Assembly (NCBI RefSeq): GCF_000737315.1
Contig: NZ_JMCB01000019.1
Span: 124,001 to 188,000, forward strand
Direction of reading: 5' to 3'
Source of the DNA: Hyalangium minutum
GTDB taxonomy: Bacteria > Myxococcota > Myxococcia > Myxococcales > Myxococcaceae
Length of the DNA stretch: 64,000 bases
Shown here: in pieces, positions 1 to 64,000 of the stretch
Layout of the letters: each line of letters opens with the position of its first letter
Numbering within the stretch: position 1 is the first letter of the stretch
The notes under the pieces: model-generated
Told to the model about the DNA's origin: nothing
Databases searched by the model: none
Seen by the model: only the letters and a program-made list of their open reading frames with translations
Made by a program: the position numbers and the translations under genes

Positions 1-2
1 AG

Positions 3-671
<669 letters not shown>

Positions 672-683
672 GAGGTCCACGCC

Positions 684-1526
684 ATGCCGTTCCAGGGACT
701 CGGAGGGCTGGAGACATACGTGCTCGAGGATGGGGAGGCCCGGGTGGAGGTCATCCCCAGCCGAGGGGCGCTCGTCACGCGCATGAACGTGGGCGGGGAC
801 GAGCTGCTCTACCTGGACGAGAGCACGGTGGTGGACCTGTCGAAGAACGTGCGCGGGGGGATTCCGGTGCTGTTCCCCATCGCGGGGAAGCTGCCGGGGG
901 ACACGTACCCGGTGGGACGGCAGGCGTACTCGATGACGCAGCACGGGTTCGCCCGGAGGCTGCCGTGGACGGTGCGGCAGGCGGAGCGGGAGATGTTGGT
1001 GCTGGGGCTGAGCGCCACGGAGGAGACGCTGCGACAGTTCCCGTGGCGCTTCGACGCGCAGCTCACGCTGTCGCTAGACGGACCGCAGCTCACGTTGGAC
1101 TTCGACGTGGAGAACCGGGACGAGCGCCCGCTGCCGGTGCACCTGGGGTTCCACCCGTACTTCCACGTGCTGGACATGGTGAAAGCCGCGGCGAGCGTGG
1201 CCACGGATGCGACGAAGGCGTGGGACAACCGTCAAGGGAAGGTGGTGCCCTTCAGAGGGCTGAACCTGACGGCGCCCGAGGTGGACTTGCACCTGCTGGA
1301 CCACTCGGAGGCAGGGACGACACTGCACCGAGGCTTGGGACGGAGGCCGGTGAAGCTCACGTGGAGCATCGAGTTCCAGCGGATGGTGGTGTGGACACTG
1401 CAGGGGAAGGACTTCGTCTGCGTGGAGCCGTGGACGGCGTCCGCAGGAGCTCTGGCCACGGGCGAGGGACTGCTCCACGTGGCCCCGGGCGAGCGCTTCT
1501 CGCTCATCTTCGGCATCGGCGCCTGA
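684..1526 (+). CDS. Aldose 1-epimerase / galactose mutarotase-like protein
   Basis: RGGIPVLFP, HGFAR, HLGFHPYF and FVCVEPW motifs. Confidence 0.9.
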   Translation: MPFQGLGGLETYVLEDGEARVEVIPSRGALVTRMNVGGDELLYLDESTVVDLSKNVRGGIPVLFPIAGKLPGDTYPVGRQAYSMTQHGFARRLPWTVRQAEREMLVLGLSATEETLRQFPWRFDAQLTLSLDGPQLTLDFDVENRDERPLPVHLGFHPYFHVLDMVKAAASVATDATKAWDNRQGKVVPFRGLNLTAPEVDLHLLDHSEAGTTLHRGLGRRPVKLTWSIEFQRMVVWTLQGKDFVCVEPWTASAGALATGEGLLHVAPGERFSLIFGIGA

Positions 1527-1543
1527 GCAAGAAAGGGTACCCT

Positions 1544-1858
1544 ATGGGCAACTGGCTCCCCCAGCTCACCTTCATTGAGGATCCGATCGCCGACGACTTC
1601 TGGTCGTACGAGAACGACGATGGGGTTCAGCATATTGCGAGAGTGACGATCGGCCGCCCCGCCCCCATCCCCAACGATCCACAGGGCAACTGGTACTGCC
1701 CCCTGTGCATCCAGCACAGGGAGACTCAGTCGGAGATCCTGTGCCGGGTGGGCGTCGGGCCCGTCGATGCCCTGGTGAACGCCACGCGGGTCGCGTCGGA
1801 CCACTTCCACGAGCTGCGCAAGGTCAGCCCTCGCGCGCAACCTGTCAAACGCCCATGA
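1544..1858 (+). CDS. Small hypothetical protein (DUF6968-like), 104 aa
   Basis: ATG at 1544 after GAAAGGG. It is the C-terminal, non-shadow part of ORF 17..1858 (RVTIGRPAPIP...WYCPL...GVGPVDAL). Confidence 0.6.
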   Translation: MGNWLPQLTFIEDPIADDFWSYENDDGVQHIARVTIGRPAPIPNDPQGNWYCPLCIQHRETQSEILCRVGVGPVDALVNATRVASDHFHELRKVSPRAQPVKRP

Positions 1859-1867
1859 AGGTGGTTC

Positions 1868-2260
1868 CTACGACGCCCCCTCCATCTTCTCGAGTTCGCC
1901 TTCGGCAATCTCTCGATACAAGGGGACGACCTCCACACTCAGCAGGTCGCGCATCTGCTGGCGCGCCTCATCGAGCTTCCCTTGCTCCTGAAGGCGGTAC
2001 ATTCGATGGAGAGCATTGCCGAGCCGATGCGAGCCCTCACGGACGCGCGCTCGGATCTTCCCCAGTAACTCGATAGCGCCCTCCACGCTCAAGAGCGCTG
2101 CCATGGCCTCGGCTTCGCCGAGGGCTACCGTTGGGGCCGCGCGAAGGAGCAGATTGCGCACATCGCCGGTGAGTTCGAGGTCTCCGCCCCGGTGAACCAG
2201 TTGTTCGAGTTCCCAGAGCTGGTTCCAGAGCGCATCGAGTGTCGCGTCTCGGGGCTCCAT
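1868..2260 (-). CDS. DUSAM-domain (DUF2379) myxobacterial protein
   Basis: GDLELTGDVRNLLLRAAPTVAL...IRARVREGSHRL...ARQQMRDLLSVEVVPLYREIA matches the recalled DUSAM pattern. Start at 2260 has GAGG upstream; alternative start 2287. Confidence 0.8.
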   Translation of the reverse strand: MEPRDATLDALWNQLWELEQLVHRGGDLELTGDVRNLLLRAAPTVALGEAEAMAALLSVEGAIELLGKIRARVREGSHRLGNALHRMYRLQEQGKLDEARQQMRDLLSVEVVPLYREIAEGELEKMEGAS

Positions 2261-2296
2261 CGCCTCATCTCTTCCTGGGAGCCCCACTCCTGAGCG

Positions 2297-3214
2297 CTAC
2301 TTCGCCGCCCCGAAAGCCTGCGCCTGCCGCGCCCACTCCGCCGGCAGACCAATGTTCAGGAACACCTCGAGCCGGTAGCCCGGATACGCCTCCACCAGCC
2401 GCGACTGGATGCGCTCGAGCGCCGCGTCCGTCGGCTTCCCCTGCGGCTTCTCCGCCGCCACCTCGGCGATGACCCGCTGCAGGTAGGCACGCTCCATGTC
2501 CAGCAAGCCCGCGTTCCCCGAGGGCCCTCGGCCCGGGTGTACCCATTTGGGCTTCAGCGCCTTCATCTCGTCGATGCGCTTCAGCCACTCATCCGTCCTG
2601 CCGATCTCCAGCCAGCTGTGCGTGTTGCTCGCGATCATGTCCCCCGGGAACAGATGGCCCTCGTACTCGACCACCACGTGGGCCTCGCTGCAGCCCGCGC
2701 CCATCACGTGGGCCTTCACCGTCACGCCGCCCGCGCTCAACTCCGTCGTGGCCGAGCCGAAGCTCTCCGGCAGCGGCACCTCCGTCGGGTAGTCCGGCTT
2801 GTAGCGCTCGTAGAAGGACGCGGTGCGGATCTGGTGCACGTGGGGAACGAGCGCGCGCACCTGCTCGCTCGTCACCACGCGGATGCCCCGCTTGCGCAGC
2901 ACGTTCGTCCCGTTGAACTTGTCCGGGTTCGGGTGCAGCACGATGGCCAGCAGCGCCTTCTTCCCCGTCACCTGCTCCGCCCAGTTCACGAACTCCTCGG
3001 CGGCCGACGGCAAGAACTGCGTGTCGATGAGGATCAACCCCTCGGGGCCCTCGATCCAGTACGACGAGGTGCTGAACCCCCACGGCGAGGACACGTACGT
3101 GCCCACCCGCGCGTCACCGCTGGAGGTCAGCGTCACCTCCGCGCCCGCGGGGCGCTGGACAGAGGCACAACCCGCGACGAGCGCGAGCATCAGCATGAAA
3201 GCAATGCGAGGCAT
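2297..3214 (-). CDS. Secreted/lipoprotein MBL-fold metallo-hydrolase-like protein with a non-canonical metal motif
   Basis: Signal with lipobox (LVAGC), LILIDTQF, HPNPDK in place of HxHxDH, FPGD, HPGRG. Start MPRIAF at 3214. Confidence 0.8.
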   Translation of the reverse strand: MPRIAFMLMLALVAGCASVQRPAGAEVTLTSSGDARVGTYVSSPWGFSTSSYWIEGPEGLILIDTQFLPSAAEEFVNWAEQVTGKKALLAIVLHPNPDKFNGTNVLRKRGIRVVTSEQVRALVPHVHQIRTASFYERYKPDYPTEVPLPESFGSATTELSAGGVTVKAHVMGAGCSEAHVVVEYEGHLFPGDMIASNTHSWLEIGRTDEWLKRIDEMKALKPKWVHPGRGPSGNAGLLDMERAYLQRVIAEVAAEKPQGKPTDAALERIQSRLVEAYPGYRLEVFLNIGLPAEWARQAQAFGAAK

Positions 3215-3383
3215 GATTCGGTCTCCTGAGCGGCCGCCTTTCTTACGCGCACGCACCGCCCACGGACAACCGCCATGGCGGGACGCGCACTCTGTGTCCA
3301 GATCCACAAGCCGCACGGACCCGCTCTGCCCCCCGCTTAGACACGTGCGGTAGAACCCTGTCTTCCCCTTCCAAGGAGCAACG

Positions 3384-4580
3384 ATGACCTCGCGTTGGCT
3401 CACTCTGACCCTGGCGCTGCTCGCAGCCGCTTGCGGCGGCGGTACCTCTCCCACGCCTCCGGAGCCGAACCCGGATCCGGTTCCGCTGCCCTCTCCCCCT
3501 CCCACCGCCAAGGGAGCCGTGAGCGCCGGGGAGCACCACACGTGCGGGTTCAACTCGAACGGAGAGACATGGTGCTGGGGCCGGAACCAGTACGGCGAGC
3601 AGGGCACCTCGGGCGACGAGAGCCCTGTCCCGGTGCAAGCACGCATCACGGGACTGGCCCAGGTGGTCTCAGGCAACCAGGCCACGTGTGGCCTCAAGAC
3701 GGATGGGACCTTCTGGTGCTGGGGACGCATCCTGAGCGAGGACGAGGACACGCTGTTCTCCCCGCCCCAGCAGCTGACCGTGTTCGGCACCGAGGTCCAA
3801 TCCTTCGACATGGGCGAGGAGACCGCCTACGTGACCAAGAAGGACGGCAGCATCTGGGCCTACTCCCAGGGCGACACCCAGCAAGTGGTGGCGAGCGGAG
3901 CGCGCGCTCTCTCCGTGTACGACGGGGACTTCATGTGCTTCGTGAAGAGCGATGGCACCCTGGTCTGCCAGGGCTACAACAACGCGGGCAACCTGGGCAA
4001 CGGCACCACGAGCGGCGGCTCCGTCCAGGTCAAGGTCCCCGCAGGCACCCTCTTCCAGCAAGTCTCCGTGGGCGGGAACTTCGCGTGCGGCCTGACCACG
4101 GCGGGAGAGGTGTGGTGCTGGGGCGCCAACGAAGTCGCCCAGACGGGGACGCGCACGGGCACCCAGGACTGCTTCTGGTCCAGCGGCGCGCTGCCTTGCA
4201 ACCCCACTCCGCGGAAGATCACCGGCCTGCCGGCTCCAGCCAAGGTCCTCGTCACGGCCTACAGCACCGCGCTGGTGCTGCTCACGGACGGAACCGTCTG
4301 GGGTTGGGGAGGCAATGCCACCCTCCAGCTGGGCGCGGCCACCCAGGAAACGTGCCCCAACATCTTCGGCAATGATCCGTGCAGTTCCACGCCGGTGAAG
4401 GTACCCGTCCAGAACATGCTCACCTTGAGCGCGGGCGGCGACCACGTCTGCGGCTGTGACACGAGCGGCACCGCGTGGTGCTGGGGCTTCTCGGCGAGCG
4501 GAAAGCTGGGCACGACGTCACAGCCGGAAACCCTGGAAGGCGAACCTCCCGCCCAGGTGCTGAACTTCCGCTGCTGGTAG
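3384..4580 (+). CDS. RCC1-repeat beta-propeller lipoprotein
   Basis: Lipobox LLAAACGG, Pro-rich linker, repeated VSxGxxHTC...WCWGxNxxGxLG units. Confidence 0.85.
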   Translation: MTSRWLTLTLALLAAACGGGTSPTPPEPNPDPVPLPSPPPTAKGAVSAGEHHTCGFNSNGETWCWGRNQYGEQGTSGDESPVPVQARITGLAQVVSGNQATCGLKTDGTFWCWGRILSEDEDTLFSPPQQLTVFGTEVQSFDMGEETAYVTKKDGSIWAYSQGDTQQVVASGARALSVYDGDFMCFVKSDGTLVCQGYNNAGNLGNGTTSGGSVQVKVPAGTLFQQVSVGGNFACGLTTAGEVWCWGANEVAQTGTRTGTQDCFWSSGALPCNPTPRKITGLPAPAKVLVTAYSTALVLLTDGTVWGWGGNATLQLGAATQETCPNIFGNDPCSSTPVKVPVQNMLTLSAGGDHVCGCDTSGTAWCWGFSASGKLGTTSQPETLEGEPPAQVLNFRCW

Positions 4581-4585
4581 AGGAC

Positions 4586-5692
4586 TCAGTCCGTCCCTGT
4601 CGGCCGAGTCAGGGCCGGCAGGGCCGACTCGTTGTCGGACCAGATGGGCGGATGCGCCTCGCCGGTGAAGGCGCGCAGCCGCCGGTAGTCTGGGTACTCA
4701 GCCTGGAGTGTCAGCAGATCCCCATCCAGGATGCGCTGGTCGCCGTTCGGGTGGAGCTTGTCCTCGCCTCCTCGCCGCAGCGAGAGCGCCAGCGCCCCGA
4801 AGCGATCCCTCACCTCGGAAATGGTGATGCCCGGCAGCCCCGTACGGGCCTCGAACACCGACACCACCATTAGATGCCCGCCAATCCGGAACGAGTGAAC
4901 GATGCGCGGATCCAGCGCCGCCAGCGCCATGGCCGGCGCGGCCAGCGAGGAGCTCGACAGCGCCTCGGCCTTGAAGGTGTCGCGCACCTTGGCCACCAGG
5001 TCGTCATCGAACAGGCGGATGACCACGCGGATGCCCGGATTGAAGCGCCGCGCGTCCAGGGCGATGTTCAGGTTGGCCAGGTCATCGTCCGTGGAGCAGA
5101 CGATGGCGGAGGCCGCCCTCACGTTCAGGCGCGGCAGGCACTGCGGGCTGCGGATGTCGTCGATGAGCAGCGGCACTTGCTGGTCGCGCAGCACGCTCAC
5201 GAAGGCACCATCCTCGCGCTTCTCCACCACCACCACGTCCTTGCCCATGGACAGCAGCTGGTCCACCACGCGGTAGCCCACGCGGCCCGCCCCGCACACG
5301 ATGATGTGCCCCTTCAAGGTCTCGGCAATCACCTCGATCCACTCCTTGTCGCTCTTGTGCTTGGCGAAGAACAGGTAGGCAAAGCGCACAACGCCATCCA
5401 CCACCAGCGCGATGCCCACCGGCGGGATGAGCAGGTTCAGCACCGTGAGCACCCAGTCATCCGCGCAGTCCAGCGAGGGCTGCCCGAACAACAGGAAGTA
5501 CACGTGCTGCAGCGCCTTGCCGGCCTTCACGTGCTCGCCGCCGGGCAGCTCGCACTGCAGCTGGTAGATGGGTGGGGCCCCCAGGAACAGCGCCGCCGTC
5601 AGCAACAGCGTGATGCGGAAGCGCTTCAGCAGCGCGAACAGGTAGCGCAGGTTCGCGATCAGCCGCCGGCGAGGAGGCGAGGACCGGTTCAT
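4586..5692 (-). CDS. Two-TM ion-channel-like protein with TrkA-N/TrkA-C (RCK) domains
   Basis: Two hydrophobic segments, then IIVCGAGRVG Rossmann motif and DDDLANLNIALDAR. Confidence 0.8.
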   Translation of the reverse strand: MNRSSPPRRRLIANLRYLFALLKRFRITLLLTAALFLGAPPIYQLQCELPGGEHVKAGKALQHVYFLLFGQPSLDCADDWVLTVLNLLIPPVGIALVVDGVVRFAYLFFAKHKSDKEWIEVIAETLKGHIIVCGAGRVGYRVVDQLLSMGKDVVVVEKREDGAFVSVLRDQQVPLLIDDIRSPQCLPRLNVRAASAIVCSTDDDLANLNIALDARRFNPGIRVVIRLFDDDLVAKVRDTFKAEALSSSSLAAPAMALAALDPRIVHSFRIGGHLMVVSVFEARTGLPGITISEVRDRFGALALSLRRGGEDKLHPNGDQRILDGDLLTLQAEYPDYRRLRAFTGEAHPPIWSDNESALPALTRPTGTD

Positions 5693-6933
5693 GGCGCCGG
5701 CGAGATGCTCGGGTCAACCTCGGTCTTGGACCGCCGCCGCTCGATCAGCCACACCGCCACCACGCCCAGCTCGTAGCACAGCAACATGGGCCCCGCCATC
5801 AGCGACAGGTTCACCACGTCCCCCGTGGGAGTGAGGATCGCCGCGGCGATGAGGCACACCACGAAGGCATGGCGCTGGTATTTGAAGAGCCACTTGCTCT
5901 TCACCACACCCACCACGCCGAGCAGCGCCATCACCAGCGGCAGCTCGAAGATGACGCCGAAGGCCAGCAGCAGCACCAGCACGAGGGACAGCTGCTCGTT
6001 CATGGTGAGCATGGGCCGCGTCCACCGGAGCGCCTCGTGGCGGGCGTGCCCGGTGGCCAGCTCCTTCTCCAGCTTCCACAGGCCGGCCAGCTCCTCGGTG
6101 CGAGTCGGCGCCACGCCCGCGAGCAGGCTCGCCGCCTCATCCATTGCCGCGGCCGCCACCGCATAGTCCTTGCGCCCGAAGGCCTCGGCCGCCACCACGC
6201 GCTTCTCCACCGCCTGCTTCAGCACGAGCCGCGAGGGCACGCCGAAGCCGTCCGCCGTGGCGTCCAGCAGCTTCCCCAGCCCCTCCAGGCGGGCCGCCAG
6301 CTCCACGCTCTCGGAGGGCACCACCTCGGGCTCGTCCAGCATCCCGTCGCCGGCGGAGACCAGCGCCGAGGTGGCCTCCTTCGCGAGCTGTCCGGCGCGC
6401 TCCGCATCCCCTAACCGCAGGAAGCGCAGCGCATCCTCCGTGCGCATGCGGGCCACATCCATGCGGCTCTCCACCGCGGCGGCCTCCTCCTCGTTCAGGA
6501 GGAACTGGAACATGGAGGGCAGCACCGCGAAGTAACAGAACGCAGCGCCGAGCATGAAGGCCAGCGAGCCGAAGATGACGAAGGGCGAGGCGTAGCGCCG
6601 CTCCTCCGGGTACAGCCCGGGCGAGACGAAGCCCCAGATCTGCCAGAGGATGACGGGCGTGGTGAGGAAGATGCCGCAGTACACCCCCACCTTCATGAGG
6701 ACGTTAATCTCCTCGATGCCGGAGGTGTAGACGAGGGAGCGGGCCTCGGGCGGGAGCGCCGCCAGCACGGGCTTCATCAGCACGCCGAAGATGGGGCGGG
6801 CGAAGACGAGAGACACGCCGCCCAGCACCAACACCGCCAGGGTGCACTTGACGAGCCGCGCACGGAGCTCCGTGAGGTGCTCCGCCAGCGACATGCGCAG
6901 TTCAGGGTCCAGAGTCGGATTCGGAAAGGCCAA
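5689..6933 (-). CDS. tatC: Twin-arginine translocase TatC with a large insertion
   Basis: MSLAEHLTELRARL, WGFVSPGLYPEERRY, FELPLV, AAILTPTGD. Alternative ATG at 6894. Confidence 0.92.
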   Translation of the reverse strand: MAFPNPTLDPELRMSLAEHLTELRARLVKCTLAVLVLGGVSLVFARPIFGVLMKPVLAALPPEARSLVYTSGIEEINVLMKVGVYCGIFLTTPVILWQIWGFVSPGLYPEERRYASPFVIFGSLAFMLGAAFCYFAVLPSMFQFLLNEEEAAAVESRMDVARMRTEDALRFLRLGDAERAGQLAKEATSALVSAGDGMLDEPEVVPSESVELAARLEGLGKLLDATADGFGVPSRLVLKQAVEKRVVAAEAFGRKDYAVAAAAMDEAASLLAGVAPTRTEELAGLWKLEKELATGHARHEALRWTRPMLTMNEQLSLVLVLLLAFGVIFELPLVMALLGVVGVVKSKWLFKYQRHAFVVCLIAAAILTPTGDVVNLSLMAGPMLLCYELGVVAVWLIERRRSKTEVDPSISPAP

Positions 6934-6941
6934 GGCTCGCT

Positions 6942-7445
6942 CTACTTCGACGCGTTACGGGCCACCGTGCCCGGGATGGGATCAAAGCGCGGCAGGGGCT
7001 CTTCCTCGGCCGCCGTGGGAGCCTCGCCGGCCCCAGCCGCCGGTGCCTCTCCCTCCGCGGCGGGAGGCACTGCGCCCAGTGCCGCAGCCTGAGCTGCCAC
7101 GGCGGGCGCCACCGGCACGGACTCGGGGTGGGCGGCCGTCATGGCATCGAGTGGCGCATGGAGGCCCGGAGGCAGGGGCAGCGCGGGGGGCTCGGGGTGG
7201 GCGGCGTGCTCCGGCGTGCCGTGAGGGGCCACAGGGGCGGGAGGCGGAGCCGGCTCGCGCTGGACCTCCTCATCCATCGCGTAGAACTCGCGCACCACGA
7301 CGCCGCGCACCTCGTCCGTCTGGCGGCGGAACTCCCGCAGGAACTTGCCGATGCCGCGCGCCAGCTCGGGCAGCCGCTGAGGCCCGAGGATGAGCAGCGC
7401 AGCAATCAGGATGAAGACCATCTCTCCTGCGCCGATGTTGAACAT
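6942..7445 (-). CDS. tatB: Twin-arginine translocase TatB/TatA-family subunit
   Basis: MFNIGAGEMVFILIAALLILGPQRLPELARGIGK with a long Pro/Ala tail, directly upstream of tatC. Confidence 0.85.
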   Translation of the reverse strand: MFNIGAGEMVFILIAALLILGPQRLPELARGIGKFLREFRRQTDEVRGVVVREFYAMDEEVQREPAPPPAPVAPHGTPEHAAHPEPPALPLPPGLHAPLDAMTAAHPESVPVAPAVAAQAAALGAVPPAAEGEAPAAGAGEAPTAAEEEPLPRFDPIPGTVARNASK

Positions 7446-7575
7446 GACGGATGGGCTCCGGGGAAGACTGGCCTGGGGTTATCGCGCCATGCCGCGCCCA
7501 GCGCAACGGGGAGCCGCATGGCAGCGTCCATCCAGCACAGTCCCTGGCTGGCCGGACGCTGGACGGTGGGGCAAC

Positions 7576-8862
7576 CTAATGGTGGTCGGAGGGAGGGTGA
7601 GCCAGGGCAACGGCTGGGGCAACTTGCCCCATCTGGAGCGCGCCCCCCTGGTCCCGGGCACGGATGCGCTGTTCGACGACTCGCATCATGAAGGGGATCA
7701 TCACCGTCATCAGGATGGACAGCGTGGCGACCTGCTCGATGCCCCCCAGCTTGCCATCCGGCAAGGTGACGAGGACGACCGAGGAAAGGTAGGCCGCCAG
7801 CGCCGAGGCCATGTGCCCCACGGCGGACTGCAGCGACATGAACCGGGCGCGCACGGCATTGGAGGGCACGCGCGAGGTGAGCGTGTTGTAGGCCACATTG
7901 CGCAGGCCGTTGGCCATCATGAAGCCCATGAAGAGCACGGAGACGGGCAGCCAGGCCGGGTAGTGGATGAAGCCGATGTAGGTGGTGAACACCCCGAGCA
8001 CCGCGGCCACGACGCCCACCCGGAAGGCCCCGAGCTTGTCCACCCGGGGGCCTGCCAGCCGCAGGGTGATGAAGCTGACGATGCCGCCGAAGAAGTAGAT
8101 GTGGCCGACGGAGTCCCGCGGGTAGCCAAGGTTCTGCTGCACGTAGCCGGAGATGTTGGGGATGAGGACGAAGCCGCTCATCATCACCAGGGCGGACATG
8201 AGGTAGGACAGCTGCACATCGCGGTTCTGCAGCAGCTCCATGGCGTCCACCGGGTGGTCCTGGCGCCGCCCCTCCTCCAGGTGTCGTCGCATGGGAGGCA
8301 GGAAGAAGATGGCTCCGAGCACGACCAGCAGCCCAAACCCGGCCACGGTGAGGAAGGGCGTCCGCCAGCTGCCGAGCTCCGCCACCTTGAGCGCCAGGGG
8401 GATGCCCACCACGGAGGCGATGGAGAAGGCCCCCATCACCGCCCCCATCGCCCGGCCGCGCCGCTCCACAGGGATGAGCTCGGCGACGATGGACATGGCG
8501 AGCGAGGTGGCTGGCCCACCGAACAAGCCCGCGAGCACCCGCGCCATCATCAACGTGGTGAAGCCGGTGGCGAGGCCGCCCGCGGCGGTGGCCACCACCA
8601 GCCCGAGCATGGAGACAGCCAACGCCTTGCGCCGGTCGAAGCGGTCCAGAAAGGCGCCTCCCACCACACCCGCCACACTGGCGGCACCGGTGTAGCTCGC
8701 GGAGAGGTAGCCGATGTGCGAGATGTCGATCCCCAGCCCCTTCGCGAAGTCAGGGCCCAGCGGCATCACCATCACGAAGTCGAGGATGTTGACGAACTGG
8801 ACCGCTCCGATCAGGAAGATGACGGCGCGCTCGGAGACAGGTCGGGACGACATGGGCCTCAA
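7576..8862 (-). CDS. MFS transporter
   Basis: About 12 TM segments; motif A GAFLDRFDRRKAL; ERRGRAMG. Confidence 0.9.
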   Translation of the reverse strand: MRPMSSRPVSERAVIFLIGAVQFVNILDFVMVMPLGPDFAKGLGIDISHIGYLSASYTGAASVAGVVGGAFLDRFDRRKALAVSMLGLVVATAAGGLATGFTTLMMARVLAGLFGGPATSLAMSIVAELIPVERRGRAMGAVMGAFSIASVVGIPLALKVAELGSWRTPFLTVAGFGLLVVLGAIFFLPPMRRHLEEGRRQDHPVDAMELLQNRDVQLSYLMSALVMMSGFVLIPNISGYVQQNLGYPRDSVGHIYFFGGIVSFITLRLAGPRVDKLGAFRVGVVAAVLGVFTTYIGFIHYPAWLPVSVLFMGFMMANGLRNVAYNTLTSRVPSNAVRARFMSLQSAVGHMASALAAYLSSVVLVTLPDGKLGGIEQVATLSILMTVMIPFMMRVVEQRIRARDQGGALQMGQVAPAVALAHPPSDHH

Positions 8863-8920
8863 GAACTAGCACCCCTGGAGCGAAAGTGCACCCGGGGTAC
8901 GGCTGGCTGCTCGGGTAGGC

Positions 8921-10945
8921 TCACACGCGGAAGCGGCGCACCTCTCCCCGCAACACCTCGGCCTGCTTCTGGAGGTGGTCGATGGCCTCCTCCAGCTGCC
9001 GCACACTGCGTGTCTGGTGCTCGGAGACGCTCTTGATGGTCTCCACCGCCTTGAGCACCTGCTCGCTGCCCTTGGTCTGCTCCTTCTGGGCGCGGTTGAG
9101 GTGGGTGACCATCTCGTTGATGCTCTCGATGGAGCGGGTGATCTGCTTGCTGCCCTGCGTCTGCTCCTGGCTGCTGCGCTGCACGTGCGCGGTGATGGCC
9201 TTCATCTTCTCCGCGCTCTTGATGATCTGATCGCTGCCCTTGGCCTGCTCGTTCGAGGCCTTGGAGATCATCGACACCGTGTCGGAGATGCGCTGGATGG
9301 CCCCCGTCACCTGGCGGCTGTTGCGGGCCTGCTCCACCGTGGCGCGCGCAATGGCCTTCACCATCTGCGTGGCCTTCTGGGCGCTGTCGTTGATCTTCCA
9401 CAGCGCACCCTCGGCGTCGCGGCCCAGCTGCACGCCCTCCTCCACGTTCTTCACGCCCTGGTTCATCACCGCCACCGCGTTGCGGCTCTCCTCCTGGATG
9501 CTCCGGATGAGGTCCGCGATCTCCTTGGTGGAGGCGCCCGTGCGCTCGGCCAGGTCCTTGATTTCCTCGGCCACCACCGCGAAGCCCTTGCCGTGCTCGC
9601 CCGCCTGGGCGGCGATGATGGCGGCGTTGAGCGCCAGCAGGTTGGTCTGCTCGGCCACGTCGTCGATGACGTTGAGGATGTTGCCGATGTCGGAGATGCG
9701 CTTGCCCAGGCTCTCGATGACGCCGGCGGCCGTGCGGCTCGTCTCCTTGATGCGGTCGATGCCGCTGAGCGTCTTCTGCAGCGACTCCACGCCGGACTGA
9801 GCGTCCTCGGACACCTGCTCCGAGAGGCGGGCCGTCTCGTTGGCGTTGGTCTCCACCTGCCCGATGGAGGCGTCCATCTTCTTGATGGAGAGCGACGTCT
9901 CCTCGGTGGAGGAGGACAGCGCGGCGATGTTGGTGGCCACCTCGCGGATGGAGAAGGACATCTCCTCGATGGCGCTGGTGGTCTCCTCCACGCTGGCGGC
10001 CATGGACTGGACGTTCTCGGCCACCTCGTCATTGGTGGCGGCCATCTGGACGATGGAGGAGCTGCTCTGCTCGGCGCTCTGGTAGAGCACCTCGACGTTG
10101 TCGGCGATGCCCCGGAGGCTCGCCAGCATCTCCACCATGGAGGAGGAGGTCTCCTCCACCCGGGCCTGCACGGTGCCCGCGCCCGAGGACACGGTGGTGC
10201 CGGTACGGGAGATCTGCTCGATGACGCCCGCGAGGCTCTCGGACACGCCTCGCACGCGCCCGAGCGTCTCCCGCCAGCTCTGGCCAATGCGATTGAGGGC
10301 CTCGGCGAGCTTGCCCAGCTCGTCCTGGCTGGCGGCCACATCCGCGCGGCCCGTGAGGTCCGACTCGGCCAGCCGCCGGGCCATGGACATCATCGCGTCG
10401 AGCGGCTGGAGGATGCGCAGCCGGGTGACGAAGATGAAGACGATGAGGAAGATCAGCACGCCCACGGCGAAGAGCTTGAGCATGCTCCAGCGCAGCGCGG
10501 AGACGGCCTCGGAGATGCCCGAGTATTTCACGCCCACGAGGACCCAGCCGTTGCCACCCTTGAGGGGGGCCACGAGGATCCGGTCGCCGTTCTCGCGGAT
10601 GACGGGAGAGGACAACTCGCCCCGGCCAAGCTGGTCCACCAGGGAGCCGAGATCCTTCGGGAGGTCTCTGACGCTGTCGACGACCTGGCCACTCCTGTCG
10701 ACGATGGCGCCGAAGGCGAAGTCTTCGTCCCAGCTGATGAGGGCGAGGGCATCCGGAGTGGAGACGCCTCTGTTGGCGATCTCCTGGGCCTTCTCACGCG
10801 CATGCGTGGTGAGCTGGGTGTCGAGGTAGTCCCTCACCGAGTCCGCCACAACGATGGCGAACACCAGGAAGAGCGCGGCTTGAGCCACGGTGAAGACTCC
10901 GAAAAGGAGCCCGCGAAGACCGACTTTCTGGAGGATCCGAGCCAA
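8921..10945 (-). CDS. Methyl-accepting chemotaxis protein (2 TM, HAMP, long signalling domain)
   Basis: DELGKLA HAMP; [43 protein letters not shown]. Confidence 0.93.
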
Positions 10946-11084
10946 GGCGCTGATATCAAAGGAGGGAATGAGACAAAGGGCAAGGAACGGAACAGGCCTC
11001 GGAGCCCCTGGCGGGAAGAAATCGGCCCCGGAGTAGATTCGGGCCTACGGGAGGAGTAGGTCCCCCCCGTCCGGAGCCCGCCGC

Positions 11085-12113
11085 ATGACGTCCCCTACCC
11101 TGCTGCTGACCGATCCGCTGTTCCTCAAGCACAAGCCGGGCCCAGTCCACCCGGAGAGCCCCGCCCGGCTCCAGAGCATCCTGTCGGTGCTGGCGCGCGC
11201 TCCGGTGGAGGGCACCCAGGTGGGCCAGCCCCGGTCGGCCACGGAGGCGGAGCTCTCGTGGGTGCATACACCGGAATTGCGCAAGTACCTGTCAGGACTG
11301 GCCGGGGAAGAGGCCGTCATCGACCCAGACACCCGCACCTCCGAGGACAGCTACGACGCGGCGGTCCTGGCCGCGGGCGCGGCGGTGCAGGCGGTGGACG
11401 AGGTGCTGGCGGGCCGGGCGCGCAATGCCTTCGCGCTGGTCAGGCCCCCGGGGCACCACGCCGAGCCCGGCCGCTCCATGGGCTTCTGCCTCTTCAACAA
11501 CGTGGCCATCGCGGCGGAGGCGGCGCGACGGCGCGGGCTGGAGCGCGTGCTGGTGCTGGACTGGGACGTGCACCACGGCAACGGCACCCAAGCCGCCTTC
11601 TGGGAGCGGCGGGACGTGCTCTACCAGTCCGTGCACCAATACCCGTATTACCCAGGCACGGGCGCGCCGCACGAGGTGGGCGCGGGCGAAGGGAAGGGCT
11701 TCACCGTCAACTGTGGCATCCCCGGCGCCGCCACGGACAAGGACTACCAGGCCGTCTTCGAGGAGCTCTTCCTGCCCATCGCCGAGGCGTTCCGGCCGCA
11801 GCTGGTGCTCGTGTCCGCGGGCTTCGATGCGCACCGGGCGGACCCCATCGGAGGAATGCTCGTCACGGAGCGGGGCTTTGCGGCGATGTGCTCGGCGATG
11901 AAGTCCCTGGCGGAGAGCGTGTGCGACGGCAGGCTGGTGCTTCTCCTGGAGGGCGGCTATTCGCTGGAGGGACTTTCCCAGTCCGTACATGCCTGCGTAG
12001 AGGTGCTCGCGGGCCGGCGGGACAGCTTCCCCACTGGGGAGACGACCTCGGACGCGATGAGGGCGCTGGCCCAGAGCCGCGAGGCGCTCAAGCCCTACTG
12101 GCCGAACCTCTGA
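11085..12113 (+). CDS. Histone deacetylase family protein
   Basis: HPESPARL, RPPGHHA, GFCLFNN, DWDVHHGNGT, SAGFDAH, LEGGY. Confidence 0.95.
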   Translation: MTSPTLLLTDPLFLKHKPGPVHPESPARLQSILSVLARAPVEGTQVGQPRSATEAELSWVHTPELRKYLSGLAGEEAVIDPDTRTSEDSYDAAVLAAGAAVQAVDEVLAGRARNAFALVRPPGHHAEPGRSMGFCLFNNVAIAAEAARRRGLERVLVLDWDVHHGNGTQAAFWERRDVLYQSVHQYPYYPGTGAPHEVGAGEGKGFTVNCGIPGAATDKDYQAVFEELFLPIAEAFRPQLVLVSAGFDAHRADPIGGMLVTERGFAAMCSAMKSLAESVCDGRLVLLLEGGYSLEGLSQSVHACVEVLAGRRDSFPTGETTSDAMRALAQSREALKPYWPNL

Positions 12114-12128
12114 CGCCGGGCCCCGGGC

Positions 12129-12527
12129 CTACCAGGAGGCCACCCCGGGCTGCCGTTCCTGGGGCATGAAGCGGGCCACGGTGGACAGGAGCGCATCAAG
12201 GTCCAGTGGCTTCGGGAGGTAACCATTGACCCCGAGCCGGGAGACCTCGGCGGCGCTGAGGCCCTGTCCGGAGACGATGATGACGGGGATGTCAGCGAAC
12301 TCCTCCTGGGAGCGCTGCCACGCGCGGAAGGCCCACCCGCTCACGTCGGGCATCATCAAGTCCAACAGGATGAGGTCCGGACGCAGGCCCTGCCTCAGCG
12401 CCTCCCGGGCCTCGCGCCCGCTGGCGGCGGTGACGACGTGGTAGCCCTCCATCTCAAGGGCGTCCTGGAGCGAAAACAAAATGTCGTGGTCGTCATCGAC
12501 GACGAGCAGGCTCCTCAGTGGCTCCAT
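12129..12527 (-). CDS. Single-domain response regulator (CheY-like)
   Basis: LLVVDDD, LILLDLMMP, YLPKP. ATG at 12527 with a GGAGGAGAGG RBS. Confidence 0.9.
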   Translation of the reverse strand: MEPLRSLLVVDDDHDILFSLQDALEMEGYHVVTAASGREAREALRQGLRPDLILLDLMMPDVSGWAFRAWQRSQEEFADIPVIIVSGQGLSAAEVSRLGVNGYLPKPLDLDALLSTVARFMPQERQPGVASW

Positions 12528-12688
12528 GGCCCTCTCCTCCCTGCTATTCAGGGTGAGGACGATGACCCGGCCCTGCCACCAAGCCCCCTCTGCCCCGTGC
12601 CCGCAGGGAGACCAGGCAAGGTCACTCGCACGATCGCCCGAGCGTACATACCTAAAAGTACACGAAGGTTTTCCCACCGCTCGGCGCA

Positions 12689-14593
12689 ATGACTCCAGGC
12701 ACTTCCACCCATGGCATGAACAACTCCAGCGATGGGCATGACCGAGGTGTACGTCACGAAGCTCCCGGTCCTCGCGGGCCCGATACGTGGGAGCAGACAA
12801 CCCCGGAAAACTCCCTGCACCTGCTCTCCGAGGCCGGCCGCCTGCTCTCCCAGCGGACGAGAGGGCTGCGCCGCATGCTCCGGGACGTGGCCCGCCTCAC
12901 CACGGTGCATGGCCTGGCCACCTTCTGCCTGGTGGACCTCGTCACGCCCGAGGGGCAGCCGCAGCGGGTGGCGGCGGTGCACACGGATCCCGACCAGGAG
13001 GTCCGGCTCCGGGCCCTCGCCTGTCACCCGCGCTCGGACACGGCGTGCAGCCCGTGGCTGGAGGTGATCCACACGGGTGTGCCGCAGCGCTTCGTGGACT
13101 TCCCGGTGGAGATCCGCCGGCAGATGGGTGTGCTCCCGGAGCCCCTCGTGGCCCTGGAGGAGTTCGCGCCGCGCTCGGTGCTGATGGTTCCGCTGAAGGG
13201 GCGCCGGCGCGTGCTGGGCCTGCTGCTGCTGGGCCGGTGCGGGCCCGAGCCCGCCTATGGCCCGATGGACCTGGAGGTGGCCGAGGAGCTCGCGCGCACG
13301 GTGGTGGCGGCGATGGAGACCCGCAGACTGGCGCGCCGGGCGCGGCGGGCTGAGCGCCGGGCCCGGTTCATCGCCCGGGCGAGCCAGGCGCTGGCGGCCT
13401 CGCTCGACTTCCGCGTGACGCTGGACCGGGTGGCGCAGCTGGCGGTGCCGGTGGTGGCGGACCTGTGCACGGTGGACATGCTCGAGGAGGATGGGACGAT
13501 CCGCCGGCTCGCGGTGGCGCACCGGGCGCCGGAGAAGGCGGCTGTGGCCTGGGAGTTGGAGCACCACTGGCCCTCCCGGCTGGATGATGCGTACGGACCA
13601 GGCCGGGTCATCCGCGAGGGCCAGCCGGAGCTGCGCGGCGATGTGCCGGACTCGAAGCTGCCCCGGGCGGCGCGGGACGGAGAGCACCTGCGCGCCCTGC
13701 GCTCACTGGGGCTGGAGTCGTACCTCACCACTCCGCTGCAGGCGCGCGGGCGGACGCTGGGAGCCATCACCTTCGCGTATGCCGGCTCCCACCGCCGCTA
13801 CCGGCAGGCCGACCTGCGGCTGGCCATGGAGCTGGCGTCGCGCGCGGCCCTGGCGGTGGACAACGCCCTGCTCTACCGCGCCTCGCGAGAGGCGGTGCGA
13901 CTGCGGGATGAGTTCCTCTCGGTGGCATCGCACGAGCTGAAGACGCCGCTCACGCCGCTGAACCTCCGGCTGCAGACGCTCCGGCGCGAGCTGGAGCGGA
14001 AGGGAGCACCGCTGGACCCGCTCCGTATTAAGGAGCACGTCGCGGTGCTACAGCGCCAGTGCAAGCGGCTGTCGACGCTGGCGGAGGGCCTGCTGGATGT
14101 GTCCCGCCTGGAGGCGGGCCGGCTGGTGCTGGACCTGGATTACGTGGACCTGTCGGCGCTCATGCGCGAGGTAGTGAGCCGGTTCGCAGCGCAGGCGGAG
14201 CGGACGAGCACGCTGCTGGAGGTGACCGCGCCGGAGCCCGTGGTGGGGCGCTGGGACCGCATCCGGCTGGAGCAGGTGGTGAGCAGCCTGCTGAGCAACG
14301 CGCTCAAGTACGGTGCGGGCCGCCCCATCCACATCAGCGTGGAGCAGGTGACCACCGGAGCACGGCTCACGGTGCGGGACGAGGGCATCGGCATCTCTCC
14401 GGAGCACCTGCCGCGCATCTTCGACCGCTTCGAGCGGGCGGTATCGGCGGAGCACTTCGGCGGGCTGGGGCTGGGGCTGTACCTGACGCGGCACCTGGTG
14501 GAGGCCTTTGGGGGGACCATCCGAGCCTTGAGCGAGCCGGGCAAGGGCTCCACTTTCGAGGTGAACCTACCACTGGCCTCACCGGCGGCTTGA
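12689..14593 (+). CDS. GAF-GAF sensor histidine kinase
   Basis: Two GAF-like repeats, H-box SHELKTPL, NALKY, DEGIGI, GLGLGL. Start uncertain. Confidence 0.9.
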   Translation: MTPGTSTHGMNNSSDGHDRGVRHEAPGPRGPDTWEQTTPENSLHLLSEAGRLLSQRTRGLRRMLRDVARLTTVHGLATFCLVDLVTPEGQPQRVAAVHTDPDQEVRLRALACHPRSDTACSPWLEVIHTGVPQRFVDFPVEIRRQMGVLPEPLVALEEFAPRSVLMVPLKGRRRVLGLLLLGRCGPEPAYGPMDLEVAEELARTVVAAMETRRLARRARRAERRARFIARASQALAASLDFRVTLDRVAQLAVPVVADLCTVDMLEEDGTIRRLAVAHRAPEKAAVAWELEHHWPSRLDDAYGPGRVIREGQPELRGDVPDSKLPRAARDGEHLRALRSLGLESYLTTPLQARGRTLGAITFAYAGSHRRYRQADLRLAMELASRAALAVDNALLYRASREAVRLRDEFLSVASHELKTPLTPLNLRLQTLRRELERKGAPLDPLRIKEHVAVLQRQCKRLSTLAEGLLDVSRLEAGRLVLDLDYVDLSALMREVVSRFAAQAERTSTLLEVTAPEPVVGRWDRIRLEQVVSSLLSNALKYGAGRPIHISVEQVTTGARLTVRDEGIGISPEHLPRIFDRFERAVSAEHFGGLGLGLYLTRHLVEAFGGTIRALSEPGKGSTFEVNLPLASPAA

Positions 14594-14657
14594 CGCAGGC
14601 CAGCACGTGGCCCAGCGTGCGCGGCCGTCGAGCGGCGCTCACGCAGGAGGGGCACGG

Positions 14658-15419
14658 ATGGCTGAGACAAGATACGGAACGGCCCTCATCACCGGGGCCT
14701 CGAGCGGGCTGGGGTACGGACTGGCGCTGTGGTTCGCCAAGCGCGGCACGCGGGTGTTTGCCGCAGCGAGGCGGCTGCAGAACCTCCAGGCGCTCGCGGA
14801 GGAGGCCCGGGCGGCGGGCGGCACCGTGGAGCCGGTGGAGATGGACGTCTCTCGCACGGACGAGACGATGGCGCACCTCCAGAAGATCGACGCGGACTGC
14901 GGCGGGCTGGACCTGGTGGTGGCCAACGCGGGCGTGGGGCTGGACACCAACGGCAAGCGCTTCAAGTGGGAGCGCGCCAAGCAGGTGCTGGAGGTGAACG
15001 TGATGGGGGCGGCGGCCACGCTGAGCGCGGTGCTGCCACAGATGGTGGAGCGCAAGCGCGGACACCTCGTGGGCGTCTCCAGCCTCGCGGGGTTCCGGGG
15101 GCTGCCGAAGAACGCGGCCTACTCGGGCTCGAAGGCATTCCTGAGCACGTTCATGGAGAGCCTGCGGGTGGACCTGCGGGGCACGGGGGTGCGCGTCACC
15201 TGCATCTACCCGGGCTTCGTGAAGACGGACATGACGGCGCCCAACAAGCACCCCATGCCGTTCATGCTCGAGGCCGCCGAGGCCGCCGAGCTCATGGGCA
15301 AGGCCATCGTGCGCGGCCAGACGGTGTTCTCGTTCCCGTGGCAGACGCGGGCGGCGATGGGGGTGGCTCAAGCCCTCCCCAACGCCGTGTTCGATCCGCT
15401 GATGCGCAAGCTGCGCTGA
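14658..15419 (+). CDS. SDR family oxidoreductase
   Basis: ITGASSGLG, NAG, YSGSK. RBS AGGAGG upstream. Confidence 0.92.
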   Translation: MAETRYGTALITGASSGLGYGLALWFAKRGTRVFAAARRLQNLQALAEEARAAGGTVEPVEMDVSRTDETMAHLQKIDADCGGLDLVVANAGVGLDTNGKRFKWERAKQVLEVNVMGAAATLSAVLPQMVERKRGHLVGVSSLAGFRGLPKNAAYSGSKAFLSTFMESLRVDLRGTGVRVTCIYPGFVKTDMTAPNKHPMPFMLEAAEAAELMGKAIVRGQTVFSFPWQTRAAMGVAQALPNAVFDPLMRKLR

Positions 15420-15423
15420 CGGG

Positions 15424-18105
15424 CTACTGCTGGCCCATCAGGAACTGCCGCTCGTCGATCTGGCCCTTCTGAGGGGTGACCTCCTTCGGCTCGGTCCCCT
15501 TCTTGAAGTACATGATCTTCATGCCCTTGGAGCTGTCCGAGGCGATCTTCCCCGTCTTCGAGTCGATCGGCAGCTTCACCAGATCCATGCTCTGCCACGG
15601 GTAGAACTCCGGCTGCGGCCGGTCCGCGATGGCCTTCTTCATGTACTCCAGCCAGATGGGCAGCGCGGCGCGGCCACCCGTCTCGAAGCGGTTGAGCGGG
15701 TGCGGGTTCAAGTCGTAGCCCACCCACGCCACCGTGACGAGATCCCTCGTGAAGCCGGAGAACCACGTGTCGAACGAGTCGTTCGTGGTGCCCGTCTTGC
15801 CCGCGGTGGGGCGGCCCAGGCGCTGAGCCGGACCGCCCGTGCCCTCGAGCACCACGCCGCGCATGAGGTGGGTGATGATGAAGCCGGTCTCCGGGCTCAT
15901 GACCTGCTCGCCGGGCTCGAAGAGGCGCGCGTAGCCGGAGGCAACGCGATCCTGGAGCGGGGCCCACGGATCATCGAATGCGGTGTGGTCCTCGAGCGTG
16001 CGGCCGAAGCGATCCTCGATCTTGCGGACGAAGTACGTGGGCTTCTTGCGGCCGTAGCGGTTGAAGGTGGCGTACACCTGGGCCAGTTCCACCGGGTAGA
16101 CGCACGAGGAGCCGAGCGCGGCGGAGAAGTCCATGTTCATCGGCGTGGACAGGCCCAGCGTCTTGGCCCACTCGGACATGTTCTTGGTGCCGATGGCGCC
16201 GAACGTCTTCACGGCGGGGATGTTCATGGAGTTGATGAGCGCGTTGCGCAGCAGCACGTCTCCGACGAACTCCTCGGTGTAGTTCTCCGGCTTCCAGGAC
16301 ACCTTGTTGTCCGGGTCGTGCTCGACGATGGGCGAGTCCACGATGATGGTGGCCTCGGTCCACTTCAGCTTCTCGATGGCGGCCGAGTACACCAGCGGCT
16401 TGTACGAGCTGCCAGGCTGGCGGCACGCCTGAAACGCGCGGTTGAACTCGTTGTCGTCGAAGTCGTACCCGCCCACCATGGCGGTGAGGTACTGCCGGTG
16501 CGGGTCGATGGAGACGAGCGCGCTCTGGGGCTCGGGCAGCTGCTCCAGCCGGAAGAGGTAGGGGCCCTTGCGGGAGGGCTTGGCCGCCTCGGCGGTCTTC
16601 GCGTCGGCCTCCTCCGGGGCGATCTCCTCCTCACCCTCCTTGGGAGGCTCGGCGGGCTTCTCCTCGTCGTCGGGGATCAGCGCGGCCATGCTCTTGTCGT
16701 ACTGCTCCTTATCGTCCCACAGGCCCTTCTTCTTCACGTGCCGGACGACGATCAGGTCTCCCTCGTTCACGGCCTTCTTCACCGAAGAGATCATCCCGCC
16801 CACGGAGTAATAGGACTCGGGGTTGACCTTGCGGGCCCAGCGCATGCCGAGCAGCGGCAGCCGGCCGGCGTACGGGCCCACCTGGATGTCGGCGCCCTTG
16901 CCGTCCGCGTCGATCTTCGTGACGACGGCGACATAGAGCCGGTTGAGGATGAGCTCCTCCTTGGCCATGACCTTCTTGGAGCGGTCAATGAAGGCCTTGC
17001 GCTCGTCCTCGGACAGGGGCTTCTCGGTGAGAGGCCCGCGCCAGCCCTGGCGCTTGTCCAGCGTGAGCAGGCCGCGGAGCACCGCCTCCTGCGCGGCGCG
17101 CTGCCGCTCGCTGTCCATGGTGGTGAAGACCTTCAGGCCCTGCTCCAGCAGCGCGGGGTTGCCGTAGCGCTCGACGATGTCGCGGCGGGCCTGCTCGACG
17201 AAGTACGGGGCGAACTCGTGGAACACGTCCTCCACGGGGTAGACGTTCACGGGCTCGGCCGTGGCCTCGTCATGCTCCTTCTGGGTGATCATCCCCTCCA
17301 CGAGCATGCGGCGCAGCACGTACTCGCGGCGCTTCTTCGCGGCCTCCGGGCGCAGGAACGGCGAGTAGCGGCTGGGCGCCTGGGGCAGTCCGGCGATGAG
17401 CGTCATCTCGCCCAGCGTCAGGTCCTTCACGTCCTTGCGGTAGTAGTTCTCCGCCGCGCTCTGCACGCCGTAGCTGTGGTGCCCGAGGAAGACGTTGTTC
17501 AGGTAGAGGTAGAGGATCTCCTCCTTCGTCAGCGCCGCCTCCAGGCGCATGGCGAGGATGGCCTCGCGAATCTTGCGCTTGGGCGTCTTGGCGGTGGCCT
17601 CCTTGTAGCCCTCGGCGGCGATGAGGACCGCCTTGGCCGTCTGCTGCGTCAGGGTCGAGCCACCCTGCACGCCGCCGCCGCGCAAGCCCAGCTTGGTGAG
17701 CACCGTCTTCGTGACGGCGCGCGTCGTGCCCAGCACGTCCACGCCGAAGTGGTCGAAGAAGCTCGAGTCCTCGCTGGCGATGAAGGCCTGCACCAGGCGC
17801 TTGGGGATGCGCTCATAGGGCACCACCTTGCGCCGCTGGTTGTAGAACTCGCCGGCCAGCACCGCGTCGTCCGTGTAGACCTCGGTGACGATAGGGGGCC
17901 AGTACTCGTCCACCTTGGGGATGGCCGGCAGGCCCTGCGAGAAGATGTAGTACACCGCCAGCACGCCTACGGCTCCGGCGGTAGCGCCCGTGAGGGTCAG
18001 CCATCCCAGGAGCTTGAGGGGAAAGAGCCACCAGCGAGGCTTCTTGCCTTCGGTGAGGACAAGCTTCGAGCGGCGGCGGTCGATGTTCGGAGTCGGAGTG
18101 CTCAT
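15424..18105 (-). CDS. mrcA: Class A penicillin-binding protein 1A
   Basis: Glycosyltransferase motifs EDxxFFDHFG and GGSTLTQQ; transpeptidase RQPGSSYK, SMN, KTGT. ATGA overlap with the rluA-like gene. Confidence 0.9.
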   Translation of the reverse strand: MSTPTPNIDRRRSKLVLTEGKKPRWWLFPLKLLGWLTLTGATAGAVGVLAVYYIFSQGLPAIPKVDEYWPPIVTEVYTDDAVLAGEFYNQRRKVVPYERIPKRLVQAFIASEDSSFFDHFGVDVLGTTRAVTKTVLTKLGLRGGGVQGGSTLTQQTAKAVLIAAEGYKEATAKTPKRKIREAILAMRLEAALTKEEILYLYLNNVFLGHHSYGVQSAAENYYRKDVKDLTLGEMTLIAGLPQAPSRYSPFLRPEAAKKRREYVLRRMLVEGMITQKEHDEATAEPVNVYPVEDVFHEFAPYFVEQARRDIVERYGNPALLEQGLKVFTTMDSERQRAAQEAVLRGLLTLDKRQGWRGPLTEKPLSEDERKAFIDRSKKVMAKEELILNRLYVAVVTKIDADGKGADIQVGPYAGRLPLLGMRWARKVNPESYYSVGGMISSVKKAVNEGDLIVVRHVKKKGLWDDKEQYDKSMAALIPDDEEKPAEPPKEGEEEIAPEEADAKTAEAAKPSRKGPYLFRLEQLPEPQSALVSIDPHRQYLTAMVGGYDFDDNEFNRAFQACRQPGSSYKPLVYSAAIEKLKWTEATIIVDSPIVEHDPDNKVSWKPENYTEEFVGDVLLRNALINSMNIPAVKTFGAIGTKNMSEWAKTLGLSTPMNMDFSAALGSSCVYPVELAQVYATFNRYGRKKPTYFVRKIEDRFGRTLEDHTAFDDPWAPLQDRVASGYARLFEPGEQVMSPETGFIITHLMRGVVLEGTGGPAQRLGRPTAGKTGTTNDSFDTWFSGFTRDLVTVAWVGYDLNPHPLNRFETGGRAALPIWLEYMKKAIADRPQPEFYPWQSMDLVKLPIDSKTGKIASDSSKGMKIMYFKKGTEPKEVTPQKGQIDERQFLMGQQ

Positions 18106-19067
18106 GACGGTTCCAGCGCAGCTCTTCTGAGTATGTCCTTCAGCTCTGGAGGCAACTGCGCCTCCACCGTCACCTTCCCACCGTGTTGGGGGTGCGGAAA
18201 TTCGATGCGCTCGGCGTGCAGGAACAAACGTTTCAAGCCCCACCGGGCCCGCACATCCCGGTTGAAGGCAAAGTCACCATACTTCTTGTCTCCCGCAACG
18301 GGGTGCCCCACTGCGGCCAGGTGCCTTCTTATCTGATGCGTGCGCCCTGTCTCGATGGAGCAGGAGAGCAGCGCCACCTCGCTCGACTGCCGGATGACCT
18401 TCCATCGGGTGAGGGCCTCCTGCATGTTCACCCCTCGACGGGCCTTGGACTCGGCCGTCTGCTGGTGCTCCGACAACGGCAAGTCGATGACACCCGAGTC
18501 CTTCGGCATCTTCCCCTTCACCAGGGTGATGTAGCGCTTCCGCGATTTACCCTCAGTGAAAACTTCCGTGAAATGCACCATCGCCGGGCGGCGCTTGGCC
18601 ACGAGGATGACGCCGGAGGTCTCCCGGTCGAGCCGATGTGCGGGGGAGGCGGTGAAGTCGTTGCGGACGGCCTTGGGCCCCAGGTAGGCACGCACATAGT
18701 CCACCAGGGTACCCCCCGTAATTCCGGAGCCGGTGTGGACGGCCATGCCGCTGGGCTTGTCGACGGCCATCATCCAGTCGTCCTCCAGGAGGATGACGAG
18801 CTCGGAGGGGTCCACGAGGGGTGGCGGGGGTGGGGTGCGGGGCCCGGACTTGGCGGGACCTGTTAGCTGCTGCTCATCTCCGCGGATGGCGATGACGTCC
18901 CCGGGGGCGAGCAGCTGCTCGGGCTGGGCCCGCTTGCCGTTCACGCGGACCTTCTTGACCCGGATCATCTTGAAGAGATGGCTGGTGGGGACGTTGGGCA
19001 AGCGCTTGCGCAGGTACTTGTCCAGGCGCATGCCGTTACTGTCCTCTTCGATTCGGTACTCGATCAT
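18102..19067 (-). CDS. RluA-family pseudouridine synthase with N-terminal S4 domain
   Basis: RLDKYL S4 domain, HRLDRETSG, TGRTHQIR. Confidence 0.93.
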   Translation of the reverse strand: MIEYRIEEDSNGMRLDKYLRKRLPNVPTSHLFKMIRVKKVRVNGKRAQPEQLLAPGDVIAIRGDEQQLTGPAKSGPRTPPPPPLVDPSELVILLEDDWMMAVDKPSGMAVHTGSGITGGTLVDYVRAYLGPKAVRNDFTASPAHRLDRETSGVILVAKRRPAMVHFTEVFTEGKSRKRYITLVKGKMPKDSGVIDLPLSEHQQTAESKARRGVNMQEALTRWKVIRQSSEVALLSCSIETGRTHQIRRHLAAVGHPVAGDKKYGDFAFNRDVRARWGLKRLFLHAERIEFPHPQHGGKVTVEAQLPPELKDILRRAALEPS

Positions 19068-19111
19068 TTGTTCTTTGCACGGGACCAGACCACACGAATA
19101 ATGGCTGGTCC

Positions 19112-20572
19112 ATGCCGAAGGCTCCCAGTATCGAGAAGCTGCTTCAAAGTGGCTCGGCCGAGTGGAACAAGCTCCGCAAGGCCGGCCAGGTGCCCACCGA
19201 CCATACAGGCGCCACGTTCACCCAACTCTTCTCCGCGAACGCGGACCTCTCAGGGCTCGAGCTCGTGGGCTCGGAGTGGGAGCGGTGCGACCTGTCGAAG
19301 ATGAACTTCCGGGACGCGGACCTGTCGAACGCGTACTTCCACGGCGGACGGTTGCAGGACTGTGACTTCCGCGGTGCGAACCTCGAGGGGGCGACCTTCG
19401 AGAAGCTGAAGTTGCTGCGCTGCGACTTCACGGGAGCCACGGGACTGGACGACGTCGAGATGGAGGACGTCGACATGGACCGGGTGGTGGGACTGGATGG
19501 CGAGGAGGCCCCTCCCCCGCCGCCTCCCCCAGCCCAGGGGATTACGGCGTTCACGCGTGAGCAGCGCGAGAAGGCGCTGGGCGCGGCGGCCGCGGCCGTG
19601 GTGGGCCCGCTGCAGGAGGAGCTGCCTCCGTTCAAGCCGCAGGATCCGCCGGGCGCGCTGTTCTTCCGGGCGCTGAAGCGCCAGGCGGCTCCGCCGGTCT
19701 GGGTGCTGGACGTGCCGGGCTTGAGGCCGCTGGTGCCGCAGCGGCTGCCCCCGGGCTCGTCGCTGGAGGCCATGTACCGCGAGGCGGTGAAGTCCCGGCT
19801 GGAGAACAAGAAGCCGGGGGCGGACCCGAACGCGGTGGAGCGGGCGCAGAAGGCGCTGCGGATGGGCGGGAAGGACGCGGCGGTGGCGGCCATGTACCTG
19901 CGCGAGGTCGGCGTGCTGCCGCTGTTCCGGTTCTCGGCGGCGAAGGTGCTGAAGGACGCACTGCGGGCCGAGGTGGACGTAGATGACCTGACGGGCGCGA
20001 TTGATCCGCGGGTGACGGGCGCGCTGCTGGAGCTGCGGCTGACGCACGAGGTGGTGGAGCACCTGCAGGAGGCACGCAAGCGGCTGGCGGCGACGCAGTT
20101 GTACACGGCGCTGCTGGAGGCGGGCTTCAACCCGGAGAACAACTGGGAGGAGGCGCTGGAGTCGGCCGAGCCGGCGATGGAGCTGGCGCAGGCGGCGACG
20201 GCGGAGAACCGCAACGCGCTGTTCGAGGGCTTCCAGGTGTTCGCGGCACTCCCGGAGGAGGCGCGGCTGCGACGGCTGGCGTACCTGGCGGAGACGGTGT
20301 CGAACCTGGAGCTGGTGAGCCGGCTGCCAGAGGGCATGGAGCCGCAGTGGCTGACGGGCCCCGAGACGCGCGAGTGCCACGAGCGGGAGATGACGTACGT
20401 CCAGGCGCTGAAGGCGGCGGACATCCCGGTGAAGGTGGCGGCGCTGGCGAAGACGGAGCTCGGCGTGCCCGAGGGCGAAGTGCCCGAGGACAGCGACGAC
20501 GACCTCTTCATCCACCTGCGCTGTGACGTGTGCGGCAAGGAGAAGCTGATCGTCCAGTCCCAGGTGGACTGA
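19112..20572 (+). CDS. Pentapeptide-repeat protein with a long helical C-terminus and terminal CxxC
   Basis: ADLSG/ADLSN/ANLEG repeats at the N-terminus; ends HLRCDVCGKEK. Confidence 0.75.
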   Translation: MPKAPSIEKLLQSGSAEWNKLRKAGQVPTDHTGATFTQLFSANADLSGLELVGSEWERCDLSKMNFRDADLSNAYFHGGRLQDCDFRGANLEGATFEKLKLLRCDFTGATGLDDVEMEDVDMDRVVGLDGEEAPPPPPPPAQGITAFTREQREKALGAAAAAVVGPLQEELPPFKPQDPPGALFFRALKRQAAPPVWVLDVPGLRPLVPQRLPPGSSLEAMYREAVKSRLENKKPGADPNAVERAQKALRMGGKDAAVAAMYLREVGVLPLFRFSAAKVLKDALRAEVDVDDLTGAIDPRVTGALLELRLTHEVVEHLQEARKRLAATQLYTALLEAGFNPENNWEEALESAEPAMELAQAATAENRNALFEGFQVFAALPEEARLRRLAYLAETVSNLELVSRLPEGMEPQWLTGPETRECHEREMTYVQALKAADIPVKVAALAKTELGVPEGEVPEDSDDDLFIHLRCDVCGKEKLIVQSQVD

Positions 20573-20581
20573 GCGAGGCGT

Positions 20582-21478
20582 CTACTCCGCGAGGACTTCC
20601 CGGGCCGTGTCCAAGAAGGCCCGGAACGCCGGGGAGACCTGGGTGCGGCTGGGGAAGAAGAGGAACAGCCCTGGCACGTGCGCCGCGTAGGGCTCGAGCA
20701 CCAGCCGCAGGGTGCCGAGCTTCAGCTGGGCCGCCACCGAGGGCTCGAAGGCGTACAGGAGCCCCAGGCCCTCCTGAGCCATGGTGATCATCAGCCGCTC
20801 GTTGTTGCACGTGAACGGTCCACGGACCGGGACGCGCCACGTCTTCTTTCCCTGCTCGAGCTCCCACGCGTAGGACGCCCCCGTGCCAAAGCGGTAGCAG
20901 ATGCAGTCATGCGTGAGGAGATCCTTGGGCCGCTTGGGGACGCCCCGCCTCTCCAGATAGGACGGTGCGCCGACGACGATGAACCGGCTGGCCTCCGTCA
21001 GCCGGACGTGCACCATGTCGCGCTCCAGAAACTCCTCCAGCCGGATGCCGGCATCGAAGCCCTCGGCGACGATGTCGATCCGCTGGTTGTCGACCTGAAT
21101 CTCGAGCTCGACCTCGGGGTAGCGCTCGGCGAACCGGGGCACCAGGGGCGTGATGACGGGCAGCACGGAGATGTCGGGCACGGTCAGGCGGACCCTCCCT
21201 GTCACGGTGCCCCGCTGAGAGGACGTGTTCTTCATGGCCTCGAGGGCCTGGTTGACGGCCGGACTGGCTTGCTCGAACAAGCGGCGGCCCGCTTCGGTGA
21301 GCGCCACACTCCGGGTGGTCCGTGAGAGCAGGGTTACCCCCAGCCGGGACTCCAGCTGCCGGACGGACTGGCTCAGGGCAGAAGAAGAGATGCCCAGTTC
21401 CTTCGCGGCGGCGGCGAAGCTGCGGCGCCGAGCGACCTCCAGGAACTGGTTCAGGGCATTGAGGGGCGTGAAGGCCAT
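20582..21478 (-). CDS. LysR-family transcriptional regulator
   Basis: SFAAAAKELGISSSALSQSVRQLE HTH; divergent from the ADH gene. Confidence 0.93.
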   Translation of the reverse strand: MAFTPLNALNQFLEVARRRSFAAAAKELGISSSALSQSVRQLESRLGVTLLSRTTRSVALTEAGRRLFEQASPAVNQALEAMKNTSSQRGTVTGRVRLTVPDISVLPVITPLVPRFAERYPEVELEIQVDNQRIDIVAEGFDAGIRLEEFLERDMVHVRLTEASRFIVVGAPSYLERRGVPKRPKDLLTHDCICYRFGTGASYAWELEQGKKTWRVPVRGPFTCNNERLMITMAQEGLGLLYAFEPSVAAQLKLGTLRLVLEPYAAHVPGLFLFFPSRTQVSPAFRAFLDTAREVLAE

Positions 21479-21586
21479 TCTGAAGATTTCCTAAAGAGCA
21501 CGTCCACATTCTGCCTGTTTCGCGAAACGAATCTCCAGAGCAGATTTGGGACCCATCCATCCTCACGAACTCAAACGGAGTCACCG

Positions 21587-22639
21587 ATGCTGAAGACCCC
21601 CGCCTATGCCACCGCTGCTCCCAACAAGCCGCTGGCGCCCACCACCATCGATCGGCGCGAGCCCGGCCCGCGTGACGTGCTCATCGACATCCTCTTTAGC
21701 GGCGTGTGCCACTCCGACATCCACCAGGCCCGCGACGAGTGGGGCGGCGCCCTGTTCCCCATGGTGCCCGGGCACGAGATCATCGGCCGGGTGAAGCAGG
21801 TGGGCCCGCAGGTCAGCAAGTTCAAGACCGGGGACCTCGTGGGCGTCGGGTGCATGGTGGACTCCTGCCGCGACTGCGGCACGTGCCACAAGGACCTCGA
21901 GCAGTTCTGCGAGAGGGGCATGGCCGCCACGTACAACGGGACGGAGATGGACCGGAAGACGCCGACCTACGGCGGCTACTCGACGCAGATCACCGTGGCC
22001 GAGCACTTCGTGCTGAAGGTGCCGGAGAACCTGGACCCCGCGGGTGCGGCGCCGCTGCTGTGCGCGGGCATCACGACCTACTCTCCGCTGCGGCAGTGGA
22101 ACTGCAAGAAGGGCGACCGCGTCGGCGTGGTGGGGCTGGGCGGACTGGGCCATATGGCGGTCAAGCTCGCGGTGTCGATGGGCGCCGAGGTGACGATGCT
22201 CAGCACGTCTCCCTCCAAGGAGGCGGATGCGCGCAAGCTGGGTGCGCAGGGGTTCGCGCTCACCAAGGACGAGGCCACGTTCAAGAGGTTGGCCAACCAC
22301 TTCGATCTCATCATCAACACCATCTCGGCGCCCCACGACTACAACAAGTACATGGGGATGGTGCGTCCGCAGGGCGCGATGGTGATTGTGGGCGTCCCGC
22401 CGGAGCCTACGCCCGTGTCCGCGTTCTCGCTGATTGGGGGGAACAAGCGGCTGGCCGGCTCGATGATCGGGGGCATCCGCGAGACGCAGGAGATGCTCGA
22501 CTACTGCGGCAAGCACCAGATCGTCTCGGACGTCGAGATCATCCCCATGCAGAAGATCAACGAGGCCTATGAGCGCATGATCAAGAACGACGTGCGCTAC
22601 CGCTTCGTCATCGACATCGCGTCGCTCAAGCAGGCGTAG
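21587..22639 (+). CDS. Zn-dependent NAD(P) alcohol dehydrogenase (cinnamyl-ADH/YahK-like)
   Basis: GVCHSD, PGHEIIG, CMVDSCRDCGTC, GLGGLG. Confidence 0.93.
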   Translation: MLKTPAYATAAPNKPLAPTTIDRREPGPRDVLIDILFSGVCHSDIHQARDEWGGALFPMVPGHEIIGRVKQVGPQVSKFKTGDLVGVGCMVDSCRDCGTCHKDLEQFCERGMAATYNGTEMDRKTPTYGGYSTQITVAEHFVLKVPENLDPAGAAPLLCAGITTYSPLRQWNCKKGDRVGVVGLGGLGHMAVKLAVSMGAEVTMLSTSPSKEADARKLGAQGFALTKDEATFKRLANHFDLIINTISAPHDYNKYMGMVRPQGAMVIVGVPPEPTPVSAFSLIGGNKRLAGSMIGGIRETQEMLDYCGKHQIVSDVEIIPMQKINEAYERMIKNDVRYRFVIDIASLKQA

Positions 22640-22667
22640 GCAACACCGGCGCGGCCGCCCCCGTGGC

Positions 22668-23567
22668 TCAGCTCACCGCGGGAGGCGGCGCTGCCGCGTA
22701 CTTCTGGCGCAGCAGCTCATCCGTCGTCACCACGGCAATCCCGAGGCGCTTCAGGCGGGTGAGCACGTCCCCCAACACCCGAACCGTCTGCGGGTGGATG
22801 TCGTGGAAGAGGATCGCCCCACCCGTGGTCTGCACGCCGCCCGGCACCGCGAAGACGTTCGCCAGGATGCGCGGGTCATCGTTGCGGTAGCGCCAGTCCC
22901 ACGAGTCCGCGTTCCACAGCACCGCCATGTTCCCGCGTGCGTGGATGACCTCCTTCACCACGTTGTCCATCGAGCCATACGGTGGGCGCATCTGCACCAT
23001 CGGATGGGAGCGGCCCAGCGCGGCATCCACCGCCGCCTGTGCCGCATTGAGCTGCCGCTCGATCTCCTCCCGGCTCACCTTCACGTAGTCCGGATGGTCA
23101 TCGCTGTGGTTCCCCAGGGTGTGCCCCTCCGCGACGATGCGGCGGATCAGCTCGGGATACTCGCGCGCCTTCTTGCCGAGCACGAAGAACGTGGCCTTCG
23201 CTCCGTAGCGCTTGAGGATGTCCAGCACCTTCGGCGTGTTCACCGGGTGCGGCCCGTCATCGAACGTGAGCGCGGCCTTCCCCTGGAAGCGCTCGGGCCA
23301 GAAGATCCCCTTCACCGCAGGCGGCTGCACGGGCTTCTCCGCGCGATTCGCTGGAGGCAACTCGATCGTCATGCCCACTGGCAGCCGGTTGGGGTCCGGA
23401 AGGATGTCCTTGTTCAGCTCCGCGATCTCCGTCCAGCGCTTGGGATCTCCCAGCTTCGCCTTGGCTACCGACCCGAGCGTGTCCTTGGCGTGGATGGTGT
23501 ACGTGGCATTGCGTCCGGGAGAGGCGGGCGTCGTCGCGGCAGGCGTTCTGGAACCAGTGGCAGGCAT
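22668..23567 (-). CDS. LysM-domain polysaccharide deacetylase (NodB/CE4)
   Basis: LysM YTIHAKDTLGSVA...PNRLPVGMTIELP; TFDDGP, HSDDH, RPPYG, ILFHD. Start uncertain. Confidence 0.85.
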   Translation of the reverse strand: MPATGSRTPAATTPASPGRNATYTIHAKDTLGSVAKAKLGDPKRWTEIAELNKDILPDPNRLPVGMTIELPPANRAEKPVQPPAVKGIFWPERFQGKAALTFDDGPHPVNTPKVLDILKRYGAKATFFVLGKKAREYPELIRRIVAEGHTLGNHSDDHPDYVKVSREEIERQLNAAQAAVDAALGRSHPMVQMRPPYGSMDNVVKEVIHARGNMAVLWNADSWDWRYRNDDPRILANVFAVPGGVQTTGGAILFHDIHPQTVRVLGDVLTRLKRLGIAVVTTDELLRQKYAAAPPPAVS

Positions 23568-23656
23568 GGCGTTCCTCCCGAGCAGGGTCTCCCCATCGTA
23601 ACGCTCGGGACCGCCAGCCGCCGCCAGGCCCCAGGCACTCCCTGCTCCCCAAGGGA

Positions 23657-24259
23657 TCACGTCGACTGGCCGACACTCCCGGGCTCAGTGGGCAGGGAAT
23701 ACGCCACCGTGGGAGGCAGCATCACCTTCACCTTGTCCCCCGGGCGGATCACCCCCGGCCGCTCCACCCACCCCACCAGCCCGCGCCGGTGGTGTGCCGC
23801 CTTCACGAACCGGCTCGCCAGCCCTGCCTGCTCCGGGTGGTGGGCCTCCAGCGCCCGGCCCGCCTTCCGGCACGGCTCGTTCTCCCCCTCCACCACCAAC
23901 GCCACGTCCTCGGGAAAGAAGAGCCGCGTTCCCGGCGGCAGCTGCGTCAGCCCCGGCACTCCGGCCAGCTCCAGGTTCGCGCCCAGCCACGCCGCCAGCA
24001 CCTGGGGCAGCCCGAGCGCCTCGGCCATCAGCGCCAGTTCCTCCGTAGACACCAGGGACACCTGCCGCGTGTTGCGCACCAGCGTCCCCTTGGGGAACCA
24101 CGGCGTGCGCACGTCCGCCTTCCGCGTCAGCCCCGAGTGCCGATCTCCCACGAAGCCCTCGAAGCCCACCTTCACCTCGGGCATGTCCCGCGTGACATGG
24201 TTCTTCGGCTCGGCCCCAATGAGGACGCGCACCGTACGGGCTGTCAGCTGCATCGCCAT
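23657..24259 (-). CDS. MOSC-domain protein
   Basis: GFVGDRH, RQVSLV, GANLELAG, ENEPC, RRGLVGWV, GVIRPGD. RBS AGGAGG upstream. Confidence 0.85.
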   Translation of the reverse strand: MAMQLTARTVRVLIGAEPKNHVTRDMPEVKVGFEGFVGDRHSGLTRKADVRTPWFPKGTLVRNTRQVSLVSTEELALMAEALGLPQVLAAWLGANLELAGVPGLTQLPPGTRLFFPEDVALVVEGENEPCRKAGRALEAHHPEQAGLASRFVKAAHHRRGLVGWVERPGVIRPGDKVKVMLPPTVAYSLPTEPGSVGQST

Positions 24260-24267
24260 GGCCCTCC

Positions 24268-25245
24268 TTAGAAGAGCGCGAGTTGCTGCGGCTTGCTCCC
24301 GAGCGCCCGGGCGTCGATGCCCTGCTCCCGGAGGAGCTGCGCCAGCTCTTCCTTGAAGCCGTGGTGGGTGATGACCTCGCGAGCCCCTGTGTCCTTCACG
24401 TACTTCACCAGCGAGGGGCAGTCCGCGTGGTCCGACACCGGGAACGCCACCTGCGCCCCGTAGCGGTACGCCGCACCCGGGTCCAGCGCCCAGCCCGTCA
24501 GCACCGCCGTCGCCCGAGGCCACAGCCCCGACAGCCCGCCTCCGCGCGCCAGGTGCGGCGGGAAGAAGAGCACCTCGCCCGGCTCGACCTTGCCGTCGAA
24601 GCGCCGCAGCCGCTCGATGGTGACTCCCAGCTCCGTGTAGAGCTGTGCCATCTCGAAGATGGACGCGTGCGCCACCAGCGAGAGGCCCTTGCCCGCGAGG
24701 TACTTCATCGCCTCCTGGCTCTTGCCCAGCGGGTAGCCGAGCAGCACCGGCACCGTGCCCCGCTCCAGCTGCTGGCGCACCCACGCCTCCACCTTCGCCA
24801 GCACCTCGTCCTTCGGAGGGAACCGATAGCGCGGATGGCCGAACGTGGCCTCGATGACGAGCGTGTCGCACTCGGCCACCTGCACGGGCTCGGCCGTGAG
24901 CGAGGGCACCACGTTCAGGTCCCCCGTGTAGACGATGCGCTTGCCGTCCGAGCGGATGACCCGGATCTGCGCGCTGCCCAGGATGTGCCCCGCGGGCAGC
25001 AGCTCCAGCGTCAGGGAGCCCAGCTCGAAGATCTGGTTGAACGGCACCGCCAGCGGCGCGCCCACAGGCCCCAGCCGGTGCGTCATGAAGCGCAGCGTGG
25101 CCGCCGTGGAGATGGTGGCCTCGTGCCGAGCGATGTGGTCCGTGTGGCCGTGGCTGACGAAGGACAGCGGACTCTTGCGTGTCGCGTCCAGCGACAGCGG
25201 GGTCCCTGTCAGGTGCAGTCCGTTTCGCCTCAGCTCGACGCTCAT
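24268..25245 (-). CDS. MBL/beta-CASP nuclease (ligase-associated DNA-damage exonuclease-like)
   Basis: SHGHTDH, PAGHILGS, YTGD, EATFG, YPLGKSQ, SDHAD. Confidence 0.85.
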   Translation of the reverse strand: MSVELRRNGLHLTGTPLSLDATRKSPLSFVSHGHTDHIARHEATISTAATLRFMTHRLGPVGAPLAVPFNQIFELGSLTLELLPAGHILGSAQIRVIRSDGKRIVYTGDLNVVPSLTAEPVQVAECDTLVIEATFGHPRYRFPPKDEVLAKVEAWVRQQLERGTVPVLLGYPLGKSQEAMKYLAGKGLSLVAHASIFEMAQLYTELGVTIERLRRFDGKVEPGEVLFFPPHLARGGGLSGLWPRATAVLTGWALDPGAAYRYGAQVAFPVSDHADCPSLVKYVKDTGAREVITHHGFKEELAQLLREQGIDARALGSKPQQLALF

Positions 25246-25350
25246 GCGGAAGCTTTCCCTATAGCGCGCCCCGAGCCCCCTGTGTCCTTCATCTTCGCTT
25301 TCGCCCGCCCGTCGCCTCAGCACCCGGGCAGCCACCCTCCCCTGCCCTTC

Positions 25351-26256
25351 TCATTCCTGGGGAGCCTCCCTCGCGCGCCACCGCTCCCACAAGGCCGAGC
25401 CCAGCTCCGCCACCAGCACACCCAGGACAATGAGGGCCCCGCCGACCCACTCGCGAGCCCCGAGCTTCTCGTACCCCAGCGCCACCGAGAAGGCCCCCGC
25501 GAACAGGGGCTCCAACGAGTAGATGATCGCCGCGCGCACCGCGGACGTCCGAGCCTGCGCCCACGTCTGGACGCTGAGCGCCCCTGCACTGGCGAACACG
25601 CCGCAGAAGGCTACTGCCCCCAAGAAGGATGGGGTCCACTCCACCCGGGAACCCGCGAAGGGCAGGCACAGCGCGGACAGCAGCGCCACCACCCAGAGCT
25701 GTACGGCCACCAGCGCCTGCACGCCCTCCTTGGGCGCGTACCGCTCCGTGAAGCCGATGTGAAACGCGTATGCCACCGCGCACGCCAGCGTGAGCAGGTC
25801 TCCCCGCGAGAGCCCTGCCTGCCCCACGGCCGCGCCCGTGAGCAAGTAGAGCCCCACTGCCGACAGCACCACGCCCGCCAACGAGGACACCCGGGGCACC
25901 CGGCGGAACAGCGCCAGCATGACCACCGGCACCAGCAGCACGTACAGCCCGGTGAAGAACGCCGAGCGCGCGGGCGTGGTGTCCGTCAGCCCCACCGTCT
26001 GCAGCGCGAAGCCCCCGAACAGAAAGAGGCCTAGCACCGTGCCGCGGCGCAGGGTGGCCGGAACGAACAGCCGCCGTCCCGCCACCCCACTGAGCACAAA
26101 GGCCCCCACGCCGAACCGCAGCGTGAGGAAGACGAACGGATCACCGTAGCTCAGCGCATCCTTCACCACCACGAAGGTGGTGCCCCACAACACCGTGAGG
26201 AGTACCAGCGCGCCATCCGCCCGGAGACGGGCCTGGTGCTCCTCCGTGGCCTGCAT
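25351..26256 (-). CDS. DMT/EamA-family transporter
   Basis: Two EamA repeats: LWGTTFVVVK...RF and YSLEPLF. Confidence 0.9.
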   Translation of the reverse strand: MQATEEHQARLRADGALVLLTVLWGTTFVVVKDALSYGDPFVFLTLRFGVGAFVLSGVAGRRLFVPATLRRGTVLGLFLFGGFALQTVGLTDTTPARSAFFTGLYVLLVPVVMLALFRRVPRVSSLAGVVLSAVGLYLLTGAAVGQAGLSRGDLLTLACAVAYAFHIGFTERYAPKEGVQALVAVQLWVVALLSALCLPFAGSRVEWTPSFLGAVAFCGVFASAGALSVQTWAQARTSAVRAAIIYSLEPLFAGAFSVALGYEKLGAREWVGGALIVLGVLVAELGSALWERWRAREAPQE

Positions 26257-26438
26257 CACGGAACGAAGAAGAACGTGACGCCAAGGATGGCGCAGAAGAA
26301 GTGCGAGGCGACCGCCAGCGGGAAGAAGACCGCCAGCATGATCAAGAAGCTGCGATCTGCGTTCAGCCAGATCTTGTCGGCATCGCCTGCGGGGCCAGGC
26401 GTGGGAGCCGCAGGGGCTGCAGGAGTCGGGGAACTCAA
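26256..26438 (-). CDS. Small membrane protein, 60 aa
   Basis: Pro/Ala N-terminus followed by a hydrophobic C-terminal half. Its stop overlaps the EamA start (TGATG). Confidence 0.6.
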   Translation of the reverse strand: MSSPTPAAPAAPTPGPAGDADKIWLNADRSFLIMLAVFFPLAVASHFFCAILGVTFFFVP

Positions 26439-26514
26439 GGGAGGACCTCGAGGAGATCAGCAGGACGGACGCTTTTGGCGCACCTTCCCCCTCCGTGCAA
26501 TCCCCCTCCTGCAA

Positions 26515-27480
26515 CTAACTGACGGAGCGCTCCAGGACCACCAGGGGCTTACCTCCCCCCGAGGCTCGCCACTCCGCGTTGACCCGCCGAGTGAGCTCCG
26601 CCGAGGAATCTTGGAAGCCGGCCCGTTTGAAGGTCCGCTGCGAGGCGAAGTTGTCCTCGTCGATGTCCGCGAAGATGCGCTCAGCGCCTTGCCTCCGGGC
26701 CTCCTCCAGCAGCACCTGAAGCATCCGGTACGCCACCCCCATCCTCCGAGCCCGAGGTGCCACCACCAGCGAACGCACCCAGAGCCCCTCCAGCGCCAGT
26801 CCCTCCTCGCGGTAGTCGTCCAGGTAAGCAAAGCCGCATAGCCGTCCCTGTGCGTCGAATGCCCCCGCCGCCGCCCCCCGCGAGCCGTCCGCCCGGCCCC
26901 ATCGGCCCAAAAGTTGCTGCCTCAAGAAACCCGAAGGCACCAGCAGCCGCTCTCCCGCGAAGACGAGCAATGCGTCGAGATCCTCTTCCCGTAGCAGCCG
27001 GACCTCGAGCCGTCCCAGCAAGCGCTGCCGCAGTGGCCGTGACCAACCCGCCACGGTGAAGTCCCGGAGGCGGCGGAACCATGTCCGCGCCCGAGGCCGA
27101 GCCCACAGCCCAGCGAGCACCCGCTGTCCCAGGAAAAACGTGGGACGGATGAGCCGGGGCAGCGGGAGAAGCAAGCCTCCCCGCCGCAGCGCCGTGACAC
27201 GCCCGAGTGGCTCGCCCACGGGATCCTTGCCGCCCAGCAGCGGCGCCGTCAGGAAGGGCGAGGCCGAGATCACCACGTGCGCCAGGAGCTTGCGCCCCAC
27301 CCGGACGAGCGCGACATCGCCCCGGGCCAGCTCCGCCGGCGCACAGCGCAGCACCCGGACAGAGTCCCCGCTGCGCAGGAGCGGATACAGGCTGCGGCCA
27401 GCGCCCCGCACCCACAGCTCTTGGCCAGGGGGCGTCGCTTCGATGAGATCCAGGAGATCGGCGGGGCGCCTACGGCTCAT
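26515..27480 (-). CDS. S24/S26-like peptidase domain fused to a GNAT acetyltransferase
   Basis: N-terminal GRSLYPLLRSGD...GDVALV...LAHVV; C-terminal VRSLVVAPRARRMGVA...DNFASQRTFKRAGF. Confidence 0.75.
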   Translation of the reverse strand: MSRRRPADLLDLIEATPPGQELWVRGAGRSLYPLLRSGDSVRVLRCAPAELARGDVALVRVGRKLLAHVVISASPFLTAPLLGGKDPVGEPLGRVTALRRGGLLLPLPRLIRPTFFLGQRVLAGLWARPRARTWFRRLRDFTVAGWSRPLRQRLLGRLEVRLLREEDLDALLVFAGERLLVPSGFLRQQLLGRWGRADGSRGAAAGAFDAQGRLCGFAYLDDYREEGLALEGLWVRSLVVAPRARRMGVAYRMLQVLLEEARRQGAERIFADIDEDNFASQRTFKRAGFQDSSAELTRRVNAEWRASGGGKPLVVLERSVS

Positions 27481-28225
27481 CCAGCCACCTCTTCACGAAA
27501 GCCGCCGCGGCCTCGTCCTTGCGGAAAACGAACCGCCTCAGACGAACACCCTCGGTGATGCGGGCCAGGCGCTGGAGAATGTCTCCAGACGAAGCCTCCC
27601 CAGGGAGCGGCCGGAACACCTGTCCCATCAGCGCCGCGATGGCCTCCTGGGCGGAGACCTCCTCCATCCGTTCCTCAGGGCCCTTGGCCAGCAACAGCAC
27701 CGCGGCCAGTCGCGCACGAGCCAGCGACGAGGGCAGATCCAGCTCCGAGCAGAACGGGCTGCCCTCCACTCGCCCGCCCGGATAGAGGGCCACCACCTCG
27801 TCCGAGAGCACGTCGGCCTGAGCGGCCCGGGCGCACAGCCTCGTGAAGGTGGACTTGCCGGCCCCGCTCGGGCCCACGGCCACCACGCCGCTCCCCTGGA
27901 AGGCCACGGCCGCCGCGTGCAGCAGCAGGCCGCCCTGCCGGAGCGTCGCGAGCTGCATCCCCACGCGCAGCGCCAGCTCTGTGTCGAGTTCGGCTTGGGG
28001 CAGCTCCACGCGCACCCGCTCCCCCTCTACCCGGAAGCGGGGCCCGGAGGGATGGCGCGGATCCAGCGGTGTCCCCTGCCCCTCGGCGAGCGCCCCCCCC
28101 TGCAGCACCAGGCGAAGCGGCTCCTCGGCCGTGGCACGAAAGGGCTCCAACGTGCACCGTGCACCCGCCTGGGTCAGGAGGACTTCATCCACGCCCACGC
28201 TCCAGTCCCCGAAACGCAGCCGCAT
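27470..28225 (-). CDS. HprK-related P-loop kinase (stand-alone kinase domain)
   Basis: LLLHAAAV...GPSGAGKSTF...VLSDE, the HPr kinase-like H / Walker A / DE pattern. Confidence 0.8.
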   Translation of the reverse strand: MRLRFGDWSVGVDEVLLTQAGARCTLEPFRATAEEPLRLVLQGGALAEGQGTPLDPRHPSGPRFRVEGERVRVELPQAELDTELALRVGMQLATLRQGGLLLHAAAVAFQGSGVVAVGPSGAGKSTFTRLCARAAQADVLSDEVVALYPGGRVEGSPFCSELDLPSSLARARLAAVLLLAKGPEERMEEVSAQEAIAALMGQVFRPLPGEASSGDILQRLARITEGVRLRRFVFRKDEAAAAFVKRWLDEP

Positions 28226-28236
28226 GGGCCCCCCGC

Positions 28237-28380
28237 CTACAAGCAGTTCGGGGGGTTCTCGGGATCCACGAAGCAGCTCGGCTGGAAGAGATCAGGCACG
28301 AGAAGCCGCTCCGAGCGCACCTGAGGTGGCACGTAAGGCTTCTTCTTCTTGCCGGCCGGAGCCGCCTGCGCCGTGGTCAT
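28237..28380 (-). CDS. Putative RiPP precursor peptide, 47 aa (not in ORF track): MTTAQAAPAGKKKKPYVPPQVRSERLLVPDLFQPSCFVDPENPPNCL
   Basis: Manual translation from ATG 28380 to TAG 28237. It fills the gap between two co-oriented genes (9 and 11 nt spacers) and has a KKPYxxPxV motif. Confidence 0.8.
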   Translation of the reverse strand: MTTAQAAPAGKKKKPYVPPQVRSERLLVPDLFQPSCFVDPENPPNCL

Positions 28381-28389
28381 GGGTACTCT

Positions 28390-31300
28390 CTAATAATACA
28401 CCACGACACGGGCGGGAACCGACGTATCGTCACCGATGGCCAAGTCCAGCTTTCCGTCGCCATTGAAGTCCAAGATGGCCACGCTGATCCCGAGCGAGCT
28501 GTTGGACTCCAGCTTGGACTGGGAGAAGCCGTTCTCCTGGGCCGGATCGAACTCCGCTCCCGCGACACCGCGATTGTAGAAGATGGAGGCGGCGCCGCCC
28601 GGACGGAGGTTCTGCCCGATAGCGAGATCCACGAGGCCGTCCCCATTGAGGTCACCTCGCGCCATGGCGGAGCCGAAGCGTCCGCCTCCCGTGATGAGCA
28701 GCGGCGGAGTCGTGAAGCCAGAGGCGCTCCCGTCCCGGTAGACGAACACCTTGCTCTCGGACGCCATGGTCACCGCGAGATCCAGCGCGGAGCCACCGGC
28801 CAGATCCACCCCTCCCACGGCCTCGGTACCGAAGCCGTTGGTCGCGCTACCACCCGTAGAGGAAGGCTGGTTGAGCACCTGCACGGCGTCGGACAAGGAG
28901 ACGGCGGTCCCGGGCAAGGAGCGGACGGTGGCGCCCGAGTACACGTAGACCTTGTTCTGGGACTCGTGGGACGAGGGGATCGTGAAGTCCGGCACCCCAT
29001 CCCCTGTGATGTCTCCGAGCCGGACATAGCCGCGGTTGCGCCCGAAGAAGAGGGTGCCTGCGGGCGCGGTGAAGATTTTGTCCGCTCGGCTCGACGGGAC
29101 GACGCAGGGGGCGGAGGTGTTGCAGCTCGTGCCCAGCGCGCGCCACGCGTCCTGCGAGCGCCCGTAGAAGAGGTATGCCTTGGGGGGACTCTCACCGTGC
29201 GAGCTGAGGATCAGTTCCTGCAGCCCGTCCCCGGTGATGTCGCCGATCATCTTCACGGTGCCGCCGAGAGAGGCGTTCGCGATGCTGGAAGCGTGGCGGA
29301 ACTCAATGGGACTCGCGGTGTCCACCGTGGTGCCCCGGCGGCCGAAGAAGAGGAAGGCGCGGCCGCTGGTGCCCGAGTAAGCCCGCCCACCGACCAGCAG
29401 ATCCTGCACGACATCCGTCGCGGAGTTGCCCACGTCGCCCACGTCGAAGTCCGCGCCATCGAACTGGTTGCCCTGCGGCAGCGTGATGTCCTGGCGGTTC
29501 TCGACCTGCGGGTTGGCTGAGCCGTAATAGACGTGAGTGATGCCCGGCGTGCTGGACGAAGCGCCTACCACCAGATCATCGAAGCCGTCCGCGTTGAGGT
29601 CGCCACGCGCGATGATGTTCAGCCCGAAGCTGTTGCCACCGGCGCCCGGGTTGAGGAACTCCTTGGGCGTGGGAATGTTGTTGAGCTGCTGCGGGGCCTG
29701 GAACGGCGGGTAGTTGCCCACCTCGTCGCTCGGGCGGACGAGGATGAAGTAGTTGGCCAGCGGGGGCAGCGTCAGCGTGTAGCTGGTGGCCGTGGAGGGC
29801 AGCAGCGCGCCGGTCTCCTGCTTGACCCGGGAGCCAAAGTACTCAGTGTCATTGGAGAAGCCCGTCCGGAGTTGGGAGTTGATGGTCCACCGTAGATCGT
29901 AGCCTGCGGGCACGCCGGACACGCCGTCGTCTCCGCTGGCCGTCCATGTCACGTTCACCCGGGCCGCGCGCTCCTGCCCCGCGACCAGGACCGCCGTCAT
30001 GGTGGAGGCCTGCGGAGGGATGACATCCACCGTCGCCGCCACGGTGTGGCGCGCCACGTTGCCGGAGTCCTCCTGGACGCGGATCTCGAGAGTGCCCGTG
30101 GTGGCATGAGGCAGCGTGACCGGGAGCTCCACTCGCGGGGGGAGTCCTCCCTCCGCGGGATCGGGCTCAGGGACGATGAGCTCCGGCGAGACCGGGTTGC
30201 CCCGGTAGAAGGCCTGCACTCTGCTGCCCACGCCCTGGTCTACCCGGAGGGTGAAGATCGCGTTGGCGTCACCGCCCGGCGAGCCGTCCACCACCCGGTC
30301 CGGCGCGGGCGTCGGGTACAGGTAGCGGTTGGTGCTGGCTACGAAATAGAGCGTCGTGGGAGCCGGGGAGATGGAGGTGATGACGGGCGGGGTGATGTCC
30401 ACCGTCACATCCACCGAGTCCTCCGTGGCCAGGTTGGAGAGGTTGATGACCTGCACCCGGAACTGCGTGGCCTCCCCGTCCTGGAGCGTCACGTCGAAGG
30501 AGAAGCCGCCCGTCGTTGCATCGGCGGTGGCGGTGGCCTCGGCGGTGGCCGAGGTGGCGCCGCGGAAGAGCGACACCGTGCGTCCGCGGCATTCCTGGGT
30601 GGTGCCGCGCAGGCGGTACTGCAAGCCGGGCGTCCCCGGATCCAGATCATCCCCGGCCAGCAGCTTCACCACTGCCGCGGACGGAGTGGTGAGGGTGATG
30701 TCGCAGCCCGCCTGGCGGACGTCGACATTCGCCGCCGAGGCCGTGGCCGCGTTGCCCGCCGGATCGCTGGCCTGGGCGATGACCGTCCAGACGCCCACGC
30801 GGAAGTTGAGCGTGCCCTGCGCCACACCCGAGGACACCTGAAGATCGCCGATCACCTCTTGGGTGCTCGTGTCCGTTCCCACCTGAGAGAGGATGTGGAC
30901 CGTACTCACGTCATCTGCGGTCACGTTCACCCGGACGGGGACGCTCGTGCTGTCGTAGACCGTGTTCGCCGTGGGCGAAATCAGGTCCAGCACGGGGACA
31001 TCGAGATCGACGGTGAGGGTGCGCACCACCGGCGCGCTGACGTTGCCCGAGGAGTCCACGGCGGTGGCGGTGAGCGTGTACGTCGCCTTGCCGGTACCGG
31101 GCAGGGTGAAGTCATACGCCGCCTCCAGCGCGGAGGGCGACAGATCAACGGCCTCGCCCGTGGGGGAGAGCTCCAGGTGAATGCCGTTGCCCTCGACGTC
31201 CGCGTCCGTGTTGACCTTCACCCGGAGCTGGAAGCCCGCCGCGGAGGAGGCGTCATGAGCTACGCCGAGCGACGTCCGCGTGGGCTCGACGATGCGCACT

Positions 31301-34215
31301 CCGGGCTTCACCGGGTCCATGCGGAACGCGAAGAAGGCTGCCGTGTTGATCGGGTAGAACGTCGTGGGGTTGGACAGCCGGTTCTGGTTGCCCGCGGCGT
31401 CCGTCACCGTGACGACGAGGGAATAGTCCGACGTGATGCCCTGCGGCATGGAGGAGAGCGTGACGGTGGCCTGGCCCGCGGTGGCAGTGGCCTGGCCGTA
31501 GACGATGTTCATGTTGGCGCGGTCTCGCACCTGGACCGGGCGTCCATCCTCTAGGCCATCGATGGCGACGCGCAGCTGCGGCGGACCCGTGCGGAGCTCC
31601 GCCTCGTTCATGCGCAAGTCGCCGTTGTCTCCGAGCAGTTCCACCGTCCGCACCGCCGGCTCCAAGCTGTCCACCGTGAGGGAGATCTCCCGGGACGTCG
31701 AGATGGCGCCATCATCGAGCACGGCCTTCAGGGCGTACTGCCCATCGGGGTAGGTGAAGTTCGGCGTCAGCCTGGGAACGTTCGTGGCCAGGGTGAACCA
31801 GCCCGAGCCATCCCGGCAGGGCGCGGCCCCCGCGACGAGGGCCACGCTCGTGCAGATGTCCACGACGGCATTGGGCGAGCGGTCGGGGACGTTGTACTGG
31901 AGCGCGGCCTGGATGCCGCTCTGCTCCGGGGCTGCGTCCAGACTGGCCTTATAGGTCGCAGGGGAAGTCGCGGGCAGCTCCAGGGTGATGTTCCCGGGCT
32001 GGGTGTCCACCAGCAACAGCACCGTGGCGCAGGCCACCGTCCCGCCGGGGCCAGTGAGCTCGGCGCGAAGCACATTGGCGCCCTCCTCCAGCGCCACGCT
32101 GGTGAACTCCTTCTCTCGGTCGCTCGCTGCCACGGGCATGGAGGCAAGCTCCGTCGTGCCGCGGAGCAGCCGCAGCGTCCCCGCCGCCGAGGGCGTCATC
32201 GACAGGCGCACCGTCACGAGCAGCCCTCCGCCTGTCCTGGGAGCCCCATCCGCGTTGCTCAGGTAGCGGCCCGCCGCCGGAGACTCGAACTGCAGCGAGC
32301 TGCCAGCGAAGGCCAGCGTCAGGTTCCGGCTCACGGACTGGGTGTTCCCCGCCACATCCGTCGCGGTCACCTGCAGGGTGCACGTGCCGGAGATCGGCAC
32401 GGAGACATCCCTCAAGAGTAGGTTGCCGCTGGCGTCCGCGGTGCCCGCCGCGCCCACCGCAGTGCCGCAACCGGTGGCCAGCACCGAGGCCCCCGGCTCC
32501 GTGCTCACATCGAGAGAGATCTGCATGCCCGGGCTCACCGAGGTGTCGTTCAGCTCGGAGCCCAGGGTCGTCTGCTCCGCAGGCACCCCATGCACGTTGA
32601 AGCTCAGCACCGGGGGCGTGGCGTCCACCCCCAAGGCGAGAGACTGGCTCGTGCCGCCTCCAGGGCAGGAGGCCACCAGGCGGTACTCGCCGTCCCCAGT
32701 GAGCGGCAGCGAGATCTGCGCTGTCCCCGAGGAAGCCGTCCCGGAAGCGCGGCCCTTCTCCACGCGGTTCTGGTCATACGCCACCACGGTGACGGGACCG
32801 TTGCCCGACTCCACGCGCACCGAGAGGGGCGAGGTGCGCGCCATGGCGCCCTCCAACGGGGAGACGATGCCGCAGAGGGGCCGCCCTGTGGAGACGGTAA
32901 CGCTCTCCGCCGCGCACCGCTCGATGCCCGCAGCATTGCGCACACAGGCCTGCACGGTGTTGGCGCCCTCGGCGAGCTGGGCCGTGAAGGAGGCCTCCTT
33001 GAAGTTGCCCGAGGCCACCGTCACCGCCCGCTGGGGGCGCGCGAACTGGCCGCTCACGGAGGTGAACAACCGCACTTCGGAGCCCACGGGCAGCGAGTCC
33101 GCCTGCACGGTCACGGGCGCCTGCACGCCCTCGAGCCCCGGATCCGCGTCCGAGGAGATGGTCCGCTGCACCACGAGCCGCATGGTGGGCGCGGTGCTCG
33201 CGACGGTGACGGGGATCTGCCGCGTGGTGATGTTGCCGCCCGCATCCGCCAGGCGCAGGGTGAAGGTGTAGTTCCCATCCGCCGGAACGGTGACCGCGGG
33301 GAACGACACGTTCCCAGCATCCACCGGCGTGGAGAGCTCCGTGGCTCCGGGACGCGACAGGGTGGCTGTCACTCCCGGCTCGGTACAGCCCACGGTGGCG
33401 TCGATCCGGAACGTCGTGGAGGCCACGGGCCCCACCGGCGACACCACCTCCACGCGCGGCGCCACCGTGTCCAGCTGGATGTTGCGCTTGCCGGACGTCA
33501 CCTCCTTGTCGCCATTGCGGACCACCGCGTAGCAGGCGGCCTGCTCAGCCTCGCACGCGGATTGCGCGAGCGTCACCGACACCTGCGTGAGCCCGCTGCT
33601 GTTCACCGTGAAGTCCGTGGGGGGCACGCCGCAGGCCTGCTCGCAGTAGAGCGTGCCCGTCTTCCCGGCCAGCCCCACGCTCTTCACGGAGAAGTGGAGC
33701 TGGTAGCCCGCCGTGTCCGGATCCGCGTCATCCGCCTCGCGGAGCACCTGGCCCTCGGCGGGCTGCGTCAGATCCACGCTCGGCGGCTCGGTGGACACCG
33801 TGACGGTGATGCGCTGGGTGGCCGTGCGGTGCGAGCCCGCCTCTTCCACCGTCACTTGCAGCAGGTTGGTGCGCGGCTGAAGCACCGTGCCGGGGAAGCG
33901 CACCGTGCCGCCCTCGATGACCGCCGGGGGCCCCGCCGTCCACGTCTGCTCGCTGGGCGTGCGCACCTCCAGCTTGGCGCTGACCAGCGTCACCGCCCGG
34001 CCCGCCGTGTCGCTCGCCGACGCCACCACCTCGTACTGGAAGCCGTCCGTGGCCGGATCCACGTCGTCCGACAGCGTCAGCCGCTGTCCGTCCTTGGGCG
34101 TGTCGAAGGCCACCGCGAGCTCGGACTCGACGGGCGGCTCTCCGCAGTTGCAGCCCGTGGCGCCCCACACCAGGACCAGGCTCAGCAGCAGCCCTTGCGA
34201 TACCGATCGGCGCAT
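28390..34215 (-). CDS. Giant surface lipoprotein, 1941 aa: Ig-like repeats, FnIII-like domain and C-terminal FG-GAP/VCBS propeller
   Basis: Lipobox WGATGC at Cys22; repeated D-x-x-x-P domain boundaries (DTVAP, DATPP, DITPP, DVIPP); GDLNADGFDD, GDITGDG, GDLNGDGLVD and DFNGDGKLD repeats. Confidence 0.88.
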   Translation of the reverse strand: MRRSVSQGLLLSLVLVWGATGCNCGEPPVESELAVAFDTPKDGQRLTLSDDVDPATDGFQYEVVASASDTAGRAVTLVSAKLEVRTPSEQTWTAGPPAVIEGGTVRFPGTVLQPRTNLLQVTVEEAGSHRTATQRITVTVSTEPPSVDLTQPAEGQVLREADDADPDTAGYQLHFSVKSVGLAGKTGTLYCEQACGVPPTDFTVNSSGLTQVSVTLAQSACEAEQAACYAVVRNGDKEVTSGKRNIQLDTVAPRVEVVSPVGPVASTTFRIDATVGCTEPGVTATLSRPGATELSTPVDAGNVSFPAVTVPADGNYTFTLRLADAGGNITTRQIPVTVASTAPTMRLVVQRTISSDADPGLEGVQAPVTVQADSLPVGSEVRLFTSVSGQFARPQRAVTVASGNFKEASFTAQLAEGANTVQACVRNAAGIERCAAESVTVSTGRPLCGIVSPLEGAMARTSPLSVRVESGNGPVTVVAYDQNRVEKGRASGTASSGTAQISLPLTGDGEYRLVASCPGGGTSQSLALGVDATPPVLSFNVHGVPAEQTTLGSELNDTSVSPGMQISLDVSTEPGASVLATGCGTAVGAAGTADASGNLLLRDVSVPISGTCTLQVTATDVAGNTQSVSRNLTLAFAGSSLQFESPAAGRYLSNADGAPRTGGGLLVTVRLSMTPSAAGTLRLLRGTTELASMPVAASDREKEFTSVALEEGANVLRAELTGPGGTVACATVLLLVDTQPGNITLELPATSPATYKASLDAAPEQSGIQAALQYNVPDRSPNAVVDICTSVALVAGAAPCRDGSGWFTLATNVPRLTPNFTYPDGQYALKAVLDDGAISTSREISLTVDSLEPAVRTVELLGDNGDLRMNEAELRTGPPQLRVAIDGLEDGRPVQVRDRANMNIVYGQATATAGQATVTLSSMPQGITSDYSLVVTVTDAAGNQNRLSNPTTFYPINTAAFFAFRMDPVKPGVRIVEPTRTSLGVAHDASSAAGFQLRVKVNTDADVEGNGIHLELSPTGEAVDLSPSALEAAYDFTLPGTGKATYTLTATAVDSSGNVSAPVVRTLTVDLDVPVLDLISPTANTVYDSTSVPVRVNVTADDVSTVHILSQVGTDTSTQEVIGDLQVSSGVAQGTLNFRVGVWTVIAQASDPAGNAATASAANVDVRQAGCDITLTTPSAAVVKLLAGDDLDPGTPGLQYRLRGTTQECRGRTVSLFRGATSATAEATATADATTGGFSFDVTLQDGEATQFRVQVINLSNLATEDSVDVTVDITPPVITSISPAPTTLYFVASTNRYLYPTPAPDRVVDGSPGGDANAIFTLRVDQGVGSRVQAFYRGNPVSPELIVPEPDPAEGGLPPRVELPVTLPHATTGTLEIRVQEDSGNVARHTVAATVDVIPPQASTMTAVLVAGQERAARVNVTWTASGDDGVSGVPAGYDLRWTINSQLRTGFSNDTEYFGSRVKQETGALLPSTATSYTLTLPPLANYFILVRPSDEVGNYPPFQAPQQLNNIPTPKEFLNPGAGGNSFGLNIIARGDLNADGFDDLVVGASSSTPGITHVYYGSANPQVENRQDITLPQGNQFDGADFDVGDVGNSATDVVQDLLVGGRAYSGTSGRAFLFFGRRGTTVDTASPIEFRHASSIANASLGGTVKMIGDITGDGLQELILSSHGESPPKAYLFYGRSQDAWRALGTSCNTSAPCVVPSSRADKIFTAPAGTLFFGRNRGYVRLGDITGDGVPDFTIPSSHESQNKVYVYSGATVRSLPGTAVSLSDAVQVLNQPSSTGGSATNGFGTEAVGGVDLAGGSALDLAVTMASESKVFVYRDGSASGFTTPPLLITGGGRFGSAMARGDLNGDGLVDLAIGQNLRPGGAASIFYNRGVAGAEFDPAQENGFSQSKLESNSSLGISVAILDFNGDGKLDLAIGDDTSVPARVVVYY

Positions 34216-34280
34216 ACGTCTCTCTTCCTCTCGGTGGGCTCCGGCGGCCCACCACGGCATTCCCGGCGCGGGCCCGGCCC

Positions 34281-34652
34281 TCACGGCCCGAGTACCAGCA
34301 CCTTTTTCTCTACGAGGAGTCTTACGAAGGCGGCCGTGTCCTCCCGGCATGCCTGCGGCTCCACCTCGAACTCGTCACACAGCACCGCCACGATGTCCGC
34401 CACCGTCCGCCGTCCGTCCACCAGTTCCAGGATGCGCTCGGCCACCTCGGACACCCGCCCCTGTGCATCCTCGAACGTGTGCAGGAACTCGTCTGGCCCG
34501 GCCGCCATGAGCCTTCCCGACACGCGCTGCAGGCCCGCCTCCGGGTGCAGCCGGGGGATGGCGCGTAGCACGTCCTGGCTCGCGCTCGCGAGCCGCTCGA
34601 ATTCCTTCCCTCCGGCCAGGGGCCCTCCCGGGCTCACGAAGTGTGCAGCCAT
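34281..34652 (-). CDS. PqqD-family RiPP recognition element (RRE) protein
   Basis: SEVAERILELVDGRRTVADIVAVLCDEFEVEPQACREDTAAFVRLLVEKKVL, a typical PqqD winged helix. ATG at 34652. Confidence 0.88.
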   Translation of the reverse strand: MAAHFVSPGGPLAGGKEFERLASASQDVLRAIPRLHPEAGLQRVSGRLMAAGPDEFLHTFEDAQGRVSEVAERILELVDGRRTVADIVAVLCDEFEVEPQACREDTAAFVRLLVEKKVLVLGP

Positions 34653-34775
34653 GCTACCCGCACCCCTCGGCCTGTACCAAGCGGATGACCCTCCCCGCTT
34701 GCCTCCCGAACGAGAAGCTGGGCCCTCCCCCGGGAAGCGCATATGACAGGGCCGCAGTCCCGTCGAGGAGGCCTC

Positions 34776-35360
34776 ATGGAGACGTCGCCGGAAGGCAACA
34801 TGGCCCCCCAGCGCAGCTGGTGGAGCCGCAACTGGAAGTGGGCGGTCCCCGTTGGGTGCCTGGGCCTGATGGCCTCGTGCTGCGGCTTCACCTTGCTGGC
34901 GGGGGCGCTGGGGTGGAACTTCGTCACCAACAACCCGGCTTCCACGCGAGCCCTGGAGATCGCCCGGGCGGACTCCGAGGTGCAGGCCGTGCTGGGCACG
35001 CCCATCGAGACCCACCCGCTGAAGCAGCAGAGCAACGTCCACTACGCCAATGGCCAGAGCCGGGCCGAGGCGACCATCGAGCTGGACGGTCCCAAGGAGG
35101 ACGGCGTCCTCCGCATGGAGGCCGTGAAGAGCAACGACGAGTGGGTCTACGAGGTGCTCGAGGTGGAGGTCCCCGGCCAGGAGCCCATCGACTTGATGGA
35201 CAAGGTGGGCGGCGTCCGGAAGCGCGAGCTTGCCCCGCCCACGCCCGATGCGCCGCCGCCGCCCCATGCACCACCGCCGCCCCCGGGAGCGGGCCCGTCC
35301 GACGAGGACGACGCCGACACCCAAGAAGACGGTGACGGCAAGTCGGACATCAACCTGTAG
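34776..35360 (+). CDS. Coa1-like (cytochrome oxidase assembly factor 1 family) membrane protein
   Basis: [16 protein letters not shown]; [19 protein letters not shown]; Pro/acidic tail. RBS GAGGAGG upstream. Confidence 0.6.
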
Positions 35361-35372
35361 CCCGCAACGCAA

Positions 35373-35407
35373 GAGGGGCGGCGCGAGCTGACTCGCCACC
35401 GCCCCTC
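35373..35407. terminator. GC-rich hairpin between convergent genes
   Basis: GAGGGGCGG...CCGCCCCTC outer stem with an inner GCGAG/CTCGC stem. No U-tract. Confidence 0.45.
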
Positions 35408-35441
35408 CGCTCCCATGCCAGCGCTGAGGCTGGCCTCAGGC

Positions 35442-36407
35442 CTACTTCAGCTTGTGCAGGGACTCCCGCAGCTCGGGCAGCACCTTGAAGAGGTCGGCCA
35501 CCAGGCCGTAGTCCGCCACCTGGAAGATGGGGGCCTCCGGATCCTTGTTGATGGCGACGATCGTCTTGGAGCTCTTCATGCCCGCGAGGTGCTGGATGGC
35601 GCCGCTGATGCCCGCCGCGATGTAGAGCTGCGGAGCAACCACCTTGCCCGTCTGGCCCACCTGCAGATCGTTGGGGACCCAGCCCGCGTCGCACACGGCG
35701 CGAGAGGCACCCACGGCAGCGCCCAGCTCATCGGCCAGGGCCTCGATCTCCTTGAAGTCGCCCTTGGTGCCACGGCCGCCGGAGACGACCACACGCGCCT
35801 CGGTCAGCTCGGGGCGAGCGCTCTTCACTTCCTTGAAGTCGACGAACTTGGTCTTGGACGCCTCGATCTTCGGCGCGAAGGTCTTCACCTCGGCGGCGGC
35901 CTGGCCGCCCGCGGCCGGCTGGAACTCGGTGGCGCGCACGGTGAACACCTTCACCGGCGTGGTGAGCTTCACCTCGGCGAACACGTTGCCCGCCCACATG
36001 GGCCGGGTGAACGTGACCTCCGCGCCGCTGCCATTGAAGGCCATGACGTCGGTGGCCATGGCGGCCTTCAGGCGGGCGGCCACGCGGGGCATCAGGTCCT
36101 TGCCCATGGCGGTGGACGCCATGCCCACGTAGTCGGCCTTCAGCTCCTGGGCCAGGCCGGCGATGACCGGGGTGTAGACCTCAGCCAGGTAGTGCTCGAG
36201 CTCGGGCGCGCCCGCGGTGTGCACCGCCTTGACGCCCAGGCCCTTGAGCTCCTCGGACACCTTGGAGGGGTCCTTGGAGAGCAACACGAGGTGCAGCTCC
36301 GCGCCCGCCTTCTCGGCGAGGGTGCGGCCCGCGGTGACAGCGTTGAGGGTGGCCTTGCGCAGGTTCCCGTCCGGCTGCTGCTCGGCAACGATGAGAACGA
36401 TCGGCAT
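35442..36407 (-). CDS. etfA: Electron transfer flavoprotein alpha subunit
   Basis: [36 protein letters not shown]. Confidence 0.95.
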
Positions 36408-36452
36408 TGAAGACTCCAGTAATCTCTCGAAGAAACAGTTGAAGGAGCGGGC

Positions 36453-37250
36453 CTAGACGACCTTGGCCTCGTTGCGCAGCTTGTCCACGAGCGCGGCGAC
36501 GTCCGCCACCTTGATGCCGGCCTTGCGCGGCGGCGGCGAGGACATCTTCAGCACCTGAATCTTCGGGGCGACGTCCACACCGAGCTTCTGCGGCGTCAGC
36601 TCCTCGATGGGCTTGCTCTTGGCCTTCATGATGCCGGGGAGGCTGGCATAGCGCGGCAGGTTCAGGCGCAGGTCCGTGGTGACGACGGCGGGCAGCGCGC
36701 ACTCCAGCGTGGCCAGCCCGTTGTCCACCTCGCGCACCACGCGCACCGACTTGCCATCGGCGCCCACGGCGAGCGCGGGGGCCTTGTTCTTCTCCTGCTC
36801 GCTCTCCAGGGACTCCACCTTGGAGGCGAAGGTGGCCTGGCTCCAGCCAAGGAACTCGGCGAGGTACTGGCCCACCTGGTTCTGGTCATCGTCGATGGAC
36901 TGCTTGCCCAACACGACCATGTCGGGCTTCTCCTTCTCGGCGACCTTCTGGAGCAGCCCAGCGATGCCCAGCTGATCCAGCGGGCCGGTGTGGTTCACCC
37001 ACACGGCGCGGTGGGCACCCATGGCGAGGGCGTGGCGGAGCTGCTCCTGCACCTCCTTGCCACCGATGGACACCACCACCACCTCACCGCCGTGCTTGGC
37101 GACGAGGCGCAGGCCCTCCTCGACGGCGATCTCGTCAAAGGGGTTGATCTTGTACTTGAGCCCCTCCTGAACGATGCCCGAGCCATCCGGCTTGACCTTG
37201 ATCTTGGACTCGGGGTCTTCCACGCGCTTGGCGGTGACGAGGATCTTCAC
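36453..37250 (-). CDS. etfB: Electron transfer flavoprotein beta subunit
   Basis: KINPFDEIAVEE, ALAMGA, GKQSIDDD, PRYASLPGIMKAK. GTG start at 37250. Confidence 0.95.
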   Translation of the reverse strand: MKILVTAKRVEDPESKIKVKPDGSGIVQEGLKYKINPFDEIAVEEGLRLVAKHGGEVVVVSIGGKEVQEQLRHALAMGAHRAVWVNHTGPLDQLGIAGLLQKVAEKEKPDMVVLGKQSIDDDQNQVGQYLAEFLGWSQATFASKVESLESEQEKNKAPALAVGADGKSVRVVREVDNGLATLECALPAVVTTDLRLNLPRYASLPGIMKAKSKPIEELTPQKLGVDVAPKIQVLKMSSPPPRKAGIKVADVAALVDKLRNEAKVV

Positions 37251-37342
37251 GGCTGTTGCTCTCCTTATAAGGGCGCCGGAGTCATAGGCAGCCGCCACCC
37301 CTCGGGCAACGGGAATCCTCCGGAGGCCACAGATTTACTTTT

Positions 37343-38479
37343 CTACTTGAACAGTTCCCGAGCGATGACGATGCGCTGGACCTGGCTGGTGCCCTCGTAG
37401 ACCTGGATGAGCTTGGCGTCGCGCATCAGCTTCTCGACGGGGTACTCCTTGATGTAGCCGTAGCCGCCGTAGACCTGGACCGCGTCCGTGGTGACCTTCA
37501 TGGCCATGTCGGCGGCGAAGCACTTGGCGTAGCTGGAGACCAGGGTGTTCTTCTGGCCGGAGTCCAGCATCCACGCGCCCTGGTGGGTGAGCAGGCGCGC
37601 GGCCTGGATGTTCATGGCCATGTCGGCGAGCATGAACTGGATGCCTTGGTGGTCGCGGATGGGCTTGCCGAACGTCTGCCGCTGAGCGCTGTACTCCAGG
37701 CTGTGCTCCAGCGCGGCGCGGGCGATGCCCACGGCGAAGGCGGCGGTGGTGGGACGGCTGTTGTCCAGCGTCTCCATGGCGATGCGCCAGCCCTCGCCCT
37801 CCTCGCCGATGCGGTTGGCCACCGGGACGCGCACGTCCTCGAAGGTGAGCGTCACCGTGTTGCTGGCGCGCTGCCCCATCTTGTTCTCGTGCTTGCCGAT
37901 GGTGAGGCCCGCGGCCTTGCCCTCGACGACGAAGCAGGAGATGCCCTTGTGGCGCTTGCTCTTGTCCATCGTGGCGAACACGGTGAACTGATCCGCGTAG
38001 CCGCCGTTGGTGATGAAGCACTTGGAGCCGTTGAGGATGTAGTGGTCCCCGTCCCGGCGGGCAGTGGTGCTCATGCCCGCTACGTCCGAGCCGGCCGCGG
38101 GCTCGGTGAGACAGAAGGAGGCCAGCTTGGGCTTCTCGGTAAAGGGCGTGAGCAGGCGCTTCTTCTGCTCCTCGGTGCCCCCGAGGACGATGGGCAGGTT
38201 GGCCAAGTCGTTGGCGAACAGCGAGGTGGCCACACCCGCGCAGCCCCAGGCGAGCTCCTCGCAGACGAGGACCTGCTCCAGGTGGGTGAGGCCCAGTCCC
38301 CCGCACTCGGACGGGATGCCCAGGTTCATCATCCCCAGCTCGTAGCCCGTGGAGATGAGGTCCTTGGGAAACTCCGCCGTCTCATCATAGTGGGCGGCCT
38401 TGGGGCGGATGACCTCGCGGGCGTACTTGCGCGCGGTCTCCTGGAGCGCTCGTTGCGAGTCCGTGAGCTGGAAGTCCAT
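37343..38479 (-). CDS. Acyl-CoA dehydrogenase (short/medium chain)
   Basis: FCLTEPAAGSD, NGSKCFIT, KMGQR, RQTFGKPI, GGYGY, IYEG-type VYEGTSQ. Confidence 0.95.
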   Translation of the reverse strand: MDFQLTDSQRALQETARKYAREVIRPKAAHYDETAEFPKDLISTGYELGMMNLGIPSECGGLGLTHLEQVLVCEELAWGCAGVATSLFANDLANLPIVLGGTEEQKKRLLTPFTEKPKLASFCLTEPAAGSDVAGMSTTARRDGDHYILNGSKCFITNGGYADQFTVFATMDKSKRHKGISCFVVEGKAAGLTIGKHENKMGQRASNTVTLTFEDVRVPVANRIGEEGEGWRIAMETLDNSRPTTAAFAVGIARAALEHSLEYSAQRQTFGKPIRDHQGIQFMLADMAMNIQAARLLTHQGAWMLDSGQKNTLVSSYAKCFAADMAMKVTTDAVQVYGGYGYIKEYPVEKLMRDAKLIQVYEGTSQVQRIVIARELFK

Positions 38480-38538
38480 GCGTTCCTCGGGGGTGTGGTG
38501 GCGGGGGTTGTAACGCAGAGCGTCAGGCGCAGGAAGTC

Positions 38539-39186
38539 CTACTTCTTGGGGACCTTCTCCCAGTCGGCCAGGAACTTCTTGATGCCGATCTCGGTGAGGG
38601 GGTGCTGGGCGAGCTGCTGAATGACGCTGTAGGGCAGCGTGGCCACATCGGCGCCCATGCGAGCGGCCTGGAGGACGTGGACGGGGTTACGGACGCTGGC
38701 GACGAGCACCTGGGTGGCGAAGTCGTAGTTTCCGTAGATCTCGATGATGTTGGCGATGAGGTCCATGCCCTCTTCGGAGATGTCATCGAGGCGGCCGACG
38801 AAGGGGGAGACGTAGGTGGCGCCGGCCTTGGCGCACAGCAGGGCCTGGTTGGCGGAGAAGACGAGGGTGACGTTGGTGCGGATGCCCTCGGAGGTGAGGG
38901 CCTTGACGGCCTTCATGCCTTCGACGCCCATGGGGATCTTCACGACGACGTTGTCGTGGATCTTGGCGAGGGTGCGGCCCTCCTTGATGAGCTCGGGGGC
39001 GTCGAGGGAGACGCACTCGGCGCTGACGGGGCCGTCGACGATGGAGCAGATCTCACGGATGGTCTCTTCGAGGCCTCGGCCGACCTTGGCGAGGAGGGAG
39101 GGGTTGGTGGTGACTCCGTCCACGCAGCCCATGTCGTACGCCTTGCGGATCTCACCAACGTCCGCGGTGTCGATGAAGAACTTCAT
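38539..39186 (-). CDS. tal: Transaldolase / fructose-6-phosphate aldolase (TalC type)
   Basis: [36 protein letters not shown]. Confidence 0.92.
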
Positions 39187-39331
39187 CTCATCCCCTTTGT
39201 GGGAAAACCTGCGCGAGCAGGGAGTAAAGGTGTTTCAGCCCGAGGGCCGGCCGAGCGAGCGCGTAACCGATGGCCCGGGTTGCGTCAAGGGTAGCGGCCT
39301 GAGGTAGCCCGGGGGTACAAGAGCGGCACCC

Positions 39332-40393
39332 ATGGCCCGCGCCCGCCGCACCCCCGCCAACAAGCCCCGCCTCCGCGCCCTTCCCGGCAGGGAGACGGCT
39401 GCCGCCCGCGTGTCTCCTCCTCTGGAGGATGACGAGGCGGCGCTCACCTACGCCCGAGGCGTGCTGGAGGCCGAGGCCCGGGCCATCGTGGGCGTGCAGC
39501 TGGGCGAGTCGTTCCTGAAGGCGCTCGGGTTGCTGCGCGAGTGCCAAGGGCAGGCGGTGGTGACGGGGATGGGGAAGGCGGGGCTCATTGGGCAGAAGCT
39601 GTCGGCCACGCTGGCGTCGACGGGCATCCGCTCGGTGTTCCTGCACCCGGCGGAGGCGGTGCACGGGGATTTGGGGCGGGTGGGACGCGGGGACGTGATT
39701 CTGGCGCTGTCGAACAGTGGGTCCACGGAGGAGCTGCTGCGGCTGTTGCCGTCGTTCCGGCGGTTGGGGACGCCGGTGATTGCGATCACGGGTGGGCTGG
39801 AGAGCCCGCTGGCGCGGGGCGCGGACGTGGTGCTGGACATCGGGCGTATTGAAGAGGCGTGTCCGATGGGGTTGGTGCCGACGGCATCGACGGCGGCGCT
39901 GCACGCGGTGGGTGATGCGCTGGCGATGACGCTGCTGCGCTCGCGGGAGTTCGGGACGGAGGAGTACGCGCTGCTGCATCCGGGTGGGAAGCTGGGGCGC
40001 TCGGTGCAGCGGGTGTTCGAGGTGATGCGCACGGGCCCTGCGAACCCGGTGGTGCGGGAGACGGCGAAGTTGTCCGAGGTGGTGGCTGTGATGACGCGGA
40101 CGCCGGGCCGGCCGGGAGCGACGAACGTGGTGGATCGTCAAGGCCGGCTGGTGGGCATCTTCACGGACGGAGACCTGCGGCGGCTGGTGGAGCAAGGCCG
40201 CACGGACTTCACGGTGCCGGTGCGCGAGGTGATGGGCCGCCAGCCGCGGTGCGTGAGCCCAGAGACGCTGGTGCTCACGGCTGCAGCGCAGATGCGCGAG
40301 ATCAAAGTGGACCAACTGCCCGTGGTGGACGCTGAAGGCCGGGCCGTGGGCCTGCTAGACGTGCAGGACCTGCTCGCCGCGCGGTTCTTATGA
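39332..40393 (+). CDS. kdsD: KpsF/GutQ arabinose-5-phosphate isomerase (SIS + CBS)
   Basis: TGMGKAG, HPAEAVHGDLG, SNSG, PTAST, HPGGKLG, two CBS domains. Confidence 0.92.
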   Translation: MARARRTPANKPRLRALPGRETAAARVSPPLEDDEAALTYARGVLEAEARAIVGVQLGESFLKALGLLRECQGQAVVTGMGKAGLIGQKLSATLASTGIRSVFLHPAEAVHGDLGRVGRGDVILALSNSGSTEELLRLLPSFRRLGTPVIAITGGLESPLARGADVVLDIGRIEEACPMGLVPTASTAALHAVGDALAMTLLRSREFGTEEYALLHPGGKLGRSVQRVFEVMRTGPANPVVRETAKLSEVVAVMTRTPGRPGATNVVDRQGRLVGIFTDGDLRRLVEQGRTDFTVPVREVMGRQPRCVSPETLVLTAAAQMREIKVDQLPVVDAEGRAVGLLDVQDLLAARFL

Positions 40394-40412
40394 TGCCAAG
40401 GCCCAATGAGGC

Positions 40413-41294
40413 CTACCCATCGAGCTGGCAAAAGCCGGGGCGCGCTGGTTCCTTCTGGATGCAATGAGCGAAGGGCCCACAGGTGCCGGGGCGCTGGGAA
40501 TCACAGGCCTGCCGACAGCTCCCCGCGATACAGAGGTATTCCTGCGGGCACGGCGGTTGGTCGGCACCACATTCCTGCAAGCACAGCATGCGTGCTTCAC
40601 CCGGACGATCGGGCCTGCTGAACACCGCGCAGCGCTGACCCGAGGGACAGGGCTGGGCCTGGCAGTTATCACCGAGTACCACCGCACAAGTGGAGGCCCC
40701 CGAGAAATGACGGACGCACGTCTGCCCCTCGGCGCACCCTTTGCGCTCGCAGGAGGGAAGGCAAGCTGGCGGCGCATGCGGGCTCTGAGCACAAACAAAG
40801 CCCTCCGGGCAGTTCGCGGGCACAGTCAGGCGACAGGGGCGTCCACAGAAAGAGTTGGCACAGACACTGCCTCGCTCACACGCCCGTTCACGACTGAGCG
40901 CCAGCAGTCCTCCACACTCCTCGCCCTCCTTGCGCAGGCCGACGGTCCGGCACAGGCGAACCCAAGGGCCACTGCCTTCTGTACGCACGGCTTGGCAGGT
41001 GGTGCCATCGCGGCACTGCGCGTCTGTCTCACACTGGCTGTCAGCGCAGAGCGGCTCTTTGAACGCGGAATGCGTCAGGCATCCCAGGGGTGGCTCGCAC
41101 TCCGCGCTCCGTTCGCAGGGGCGCCAGTAGGTTGCCCGGCCCAGCCTCTGCTCGGGTGTAAGCACGGGACTGACGTTGAGTTCCCACTCTTCCAGAGCAC
41201 GGGACTCTTGAGGCAGCAAGCCCCGCAGCAACAAGGCCCAGGGCAAGATGAAGAGAGCCCCTACGATCAGTGCTGCCCAGGTTCGCTTCTTCAC
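40413..41294 (-). CDS. Cys-rich membrane-anchored/secreted protein (Dickkopf-like repeats)
   Basis: N-terminal hydrophobic helix followed by many C-x3-x-x-C-x4-x-C modules. GTG at 41294 overlaps the upstream stop (GTGA). Confidence 0.7.
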   Translation of the reverse strand: MKKRTWAALIVGALFILPWALLLRGLLPQESRALEEWELNVSPVLTPEQRLGRATYWRPCERSAECEPPLGCLTHSAFKEPLCADSQCETDAQCRDGTTCQAVRTEGSGPWVRLCRTVGLRKEGEECGGLLALSRERACERGSVCANSFCGRPCRLTVPANCPEGFVCAQSPHAPPACLPSCERKGCAEGQTCVRHFSGASTCAVVLGDNCQAQPCPSGQRCAVFSRPDRPGEARMLCLQECGADQPPCPQEYLCIAGSCRQACDSQRPGTCGPFAHCIQKEPARPGFCQLDG

Positions 41295-41503
41295 CTCCCG
41301 GCACACCTGGCGTCGCACTCCTCGGGATCTGGCTGGGTGGCGCAGTATTCCTGAAGGTGTTCCTTCGGCGGACACTCCCCATCCTCAAGCATCTCCTCGA
41401 TGTCCGCTTGAGCCGCACGATCCAGGGTGCCTCCACGCCCAAAGGCGTGAGGGCACCCGAGCGTCCCTAGCATCACCAGCCCTCCGAGGAAGAGTCTCCG
41501 CAC
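41291..41503 (-). CDS. Small Cys-rich lipoprotein, 70 aa
   Basis: Signal/lipobox LGTLGC; mature part has 4 Cys (ECPP...YC...ECDARC). Confidence 0.7.
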   Translation of the reverse strand: MRRLFLGGLVMLGTLGCPHAFGRGGTLDRAAQADIEEMLEDGECPPKEHLQEYCATQPDPEECDARCAGR

Positions 41504-41694
41504 AAGCGCTCCTTCAACCTGGGAGTGTTGGCGAAGTCTAGCAGAAGCGACCCCTCACAGGCCCATCTGGTGCTCGGGCATGAGGGCATAGCCATCAGCG
41601 CCGACAAGAAGTATGCGTTCTTCTTCCCGGGCGACGTGCCTGGCGGGAAGTGGGTGCGCTACCGCATCATCGACAAGTCACACGCGAGCACACC

Positions 41695-42090
41695 ATGACG
41701 GAGAACACAGGAGAACCCTCGGGCACCCGTCACGTGAGGATCAACCGCGGGGACGTGTTCTGGATCGCGCCCGATGACTCGCGCGGGCCTGTCCCGGGGT
41801 ACTCCCATCCCCACGTGGTGGTGCAGGACGACGTCTTCAACCACTCGCGCATCACCACCGTGGTCGTATGCGCATTGACGTCGAACCTGCACCGGGCCAC
41901 CGAGCCGGGGAACGTCCTGCTCGAGGAGGGCGAGGGCAACCTCCCCAAGCAGAGCGTGGTGGTCGTGTCGCAGATCTCCTCGGTCGACAAGACCCACCTG
42001 GGGGAACGCATCGGGTCGCTGTCCAGCGCACGGGTGGATCAAATCCTGGACGGCCTGCGCTTCCAACAGGTGTCGTTCTTCGAGCGGTAG
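41695..42090 (+). CDS. PemK/MazF-family toxin
   Basis: RGDVFW...HPHVVVQDDVFN...TVVVCALTS...GNV...LPKQSVVVVSQISSVDK...IGSL. Confidence 0.85.
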   Translation: MTENTGEPSGTRHVRINRGDVFWIAPDDSRGPVPGYSHPHVVVQDDVFNHSRITTVVVCALTSNLHRATEPGNVLLEEGEGNLPKQSVVVVSQISSVDKTHLGERIGSLSSARVDQILDGLRFQQVSFFER

Positions 42091-42123
42091 CGGCGCTCAG
42101 ACAGCGCTCGAAGTGCTTGGAGG

Positions 42124-43941
42124 CTACGCCGCCGCTATTCTCAGCGGCGTGTCACGCCCCAGGGCGATGAAAGGCGCCCAGCTGTGGGGGTGGGGATGGC
42201 TTTGGCGCACCAGACGCATCGCCGCCTGCAATGCGCTGCAGCGGCCCTGCCCCTCCCGCAGAAAACCGTAATACGCCTCCATCAGCGTCCGGGTCGTCTC
42301 ATCGTTCACCTTCCACAGACTCGTCACCACGGTCTCCGCTCCCGCGATGATGAAGGCCCGGCGCAGCCCGTACACACCCTGTCCCAGCTTGACCTCGCCG
42401 CGTCCGGTGTCGCACGCGGAGAGCACCACCAACTGCGTGCCCCAAAGGTTCATCCCCGCCAGTTCCAGCGCCGTCACCCAGCAGTTGTCGGCAGGGGCCG
42501 GGTCCGAGGAAGAGGCCAGCGCCAACGCCGAGCACAACAACGGATCGGAGGGGCGTGGTGCACAGGCATCCGTTCCCAGTACTCCGAAGTGAACCATGGC
42601 GCGCTGGACCGCGAGCCCAGGAGACGGATCCCCCTGGAAGGAGCCATGGGTGGCCAGGTGCAGCACTCCGGGCGCGGAGAGGCTCAGCAGCCGCTCCTTG
42701 GTCGCCTCCGGTCCCAGGAAGAGCTGGGCCTGCGGCAACAAGCGCTGGATGGCCTCGGCCTCCCGGCGGGTGCCCGGCAGCGGCACGCACGTCCGCTGCG
42801 CCACGTTGTGCGAGGAGGACTCGCTCACCGCCGGCGCTTCCGCGCAGAAGTCCTCCTGCCCAGAGCCGCTGAAACCCGGGTCCGCCAGCACGACCACCGA
42901 GCGGGAGACAGGCACGTCCTCCACCCGAGGCAACAGCTCCTTGCCGGAGGTGAGATAGATGAAGTCGAAGGAGTCGATGAGGAACTGGCTCCCATCGTGC
43001 AACGCGGCGAACGGCACGAAGGAGAGCTGGCCATCCGTGGACAGGAAGAGGCGCCGGACTCCTCTCACCAGCGCATGGATGGGCTGAAAGGCCAGCTCAT
43101 ACAGCTGCTGGGCCATGCCCAGGTAGGCGGCATCCCGGTTGGCCAGGGCGTTGCGCAGTTCCGAGGCAGCCTTGTCGATGAACTCGGCCCAGCCCAGATC
43201 CACGACGCTCACGCGGGCATCCGGGAAGAGGACAAGCGCCAGGTAGCGGAGCCGCGCGGTGTTCCGCGACTCGGAAGTGTCAGGCTGAGGCCCGAACGGA
43301 GGCTCCCGGTATGCCACCAGCTCGACGAGGGCGCCGTCTCGCGGGAGGGCCGCGGCGACCTGCTCGATGATGTGCTCGGCGGAAGGCAGCGCGGCGCGGG
43401 CGCGCAGCGGCGCCGAGCGCCGGGCCAGCTCGGCCTCGAGCGCCTCCCCTTGCGCGGCAAGCGACTGGAGACGCTGCTGGTAGTCCGCGGGGGACTGCCA
43501 GCCCACGCGCTGGTTCGCCAGGGTGGAGAGCTCCTCGCGCAGCGCACACAGCCGCGCGAAGGCCTCGCAGGCCCGCGCGCCCAGGCGCTGGTAGATGGCC
43601 TGGGAGGTGTCAGCGGCCTCATCGAGGGCGCGGCCCTTGAGCAGCAGCACGGCCGCGAGCGCCAAGCGCTGCACGCGCACGTCCTCCGGGTGAGCGCGCA
43701 ACAGCGCGTAGAGGCGCTCCTCGCCAGCGCGGAGACGTTGGAGAAAGCGGGCCAGCCGGGACGTGGAGAACGCGAGCGCTTCCTGGCGCAGTCGCTGCTC
43801 GGACAAGGTGAAGGCGCGCCAGAGCAAGACCAGCGCATCGTCCAGACGCGCCTGAGCCAGACACAACTCAGCCATGTCGTACAGCTTCTCCGCGATCAGC
43901 GGATCGCGGACGCTTCCCCCGAGAACTGGCAGCATGTCCAT
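42124..43941 (-). CDS. CHAT (caspase-like) protease with a short TPR-like N-terminus
   Basis: Catalytic HLATHG and LSACDTG; GVYGLRRAF; TSLWKV; WAPF. Confidence 0.88.
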   Translation of the reverse strand: MDMLPVLGGSVRDPLIAEKLYDMAELCLAQARLDDALVLLWRAFTLSEQRLRQEALAFSTSRLARFLQRLRAGEERLYALLRAHPEDVRVQRLALAAVLLLKGRALDEAADTSQAIYQRLGARACEAFARLCALREELSTLANQRVGWQSPADYQQRLQSLAAQGEALEAELARRSAPLRARAALPSAEHIIEQVAAALPRDGALVELVAYREPPFGPQPDTSESRNTARLRYLALVLFPDARVSVVDLGWAEFIDKAASELRNALANRDAAYLGMAQQLYELAFQPIHALVRGVRRLFLSTDGQLSFVPFAALHDGSQFLIDSFDFIYLTSGKELLPRVEDVPVSRSVVVLADPGFSGSGQEDFCAEAPAVSESSSHNVAQRTCVPLPGTRREAEAIQRLLPQAQLFLGPEATKERLLSLSAPGVLHLATHGSFQGDPSPGLAVQRAMVHFGVLGTDACAPRPSDPLLCSALALASSSDPAPADNCWVTALELAGMNLWGTQLVVLSACDTGRGEVKLGQGVYGLRRAFIIAGAETVVTSLWKVNDETTRTLMEAYYGFLREGQGRCSALQAAMRLVRQSHPHPHSWAPFIALGRDTPLRIAAA

Positions 43942-44010
43942 CTCCAGCGGGCCCCCATGTACTTGCCCGCTGAGAAGAAGAGACTGCCGCGTTCAGAATC
44001 ATTCAAGAAT

Positions 44011-47000
44011 TCAGCGGCCACCCCTGGCACAGACACGCACCCCCGTGAGCAGGTCGCTCTGTGTGGGATCGCCCGCAGTGTGATTCGCCATATTGGCGGA
44101 GTACACGTCGTAGTACCAAGCCCCTCCTCGAAGGGAGATCGAGCCCCGCTCGGGCGTCACGGAGCGGGTGAGCTCGAAGGCATTGCCCACGGTGTCCACC
44201 AACCCGAAGGGGCTGGTCGAGTTCGGGTGCGAGCCCACCATGTCAGGCCCGTAATCCAAGGGAATCCGGCCATAGGTGGTGTCGATGTTTGCGTCGTCCG
44301 GCAACAGCACCTCTCCATGAGGGAAGCTGCGGCCGTCCACGCCGCGCGCCGCGTACTCCCACTCCAGCGCGGTGCACAGGCGCGCCCCGGGCAGGCGCCC
44401 CGTACCGTCCAGCCACGAGAAGTAGTCCTCGAGATCCCTGACCGAGATGCCCGTCAGCGGAAACCGCCGCCAATCCGCGGTGGAGCGCCGGGTCCTCGTG
44501 GGGTAGCGGAAGAGCTCGCCCTCCGCCGCCGTGGAGACCTTCTGGCTCGAATGATGGAAGGAGAAGCTCCAGCCGCCGCCAGGCGTCTTGCGCAGCACCA
44601 CCGCGCGACCCTTGTCATTGAAGCGCGCCTGCGCGAGGAGCTGCCTCGCGGAGTGCCCCGGTGGAAGGGAGTCGAGGTACATCAACCAGTCGCCGAACGT
44701 CACTTCCGTCCGCCCGATGAAGTACCCCTGGGTCAGGCAGACCCGGTGCATCGGCGGACTGGTCATGGCCACCCTCAACACCTCGGGATCGGCACTCCCC
44801 TGGAGGAAGCATCCGGGCGGAACGTACACATAGCCCTCGGGGATGGAGGCGGGCAGGTCCACGAGGAGCTGCTCCCCGGCCCCGTGGGACAGGAGCACGA
44901 GCAGCTCCACGGGCGCGGAGCTGGGGTGCGTGATGCGCAGCTGGTAGGAGCCCTCGGGCAGGCGCAGGCCCCGCAGTGGGGTCAGGCCCCAGGTGCCCGC
45001 TTCCGGAACCCGCTCCAGCCGCTCCCCCTCCGCGCCGCGGATGGAGCGCTGGATCGTCACGGTGGCTCCCGGAGGCTCCGTCACCAGCTCGAGCTCGGCG
45101 GGAGCCTGGAATCGCTCCCACCACCGCCGCGCCTCACTCGAGACCTCGGCCATCCGCTCCAGGCTCTGCACCCGCTCCTCGCGCTCACGCTGCTGGTGGA
45201 AGCGCTCCGCCAGGAGAATTCGCTCGTAGGTGACTTCCGCCAGCAGCTCCCGCGTTTCCGGGTTCCCCCTGTCACGCTCCAGCGCCCTCTCGAGCTCCCG
45301 GCTGGCGCGAGCATAATCGCGCTCAGCCTGGTCCCTCAGCGCCAGCGCCCTGGCCCATTTTCCCTCGTCGGAGTCCTGGAGGGGATCAGGCCCCGGAGAG
45401 CCCCGCCCGTCGAACAGCGCGAGCGCCTCCTCGCGGAGGTCACCGGCCTGCCGGGCAAGGCCGCGCCCCGTGGCGAACGCTTCCAGCGCCAGCCCTTGGT
45501 GCGTGGCGATGAAGCGTGTGTCCTCGCGGTACGTCTGTAGGCGGAGCCCAGCATAGACCGCGGCGAGGGCCAGCACGACAGCCAGCGCGGCCACCCAGCG
45601 TCCCCACCGCTGGCGCACCACCACACGGCGGGAGGCGGCCAGGAAGGAGCGCTCCCGAAGCCCCAAGGTGGAAGGATCGAGCAGGCTCGCCTCGGCCAAC
45701 TGGCGCTGTCCCCAGAGCACCTCCCGGGCCCCTCCCAGCCGCTCCCAGTCGGCGCTCGCGTCCTCGAGCCGCTTGCGCACCACCCGGTGGCCAATGTCGC
45801 CATCCAGCCAATCGCGCAGGGTGCCCCACCCTTCGATCAGCGAGTCATGCGCGATCTCCCAGCGGGCCTCGCCGCCCACGGTGCGCATGTGCAGCAGACG
45901 GCCCTCGACGAGCGCGCGAAGCGCGGCGCGGGCGCTCTCCTCCGAGCTTCCCAGGAGATCCTCCTCGCCTCGCTCGACCCGCGTGCCCTCGGCCGTGACC
46001 AACCTCAAGAGCAGCCCCCGCGCCGCCGCGCGCCCAGCCGGCCGCAGGCGCAGGAGCACCCCATCGGCATGCCGAGACAGCGCTCCGGCCACTCCTCCCA
46101 TCTGCTCGAGCGCCGCCTGGGTGATGCAGCCTCGCGCGGCGTCGCGCCGCTCCCACAACTCGGCGAGCGCGAACTGCAGAAGGGGCAGATTCCCCATGCC
46201 CCGGGCCATGGAGGCCATGAGCACCTGGATGAGCGCCTCGGACTCGAACGCCACACCGCGGCGGCGGGCGGGACCGATGATGGCCTCGCGCACCCCCTCG
46301 GGGGACAAGGGCCGCAGGAGGTAGAGCGCGCGCTCCGCCTCCTCGCCCAGGCCAGGCAGCGCGCACACCCGCGTCAGGAAATCTCCCCGCACCGCCATGA
46401 GCACACGCACACCCGCCGTCGGCAGGGACAGCTCCCCGAGGATGCGGGCGAAGTGCTCCGCCTGCGCTGGCTCCGCAATCGTGATGAGCTCCTCGATCTG
46501 ATCGATAAAGAGGAGCAGGCCGCGACCGGACCGGTATGCCTCGCGCAGCGCTCGCCCCAGCCAGGAGGGCTTGTCCTTCAGCAGCAGGACAAGCTCTTCC
46601 TCCTTGTGCCCCAGCCGGGGCGCGAGAGCGGCGGCCAGTGCCTCCAGCGGGCGCCGTCCAGGCCAGAGCGTGACCGTGACGGTCTCCCGGCCTTCCTCCA
46701 AAACTCCCGCGACCACCTGCGGCAGCACCCCCGCGCGGCACAGCGAGGACTTGCCGACACCCGAGTCTCCCGCGACGAGGACCAGAGGCTGATAGCGGAG
46801 CCGGTCCAGGACAGCGTGAATGTCTGCATCGCGTCCGAAGAAGAGAGCCCGGTGCTCGGCCTCGAAGGGCTCCAGCCCTCGGTAGGGATTGCCAGCAGCC
46901 AGGGGCACGGGCGCGACAATTCGCGTCAGGCGCTCCAGCGCCTCGCAGAGCGCCTCGGCCGAGGCGAAGCGCTCCCGCGCATCCGCCGCGCAGCACCGGT

Positions 47001-47937
47001 CGATGAGGGCGGCGAAGTCCGGATCGATGAACGGCGCACGTCCGGAGGGAGGAGGCTCTGGCGTTGCCGTCCGGGAAGGGCGTGGCGGCACGCCGGTGCA
47101 CAGCTCGCGAAGCACGAGCCCCAGGGCGTAGATGTCGCTGCGCGCGGTCGCCGCCGCCCCTTCAAGGAGCTCGGAAGCCATATAGGCCACCGTGCCCGCG
47201 ACGACGCGTCCGCCAGAAGAGGCTCCGTCCGGCGCCTGCTCGAGCTGCTCGGCCAGGCCAAAGTCGAGCAGCTTCACCTCGCCGCTCTCAGTGAGCACGG
47301 CGTTGGACGGCTTGAGATCGCGGTGGAGCACGCCCCGGCGGTGCGCCGCCGCGAGCCCTCGGGCCAGTCCCAGCCCCAGGCCCAGCGCCTGGCGCCAGGG
47401 AATGGGCAGCGGCAGCTCCGCGAGGCTGCTGCCGGTGATGTACTCCGAGACGATATAGGGGTGTCCCTCCACCTCGCCCGTGCTGAACACCTGGACGACG
47501 TTGGGGTGCTGTATCTGGGCGACGATGCGTGCTTCGTTCTCGAAGTACTTCTGGACGGTGGGCTGGGGACGCAGGTCGGCGATGAACTTCAGCGCCACAT
47601 GCCGGTCCAGCGAGGTGTCATACGCCAGGTAGACCACGCCCATGCCGCCGCGCCCGAGCGGACGCTCCAGGCGGAACTCGTTGCACACGTGAGGGGGGGT
47701 CCAGGTCGCCCCATCCTCCTTGGCCGGCTCCGGTTCGGAGGTCCCACGCGGAGAGCCCAGCCTGGGCGGAGGGGAGTCTGGCGGTGCGAGCTCCACCAGC
47801 AGGAGTCTGCACTCATGACACCGTGCGGCGTGATGGTGGGCGTGGGACAGTTCCTCGTCGGGCAACTCACCGGCGCTGAGCGCCATGAGGACGTCATCCG
47901 TCAGGCAGGGCGATGAAGACATAGACATGTCGCTCAA
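44011..47937 (-). CDS. ZAS-finger Ser/Thr kinase - nSTAND1 NTPase - TM - PEGA - FGE/SUMF1 multidomain protein
   Basis: HxxxCxxC at the N-terminus; GRGGMG, HRDLKPSN, DFGLA; PYRGLEPF...GDSGVGKSS, FIDQIEE; TEPPGATV; FYIGRTEVT, EWEYAARG, GNAFE, RGGAW. Confidence 0.88.
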   Translation of the reverse strand: MSDMSMSSSPCLTDDVLMALSAGELPDEELSHAHHHAARCHECRLLLVELAPPDSPPPRLGSPRGTSEPEPAKEDGATWTPPHVCNEFRLERPLGRGGMGVVYLAYDTSLDRHVALKFIADLRPQPTVQKYFENEARIVAQIQHPNVVQVFSTGEVEGHPYIVSEYITGSSLAELPLPIPWRQALGLGLGLARGLAAAHRRGVLHRDLKPSNAVLTESGEVKLLDFGLAEQLEQAPDGASSGGRVVAGTVAYMASELLEGAAATARSDIYALGLVLRELCTGVPPRPSRTATPEPPPSGRAPFIDPDFAALIDRCCAADARERFASAEALCEALERLTRIVAPVPLAAGNPYRGLEPFEAEHRALFFGRDADIHAVLDRLRYQPLVLVAGDSGVGKSSLCRAGVLPQVVAGVLEEGRETVTVTLWPGRRPLEALAAALAPRLGHKEEELVLLLKDKPSWLGRALREAYRSGRGLLLFIDQIEELITIAEPAQAEHFARILGELSLPTAGVRVLMAVRGDFLTRVCALPGLGEEAERALYLLRPLSPEGVREAIIGPARRRGVAFESEALIQVLMASMARGMGNLPLLQFALAELWERRDAARGCITQAALEQMGGVAGALSRHADGVLLRLRPAGRAAARGLLLRLVTAEGTRVERGEEDLLGSSEESARAALRALVEGRLLHMRTVGGEARWEIAHDSLIEGWGTLRDWLDGDIGHRVVRKRLEDASADWERLGGAREVLWGQRQLAEASLLDPSTLGLRERSFLAASRRVVVRQRWGRWVAALAVVLALAAVYAGLRLQTYREDTRFIATHQGLALEAFATGRGLARQAGDLREEALALFDGRGSPGPDPLQDSDEGKWARALALRDQAERDYARASRELERALERDRGNPETRELLAEVTYERILLAERFHQQREREERVQSLERMAEVSSEARRWWERFQAPAELELVTEPPGATVTIQRSIRGAEGERLERVPEAGTWGLTPLRGLRLPEGSYQLRITHPSSAPVELLVLLSHGAGEQLLVDLPASIPEGYVYVPPGCFLQGSADPEVLRVAMTSPPMHRVCLTQGYFIGRTEVTFGDWLMYLDSLPPGHSARQLLAQARFNDKGRAVVLRKTPGGGWSFSFHHSSQKVSTAAEGELFRYPTRTRRSTADWRRFPLTGISVRDLEDYFSWLDGTGRLPGARLCTALEWEYAARGVDGRSFPHGEVLLPDDANIDTTYGRIPLDYGPDMVGSHPNSTSPFGLVDTVGNAFELTRSVTPERGSISLRGGAWYYDVYSANMANHTAGDPTQSDLLTGVRVCARGGR

Positions 47938-48011
47938 AGCCTCTCAAACGACGGGGTACCCGGCGCTGGCTCGATTGCGAGCATCGCAAGGGACATGGTA
48001 CAGCCAGGAGA

Positions 48012-48941
48012 ATGCCCGAGCCCCTCGATCTGGCTGCCACGTTTCTCTCGCATGTGCGGGGACGCCTCGTCCTTCCCTCGGGTGCTGCTGAACTCAACCT
48101 CGTGCTGAACCAGGCTCTGGAGAGCGCCCGCACGAGGTGGCCGGAGGTGAAGCTCGCCCCCGAGCTGTTCATGACACACCTGGCCGAGCGTCTGCCAGGC
48201 TCCAAGCCAGAGAGCTCCCTCGAGGAGCTCCTCGGGCAACTGCGAGTGGAAGAGCTTTACTTGGCGTGTGCCTGTCTGCATCAGGTTCCCATGGCTGCCG
48301 AGATGTTTGAGCAGCACTATCTCCGGAAGCTGCCCAGGTTGTTGAGACATCGCGAGCGCTCCGCCGCCACCATTGATGAAATCTGCCAGCTGGCCAGCAT
48401 GAAAATCCTGGTCGCTACCCACGAGGGCCCTCCCAAGATCGCCGAGTACAAGGGAACCGGGGACCTGCAGGGCTGGGTGCGCGTCATTGCCGTGCGCATC
48501 GCCCTCCGTCAGCGCCAGGGGCCGGAGTTCGCTCCGGAAGAGCCGGAGGACTTCCCAGAGCCCATCCACCTCTCGGAAGATCCGGGGCTGCGCTTCATCA
48601 AGAAACATCATCAAGAAGATCTGCGACATGCCTTTCGCGAGGCCTTTGCCTTACTCTCGGACGATGACCGGTACCTTTTGCGCCTGTATTACGTGGATGG
48701 GCTGTCGATGTATAAGATGGAGCCGCTGCTGCGCACCAGCCAGCCCACCATCTCCCGGCGGCTGAGTCAGATCCGGGAGAAGCTTGGCGCGGAGATCAAG
48801 CGCCACCTTCATGCACGCTTGGGAGTGTCCGAGAAGGACTTCCAGAGCTTCATCAACCTCGTGGACAGTCAGTTCGATCTGCACCTCAGCCGGCTGCTGG
48901 GGGAGGCGGCGGCGCCGGATCGGACTCCGCCCTTCAGCTAA
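48012..48941 (+). CDS. Myxococcales-type sigma-70-like factor (TIGR03001-like)
   Basis: ARTRWPEV, ELYLACAC, YKGTGDLQGWVRVIA, C-terminal HTH (LRLYYVDGLSM...TISRRL). Confidence 0.8.
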   Translation: MPEPLDLAATFLSHVRGRLVLPSGAAELNLVLNQALESARTRWPEVKLAPELFMTHLAERLPGSKPESSLEELLGQLRVEELYLACACLHQVPMAAEMFEQHYLRKLPRLLRHRERSAATIDEICQLASMKILVATHEGPPKIAEYKGTGDLQGWVRVIAVRIALRQRQGPEFAPEEPEDFPEPIHLSEDPGLRFIKKHHQEDLRHAFREAFALLSDDDRYLLRLYYVDGLSMYKMEPLLRTSQPTISRRLSQIREKLGAEIKRHLHARLGVSEKDFQSFINLVDSQFDLHLSRLLGEAAAPDRTPPFS

Positions 48942-48959
48942 CCTCCCGGGGCCTCGCCC

Positions 48960-50042
48960 TCACCGCTGGGGGGCTTTCGCAGGGGGCGCCGCGCCCTCGG
49001 GGATGCCATAGGACTTGTTCCGCAACAGGGCGGTCTGAGGCTTCCCTCCCGTCCGCTGAACGGAGCAGCGGTCTCCTTCTCCCAGCTCCACCGCCCCCCC
49101 CTTACGGAACCGGTTGGGGCACTCCGCGAGGATCGTCTCCAGGGCACGACCGTCACGCGTGTGCTCCAGGCAGATCGCTCCGTCGGGCCCCCACGCCGCC
49201 TCGAACGAAAGCGCCGGATCCCAATCCGCCGCGCTCTCGGGGGTCCGCTTCAGCACGCCGAACGGATCGTACATGTCGATGGAGTTGTCTTGATACGTGT
49301 GGCTGCGGCCGTTGCCGCAGTAGTCCGCGCGCGCCATCCGCGTGCAGGCCTGGTGCACGTCGGTGAGCGGCTTGCCGCCGCGGCTCTCCCAGGGCTTGTA
49401 GCCCCAGTCAATGCACTTGGCGATGGCGCCATTCTCACAGGCAAAGGTGAAGTGCTCCGCCGAGTCCTTGCGCGCGCCGGTCAGATCCCACACGCCGCTC
49501 ACCGCGAGCACCCGGGGTGAGGGGACACGGTCCACCGCGACACAAGGGTTCTCCCACTCCTGAGCCACGGGGTTCCAGGCCTCGATGCGGTACCACATCA
49601 TCTCCGGAGACTGGGGAGCGGGCTCGGACTCGCAGATGGCCACCTCCACGGGCTTGCCTTCGCTCGAGCGCCCCTGGAGGACGAGGCCGGTCACCTTCGC
49701 ACCCGCTGGGGAGGCCTCCAGGGAGCCGCCCTTGAGCTGGAGGGACTTCACCGCAGTGTCCCCCGGCTTCACGGGCGAGAGGGCCACCGAGACGAGCACG
49801 CTGCGGGTCTCCGGCGCCACCTTCTCCGTATCCCAGTCCCGCCGGCTGCCCCACAGCATCGTCCCCTGGGGGTTGCGCTCCCGCGTGGGCGACCGAGGCT
49901 GGCACCGCCGCGCGTAGCGCTCGGCGTCGGACAGCGGGGCGGCCTTGGCTACCGCCTTCGCACTCGGAGGAGGAGCGGCGTATGCCACCGCGCTGAGATG
50001 AAGACACAACCCGGCCATCAGGAACCTATTGAAAAAGGTCAC
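48960..50042 (-). CDS. ADYC-domain secreted protein
   Basis: TFAC...AIAKC..WGYKPW...HQACTRMARADYCGNG...FEAAWGPDGAICL. GTG at 50042 with a GGAGAG RBS; alternative ATG at 50018. Confidence 0.85.
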   Translation of the reverse strand: MTFFNRFLMAGLCLHLSAVAYAAPPPSAKAVAKAAPLSDAERYARRCQPRSPTRERNPQGTMLWGSRRDWDTEKVAPETRSVLVSVALSPVKPGDTAVKSLQLKGGSLEASPAGAKVTGLVLQGRSSEGKPVEVAICESEPAPQSPEMMWYRIEAWNPVAQEWENPCVAVDRVPSPRVLAVSGVWDLTGARKDSAEHFTFACENGAIAKCIDWGYKPWESRGGKPLTDVHQACTRMARADYCGNGRSHTYQDNSIDMYDPFGVLKRTPESAADWDPALSFEAAWGPDGAICLEHTRDGRALETILAECPNRFRKGGAVELGEGDRCSVQRTGGKPQTALLRNKSYGIPEGAAPPAKAPQR

Positions 50043-50207
50043 GGTGCTCTCTCCGGTGAAGTCACGTCGGTGGGGCCTGAACCGGCCCTCACGGGTACAG
50101 AGCCAGTGTCGGCCCGAATCATTCAGAAAAACGGACGGGGTCCAGCGCTCGCCTCCTGCACCCATGAGAGAATGAGAGCTCTTGGGTAGGCAGGAGGTCT
50201 CGCACAC

Positions 50208-51155
50208 GTGGAATCCAGCACCCGGACGACTGTTCCCCTGACTCGCGCGGCCCTGCTGCTGCTCGGGCTCTGGCTCCCAACCCCGGTCCTGGCTCAGACC
50301 GCCCCGCCGCTGCCCGAGCGCCGGCTCGTTATCAACAGCCTGCTCGTCGCGCGCCTCAACCCCCTGGGGCTCGAGCTGCAGACGCGCGGCGGCTACCAGC
50401 GGCGCCTCTACCCTCACGAGGGACCGCTCTTCCGCGACAACTTCCTCTTCGTGGGTGTCTACCCCAAGCTCAGCCCCGCGGGTATCAAGGTGGGGCCGGT
50501 GGTGGAAGTACAGCCTCTGTCCATCTTCAACCTGAGGCTGTCCGCCGAGTACGTGGGCTTCTTTGGCGCGCAGGGCTTCTTGCAGTCGCGCCCTTCGGCG
50601 AACGCGGACGCCTCCGACACGGCCCGGGATGACGGCAAGGCCGCGGGGCAGCACTACAGCGCCTCGGGGATGCGCCTGGCCCTCGAGCCCTTTGTCCAGA
50701 TGAAGCTGGGGCCCGTCGCCGTGCGAAACCGCTTCGCGGCCGAGTACTGGAGCATGGGCCTGCGCGGCGAAGACCGGGTCTGGTACGACGCCACACTGGA
50801 CACGCTGGTGCCCGGCAAGGGCTTCACGCTGGCGAACGATCTGGACGTGCTCTTCCTGGGGCTGCCGCCGCTGGTGGTGGGGGCGCGCTATTCGCTGGTC
50901 GAGCCGCTCTACACGCCGCGCCACCTCGAGGCGGGCGAGGCCCTGACGGTGGACAATGGCCACCAGCGCGTGGGGTTGCTGGCCGCCTATGTCTTCTATG
51001 ACGAGGGGTACACGGCCTTCAACAAGCCAGCCGTCATCCTCAACGTCGCGTGGTACCTGCAGCATCGCTTCCGCACAGGGGCGGACGTGAACCGCGCCAT
51101 GCCCTATCTGCTCCTGGGCTTCGCCTTCCAGTCGGATCTTCTGGACGGAACGTAG
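50208..51155 (+). CDS. Hypothetical secreted protein, probable outer-membrane beta-barrel
   Basis: Signal peptide ending VLA-Q; alternating amphipathic strands; aromatic C-terminus. Confidence 0.6.
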   Translation: MESSTRTTVPLTRAALLLLGLWLPTPVLAQTAPPLPERRLVINSLLVARLNPLGLELQTRGGYQRRLYPHEGPLFRDNFLFVGVYPKLSPAGIKVGPVVEVQPLSIFNLRLSAEYVGFFGAQGFLQSRPSANADASDTARDDGKAAGQHYSASGMRLALEPFVQMKLGPVAVRNRFAAEYWSMGLRGEDRVWYDATLDTLVPGKGFTLANDLDVLFLGLPPLVVGARYSLVEPLYTPRHLEAGEALTVDNGHQRVGLLAAYVFYDEGYTAFNKPAVILNVAWYLQHRFRTGADVNRAMPYLLLGFAFQSDLLDGT

Positions 51156-51188
51156 TCTCGTGAAGCTCTCGAGCTACGGCACCGCAGG

Positions 51189-51695
51189 TCACCTCTTGAA
51201 GAAGCCCCCTTCGGGGAACGCTTGGGTCGCCAGCCTCTGCAGCAAGGCGAAGTCATCCAGGAAGCCCGCTTCTTGGAGGTATGTGCGCTTCGAGTCGTAG
51301 AAGGCGAGCTTCTCGCAACTGAAGCAAGCGACCACGTCCAGCCAATCCGTGCCGCGCCAGAAGCGCAGGGTGATGTCCGGGTTGAACATGCACTTGCGAC
51401 GCGGCCTGGGCTCGAAGTCCTTCGGTGACACCCAGATCTTCCCCAAGGCCTCGCGATCCTCCTTGCTGAGCGCGGGGCCCTCGCGGGTGAGGAGGTAGGG
51501 TCCGCTGAACTTGCGGGTGTCCGGCTCGGGAGGCAGTTGGTCCCAGTTCTGGTCCACATCCGAGAGGAAGATCTGCACCCGATCCGGCTGGCGAAAGAAC
51601 TGCTCCAGGGTGGGTGAGGCGGGAGCCTTCGGTGCCACATTCGGTGCCACAACAGGCGCGGAGGACAGGCACAGGATCAGGAGCGCGGTGAGCAT
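51189..51695 (-). CDS. Hypothetical secreted protein
   Basis: MLTALLILCLSSAP signal; KCMFNP...VACFSC. Confidence 0.55.
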   Translation of the reverse strand: MLTALLILCLSSAPVVAPNVAPKAPASPTLEQFFRQPDRVQIFLSDVDQNWDQLPPEPDTRKFSGPYLLTREGPALSKEDREALGKIWVSPKDFEPRPRRKCMFNPDITLRFWRGTDWLDVVACFSCEKLAFYDSKRTYLQEAGFLDDFALLQRLATQAFPEGGFFKR

Positions 51696-51823
51696 GGGTC
51701 TCCAGGCTACATGGATTGAGGTGGGGTTTGCCGCTTCGCAGCCTCCAATGCTCGGAGCACTGGAGCCTAGGACTTGACGTCGTCGCGGCCGACGACCGTC
51801 ATCATCGTGGCGCTCAGGGTGGC

Positions 51824-51846
51824 GGGTTCGATTCCCGCCGCCTCCA
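51824..51846 (+). repeat. tmRNA (ssrA) 3'-end-like fragment, att-like copy 1
   Basis: GGGTTCGATTCCCGCCGCCTCCA: T-arm plus acceptor strand CGCCTCCA. Identical to 55528..55550. Confidence 0.75.
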
Positions 51847-51893
51847 TCTTGAGAGAGGCTCAATTCGTGTAGGAGCAGACGGTCTGCGTCTGA

Positions 51894-52020
51894 TCAATCG
51901 AACACGTCCAGCGCGAATGGTCTGCGCAGTAGCTCGGCCCAGGAAAGTCGCGGTGTCCGCTCCTTCTTCGGTTCAGCCTTCGCCGTTGCCTCAGGCGGCG
52001 AGTTCTCCGTCTCCAGCCCC
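51894..52020 (-). pseudogene. IS91-family transposase C-terminal remnant
   Basis: Manual translation ...KKERTPRLSWAELLRRPFALDVFD*, resembling the IS91-type W-x2-LL-x-R-x-F-x2-DV-x2-C tail with a stop where Cys is expected. Confidence 0.55.
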
Positions 52021-52443
52021 TCCCTCTCCCCAGGTTGAGAAAGTCTCCGCGCAACCATCGCTGAAGCTGCAGGGCTCTACTCCCCAGAACTGGGTGGAAG
52101 CCTCGCGCAGTCCGGGAGATCCCGTGTACACGTCTCAGTCTCCGTACTGGTGCTCGTTACATAGCATCCACCCAAGCCATCATCCCCACACTTGGAAGCC
52201 ATCACGGTCCTCGCCCGAGACCCCGTCAGGGCGCAGGAGCTAACCTAACGAATTGGCAACCCGTAGCTTGTTCCGCAACCCGTTCCGCAGGGGGCGAAAA
52301 CAATGCCAGGGCAGGCCACTCTCGTCCCCGTGCAAAACTCCGCCACATCAGCTGACAGAGCCCTGAGAATACTGGGGCCGGGAGCCGCTGATAAAGCAGC
52401 AGCTTCCGGCCATGGTTTCCAGGAACACTGAGCGCTGGCGAGA

Positions 52444-54957
52444 CTACTCGGGGAGTGTAATCACTTGTGTGCTCGTCACGGACTGACCATTCCAGAAGAA
52501 GAGGGTGAATTCGTCGCTCGCGTTCCAGTGAATACTCCGAGTTATCTTCTGTGTCTCGATGGGGCCGAAAGTGATCGTCTCCATGAGAATGCCGCGCGCG
52601 TCATAGAACTCGAAGGTTCGAGTGACGGGTTCACTGCCTTCGTTGCCGAAAAGCATGAAATATTGATTTGGCTGGAGGGGAGGTGTGATCGCTGTCGACC
52701 AATCAATGGGTTGGTACAGAGCCTGGGGGAGTTGGTTTGAGATGCCGCCGCCCGGAGCCGCACCACCGTTGGAACGTGCCCAGACAAGGTTGCCGCCGGC
52801 TCCTTCTCCAGTCGTGGTTCCGAACACCCGGATTTGGTTGAGGGTTCCACAGATGTGCGTGCCGCCACAGGTGCCGCTGCTGTTGCAGACATCTCCGGTC
52901 GTACAGGAATTGGAATCGTTACATGGTGTACCGGTGGTGGTACGTGAGCAGGACTGGCTTTCGCTGCTGGTGAAGCCAGCACAATTTCCCTCCGAGCAGG
53001 TATAGGTAGTGATGGAGCGGGACTGTGAGCCTATGGGATCGCAGACGTCGTTGAAGCCACCGCATGCGCCCCACGCCCCAGCACTGGGAGTGCCACAGGG
53101 AGTGTTGACCGGCTTGTTGCTCCAACTAGTGGTGGAGACGCTTGGATTGCACGTCTGGCAGCTGGCGGCCGGGTTGGTAGCGCCGGAGGCATAGTAGGTG
53201 CCGCCAATCCAGCAGCCTGCGGTGCACTGGCCCGCGCTGGTGCAGATGAGCCCTGAGCCGCAGGAGGTGCCGGGAAGGGCCGAGGGATGAGAGCAGTTGC
53301 CCGAGGCATCGCAGATGTCCAGGGTGCAGGCGTTGCTGTCATTGGTGCAGGCCGTACCGGAGGGCAGGAAGCCATCGCCCGGGCAACTATCGGAGGTGCC
53401 GGTGCAGGACTCGGCGGCGTCGCACGCTCCGTTGGAGGCACGGCAGACAGTGGTAGCGGGTTTCTTGGCGTCCGCTGGGCACGAGCTGGAGGTACCGATG
53501 CACATCTCTGCGGCATCACAGCTACCATTGGCCGCGCGGCAGACAGTGGTGGATGGCAGGAATGAGCAGGTGCCCAGATTGCCGAGGATGTTGCACGCAT
53601 CGCATGCGCCGCCACATGTGGAGTCGCAGCACACGCCATCCACGCACTGGCTGCTGGAGCATTGGTTGGCCGCGGTGCAAGCAGCCCCGTTGCCCCTGTG
53701 CGCCTCGCAGGTGTTGCCCTCGCAGTAGGAGCCGCTCGCGCAGTCGGTATCCGCCCGGCAACAGCTTGAGGAGGCACACTCTCCGTAACCGCACGTGGCC
53801 GGGTTGCAGGTCTGCATCCCCGCTGCACCGCACCACGCCGTGCAGCTCCGGCTGCTCGAGCCAGTACACTCGAAGCCCTCGTCCACTTGCCCGTCGCAGG
53901 TGTCGTCCACCCCGTTGCACGCCTCCGCTGCGGGCGGCGTGCAGGCCCCCCACGAGCAGGTCGCCCCGCACACCCGGGTGCCAGTGGAGCCACAGCTCGT
54001 CGCACAATTGGCGTTCGTCCCCTCCTCGCACTCTCCCCCCAGCTCGTCCAGCGCGTTGACATGGGCTATTGCGCCACTGAGGTTCAGCGAAAGGGCGTAC
54101 ATGCCGCCGAACAAGTGTCCACGGCTGAAGGTGACGCGGGCATGAGGGGCCAGCACCGTACCCTTGAACTCGGTACTTCCGATGTCGATGCGAGTGGCAT
54201 CCACGAAGTGGTAGAGCACGCGCTGCGGGGTGATGCCGCCGCTGAACAAGGTGCTGAAGCCGTTGAAGCTGAATGGGTTGTCGGAGGCGGGGTGCGTGCT
54301 GCGGACGTTGATCACCACGAACGAGCTGGCCGGCGCGTTGATGGACCACGCCCAGGCACCGGTGAGGTGGGTGTTGGTCACATTGAAAATGTTCAGGCAC
54401 GGATCCGCGCCGTTCATCTTCACGTTGCCATATTCGAGCGTGGCGTCGAGGCCCTGCTGGTCAGCCAGCCGCGAGGACAGACCGAGCATCTTGTCGCGCC
54501 GGTCCGCGAAGTTGAAGTCAGAGGGAATGCCCGGCGTCATGGTGCAGCCCGAAGCGCAGCCCGTGCCCCTGTCGGTGTAACTACCTCCATACCTGACGTC
54601 GCCATGGAGGGTGCCTCCCGAGACGGTCAGGTCACCACCTGCCATCAACGCGCTGGGGGCATTGTTTGGCAGCACCGAGCCCGCTTCGGAGCGCGTCAGG
54701 GCGATGTTGCCACCCGCTGCCACCTTGCCCTCGACGGTGCTCTCGACGGTGGTGGCGCCCTCGATCAGGAACAGGTTGTAGTCACCCAAGTGAATGTCAA
54801 GGCAAACGGAGCAGGAGTCCGCCGTGACCTGACTGATGGCGGTGCTCAGGTTCGCTGGCGCTCCCGCTTGCGTTTGCCCTGGTTCGCTTGAGGTGCATTT
54901 CAACGCGCCAAGAACGACTGCTGCCGCCAACAAACACGTAAATCCCGCCCGGTACAT
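52444..54957 (-). CDS. Choice-of-anchor-A domain, Cys-rich repeat surface (lipo)protein
   Basis: YNLFL...VEGKVAAGGN...GTVLAPHA...G.M.A domain, then many CxxCDG and disintegrin-like Cys repeats. Visibly lower GC than flanking genes. Alternative start 55059. Confidence 0.75.
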   Translation of the reverse strand: MYRAGFTCLLAAAVVLGALKCTSSEPGQTQAGAPANLSTAISQVTADSCSVCLDIHLGDYNLFLIEGATTVESTVEGKVAAGGNIALTRSEAGSVLPNNAPSALMAGGDLTVSGGTLHGDVRYGGSYTDRGTGCASGCTMTPGIPSDFNFADRRDKMLGLSSRLADQQGLDATLEYGNVKMNGADPCLNIFNVTNTHLTGAWAWSINAPASSFVVINVRSTHPASDNPFSFNGFSTLFSGGITPQRVLYHFVDATRIDIGSTEFKGTVLAPHARVTFSRGHLFGGMYALSLNLSGAIAHVNALDELGGECEEGTNANCATSCGSTGTRVCGATCSWGACTPPAAEACNGVDDTCDGQVDEGFECTGSSSRSCTAWCGAAGMQTCNPATCGYGECASSSCCRADTDCASGSYCEGNTCEAHRGNGAACTAANQCSSSQCVDGVCCDSTCGGACDACNILGNLGTCSFLPSTTVCRAANGSCDAAEMCIGTSSSCPADAKKPATTVCRASNGACDAAESCTGTSDSCPGDGFLPSGTACTNDSNACTLDICDASGNCSHPSALPGTSCGSGLICTSAGQCTAGCWIGGTYYASGATNPAASCQTCNPSVSTTSWSNKPVNTPCGTPSAGAWGACGGFNDVCDPIGSQSRSITTYTCSEGNCAGFTSSESQSCSRTTTGTPCNDSNSCTTGDVCNSSGTCGGTHICGTLNQIRVFGTTTGEGAGGNLVWARSNGGAAPGGGISNQLPQALYQPIDWSTAITPPLQPNQYFMLFGNEGSEPVTRTFEFYDARGILMETITFGPIETQKITRSIHWNASDEFTLFFWNGQSVTSTQVITLPE

Positions 54958-55527
54958 TTCATCCGCTCCAGGCCCCCGGCGGATGCCTCCGTAGGAGCGT
55001 CGATCTTCGGGCTGCAACGCACCGCTCGGGAGGCGCAGCGCAGTCCTTGCCAACGACAAGTGAGCCAGAAGGAGTCAAAATGATGCAGAAGAATCTGCGG
55101 GCTCGGTCGTCTTTCGCGGTAAGTGAGGAGCGCCGCAGCGAGGCCACGCCCTTGACGCGTTGCGGTGTCATGGAGCAGGCCACCCGAATTCCACTCGCCT
55201 GCGTCTGCGGCGCTCCTGGCAGGGCCGCCATGACGGCAGAGGAACATGCGACGCTGGCCACCATCGGCGCGAACCTGGAGATGCGGGGGCGGGATCTCCG
55301 CGACTTCTTCACGGCATGGACGGGAGGCGGCCTTCCTGAATGCCTGGGGATAGTTACCCCCGCACGGTTTCGTCCTCCGTCATGTTGCACGTATGTCGCA
55401 GGAGCCTGCGGAATGTGCTGGGACAGGACGGGACGACACGGGACGCGGCGGGATAACGAATCCAAATCATTCCGGGCGGTTGCGAGGCAAGGGCGCGATT
55501 CTGCTAGAGATTTCGCACCGCCGGCAT

Positions 55528-55550
55528 GGGTTCGATTCCCGCCGCCTCCA
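55528..55550 (+). repeat. tmRNA (ssrA) 3'-end-like fragment, att-like copy 2
   Basis: Exact 23-nt direct repeat of 51824..51846. Confidence 0.75.
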
Positions 55551-55588
55551 CACCGTTCATCGCACAGGAGCCAGTAGACTCCAGAGCC

Positions 55589-56233
55589 ATGCGTGCAAGC
55601 CCTGCTGGCTGGGTAGCTTTCGTCGGTGTGCTCCTGGCTGCCTGCGCCTCCACGAATGTCTCGTTGCCTGAGGAGGAACCCCAGGAAGTCTCCTGGGAAG
55701 AAGGCTGCCAGGACAACACCACCCTTGAGCTGGTCTGCTCCGAAAACACCTGTGCCTTCTTCCGCTGCAGGGACTTGACAGAAGCCAGGGGAGCAAGCCC
55801 TGGCCAGATCGAACCGACTCGATGGCCGGGGCTCAGGCCTCCTGGCGGGTGGCGCAGAGGGGGACGGCTACCTCGGCCAGGCGCCGAGCCCGTCTTCCGA
55901 ATCCGCTGGCACAACCACCCCGCTCCGACCCTGCCCAGTCAGCGCCCGCTCCCGCGCGACCGCCTCGTGAAGCACCACATCTTCCCGCAGGCCCCGGACC
56001 TCGCCGCATGGTTCCAGCAGCAGGGCCTCAACATCCACCAGTACACGCTCTTGATTCCTCGTGAAGTGCATATTCGGATCCACCTCGGAGGCCAACGCGG
56101 AGGCCGGTGGAATGAGGAATGGCGTCACTTCACGAGGGGCCGCCTGCGAGCCACACCCGAGGAGATCTGGCAGCACGCCATCAAGTTGATCGTGAAGTAC
56201 GATCTGACAGGAGCCTCGATGGTGCCCTACTGA
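55589..56233 (+). CDS. TIGR02269-type lipoprotein toxin (SitA6-like)
   Basis: Lipobox LLAAC; C..TCAFFRC; FRIRW; KHHIFPQ...WF...IH..T...H.RIH.G..GG.WN..W. Confidence 0.8.
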   Translation: MRASPAGWVAFVGVLLAACASTNVSLPEEEPQEVSWEEGCQDNTTLELVCSENTCAFFRCRDLTEARGASPGQIEPTRWPGLRPPGGWRRGGRLPRPGAEPVFRIRWHNHPAPTLPSQRPLPRDRLVKHHIFPQAPDLAAWFQQQGLNIHQYTLLIPREVHIRIHLGGQRGGRWNEEWRHFTRGRLRATPEEIWQHAIKLIVKYDLTGASMVPY

Positions 56234-56257
56234 TGAGGCACCCTGAGCGCAAATCGG

Positions 56258-56971
56258 ATGCGATTCTACGAGTTGAGGGAGAACCGAGCGTCGGGCTACA
56301 CAGGGGACATCAGTGCCGCATCCAAGTGGTTCCTCCCCGGAGCGAAGTGTCCTGGGTGCGGTGCTACATGGGCCAACGCGGCGGTGGCTTATCCCTGCGT
56401 CGACCTATCACGGCATCCCCAGCAGGCAGCGTTCGTGGTGCCGAGGGCTGAGCCTCTTCATGAGTTCGAACGGCTGCGTGAGCTGATCCGCCCCTGGGCT
56501 CCTGAAGGAGCGCCTCTTCCTCCCGGAACGCGGTTCGGTCCCCTTGTCGGGAACGCGTGGGGGCGCTTCGGCTCCTTCTTCTTCCAGAATCCCTGGACGC
56601 TGCTGGTGCGACGCGAGGCCATGGAGACGCTGCAACAGGCCGGCCTTCGGGGGTTGGCGGGGCATCAGCCGCAGCTGAGCTTCCGTCAGAAGAAAGAGCT
56701 GCCAGACCTGATGGAACTCCAGCTTATGCCCTACGGACTGTTGCACGCTGACTGCCTGCGCCAACCCCCTGCGCCTTGTCCTCGGTGCGGGCGTGAGGGC
56801 TCCGAACTCCCAGAGCAGCTCATCCTCAAGGCCGCCTCGCTGCCGCCACATACGGATGTGTTTCGCCTGGCCGATTTCGAAAGCGTCCTGGTCGGCACCG
56901 AGCACTTCAAGGAGGCCGTCCAGCGCCTCGGGATGGATGGAATCCTCTTCCACGAACTACCGCTGCGCTGA
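56258..56971 (+). CDS. Double-CXXCG motif immunity protein (SitI6-like)
   Basis: CPGCG and CPRCG motifs; immediately downstream of the toxin gene. Confidence 0.82.
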   Translation: MRFYELRENRASGYTGDISAASKWFLPGAKCPGCGATWANAAVAYPCVDLSRHPQQAAFVVPRAEPLHEFERLRELIRPWAPEGAPLPPGTRFGPLVGNAWGRFGSFFFQNPWTLLVRREAMETLQQAGLRGLAGHQPQLSFRQKKELPDLMELQLMPYGLLHADCLRQPPAPCPRCGREGSELPEQLILKAASLPPHTDVFRLADFESVLVGTEHFKEAVQRLGMDGILFHELPLR

Positions 56972-57169
56972 GCGACAGGCTGTACCAGCCGATGCAGCAC
57001 TCTGCATGGCTGACGCCCGCCATCCGCAGCGCCCGCAGGAGCAGGTGCTTGGCCATCCCAGCGTTGAGCGGCTGGCCGCCCGGCTGGCAGAACACGAAAG
57101 GGCCACACGGGGGACGGTGTACCTGGGTGCCTCCACAGCTGAGCCGGGCAGGTTCACGGTCCTTTCCCG
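56972..57169 (-). pseudogene. Frameshifted tyrosine integrase fragment
   Basis: RERTVNLPGSAVEA, then a frameshift near 57125 to HRPPCGPFVFCQPGGQPLNAGMAKHLLLRALRMAGVS...IGWYSL, a decayed box leading into HxLRH. Confidence 0.7.
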
Positions 57170-57531
57170 CGTACGAAGCGGCTTGCACGGCAGTTCCGGC
57201 AGCCAGGGTTCAGCGCAAGCTCCGCGATTTCCTCACGGCATGGGCGGGAGGGGCCATTCCTGAAGGTCCGGTTGCACCTATGTCGCAGGAGCCTGTTTCC
57301 AAGGTGGTGACTGAAGTCACCGGTGGATGACGGGGGTCATCAGGACGCTCCCGGCCCATTCCCCCTGGGAGGCCTCCTGGGTCGGCCCGTGACAAGCCCT
57401 CTGCTCTGATGAATGTGCTCACCAGCCCTTGCAGGCTCTCCCCTGGGACGAGGTGCTGGCATGTCGGATGCAGAAGGACAGGGCATCACTTCACCTCACC
57501 GCCCGCGGTGACACCGTCCAGGAGAACTCCC

Positions 57532-58608
57532 ATGGCCCCCATCGGCTCCAAGCTGACCCGCGCTGCTCCCCTCTCCTCGGCCCCGGCCTCGTTCGAGCCC
57601 AAGCCGCTGACGCGTGCCAAGCCGCTGACGGAGGCCAAGCCGAAGGGCCCGGACGCCCTGAAGCACCCGGCCCTGCCCGATGGCGGTCCCAAGTACAGCC
57701 CCCTCGTGCAGAACACGGGCGATGCCGGCGTCCTGATGGCGACCGGCGGCACCAACAAGCTCACCGCGCCGCTGAGCGCCGATCCGAAGAAGTACCTCGA
57801 CAAGCCGGGCACCACCCACCAGAAGGACGTCTTCGGCGGCACGGCGAAGGCCAGCCTCGGCTCGGCCTCGGCCTCCACCATCAACCACCGCGCGGGCGGT
57901 GTGATTCAGCACTCGGCCCAGGCCGAGATCAACGGGCCGAATGCCTCCTTCCAGGCCCAGAAGACGCACGCGGGCCGGCTGGGCATCACCAGCGCCCAGC
58001 TCACCGGCGAGGCCACCGCGTTCAAGGGGCAGGCGCAGGCGGGCATCCAGCTCGATAACAAGAACCACGCGTACACCGCCGCGCTGACGGGCCGGGCGGA
58101 GACGGGCGTGAACGTCACGGGCAGCCTCACGCATGACGTCAACCGGCACGTGGGCGGGTTCCTCAAGGGCGAGGCCAAGGCCGGAGCCGCCGCCTTCGCC
58201 GAGGCCGCCGCGTCGCTGAACCCGAAGGCCGGCACGGCGCTGCTCTCGGCCCAGGCGGGCGCGGGGGCCACCGCAGGCGTGTACGGCACGGCGGGTGGGC
58301 ACCTGGGCCGGCTGCACGGCTCCGCCACCGCGGGCCTGGTCGCGGGCGCGGCGGCTCAGGCCGGTGGGAAGCTCGGTCTGGAGAATGGCTTCCTCCGCCA
58401 GTCGGCGCAGGTCAACGCCGCCGCGGGCGTGGGCACGCACCTCAAGACCGACGTCGCGCTCGACGTGCGCCATCACCTCAAGCCCAGCCTGGCCGAGGGC
58501 CTGCGCCCGGGCCTCGCTGCCGCGACGGGTGTGGGCTCGCCCGCGAGCGCGCTGCAGCCCGAGAAGTCGAAGCTCGAGAAGGCTCTCTCGAAGGCGTTTG
58601 GCGGCTGA
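57532..58608 (+). CDS. Hypothetical Gly/Ala-rich protein with repeated A-x-A-x-A-G strands
   Basis: ATG after AGGAG; GC3-rich codon usage; no signal peptide evident. Confidence 0.65.
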   Translation: MAPIGSKLTRAAPLSSAPASFEPKPLTRAKPLTEAKPKGPDALKHPALPDGGPKYSPLVQNTGDAGVLMATGGTNKLTAPLSADPKKYLDKPGTTHQKDVFGGTAKASLGSASASTINHRAGGVIQHSAQAEINGPNASFQAQKTHAGRLGITSAQLTGEATAFKGQAQAGIQLDNKNHAYTAALTGRAETGVNVTGSLTHDVNRHVGGFLKGEAKAGAAAFAEAAASLNPKAGTALLSAQAGAGATAGVYGTAGGHLGRLHGSATAGLVAGAAAQAGGKLGLENGFLRQSAQVNAAAGVGTHLKTDVALDVRHHLKPSLAEGLRPGLAAATGVGSPASALQPEKSKLEKALSKAFGG

Positions 58609-58709
58609 GCCACTTGCCACACAAGGGCGGCGCCGCAGTGAAGCGGCACACAGGTTTTCTATGAAGCCCTCCACAGCGGGTGCGGAGCCGCCTCGGCAGA
58701 GTGCGACGC

Positions 58710-60107
58710 ATGCACCTTCCCGCGTGGATCCGCGCCGCCGCCGTGGCGGGCTTCCTCAGTCACTCGGCCGCCTGGTCCCAGACGGCCCCCTCCGGCTTCG
58801 AGCTGGAGCGCCTGGAGCTCAACCTCGGTAAGGGCTCGCTCCTGTCCAGCCACGGCGAGCTGCTGGTCCCCACCGGCGTGAGCGCCGGGCTCGTCAGCCA
58901 CTATGAGCACCTGCCGCTCGTGCTCCAGGACGGAGAGTCGCACCTGGAGCGGGTGCGGCACCGCGCCTCGCTCATGCTGGCGGCCAGCTACGGTGTGCTG
59001 CCGTGGCTCGAGGTGGGCGCGCAGATCCCCGCGGTGCTCTGGCAGCAAGGCGGGGATCCCAGCCTCCTGGGCCTGCCGCCGCTGACCGCGCGCGGGCTCG
59101 GGACGCCGATGCTCCAGGCCCGGCTGGGGCTGCTGTCGCGCCGCGAGGAGCACCCCGTGAACCTCGCGGTGGATCTCGCCGCGGGCCTACCTGTGGGGAG
59201 CGGCTCCGCGCTGGCGCGCGACGCGGGCCTGCGCTTCCGAGCCGGGGCCACGCTGGGGCTCGACTGGGGCTGGCTCCACCCCTCGCTCGAGGCGGGCGTG
59301 CTGCTGCGGCCGCCCAACCCCTTGTTCCGCAAAGGCTCGCCGCCCGTGGTCCCCGAGCTGCGCGTAAGCGCGGTGCTGGCCACGGCGAACCCGGGGCTTC
59401 GCGGCGAACTCGCCCTCCGGGGCGCCTTCGCGAGCGACGACAAGCAGCCCTCCCTGGAGCTGCTGGGCGGCGTGCGGTGGCCGCTGATGCCTCGGGTGGA
59501 GCTGCTCGCCCTGGGAGGCCCCGGCCTGGGCGCGGCGCCCGGAACGCCCTCCGCCCGCGTGCTGCTGGGGGTGAACTTCCTCATGGAGCCCCCGCCCGCA
59601 TTGGAGCGGCTCACGGAGGCCATCCCTCACTTCACGCTGGAGCCGGAGGCCACCGCCGCACGCCGCGAGGTGCCCCGCCCGGCCGTGGCCCCCGTGCCCA
59701 CGCGGGAGCTGCTCCCCACCGCAGTTCCGTTGGCCCACGCCACGCCCCTGCTGCAGGGCTCCGTGCTCTTCGAGCCGGGGCGGGCCGAGCTGCCCGCAGA
59801 CCTCAGCCTGCCGCAGGCGGTGCTCGAGCTGCTGCGCTCGGAGCCCGGCAAGTCCATCGTCCTCCTCGAGGGGTACGCGGGCCAGGAGGACGCCGCGCAG
59901 GCCGATCGCCTCCTGCCCTTGAGGCGCGCGCAAGCGCTCCGGACCTACCTGGCGGGCCAGGGCGTGCCCTTGGAGCGCCTGCGGGTGCGAATCACCAGCC
60001 CGGCCGCTTCCGCACACGCCCCCACGCCCGAGGACCTGGCGCGAGCGCGGCGGGTGGAGATGACCGTCCTGAGCGACCCCACCGCCGTCTCCGAGACGAC
60101 TCCCTGA
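58710..60107 (+). CDS. Outer-membrane beta-barrel + OmpA-like domain protein
   Basis: Signal peptide, FELERLELN barrel start, C-terminal VLFEPGRAEL...RRAQALRTYL...RRVE. Confidence 0.75.
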   Translation: MHLPAWIRAAAVAGFLSHSAAWSQTAPSGFELERLELNLGKGSLLSSHGELLVPTGVSAGLVSHYEHLPLVLQDGESHLERVRHRASLMLAASYGVLPWLEVGAQIPAVLWQQGGDPSLLGLPPLTARGLGTPMLQARLGLLSRREEHPVNLAVDLAAGLPVGSGSALARDAGLRFRAGATLGLDWGWLHPSLEAGVLLRPPNPLFRKGSPPVVPELRVSAVLATANPGLRGELALRGAFASDDKQPSLELLGGVRWPLMPRVELLALGGPGLGAAPGTPSARVLLGVNFLMEPPPALERLTEAIPHFTLEPEATAARREVPRPAVAPVPTRELLPTAVPLAHATPLLQGSVLFEPGRAELPADLSLPQAVLELLRSEPGKSIVLLEGYAGQEDAAQADRLLPLRRAQALRTYLAGQGVPLERLRVRITSPAASAHAPTPEDLARARRVEMTVLSDPTAVSETTP

Positions 60108-60114
60108 GGCCGCC

Positions 60115-61800
60115 ATGTCCTTCGACTTCCACGCCATTCTCCAGCACGTCGAGGCAGCTGCCCCCACCGAGGGCCTCCCCGAGTGGCTCCCGCGAAGCTG
60201 GAGCGATCCGGAGGGCTTCGCCTCGGCGCTGGCCCCGGCGTACACGGGCCGCGGCGCGGCCTTCAAGAGCCGCACGGGCCAGCACCACGACTTCTTCCAC
60301 GATCTCATCGTCCGGCACGCCACCACGGATCGCATCGCGCTGCGCACGTATGACCGGACGCGCGGCTGGCAGACGCTGAGCTACCGCCAACTGCACGACC
60401 AGGCCCTCCGGCGGGCCGCAGCGTGGGAGCATCGAGGCGTCAAACCGGGAGCCCGGGTGTGCCTGATGTTCCACCCTGGCGCCGAGCTGTGGGTGAGCCT
60501 CGCCGCAGCGCTGGGGTTGGGAGCCTGCATCAGCCTGCTGCCGCCGGTGGGACAGCGCTTCGTCGCGCGCCGGCTCGCCGCGCTCGCACCGGGCCACGTG
60601 GCCGCCGAGCCACACCAGGCGCCGCTGCTGGGCGCCTACGCCAAGTGCCTGCTGCCCACGACGGGGCCATCGGCGCCAGCGCTCGCCTCATACTCGTACA
60701 AGCCGGACGAGCCGGTGGGCCTGTTCTTCTCGCCTCTGGCGGCGCTCCCCTCCACCCCGGTGCCGCTCAAGGCGGGAGAGGCTTGGCTCGGCGCACTGGT
60801 GGATGGGCTGCTCACCTTCGCGCTGGCGCCGGGAGATCACCTGACCGCTCCGGGCTTCCACCCACTCCAGCACCTGCCCGCGCTCATCTTCGCCACGCTG
60901 CTGCGCGGAGCTACATTCCTCCACCTCGAGCCCTCGGATGTAGAGGAGCGCCCCAGCCTCCTGACCGAATACCCGGTGCGGGCGCTCGGGGTCACCCCGG
61001 CCTTGAGGGACGTGCTGCTGCGGAGCCGGACGCCGCTGAAGAACGTAGGAGGCTGGTTCCGCAACCCCGAGGCCCCGCTCGACTGGCAGGCGTGGCGCGC
61101 GTGGGTGAAGCAGTGCGGGCTGGAGTCCGTGCCCTGCTCCAACGTGCTGGTGGATGCGGCCGCGGGAGGCGCAGTGCTTTGCTCGCTCCGGCGCGTGGGA
61201 GATGTCCACGCCGAGGCCGCTCCGGCGCCGGGCCGCCGCTGGGCCCTGGAGGCGCTCGACCGGAGTGGACAGCGGGCCGCAGGAGACTCGGGCGTCTTCA
61301 CCCTTCTGCCCTCGGAGGGGCGGCCGCCAGGGCACGTCATCCTCTCCCGCCTCCGCCAGAAGTACCTCTACGGCGGGACGTGGGATGCGCGGCACGAGGG
61401 CCGGGTCCCGCTCATGGCCGAGGTGACGGAGGCGCTGGCGGCCATGTCTCCGCCCTGTTCCACCTCGCTGCTCACCGTGCCGACGGGAGGCCTCTCGGGC
61501 GAGCTCCGCTCGATGTTGCTCGTCTTCACGGGCGCGCCCTCGCAGGGCGCGGCGCTGTCCCTGGCGGAGGTGCGCCGGTACCTCGAGCTGCAGCTTGGCG
61601 CCGAGCACGTACCAGAGCGGTTCGAGGTCTTCCCGCTCTACCCGAGGTTGAAAGAGGGCCAGGTGGACGCGGCGTGGTGCCACGCGCAGTACCTGACGGG
61701 CGCGCTCTACCACAAAGCCCAGGAGCCGCTGTTCCAGACGCTCACGGAGCTGCGGGCCCAGGTGCGGCACGCCGCGCTCCCTTCCGAAACGAGGAGATGA
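60115..61800 (+). CDS. Adenylate-forming (ANL)-fold protein with a degenerate AMP-binding motif
   Basis: IALRTY...LSYRQL...A..W..RGVKPGARVCLM...LAAALGLGA. The expected TSGSTGxPKG position reads FFSPLAALPSTP. Confidence 0.6.
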   Translation: MSFDFHAILQHVEAAAPTEGLPEWLPRSWSDPEGFASALAPAYTGRGAAFKSRTGQHHDFFHDLIVRHATTDRIALRTYDRTRGWQTLSYRQLHDQALRRAAAWEHRGVKPGARVCLMFHPGAELWVSLAAALGLGACISLLPPVGQRFVARRLAALAPGHVAAEPHQAPLLGAYAKCLLPTTGPSAPALASYSYKPDEPVGLFFSPLAALPSTPVPLKAGEAWLGALVDGLLTFALAPGDHLTAPGFHPLQHLPALIFATLLRGATFLHLEPSDVEERPSLLTEYPVRALGVTPALRDVLLRSRTPLKNVGGWFRNPEAPLDWQAWRAWVKQCGLESVPCSNVLVDAAAGGAVLCSLRRVGDVHAEAAPAPGRRWALEALDRSGQRAAGDSGVFTLLPSEGRPPGHVILSRLRQKYLYGGTWDARHEGRVPLMAEVTEALAAMSPPCSTSLLTVPTGGLSGELRSMLLVFTGAPSQGAALSLAEVRRYLELQLGAEHVPERFEVFPLYPRLKEGQVDAAWCHAQYLTGALYHKAQEPLFQTLTELRAQVRHAALPSETRR

Positions 61801-61803
61801 CCG

Positions 61804-62190
61804 ATGGGAATCCAAGTCGTCACGGGAGCCATGCTCCAGTGCAGCTTCGGCGTGGCGCCCTCCAGCCTGGTGGTGCTCCCGGCGAACAAGGTGATGGCGA
61901 CCACTCCGGCCGCCAACATCATGGACAACAAGCCGCTGGTGAACATCCCCCCGTTCGGGATGTGCCAATCCATGGCAAATCCGATGGTGGCCGCAGCCAC
62001 GGCGGCGGCGCTGGGCGTGCTCACCCCAATGCCTTGCATTCCGGCGACGGCGGCGCCGTGGGCACCCGGCTGTCCCAAGGTGATGATCGGCAACATGCCG
62101 GCCTTGGACAGCTCCTCCAAGTGCATGTGCAACTGGGGCGGCGTCATCCAGATCGTCAACCCCGGCCAGACGGCGGTGCAAGATGGCTGA
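61804..62190 (+). CDS. DUF4280 PAAR-like spike-tip protein
   Basis: VVTGAMLQCSFG...NIPPFGMC...PCIPA...W.PG...SKCMCNWGGVI.I..PGQ. Confidence 0.88.
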   Translation: MGIQVVTGAMLQCSFGVAPSSLVVLPANKVMATTPAANIMDNKPLVNIPPFGMCQSMANPMVAAATAAALGVLTPMPCIPATAAPWAPGCPKVMIGNMPALDSSSKCMCNWGGVIQIVNPGQTAVQDG

Positions 62191-63310
62191 GTCTCTGCAT
62201 TCGCTCGCGGCGCTGGAGCGCGCGTTGAGCACGGCCTCTGCTCCTGTCTCCTCGCTGACGCCCGAGCAGGTGGAGGCGCGGGTGGATCGGGTCACCGCGC
62301 TGATGGCCCGGAGCGCCTACGACGAGGCGGCGCGCGCCTCCGAGGCATTGCTCACCGAGGGACTCCGGGATGTGCGGCTGGTAACGCCGTGCCTCTTCGG
62401 TGCCTTCCTGGAGCGCGGCCCGCGCGCTCTGCCCGGGATCTTCTCCGCCCTGCACCGAGTCCTCACGCGGAGCTGGGAGCAGCTTGGCCCCAGCGACAAG
62501 AAGCCAGTCGTGGCGGACAGTGGGCTGCTCTGGCTGTTCAAGTCGCTTCACAAGCACCTGGAGTTCCATGGGCGGGCCCAGGACGACGTGTGGCGCAAGT
62601 GGTGCGAAAGCTGCGAGGCGTCTGAGATTCAGGAAGCGCTCCAGCGCGCAAGTGAGCTGTTCGAGGCTCTTGAACAGCTCCTGCCCAAAGGAGGGGGTAC
62701 TACCCGGCTGCTCCAGTTGACCGGCTGGCTGACGGAGAACCGCGAGCTCTTCTCGGAGACTCCAGCCCGCCCTGCGCGGGCCCAGGCTGAGGAGTCCCCC
62801 AGGGCGGCGGCCATCTCTGAGCGCTGGGAGGAGGCGCCTTCCGCCGATCCAGAGGAGGAGGCGGAAGATGAGGAGGACGAAGAGCAAGAAGAAGCCACCG
62901 AGGAGCAGGCACTTGAAGCCGAGGATGACTCCGAAGAGGAGATCCTCTTCGAGCCCGTGGCGGTCCCGCAGCCCCGCTTGCCGCCACAGCCTGGTCTGGA
63001 GCCCTCTCCGGCGCTCGAGCAACTGCTGCACAAGCTGACCGCATTCGATCAGCTCGTAGAGCGTCAGGACTTCTCGCGGGCCAGCATGATTGCCACGGAC
63101 GTGCTCCATGTGATCGACCACTTCGATCCGCTCGTCTATCTGCCCTCGCTCTTCACACGCTTCCTCTCGGGCCTGAGCGCGCATGCGGGGAGCATCGAGC
63201 CACGGATGCAGAGCCCTCGCTCCTTGGGTGAGCGTGCCCTCGAGCGGCTCTACCGGACGGACTTGCAGGCGTTCTTGAACTCCTCCTCCGGTGTGGAGGA
63301 CGCGCCATGA
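62183..63310 (+). CDS. T6SS TssA/ImpA-N-like (IglI-family) protein
   Basis: RDVRLV..CLFGAFLERG..AL..I...L...L...W..LGP...LLWL resembles ImpA_N; acidic linker; helical C-terminal domain. Confidence 0.6.
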   Translation: MAESLHSLAALERALSTASAPVSSLTPEQVEARVDRVTALMARSAYDEAARASEALLTEGLRDVRLVTPCLFGAFLERGPRALPGIFSALHRVLTRSWEQLGPSDKKPVVADSGLLWLFKSLHKHLEFHGRAQDDVWRKWCESCEASEIQEALQRASELFEALEQLLPKGGGTTRLLQLTGWLTENRELFSETPARPARAQAEESPRAAAISERWEEAPSADPEEEAEDEEDEEQEEATEEQALEAEDDSEEEILFEPVAVPQPRLPPQPGLEPSPALEQLLHKLTAFDQLVERQDFSRASMIATDVLHVIDHFDPLVYLPSLFTRFLSGLSAHAGSIEPRMQSPRSLGERALERLYRTDLQAFLNSSSGVEDAP

Positions 63311-64000
63311 GAGACCTCTCATTCGAGCAACGGCTGCGCGAGCGCATCCGCGGGTTCGACATGCCCGCTCTGCTGGTGCTGCTGAAACACAAAAAGTATG
63401 CGCTGGAGCTGATCGAATACCGGAGCCACCGCACGCTCGTGCATCAGAGCCACCTGGTGCATGACATCCAGTTCAGCGACGAGTCACCCAGCCGGGTGAT
63501 CATCACGGTGAACATCGGGCTGCTCAGCGTGCAGTCTCCTCTGCCCACCTTCCTGCATCAGACAATGAATCAGCTGGATCCGCTGGAGAGCGAGCGGATG
63601 GAACGTTTCCTGGGCTATTTCGACCACGAACTGCTCCGGGCGCGCTTCGCGGGGCTCTACCCTGAACGAAGCGCCTCGCTGCTTCCCGGCTGGGAGGAAG
63701 CGGCGCAGAACCGATTGAGCTTATTGAGCCTCACCAGCCCGAGCACGCTGCACTGGCTGTTCGCCCAAGTCTTCCCAGAGGCCGAAGTGTCCGTACGGCG
63801 TGAGGTGCGCACTCAGGCCGTGCCAGCCCACGGCTCGCAGCTCGGTGTCACGGCATTGGGAGACTCCACGGCGTTGGGGGGCTTCGCCTCTGTGCCCACG
63901 GGCGGCATGGAAGTAACGGTCTTCTTCAATGAAAGTCATTGCGGAATAGGAACACCGTGGGCCATGGAAGCTCCGCTGCGCCTTTCCCATAGGCTCCTCC
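63307..64000 (+). CDS. T6SS baseplate TssG-like protein, 3'-partial (not in ORF track)
   Basis: ATGA overlap with the upstream gene; frame open to the window end; VNIGLLSVQSPLPTFL and FLGYFDH resemble TssG motifs. Confidence 0.6.
   Translation, partial: MRDLSFEQRLRERIRGFDMPALLVLLKHKKYALELIEYRSHRTLVHQSHLVHDIQFSDESPSRVIITVNIGLLSVQSPLPTFLHQTMNQLDPLESERMERFLGYFDHELLRARFAGLYPERSASLLPGWEEAAQNRLSLLSLTSPSTLHWLFAQVFPEAEVSVRREVRTQAVPAHGSQLGVTALGDSTALGGFASVPTGGMEVTVFFNESHCGIGTPWAMEAPLRLSHRLL

What the first reader, a model, noticed from the sequence alone, without database searches (positions are those of the whole stretch)
26515..34652. Candidate undescribed RRE-dependent peptide-modification (RiPP-like) system wrapped around a giant surface lipoprotein
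Seen in the sequence: five tightly spaced co-oriented genes, PqqD/RRE, a 1941-aa Ig/FG-GAP lipoprotein, a 47-aa peptide, an HprK-like kinase and an S24/S26 peptidase-GNAT fusion. The last four are separated by 9 nt, 11 nt and an 11-nt overlap. Established: stand-alone PqqD proteins bind YxxP-type leaders in lasso pathways, and HprK-like kinases phosphorylate paeninodin-type lasso precursors. Here there is no lasso cyclase, B2 transglutaminase protease, radical SAM, YcaO or LanM in the cassette. Inference: the RRE presents the peptide for phosphorylation, leader cleavage and N-acylation, giving a linear or disulfide-closed product tied to a surface adhesin/receptor.
Basis: partly seen in the sequence, partly recalled or inferred. 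Interest (0 to 1): 0.92.

Follow-up and report, generated by a model that had tools for sequence, protein, structure and literature searches.

The report
Myxobacterial peptide-maturation cassette with giant lipoprotein
Five co-oriented genes encode a small peptide with a conserved leader, the proteins predicted to bind, phosphorylate and cleave it, and a giant surface lipoprotein inherited with them; the set resembles a peptide natural-product pathway described in 2026 only from Bacillota.

Summary
Five minus-strand genes lie at 26515-34652 with exactly the reported spacing.

Each assignment holds:
- The PqqD protein is a lasso-B1-type RRE.
- The 47-aa ORF belongs to a family of about 93 small proteins. 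They share an invariant KKPYxxPxVRSExxLVPDLF leader (YxxPxV) and a hypervariable tail that usually has two Cys.
- The P-loop protein is HprK/ScmC-like.
- The N-domain of the last protein is an archaeal/Sec11-type (S26B) signal-peptidase-like domain with a Ser30-His68-Asp86 candidate triad, fused to a GNAT.

The order RRE, lipoprotein, peptide, kinase recurs in every peptide-bearing locus whose upstream end is on the contig. It also recurs in an unrelated genomic neighbourhood, where the peptidase is fused to a second PqqD.

The GNAT is dispensable. The peptidase is standalone in Archangium. Myxococcus and Corallococcus keep an orphan peptidase-GNAT, and most of these have lost triad residues.

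The closest known system is the linear polyphosphorylated peptide (LPP) family (Nat Commun 2026). The cassette differs from it by phylum, by the conserved giant lipoprotein, by the GNAT fusion, and by having no exporter or NTP-transferase.

Verdict: a new variant of a known kind. The chemistry and the lipoprotein's role are inferred, not shown.

The parts
34281..34652 (-). Discrete PqqD-family RiPP recognition element (RRE), 123 aa from the ATG. Orthologues suggest a possible shorter form from the GTG at 34571.
   Evidence: Pfam PqqD 6.3e-13. A profile of orthologues hits the lasso RRE TbiB1 best in the PDB (1.3e-7). It is 50-85% identical in every cassette locus where this end is on the contig. 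The same subfamily is fused to the peptidase domain in P0354, P0356 and P0361.
28390..34215 (-). Giant surface lipoprotein, 1941 aa. It has a signal peptide with a lipobox (LVWGATG-C), Ig-like (Big_13) repeats and a C-terminal FG-GAP beta-propeller with DxNxDG calcium-type motifs.
   Evidence: Pfam FG-GAP 1.6e-22, Big_13 4.3e-17, FG-GAP_3 7e-15. A homologue of 1130-1960 aa with a lipobox always lies between the RRE and the peptide. In L025 and L026 it overlaps the peptide ORF.
28285..28344 (-). Conserved leader segment of the peptide, K13-F32 (KKPYVPPQVRSERLLVPDLF). It contains the YxxPxV RRE-binding-type motif.
   Evidence: Y, P, V, R and F are invariant across nine loci. The motif is kept across about 93 clusters. 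In the 20-codon leader of nine loci, third-codon positions carry the most differences (302, against 187 and 124 at positions 1 and 2), and 194 of 408 differing codon pairs are synonymous.
28237..28380 (-). Whole 47-aa precursor-like peptide gene. Lys-rich N-terminus, conserved leader, and a hypervariable tail QPSCFVDPENPPNCL (28240-28284) with two Cys.
   Evidence: Profile search found about 93 clusters of 40-57 aa down to E 3e-21, all annotated hypothetical. 81 of 92 tails have exactly two Cys and 9 have none. All 92 have Ser or Thr within three residues after the conserved Phe.
27470..28225 (-). HprK-like (ScmC-family) P-loop kinase, 251 aa.
   Evidence: Precomputed Pfam PF27840 ScmC. NCBIfam HprK_rel_A/B 9e-6 and ScmC 9e-4, all below cut-off. 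LLHA...GPSGAGKST...LSDE is invariant across 27 homologues. The family profile matches HPr kinase 1jb1 over 53 residues at 6.9e-5, whereas other PDB hits cover only the ~22-residue P-loop.
27136..27480 (-). N-terminal S26B-like (archaeal/Sec11/SipW-type) signal-peptidase-fold domain of the last protein, aa 1-115. Candidate catalytic residues are Ser30, His68 and Asp86. It has no membrane anchor.
   Evidence: AF2 model pLDDT 78.6. Nearly all of the 50 Foldseek PDB hits listed are clan SF: LexA, UmuD', lambda cI, SipA, SpsB, LepB (best E 1.3e-3, TM 0.55-0.57). The broad family profile hits human SEC11C and SEC11A at 2.3e-6 and 3.8e-6, with Ser30 and His68 aligned to their catalytic Ser and His. 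36 of 150 family representatives hit Pfam Peptidase_S24, best 1.4e-8. The triad is SHD in 28 of 28 cassette-linked homologues and substituted in 11 of 17 on long contigs with no cassette match.
26518..27012 (-). C-terminal GNAT N-acetyltransferase domain of the same protein, aa ~157-321. The acetyl-CoA motif RRMGVA is intact.
   Evidence: Pfam Acetyltransf_1 4.9e-14. PDB profile hits to GNATs down to 1.5e-10. Foldseek hits to ArsN, YncA, RimI and Naa-type N-acetyltransferases. The domain is not universally present with the cassette.
27482..33353 (-). Exchangeable block: the distal ~85% of the lipoprotein gene, the peptide gene and the kinase gene.
   Evidence: blastn against L005 is 82.7% identical and continuous from 37378 down to 33354. 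It then collapses to 65-72% patches and resumes at 27481, next to the peptidase-GNAT start at 27480, at 79.8%. Protein identities are PqqD 84, lipoprotein 47, kinase 41 and peptidase-GNAT 80. L005 carries a different peptide tail type.

Best explanation
This is an RRE-dependent peptide-maturation cassette that works on the same logic as the linear polyphosphorylated peptide (LPP) pathway.

Proposed steps:
1. The discrete PqqD/RRE binds the YxxPxV motif in the conserved leader of the 47-aa precursor.
2. The HprK-like kinase phosphorylates a Ser or Thr of the precursor. The likeliest site is the one always found one to three residues after the conserved Phe at the leader/tail junction; the invariant Ser/Thr of VRSE is the alternative.
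3. The cytoplasmic Sec11/SipW-type Ser-His peptidase domain removes the leader while the RRE presents it. The small-x-small pattern after the Phe (TPS, QPS, GSG, ASG) fits signal-peptidase specificity.
4. In the window's main type this would release a short acidic, Pro-rich tail of about 12 residues (CFVDPENPPNCL) that can close a disulfide.
5. In this lineage the fused GNAT may acetylate the new N-terminus, but that step is optional across the family.

The giant Ig/FG-GAP lipoprotein is a conserved fifth member whose distal part is exchanged together with the peptide and the kinase. I infer that it is the partner (receptor, carrier or target) of the mature peptide at the cell surface.

Shown here: gene content, family assignments, conservation, fusions and co-variation. 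Inferred: every chemical step, the cleavage site, export and the lipoprotein's role.
For: Component identities:
- RRE: (TbiB1, which binds YxxPxL leaders, is the best PDB match).
- Kinase.
- Peptidase fold and Ser/His alignment to SEC11A/C.
- S24/S26 Pfam hits among relatives.

The peptide family has a conserved leader and a hypervariable tail, the architecture typical of RiPP precursors.

Gene order is conserved across deep divergence (lipoprotein down to 31-35% identity, kinase 37-41%), with tight or overlapping junctions.

The same five components occur in an unrelated neighbourhood, between CtaA/UbiA and other genes, in L029/L030. There the peptide is KKRRYERPVLISQ... (YxxPxL) and the peptidase is fused to a second PqqD.

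Peptidase::PqqD fusions exist in three family representatives. Their PqqD part matches the window RRE at 1.5e-29.

Ser30/His68/Asp86 are intact in 28 of 28 cassette-linked homologues and in all cassette loci (one has Cys for Ser). They carry varied substitutions in 11 of 17 homologues on long contigs with no cassette match, and His68 is Gln in 8 of 13 orphan loci.

Precedent: LPP uses a discrete RRE, a YxxPxV leader, an HprK-like kinase acting on Ser3 of the core, and an RRE-dependent archaeal-type SPase I with catalytic S29/H68/D93 (PMC13381572).
Against: - No experiment and no expression data.
- No exporter or NTP-transferase in the cassette or anywhere in the window, so it is unclear how a product would reach the lipoprotein.
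- L003 has the RRE, lipoprotein, peptide and peptidase-GNAT but no kinase.
- Several cassette-less genomes, including M. xanthus, keep an intact Ser-His-Asp peptidase-GNAT. The protein must therefore have, or be able to have, another role.
- In L023 and L025 the peptidase-GNAT lies 2.6-4 kb away, next to a Na/Ca exchanger and EamA.
- The window protein itself scores below the Pfam S24 threshold.
- I could not measure triad geometry in the model.
- The extended LPP leader motif (LxHQxIxFET) is absent.
- Nine tails have no Cys, so a disulfide is not general.
- The Ser/Thr-after-Phe pattern has a substantial chance expectation per sequence (about 0.4) and the sequences are related.
- The cassette classification rests on matching contig lengths. 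At least one homologue scored as cassette-less (P0048, whose species carries the cassette in L027) is probably misclassified; it is among the six that keep SHD.
Confidence: 0.6

Rival explanations
1. The real functional unit is four genes: RRE, lipoprotein, peptide and kinase. On this view the peptidase-GNAT is an unrelated resident gene of this chromosomal site, working with the downstream EamA exporter (for example as a small-molecule or amino-acid N-acetyltransferase). The peptide is then not leader-cleaved by it.
For: An orphan peptidase-GNAT sits at the same site, followed by EamA and MBL, in Myxococcus, Corallococcus and most Pyxidicoccus. In L023 and L025 it is separated from the kinase and sits beside the Na/Ca exchanger and EamA. 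The mosaic breakpoint against L005 falls next to the peptidase-GNAT start, placing that gene in the conserved backbone. The closest GNAT matches are YncA/ArsN/phosphinothricin-type amino-acid acetyltransferases.
Against: A peptidase domain alone, without a GNAT, directly follows and overlaps the kinase gene in Archangium and L031. In the unrelated L029 context the peptidase again follows the kinase and is fused to a PqqD of the cassette's own subfamily. The triad residues are substituted only where no cassette is detected.
Confidence: 0.15
2. The cassette does not make a released natural product. The small protein, RRE, kinase and peptidase form a cytoplasmic accessory or regulatory module for biogenesis of the giant lipoprotein, for example by controlling its expression, export or anchoring. 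Alternatively the processed peptide becomes attached to, or is a dedicated ligand of, the lipoprotein.
For: There is no exporter in any locus examined. The lipoprotein is always the second gene and is translationally coupled to the peptide (9 nt here; overlaps in L025, L026 and L029). The lipoprotein, peptide and kinase are replaced as one block. In L003, L023 and L025 the cassette directly follows etfBA in the same orientation, which suggests housekeeping-like expression.
Against: No known lipoprotein biogenesis factor resembles these proteins. The leader/variable-tail architecture and the RRE + kinase + leader-peptidase set match a demonstrated RiPP pathway (PMC13381572). The peptide has no signal sequence or lipobox of its own.
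Confidence: 0.2
3. The lipoprotein is a passenger. It was inserted once between the RRE and the precursor in an ancestor and is kept only by linkage, with no functional tie to the peptide pathway.
For: Nearly all loci share one chromosomal site (ETF...EamA/MBL), so most of the synteny could be vertical inheritance. No known RiPP pathway includes an FG-GAP lipoprotein.
Against: The same order, with a homologous lipoprotein (34% identity over 1400 aa), recurs in a different neighbourhood in L029. The gene persists across lineages in which the downstream genes were rearranged. Its junction with the peptide gene is tight or overlapping. It co-varies with the peptide and kinase in the L005 mosaic. 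When Myxococcus and Corallococcus lost the system, all four genes went together.
Confidence: 0.05

Closest known systems
Linear polyphosphorylated peptide (LPP) RiPP clusters of Bacillota: LppA/K/B/S/D/N (Popov et al., Nat Commun 2026, PMC13381572)
   Same: - A discrete PqqD-type RRE.
- A precursor with a conserved N-terminal YxxPxV motif and a variable C-terminus.
- An HprK-like kinase.
- A leader peptidase of the archaeal/Sec11/SipW Ser-His type. LppS uses S29/H68/D93; here the candidates are S30/H68/D86.
- No macrolactam cyclase.
- A cell-envelope association (capsule loci there, a surface lipoprotein here).
   Different: - Myxococcota rather than Bacillota; the paper describes LPP as restricted to Bacillota.
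- The extended leader motif LxHQxIxFETxxS is absent.
- Tails are 11-32 aa and mostly have two Cys, against a 45-aa core in the one LPP characterised.
- No MsbA-type exporter and no NTP-transferase.
- The peptidase is a soluble domain that is fused to a GNAT, standalone, or fused to a PqqD.
- A giant Ig/FG-GAP lipoprotein is a conserved core gene.
- The RRE is not specially close to the deposited paeninodin/LPP-type RRE entries: 9x90 scores 2e-4 and 9x8z 0.74, against TbiB1 at 1.3e-7.
Paeninodin-type phosphorylated lasso peptide clusters (RRE B1, B2 protease, cyclase C, HprK-like kinase)
   Same: A B1-type RRE that recognises [Y/W]xxPx[L/V]. An HprK-like tailoring kinase. The RRE presents the leader to a protease. 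Protease::RRE fusions exist, analogous to fused lasso B proteins.
   Different: There is no Asn-synthetase-like cyclase and no transglutaminase-fold B2 protease in the window. There is no Thr at the -2 position at the lasso spacing from the Tyr. The C-terminal residue is not Ser, so paeninodin-style C-terminal phosphorylation is excluded.
SynChlorMet (SCM) cassette and related PqqD-ScmC-radical SAM/SPASM clusters (TIGR04248/04249)
   Same: The kinase belongs to the Pfam ScmC family and is paired with a PqqD protein. A distant homologue (35% identity) sits in exactly such a cassette in L024.
   Different: No radical SAM/SPASM enzyme is present. NCBIfam ScmC and ScmD scores are far below cut-off (18.6 against 125, and 19.7 against 100).
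Eukaryotic/archaeal signal peptidase catalytic subunits (SEC11A/C; SipW of B. subtilis), MEROPS S26B
   Same: Shared fold, the GxSMxP nucleophile motif and a His general base about 38 residues downstream.
   Different: No transmembrane anchor. It is cytoplasmic and fused to a GNAT. The presumed substrate is a leader peptide presented by an RRE, not a Sec signal peptide.

Membership tests
LPP (linear polyphosphorylated peptide) RiPP clusters | Discrete PqqD-type RRE encoded in the cluster | tested here: met
   Pfam PqqD 6.3e-13. The profile hits lasso RRE TbiB1 at 1.3e-7.
LPP (linear polyphosphorylated peptide) RiPP clusters | Precursor with a conserved N-terminal YxxPxV(LxHQxIxFETxxS) motif and a variable C-terminus | tested here: inconclusive
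   YxxPxV and a variable tail are present in about 93 family members. The extended LPP consensus beyond YxxPxV is not present.
LPP (linear polyphosphorylated peptide) RiPP clusters | HprK-like kinase | tested here: met
   Pfam ScmC family. HprK core motifs are invariant. HPr kinase is the only PDB match in the 60 listed that clearly extends beyond the P-loop. No direct comparison with LppK was possible.
LPP (linear polyphosphorylated peptide) RiPP clusters | Archaeal-type (SipW/Sec11-like, Ser-His-Asp) signal peptidase I as leader peptidase | tested here: met
   The family profile hits SEC11C/A at 2.3e-6 and 3.8e-6 with Ser30 and His68 aligned to the catalytic residues. The fold matches clan SF. 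The domain is soluble and fused, unlike LppS. Activity was not tested.
LPP (linear polyphosphorylated peptide) RiPP clusters | MsbA-like ABC exporter and NTP-transferase in the conserved core | tested here: not met
   Neither is found among the ORFs scanned in the window or the genes listed in the related loci.
LPP (linear polyphosphorylated peptide) RiPP clusters | Polyphosphorylation of a core Ser and RRE-dependent leader cleavage | not testable with these tools
   Needs co-expression and mass spectrometry.
Lasso peptide clusters | Asn-synthetase-like macrolactam cyclase (C) and transglutaminase-fold leader protease (B2) | tested here: not met
   No such Pfam families among the ORFs scanned across the window.
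SynChlorMet / PqqD-ScmC-radical SAM cassettes | Radical SAM/SPASM maturases next to ScmC and ScmD | tested here: not met
   No radical SAM protein in the window. The NCBIfam equivalog scores are far below cut-off.
HPr-rel-A system (TIGR04352/TIGR04353) | Kinase scoring above the HprK_rel_A equivalog cut-off | tested here: not met
   25 bits against a cut-off of 200.
Peptidase clan SF, family S26B | SF fold, Ser nucleophile in GxSMxP, His general base | tested here: met
   Ser30 is kept in over 90% and His68 is invariant in the 35-sequence family alignment. SHD occurs in 106 of 150 representatives. In the window protein the motif is GRSLYP (Leu for Met).

The most novel reading that the evidence does not exclude
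The RiPP-type machinery is dedicated to the giant lipoprotein. The processed (phosphorylated or disulfide-closed) peptide would be the cognate ligand or covalent decoration of the FG-GAP propeller. The lipoprotein-peptide-kinase block would exist as exchangeable allelic types, giving myxobacteria a polymorphic surface recognition system, such as a kin or self/non-self signal-receptor pair. That would be the first case of a RiPP pathway built around a surface receptor.
Probability: 0.15. Interest if true: 0.9.

Novelty: new variant of a known kind. Interest (0 to 1): 0.72.

Why it matters
If confirmed, this would take the newly described logic of RRE + HprK-like kinase + Sec11-type leader peptidase out of Bacillota and into Myxococcota.

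It would also define a family of about 93 unannotated precursor peptides and a family of at least 700 soluble S26B-like peptidase domains. These occur standalone, fused to a GNAT, or fused to an RRE.

It would show a peptide-maturation pathway that is genetically inseparable from a giant integrin-like surface lipoprotein. The biological role of LPPs and paeninodins is unknown; a conserved surface partner gives a concrete, testable hypothesis for what such peptides do.

The block-wise exchange of lipoprotein, peptide and kinase suggests diversifying selection at the cell surface.

There is also a practical annotation point. NCBI names the kinase 'potassium transporter TrkH' and JGI often names the peptidase-GNAT 'mycothiol synthase'. 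Both names look wrong.

Tried and rejected
- Pfam and PDB sequence searches with the window's peptidase N-domain alone, or with a narrow alignment of it, gave nothing significant. Only the structure model and a broad family profile resolved it.
- A Foldseek search with the full-length model returned only GNAT hits.
- I rejected a Ser-Lys (S24-type) dyad. Lys64 is replaced by R, Q, E or G in orthologues, whereas His68 is conserved.
- The PADLOC defence-system scan was negative.
- Promoter and terminator scans were uninformative: counts were at or below the shuffle expectation.
- I rejected a lipobox or Sec signal in the peptide. It has no hydrophobic h-region, and Cys-free subtypes exist.
- I rejected paeninodin-style C-terminal Ser phosphorylation, because the C-terminal residues are L, C, I, A, E, P or Q.
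- I looked for kinase/peptide-subtype co-variation across metagenomic pairs by matching contig lengths. Two apparent exceptions (P0134-P0242 and P0138-P0212) were left unresolved, so I make no general claim. Only the L005 mosaic is asserted.
- Literature searches for this gene combination in myxobacteria found only generic antiSMASH 'RRE-containing' flags, for example in Citreicoccus inhibens M34, which carries the cassette.
- The extra genes in L025 between the kinase and the peptidase-GNAT have no Pfam hits and are not extra peptidase copies.
Full report
**1. The observation**

The window is about 68% G+C. By nearest relatives it comes from a Hyalangium-like member of the Myxococcaceae.

Five genes lie on the minus strand:
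- PqqD, 34281-34652.
- A 1941-aa lipoprotein, 28390-34215, with signal peptide MRRSVSQGLLLSLVLVWGATG|C.
- A 47-aa ORF, 28237-28380.
- A 251-aa P-loop protein, 27470-28225.
- A 321-aa protein, 26515-27480.

I read the junctions base by base. The gaps are 9 nt and 11 nt, and the last two genes overlap by 11 nt, exactly as reported. PqqD and the lipoprotein are 65 nt apart.

The flanks are ordinary metabolism genes. Upstream are transaldolase, acyl-CoA dehydrogenase, etfBA and a divergent Coa1-like gene. Downstream are an EamA transporter, an MBL-fold hydrolase and a polysaccharide deacetylase.

The ORFs with coding-like composition that I scanned across the 64-kb window include no lasso cyclase, B2 protease, radical SAM, YcaO, LanM, ABC exporter or NTP-transferase.

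**2. What each component is**

*RRE.* Pfam PqqD scores 6e-13. A profile of the orthologues finds the lasso RRE TbiB1 as its best solved relative (1.3e-7 over nearly the whole domain). TbiB1 is a B1-type RRE of the kind that binds YxxPxL leaders (established knowledge).

*Lipoprotein.* It has FG-GAP and Big_13 domains. Every homologue has a lipobox signal peptide and ends in an aromatic residue.

*Kinase.* The local Pfam copy sees only the P-loop. The protein carries the newer family PF27840 (ScmC) and weak NCBIfam matches to HprK_rel_A/B and ScmC. Across 27 homologues down to 22% identity, the invariant residues are LLHA...GxSGxGKST...LSDE. By my knowledge of HPr kinase, these correspond to its His, P-loop and Asp core. 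HPr kinase is the only PDB match in the 60 listed that clearly extends beyond the P-loop (53 residues, 6.9e-5).

*Last protein, C-terminal half.* This is a clear GNAT.

*Last protein, N-terminal 115 residues.* These were the uncertain part.
- The window sequence scores only E 0.077 against Pfam Peptidase_S24.
- An AF2 model of the domain (pLDDT 78.6) matches almost only clan-SF peptidases in the PDB: LexA, UmuD', lambda cI, SipA, SpsB and LepB, with TM 0.5-0.57.
- An exhaustive profile search found 703 cluster representatives. Of the best 150, 36 hit Peptidase_S24 (best 1.4e-8), 2 hit Peptidase_S26, 39 carry a GNAT and 3 carry a PqqD domain.
- The family consensus is GxSMxPLL...AH.
- A profile of 35 diverse members hits the human signal-peptidase catalytic subunits SEC11C and SEC11A at 2.3e-6 and 3.8e-6. 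Ser30 aligns to the GSM Ser and His68 to the VHR His.
- The Lys expected for a Ser-Lys enzyme is not conserved.

The domain is therefore a soluble archaeal/Sec11/SipW-type (S26B-like) peptidase domain. Its candidate catalytic residues are Ser30, His68 and Asp86.

**3. The peptide is a real, conserved gene**

Homologues sit at the same position in nine loci. A profile built from them retrieved about 93 clusters of 40-57 aa, all annotated hypothetical. They share KKPYxxPxVRSE[KR]xLVPDLF. Y, P, V, R and F are invariant in the nine-sequence alignment.

After this leader comes a hypervariable tail of 11-32 residues, rich in P, C, D, T, G, S and E. Eighty-one of 92 tails have exactly two Cys, and 9 have none.

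Within the leader, nucleotide differences concentrate at third-codon positions: 302, against 187 and 124 at positions 1 and 2.

YxxPxV is the motif type recognised by lasso and LPP RREs (PMC13381572).

All 92 parsable members have Ser or Thr within three residues after the conserved Phe. The three residues after that Phe follow a small-x-small pattern (and by inspection).

**4. Conservation of the arrangement**

The order RRE, lipoprotein, peptide, kinase is found in:
- Hyalangium-clade MAGs (L004-L007);
- Archangium violaceum (L021);
- Pyxidicoccus xibeiensis (L022);
- Citreicoccus (L027);
- several metagenomic contigs (L023, L025, L031);
- in part on truncated contigs (L026, L028).

Identity falls as low as 31-35% for the lipoprotein and 37-41% for the kinase. 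L003 has the same order but no kinase.

Nearly all of these loci share one chromosomal site downstream of etfBA, so vertical inheritance alone could explain much of the synteny. Three results go beyond that.

(a) L029/L030 carry the same five components in a different neighbourhood (CtaA and UbiA upstream). The components are a 93-aa PqqD, a 1775-aa FG-GAP/Big_13 lipoprotein, a 62-aa peptide (KKRRYERPVLISQ..., which is YxxPxL, with four Cys), a 214-aa HprK-like protein, and a peptidase domain fused to a second PqqD.

(b) Peptidase::PqqD fusions occur in three family representatives. Their PqqD part matches the window RRE at 1.5e-29. This Rosetta-stone link parallels fused lasso B proteins.

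(c) Against L005, DNA identity is 82.7% through etf, Coa1, PqqD and the first ~287 codons of the lipoprotein gene. It collapses through the rest of the lipoprotein, the peptide and the kinase. It resumes next to the peptidase-GNAT start codon at about 80%. L005 has a different tail type (STGGQPCDPFCDGLPPMPDA). So the distal lipoprotein, the peptide and the kinase form one exchangeable block.

**5. Status of the peptidase-GNAT**

Evidence against membership:
- Myxococcus, Corallococcus and most Pyxidicoccus have lost the RRE, lipoprotein, peptide and kinase but keep the peptidase-GNAT at the same site.
- In L023 and L025 the gene lies 2.6-4 kb downstream of the kinase.

Evidence for membership of the peptidase domain:
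- In Archangium and L031 a standalone peptidase of 141-145 aa, with no GNAT, follows and overlaps the kinase gene.
- In L029 the peptidase is fused to a PqqD.
- Ser30/His68/Asp86 are SHD in 28 of 28 homologues that appear to share a contig with a kinase or peptide homologue, judged by matching contig lengths. They carry varied substitutions (GHD, CHD, CQD, DQD, GQE, SQD, DQA, GQG, GRD) in 11 of 17 homologues on contigs of at least 100 kb with no cassette match.
- At the level of individual loci, all 12 cassette loci counted (11 related loci plus the window) keep [S/C]-H-D, while 8 of 13 orphan loci have His68 replaced by Gln.

The variety of substitutions suggests several independent relaxations. 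Even so, the sequences are related, and M. xanthus keeps SHD without a cassette.

My reading is that the peptidase domain belongs to the system. The GNAT is a lineage-specific addition that can also serve another role.

**6. Comparison with what is known**

Popov et al. (Nat Commun 2026, PMC13381572) described linear polyphosphorylated peptides in Bacillota. Their findings:
- The core genes are a discrete RRE (LppB), an HprK-like kinase (LppK), an archaeal-type SPase I (LppS, catalytic S29/H68/D93), an MsbA-like exporter and an NTP-transferase.
- Precursors carry YxxPxVLxHQxIxFETxxS.
- LppK polyphosphorylates Ser3 of the core.
- LppS cleaves after T-1 only when LppB is present.
- The authors describe LPPs as restricted to Bacillota and their function as unknown.

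The window's cassette shares four of these features: the RRE, the YxxPxV leader, the HprK-like kinase and the Sec11/SipW-type peptidase. It lacks the exporter, the NTP-transferase and the extended leader motif. It adds the lipoprotein and the GNAT.

It is not a lasso cluster, an SCM/radical-SAM cassette or an HPr-rel-A system (see the membership tests). Whether the resemblance to LPP reflects common descent or convergence is open. The RRE profile is closer to TbiB1 than to the PqqD-family chaperone entries 9x90 and 9x8z, which may be the structures from that study.

**7. Mechanism proposed**

The steps are: RRE binding of the leader; kinase action on a junction-proximal Ser or Thr; RRE-assisted leader removal by the Ser-His peptidase; optional N-acetylation; and a short tail, often able to form a disulfide, that interacts with the lipoprotein's distal domains.

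The chemistry, the cleavage site, the route out of the cell and the lipoprotein's role are all inferences.

The main weaknesses are these:
- No locus contains an exporter.
- L003 has no kinase.
- Intact orphan peptidase-GNATs exist.

**8. Verdict**

The system is best filed as a new variant of the LPP-type logic of RRE, kinase and signal-peptidase-like leader peptidase. It is distinguished by its phylum, by a conserved giant surface lipoprotein that co-varies with the peptide and kinase, and by modular fusions of the peptidase.

Noticed in passing
window 27482-33353, against L005 4051-9999: There is a sharp mosaic. The flanks, PqqD and the first ~287 codons of the lipoprotein gene are about 80-83% identical in DNA to a related MAG. 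The distal lipoprotein, the peptide and the kinase are a different allele (47% and 41% protein identity, and a different peptide tail). The downstream breakpoint lies next to the peptidase-GNAT start codon.
   Followed up: partly
window 27470-28225 and 26515-27480 (public annotations of homologues): NCBI names the HprK/ScmC-like kinase homologues 'potassium transporter TrkH'. JGI names many peptidase-GNAT homologues 'mycothiol synthase' or 'RimJ/RimL'. Both look like misannotations that have propagated.
   Followed up: no
window 41584-47943: A MazF/PemK-like toxin gene (41584-42090, + strand) lies beside a CHAT-domain protease (42124-43992, -) and a 1310-aa protein combining a Ser/Thr kinase, an nSTAND1 NTPase and an FGE-sulfatase domain (44011-47943, -). 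This looks like a conflict or signalling module.
   Followed up: no
window ~50000-58600 and 58665-62190: G+C drops to 0.63-0.66 between about 50 and 58 kb. ORFs in or just beyond this stretch have no Pfam hit (50190-51155, 57331-58608, 58665-60107). They are followed by an AMP-binding protein (60073-61800) and a DUF4280 protein (61801-62190), which from memory is PAAR-like. The region may be horizontally acquired.
   Followed up: no
L024 9732-12289: A distant kinase homologue (35% identity) sits in a classical PqqD - ScmC - radical SAM/SPASM - 66-aa ORF cassette. The same RRE + HprK-like pair is therefore used with different maturases in other RiPP-like systems.
   Followed up: no
window 34569-34652: The PqqD start is uncertain.
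   Followed up: partly
RRE family alignment A8 (window PqqD residues in LCDEFEVEPQAC): Two Cys are invariant in this RRE subfamily, including the PqqD domains fused to the peptidase. Their significance is unknown.
   Followed up: no
L025 4966-6173: In one divergent locus, two genes with no Pfam hit (282 aa and 118 aa) directly follow the kinase, ahead of SDR and methylmalonyl-CoA-mutase-like genes. They may be lineage-specific additions to the cassette.
   Followed up: partly

Follow-up and report, generated by a model that had tools for sequence, protein, structure and literature searches.

In the window, i.e., the whole stretch of 64,000 nucleotides analyzed here, a 47-codon open reading frame (ORF) is, as judged by sequence comparison, a genuine gene under purifying selection. 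With moderate confidence, we regard it as the gene for the precursor (substrate) of an uncharacterized RiPP-like maturation system that would depend on an RRE and be restricted to Myxococcota. Its partners, located in a tight operon, are a PqqD protein, an Ig/FG-GAP lipoprotein, a P-loop protein of the ScmC family, and a Sec11-type peptidase fused to a GNAT acetyltransferase (Table 1), and the same gene order was detected in eight genomes of Archangiaceae/Myxococcaceae.

Table 1. Features of the peptide locus (positions refer to the window)
Feature	Position	Strand	Basis or remark
Precursor peptide gene, 47 aa	28237..28380	minus	ATG start, TAG stop; intact orthologs; c. 90 homologous clusters
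Conserved leader block K12-F32, KKKPYVPPQVRSERLLVPDLF	28285..28347	minus	per-position conservation, 91 members
Hypervariable tail Q33-L47	28240..28284	minus	predicted cleavage in Q-P-S35/C36; predicted mature peptide CFVDPENPPNCL with C36-C46 pair
ScmC-family P-loop protein (PF27840), putative ATP-dependent phosphotransferase	27470..28225	minus	precomputed Pfam label
Presumably soluble Sec11/S26-type Ser-His-Asp peptidase domain, putative leader peptidase	27157..27480	minus	residues 1 to c. 108 of 321-aa fusion
GNAT acetyltransferase domain of this fusion, putatively acetylating the N-terminus of the released peptide	26515..27012	minus	Pfam Acetyltransf_1, E 5e-14
EamA-family transporter, possible exporter	25351..26256	minus	Pfam EamA, E 7e-30; gap of c. 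260 bp; membership uncertain
Lipoprotein of 1941 aa, Ig-like (Big_13) repeats and C-terminal FG-GAP beta-propeller	28390..34215	minus	Pfam FG-GAP, Big_13
Stand-alone PqqD-family protein, putative RiPP recognition element	34281..34652	minus	Pfam PqqD, E 2e-13

Conservation of the peptide gene, its leader, and its tail

The host DNA has a G+C content of 68% and spurious ORFs abound in it, so that a 47-codon ORF is meaningless by itself. The ORF exists as described in the initial annotation and is located on the minus strand, where its translation is MTTAQAAPAGKKKKPYVPPQVRSERLLVPDLFQPSCFVDPENPPNCL followed by the stop codon; the plus-strand frame of the same interval was rejected, its translation being unrelated. 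Its designation as a hidden gene holds in part, since several NCBI genomes, among them those of Hyalangium, Stigmatella, Archangium, Pyxidicoccus, and Corallococcus sp. M34, list orthologs as "hypothetical protein". Searches of the peptide against Pfam and NCBIfam resulted in no family match, and an Rfam scan of the window gave no match.

The G+C content at the three codon positions (0.64/0.47/0.83) revealed the same profile as in neighboring genes. In 15 related loci, namely the eight genome loci and the more distant L009, L014/L015, L020, L021, L022, and L024, the ORF is intact at the same position with ATG and stop codon, and within the conserved block of 22 codons, pS ranged from 0.35 to 0.75 and pN from 0.06 to 0.38. 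A profile search resulted in about 90 non-redundant clusters of homologs, all from Myxococcota and without assigned names. The family statistics given below are based on 91 members, leaving out two weak matches (P0185 and P0187) with other gene contexts and without PqqD or ScmC. Based on the conserved frame, the large excess of pS over pN, a GC3 typical of genes, and the c. 90 homologs that share start and stop, the ORF is classified as a genuine gene. The alternative, an ORF that arose by chance between the genes of a high-G+C genome, would fit the frequency of short ORFs here and the missing Pfam or NCBIfam family, but it is already refuted by the comparative data named above and its probability is practically negligible.

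Comparison of the orthologs also bore out the proposed division of this small gene into a conserved leader and a variable core. Over the N-terminal two thirds (c. 32 residues), the members share the near-invariant consensus [KR]3-x-Y-x-x-P-x-V-R-[ST]-E-[RK]-x-L-V-P-D-L-F. This block harbors an RRE-type motif, Y16-x-x-P19-x-V21, followed by the near-invariant R22-S23-E24. Counted from Y (100%), P(+3) is conserved in 100%, V(+5) in 99%, R(+6) in 98% (89/91), S/T(+7) in 100% (91/91), E(+8) in 97% (88/91), and F(+16) in 90% of the members, and the residues of V-P-D-L-F in 84–90%. Stop codons or a loss of the Y-x-x-P motif in homologous regions had been named as grounds for giving up the precursor; in the related loci the ORF was intact, and Y and P(+3) were present in all members. 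The motif aromatic-x-x-P-x-hydrophobic, also carried by the leaders of PqqA and lasso peptides, is common to two peptides encoded beside PqqD, ScmC, and radical-SAM genes on unrelated metagenome contigs. Agreement with the leader was found in RKRWEAPAIVLERSL at Y/W(0), P(+3), I/V(+5), E(+8), R(+9), and L(+11), and, with one residue inserted, in KKSYERPAIIHSEKL. The conservation of R-S-E and V-P-D-L-F exceeds the needs of a docking motif, so that the conserved leader segment itself could be the substrate, which counts against our preferred reading of a precursor with a variable core.

Ser23 and Ser35, proposed initially as the likely kinase targets should phosphorylation occur, are indeed the only serines of the peptide; further hydroxyl residues, absent from the initial annotation, are Thr2, Thr3, and Tyr16. 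For Ser23, the proposal was not supported: its position is S or T in all members and is kept even in L024, where no kinase-like gene was seen at the locus. Ser35 fared no better: this position is S, T, G, or N across the family and thus resembles the small residue at -1 of a signal-peptidase-type site.

The C-terminal tail is hypervariable, with 71 distinct tails among the 91 members. It is Pro-rich and acidic, as had been noted, with an overall family composition of 18% P, 18% D/E, and 2% K/R, and DP and [DE]P[DE] occur more often than in shuffled sequences. C36 and C46 with nine residues between them were confirmed by the translation; as a family feature, the C-X9-C arrangement had to be abandoned, since spacings of 3, 6, 7, 8, 9, and 10 residues occur and 14 of the 91 members have no Cys at all. 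Two Cys were counted in 75 members, none in 14, and six in 2, and their number was never odd. From this even number, disulfides seem to be favored over thioethers, both of which had been offered for a ring, and this would fit ring formation after export. Together with the enriched DP and [DE]P[DE], the even number also shows that the tail itself is under constraint. Lanthionine-type chemistry, i.e., elimination of phospho-Ser35 and subsequent addition of Cys, was rejected, as residues other than S/T occur at position 35, Cys is missing from 14 members, and a lyase/cyclase is absent.

Signal peptidases favor small residues at -1 and -3. The residues preceding the first Cys are mostly [TQMS]-P-S, and the corresponding ones in Cys-less members are A-S-G, G-S-G, or A-Q-S-G, so that a small residue at -1 and often at -3 seems to be the rule. 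Cleavage thus probably takes place after Ser35, though the Q at -3 of the Hyalangium peptide is atypical for a signal peptidase and counts against this reading.

Operon structure and partner proteins

In the loci examined, PqqD and Ig/FG-GAP lipoprotein genes always flank the peptide gene, and genes for a ScmC-family protein and a Sec11-type peptidase domain, often fused to GNAT, almost always do so. Genes overlap or are separated by spacers of 9–11 nt, which indicates one operon; a scan for promoters and terminators added no information. A module of PqqD, FG-GAP protein, peptide, and ScmC recurs in L009 and L014/L015, whose kinases show only 38% identity, and in Archangium. Genes for ETF, Coa1, EamA, and MBL are syntenic as well, and since the evidence for linkage comes mostly from one bacterial order, plain synteny inflates the co-occurrence, which counts against our preferred reading. 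Overall, the operon displays the generic pattern of RRE-dependent RiPP systems, in which the gene of a precursor, with its leader conserved and its core variable, lies next to those of a modifying enzyme, a protease, and an RRE protein; a radical-SAM enzyme was not detected in the operon or its neighbors by Pfam scan.

The PqqD gene, suggested initially as a partner, was found by comparison of gene order across related loci to be part of the conserved operon of the peptide, and it is present in every related locus with upstream DNA at hand. Its product scored below the cutoff of every named NCBIfam subfamily of PqqD, including the lasso models (28.9 bits with a cutoff of 80, and 18.7 bits with a cutoff of 70). 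Comparison of orthologs indicated that the true start may be a GTG at 34571. The lipoprotein, encoded in 15 of 15 loci with upstream DNA at hand, starts with a signal peptide and lipobox, and lipoprotein-type N-termini were identified in all orthologs. PDB searches revealed a relationship of its FG-GAP propeller to integrin alpha, and its first Ig domain and last c. 600 aa are conserved in distant loci; in L009, L014, and L024, the gene called for it overlaps that of the peptide or of PqqD. This giant protein had not been mentioned initially as a conserved member of the system.

The ScmC-family protein is named "potassium transporter TrkH" in NCBI. Its sequence harbors a Walker A motif (GPSGAGKST), an upstream H103, and a downstream acidic pair D142-E143, and H103, G118, G123, K124, and D142 are invariant among 61 homologs. 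A PDB search with the kinase profile, i.e., by sequence alone, resulted only in generic P-loop matches, so that a fold search was needed. Foldseek analysis of its AF2 model (pLDDT 96) revealed PEP carboxykinase (E 2e-7, TMq 0.5–0.6) and HPr kinase/phosphatase (E 1e-4). The features of the HPr kinase/phosphatase-PEPCK superfamily of P-loop kinases are thus found in it, with catalysis remaining putative. Named models scored far lower than required, with 25 bits for each of the HprK-related kinases A/B (TIGR04352 and TIGR04355; cutoff 200) and 18.6 against 125 for the ScmC equivalog (TIGR04249), so that only the broader Pfam family PF27840 was matched. The equivalog of the PqqD-like ScmD (TIGR04248) reached 21.3 against 100 bits. 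A metagenome scan with the kinase alignment revealed at least four very distant loci (27–31% identity), without a recognizable precursor/PqqD context among the matches listed. A published function of ScmC was not found in the searchable literature. The ScmC gene is absent from the otherwise complete locus L024, so that the system may do without the kinase-like step or have its gene at another site, which counts against our preferred reading.

A Sec11-like peptidase domain, not mentioned in the initial annotation, precedes the GNAT domain. Comparison of a profile of 54 sequences (A8) with the PDB resulted in SEC11C (6.6e-8) and SEC11A (8.3e-8), followed by LexA and bacterial signal peptidase I; an earlier PDB search with a profile of eight sequences had given nothing relevant. 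The boxes SMxP, GD, AHxV (HxV), and a conserved D align with human SEC11A/SEC11C. Pfam matches of the members were to Peptidase_S24 in 43 and to S26 in 13 of the 54 sequences, and the window protein by itself matched Pfam S24 only with E 0.09. At position 30, 48 members have S, four have C, and two have T, H68 is conserved in 47/54, and D86 in 49/54. The catalytic residues of S26B peptidases, i.e., Ser in G-x-S-M-x-P, His in H-x-V, and a downstream Asp, were thus identified, so that a peptidase activity is putatively assigned. The N-terminus MSRRRPADLLDLIEATPPGQ is hydrophilic, and a hydrophobic membrane anchor is not evident on inspection of the sequence; the AF2 model shows one short helix here, followed by beta strands. 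In a 2023 review of RiPP leader proteases, S24/S26 enzymes are unmentioned (PMC10885120).

The AF2 model of the whole peptidase-GNAT fusion (pLDDT 94.5) led in a fold search to predominantly GNAT matches, which was uninformative for the N-terminal domain. The top PDB folds for the GNAT domain were the N-alpha-acetyltransferases RimI, Ard1, Naa50, and Naa60, besides other GNATs. The Archangium loci L021 and L022 have no such domain, and in L020 it is truncated or degenerate. An orthologous S24-GNAT gene (45% identity) is kept in L009, displaced by two genes, and a stretch of 2.9 kb following the L014 kinase gene on its downstream side showed no S24-like gene. Both the missing GNAT domain in Archangium and the missing S24-like gene in L014 count against our preferred reading. 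An EamA gene lies near the system in L001–L004, L006–L009, L020, and L021 and was undetected in L024; an EamA transporter would be an unusual exporter for a 12-mer, which counts against our preferred reading.

Comparison with lasso peptides and other systems

In lasso precursors, the leader carries Y-x-x-P-x-L and a penultimate Thr, and the core starts with G/A/S/C and has D/E at 7–9 (cf. PMC10368454). Here, Y16-x-x-P19-x-V21 and a PqqD-type RRE (B1) are present, but Thr is absent before plausible cleavage sites, so that the translation agreed with the initial observation of a missing Thr(-2), and a core starting from C36 would have its acidic residues at positions 4 (D) and 6 (E) instead of 7–9. 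The ORFs between c. 15.4 and 40.4 kb, together with most of the large ones in the rest of the window, were scanned with Pfam, and neither an Asn-synthase-like lasso cyclase nor a transglutaminase-like B2 protease was found in these ORFs or in the called genes of L009, L014, L020, L021, and L024. As far as these ORFs and loci show, the maturation system is not of the lasso-peptide type, and the description of the leader as lasso-like applies to the aromatic-x-x-P-x-hydrophobic motif, to which the likeness is confined.

A lasso precursor with its cyclase and B2 protease encoded elsewhere in the genome is very improbable. It would account for Y-x-x-P-x-V after lysines and the stand-alone PqqD nearby, and HPr-kinase homologs and GNATs are known lasso tailoring enzymes, the kinases phosphorylating a C-terminal Ser (PMC8498205). 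Apart from the genes not found in the scanned ORFs and related loci, the missing Thr at -2, and the PqqD score of 28.9 against 80 bits for the lasso model, an acidic acceptor at tail positions 7–9 is inconsistent. Since 18 of the 91 tails, the Hyalangium tail among them, have no Ser/Thr from the first Cys on and Ser is the final residue in only 1 of the 91, the precedent of lasso kinases does not transfer. Clusters of the paeninodin type (PadeK/ThcoK) and albusnodin (AlbT) likewise combine a stand-alone PqqD-type RRE, an enzyme of the HPr-kinase superfamily, and a GNAT with an aromatic-x-x-P-x-hydrophobic leader following basic residues. Unlike them, the myxobacterial operon has no cyclase, B2 protease, Thr(-2), or C-terminal Ser, its leader is apparently removed by a Sec11-type serine peptidase, and it includes a giant lipoprotein.

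The pairing of a kinase-like protein labeled as ScmC in Pfam with a PqqD protein resembles SynChlorMet (SCM) cassettes, in which an HprK-like ScmC, a PqqD-like ScmD, radical-SAM/SPASM enzymes, and a small peptide come together, and the peptides beside ScmC/PqqD/radical-SAM genes in L010 and L012 also carry the leader motif. In contrast to SynChlorMet (TIGR04248–04251), the radical-SAM/SPASM proteins ScmE/ScmF are absent, the ScmC/ScmD equivalogs stay far below cutoff, and the ScmC-family protein is accompanied by a Sec11-like peptidase together with a GNAT and an FG-GAP lipoprotein; the distant ScmC loci L010–L012 do encode Radical_SAM domains. In further systems, namely the gamma-subunit QhpC of quinohemoprotein amine dehydrogenase and PQQ with the quinoprotein dehydrogenases, maturation takes place in the cytoplasm, followed by export and work with a periplasmic beta-propeller protein of the same cluster. 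A small peptide, dedicated enzymes or a PqqD-type chaperone, and a beta-propeller partner in the cluster are shared with them, but the propeller is of the FG-GAP/integrin type on a huge Ig-repeat lipoprotein, a radical-SAM/redox enzyme is absent, and the hypervariable tail argues against a cofactor role. A physical association of the peptide with the propeller is purely inferred. Among signal peptidases of the ER/archaeal type (Sec11, SipW; MEROPS S26B), human SEC11A and SEC11C align with the N-domain of the GNAT fusion in its SMxP, GD, HxV, and D boxes (E 7e-8), with Ser, His, and Asp conserved. In comparison to these enzymes, it seems to be soluble, comprises only c. 110 aa, and occurs alone or GNAT-fused beside a PqqD/precursor pair.

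Proposed pathway and alternative readings

Beyond the conserved operon itself, we infer each of the following steps, including the action of the kinase and the link to the lipoprotein. In the cytoplasm, PqqD would bind the leader at Y16-x-x-P19-x-V21 and present the peptide to its partners, the ScmC-like enzyme would spend ATP on it, and the Sec11-like domain would cleave behind the small residue that follows the DLF motif, i.e., between S35 and C36 of Q-P-S-C. The fused GNAT might then acetylate the newly made N-terminus. Afterwards, the freed 12-mer CFVDPENPPNCL would be exported, its C36-C46 disulfide would close, and the mature peptide might have its site of action beyond the cytoplasm, the integrin-like lipoprotein of the operon being its most likely partner.

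A different substrate is conceivable, since in PqqA and mycofactocin the conserved residues are the ones modified. The conserved central segment instead of the tail would then be modified, either at Ser23 (V-R-S-E) by the ScmC-like kinase or at P-D-L-F by another enzyme, leading to a cofactor-, signal-, or scaffold-like product with the variable C-terminus as follower or spacer. We consider this unlikely, in spite of the conservation of R (89/91), S/T (91/91), E (88/91), and V-P-D-L-F (84–90%), the 18 tails offering no Ser/Thr to a kinase, and a kinase-like protein with intact P-loop, His, and Asp: Ser23 is kept in L024 without a ScmC gene at that locus, the even Cys number and the enriched DP/[DE]P[DE] point to constraint on the tail, and a dedicated Sec11-like peptidase implies that something is removed. 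Quite improbable, in our view, is an unmodified small protein that would assist, chaperone, or regulate the giant FG-GAP lipoprotein, whose gene lies directly upstream, with PqqD merely holding the peptide and the kinase-like and peptidase/GNAT genes serving another purpose. The invariably tight spacing to the lipoprotein gene (9-nt gap or overlap) and the occurrence of the latter in 15/15 loci would suit such a role, but the lipoprotein is extracytoplasmic with a signal peptide and the peptide, PqqD, ScmC, and S26-GNAT have no signal sequence, and a conserved leader with hypervariable tail, PqqD, and peptidase is the pattern of a processed peptide.

If the preferred reading as a processed precursor holds, the peptides form a new ribosomal family of about 90 clusters in Archangiaceae, Myxococcaceae, and related uncultured Myxococcota. 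For the enzyme set of ScmC kinase-like protein, presumably soluble Sec11-type peptidase in the putative role of leader peptidase, and giant integrin-like lipoprotein, no RiPP description was found in the searchable literature. The preferred reading, if correct, would also make accessible to experiments for the first time the ScmC proteins, which in other phyla occur with peptide cassettes of the radical-SAM type, and would provide a tractable case in which the gene of a processed peptide is linked to that of a cell-surface beta-propeller. Going further, we tentatively suggest, though the odds are against it, that the exported peptide, once matured by PqqD, ScmC kinase, and Sec11-like peptidase-GNAT, is a specific ligand or small subunit of the FG-GAP propeller lipoprotein. 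If so, this would be a bacterial pair of "integrin plus RiPP ligand", in which a hypervariable, disulfide-closed acidic DP-rich loop co-diversifies with a fast-evolving surface protein, e.g., in self/kin recognition or surface signaling of social myxobacteria, and the first RiPP class with a leader removed by a soluble homolog of Sec11-type signal peptidases. Current pipelines would label such a locus at best as "RRE-containing".

A conserved small gene and its peptide family

The minus strand of 28237..28380 encodes a peptide of 47 amino acids (MTTAQAAPAGKKKKPYVPPQVRSERLLVPDLFQPSCFVDPENPPNCL, followed by a stop codon). The coordinates given for this ORF in the initial annotation hold, with the gene lying on the minus strand, while the plus-strand frame of the same stretch is unrelated. 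Since the window has a G+C content of 68% and is rich in spurious ORFs, a 47-codon ORF by itself proves nothing. Its reality is supported by a codon-position G+C of 0.64/0.47/0.83, resembling that of the flanking genes, and by a genome-collection scan, which revealed eight loci in Hyalangium, Archangiaceae, and Myxococcaceae genomes and MAGs. All eight have an intact ORF with an ATG start in the identical slot. Further support comes from a 22-codon conserved block, in which synonymous differences are much more frequent than non-synonymous ones (pS 0.35–0.75 vs. pN 0.06–0.38), and from homologs in protein databases: 10 were found by a single-sequence search and about 90 clusters at 90% identity by a profile search. 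The clusters, all of 40–63 aa, are unnamed or termed "hypothetical protein", and every taxon-labelled one belongs to Myxococcota. Thus, the ORF is almost certainly a real gene, and these comparisons show a conserved, translated-looking small gene.

For family statistics, 91 members were aligned, anchored on the leader tyrosine (Tyr16 in the window peptide, position 0). A variable N-terminus is followed by 2–4 K/R before Tyr (100%), P at +3 (100%), V at +5 (99%), R at +6 (98%), S or T at +7 (100%; S in 86, T in 5), E at +8 (97%), R/K at +9, and then an [ILVM][LV]-V-P-D-L-F block that is 84–90% conserved. After Phe, the sequences are hypervariable, with 71 distinct tails of 11–33 residues containing 18% D/E, 18% Pro, and 2% K/R. 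At the level of sequence, the family thus shows the pattern of conserved leader and variable core for which a homology search had been proposed. The C-X9-C core did not turn out to be defining: the tail holds two Cys in 75 members, none in 14, and six in 2, never an odd number, and the spacing is 8 (49 members), 9 (14), 7 (7), 3 (3), 6 (1), or 10 (1), which makes the arrangement in the window one variant of a frequent, non-universal feature. The first Cys is mostly preceded by [TQMS]-P-S, and Cys-less members carry A-S-G, G-S-G, or A-Q-S-G after Phe. Compared to shuffled tails, DP (0.76 vs. 0.24) and [DE]P[DE] (0.62 vs. 0.07) are enriched, which is indicative only, as the tail sequences are related.

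Genes that accompany the peptide

The genes around the peptide gene are listed in the table. The lipoprotein and peptide genes are separated by 9 nt and the peptide and P-loop genes by 11 nt, while the P-loop and fusion genes share 11 nt.

Features of the peptide locus in the window
Feature	Position	Strand	Basis or remark
PqqD	34281..34652	-	Pfam, E 2e-13
Lipoprotein, 1941 aa	28390..34215	-	Ig-like repeats and C-terminal FG-GAP propeller
Peptide, 47 aa	28237..28380	-	translation
P-loop protein, 251 aa	27470..28225	-	Pfam PF27840 "ScmC" (precomputed label); PEPCK/HprK fold
Fusion protein, 321 aa	26515..27480	-	Sec11-like N-domain and GNAT
EamA transporter	25351..26256	-	Pfam; about 260 bp past the fusion gene
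MBL-fold protein	24268..25335	-	

The start of the PqqD gene is ambiguous: ATG at 34652 adds 27 residues absent from orthologs, and a start at GTG (34571) agrees with the N-terminus of the orthologs, (M/V)..AVPRLHPEAG.

Synteny of the eight close loci extends over the entire stretch between and including the ETF genes and the MBL gene and, by itself, proves little. More weight is given to one of them (L008), and still more to the distant loci. In L008, ETF, EamA, and MBL proteins are 69–94% identical vs. 40–48% for lipoprotein, kinase-like P-loop protein, and fusion protein, and PqqD (78%) and the leader remain conserved. Locus L009, whose kinase-like protein is 38% identical, harbors PqqD, two Ig/FG-GAP genes, peptide, and ScmC, with an orthologous fusion protein (45% identical) and EamA a few genes on. 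Loci L014 and L015 carry PqqD, an FG-GAP protein, peptide, and ScmC, while Archangium loci L020 and L021 have the full set with GNAT lost or degenerate, the peptidase domain standing alone (145 aa) in L021. In L022, the peptide has six Cys and is accompanied by ScmC and a peptidase domain of 145 aa, and metagenome contig L024 has PqqD, an FG-GAP protein, peptide, and the fusion protein without ScmC.

Based on the gene content of the compared loci, the invariant core is PqqD, lipoprotein, and peptide. Overlaps of called genes, namely PqqD/lipoprotein in L024 and lipoprotein/peptide in L009 and L014, support one operon. ScmC occurs in 14 of 15 loci; judging by L024, the system may do without the kinase-like step or have its gene at another site. 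The Sec11-like peptidase is adjacent or nearby in all loci except L005, where the contig ends, and L014/L015, where none was seen in the available 2.9 kb of downstream sequence. GNAT is frequent yet dispensable. Altogether, four proteins are shown to be fixed partners of the peptide: PqqD, the protein with the kinase fold, the Sec11-type peptidase, which may or may not carry GNAT, and the integrin-like lipoprotein.

Some loci deserve separate mention. In L024:5138-10096, the ETF to MBL neighborhood is as in the window, and the peptide is a Cys-less one of 42 aa. After ScmC, the L014/L015 lineage encodes two proteins of 281 and 119 aa without Pfam match (L014:4873-6080), the former showing no similarity to the fusion protein; both may be alternative partners of the system. 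A weakly similar peptide with two Cys (P0185, ...KRPYRRPTVRSERILEVHL...) lies in L023:4352-9017 beside an opposite-strand gene for a 1465-aa WD40 beta-propeller protein, in a region with neither PqqD nor ScmC, and may be a convergent or degenerate relative.

Partner proteins

Besides its precomputed label, the P-loop protein matches the NCBIfam models for HprK-related kinases A/B and ScmC weakly, below threshold. Its AlphaFold2 model (61 homologs in the alignment, pLDDT 96) resembles ATP-dependent PEP carboxykinases best among PDB entries (E 2e-7, TMq 0.5–0.6), followed by HPr kinase/phosphatases (E about 1e-4), and it is thereby assigned to the PEPCK/HprK P-loop phosphotransferase superfamily. 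Given this assignment and the residues invariant among the 61 homologs (H103, P-loop G118, G123, and K124, and D142), the protein is probably an active ATP-using enzyme. Orthologs in NCBI/UniRef (P0017, P0025, P0030, P0035, and others) bear the names "potassium transporter TrkH", "Aldolase", or "Hpr(Ser) kinase/phosphatase", the first of which, given to a soluble P-loop protein, looks like an annotation error that was passed on.

In the fusion protein (model pLDDT 94.5), Pfam assigns the C-terminal half to GNAT, and among the top folds are the N-alpha-acetyltransferases RimI, Ard1, and Naa50/60, but other GNATs as well. The N-domain of about 110 residues, missed in the initial annotation, belongs to a family with about 214 representatives when clustered at 50% identity, either stand-alone (130–170 aa) or GNAT-fused (about 230–330 aa). 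A 54-sequence profile of this domain hit the human signal-peptidase catalytic subunits SEC11C and SEC11A in the PDB (E 7e-8), followed by LexA and bacterial signal peptidase I, the SEC11 alignment spanning the SMxP, GD, HxV, and Asp boxes. Among the 54 members, 43 match Peptidase_S24 and 13 S26; at the position of the putative nucleophile, S (48 members) prevails over C (4) and T (2), with His68 kept in 47 and Asp86 in 49. Residues 1 to about 108 are therefore read as a putative soluble Sec11/SipW-type Ser-His-Asp peptidase domain.

All lipoprotein orthologs have lipoprotein-type N-termini. Common to them are the first Ig domain and the c. 600 C-terminal residues (fn3 and a 7-blade-type FG-GAP propeller), with Ig repeats in variable number. 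In the PDB, integrin alpha chains are matched by the propeller region.

Proposed maturation and relation to known systems

We consider it somewhat probable that the peptide is a processed substrate of the neighboring PqqD/peptidase system; the single steps, in particular cleavage site, acetylation, disulfide, and lipoprotein partnership, range from tentative to doubtful. PqqD would dock the Y-x-x-P-x-V segment of the leader, and the ScmC enzyme would spend ATP on the peptide. The peptidase might then cut behind the small residue that comes next to D-L-F (S35|C36 in the window peptide), as proposed from the rule that signal peptidases favor small residues at -1/-3, though Q at -3 is atypical for them. 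GNAT could acetylate the newly exposed N-terminus, and the 12-mer CFVDPENPPNCL could be exported with a C36–C46 disulfide, supported by the even Cys counts, and act with the lipoprotein. In regard to a phospho-acceptor, Ser23 and Ser35 had been named as likely kinase targets, should phosphorylation occur. The universal Ser/Thr at +7 is retained even in L024 without ScmC, 18 of 91 tails, including that of the window, contain no Ser/Thr from the first Cys on, and a C-terminal Ser, the residue phosphorylated by characterised lasso kinases (PMC8498205), occurs in only one of the 91 members.

The system would work like an RRE-dependent RiPP pathway. The initial annotation saw a lasso-like precursor, of which the precursor-like character with an RRE-type leader stands. 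The lasso assignment was rejected: cyclase, B2 protease, Thr(-2), and acceptor spacing are all missing from the scanned window ORFs and the peptide sequence. No asparagine-synthase-like, transglutaminase-like, or radical-SAM genes were found among these ORFs. An SCM cassette was also rejected, as the scanned ORFs include no radical-SAM enzyme and NCBIfam equivalog scores are far below cutoff. Distant ScmC homologs (L010–L012) do lie in cassettes of the type PqqD-ScmC-radical SAM/SPASM, which also encode a small peptide and a protein with a C25 peptidase domain. These peptides (...RKRWEAPAIVLERSLEV... and ...KKSYERPAIIHSEKLEA...) carry a K/R-x-[YW]-x-x-P-x-[IV] leader, the former matching the window leader at Y/W(0), P(+3), I/V(+5), E(+8), R(+9), and L(+11). 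Although there are two such examples only, the leader match suggests that leader, PqqD, and ScmC form an old recognition module, joined here to different downstream partners. The pattern aromatic-x-x-P-x-hydrophobic-(x)-acidic is also present in PqqA and lasso leaders. The cassettes (L010:7732-10289, L011:243-2800, L012:3329-4972) are ordered PqqD-(ScmC)-radical SAM/SPASM; the peptide gene is followed in L011 and L012 by that of a large gingipain-like protein (Peptidase_C25), and in L010 by an unannotated gene that the contig end truncates.

The locus would represent an RRE-dependent peptide-maturation system with an undescribed set of enzymes and partners. The literature searched contained nothing on ScmC or SynChlorMet and no myxobacterial PqqD/HPr-kinase RiPP, and S24, S26, and signal-peptidase-type enzymes are unmentioned in a 2023 review of RiPP leader proteases (PMC10885120). 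An antiSMASH-type annotation would call the locus "RRE-containing" at most, as reported for Citreicoccus/Corallococcus sp. M34 (PMC8538283), which carries a member of the peptide family according to our profile search.

Elsewhere in the window, the stretch at about 48000..57000 may be an acquired island. Its G+C content is lower (0.585–0.695, compared to c. 0.68 overall and 0.68–0.73 in its flanks), and ORFs showing the usual codon-position profile of the genome are few. On the minus strand at 42124..47943, a 1310-aa protein that unites Ser/Thr kinase, nSTAND1 NTPase, and FGE-sulfatase domains precedes a CHAT-domain (caspase-like) protein of 622 aa, and together they look like a STAND/CHAT conflict or signalling pair.
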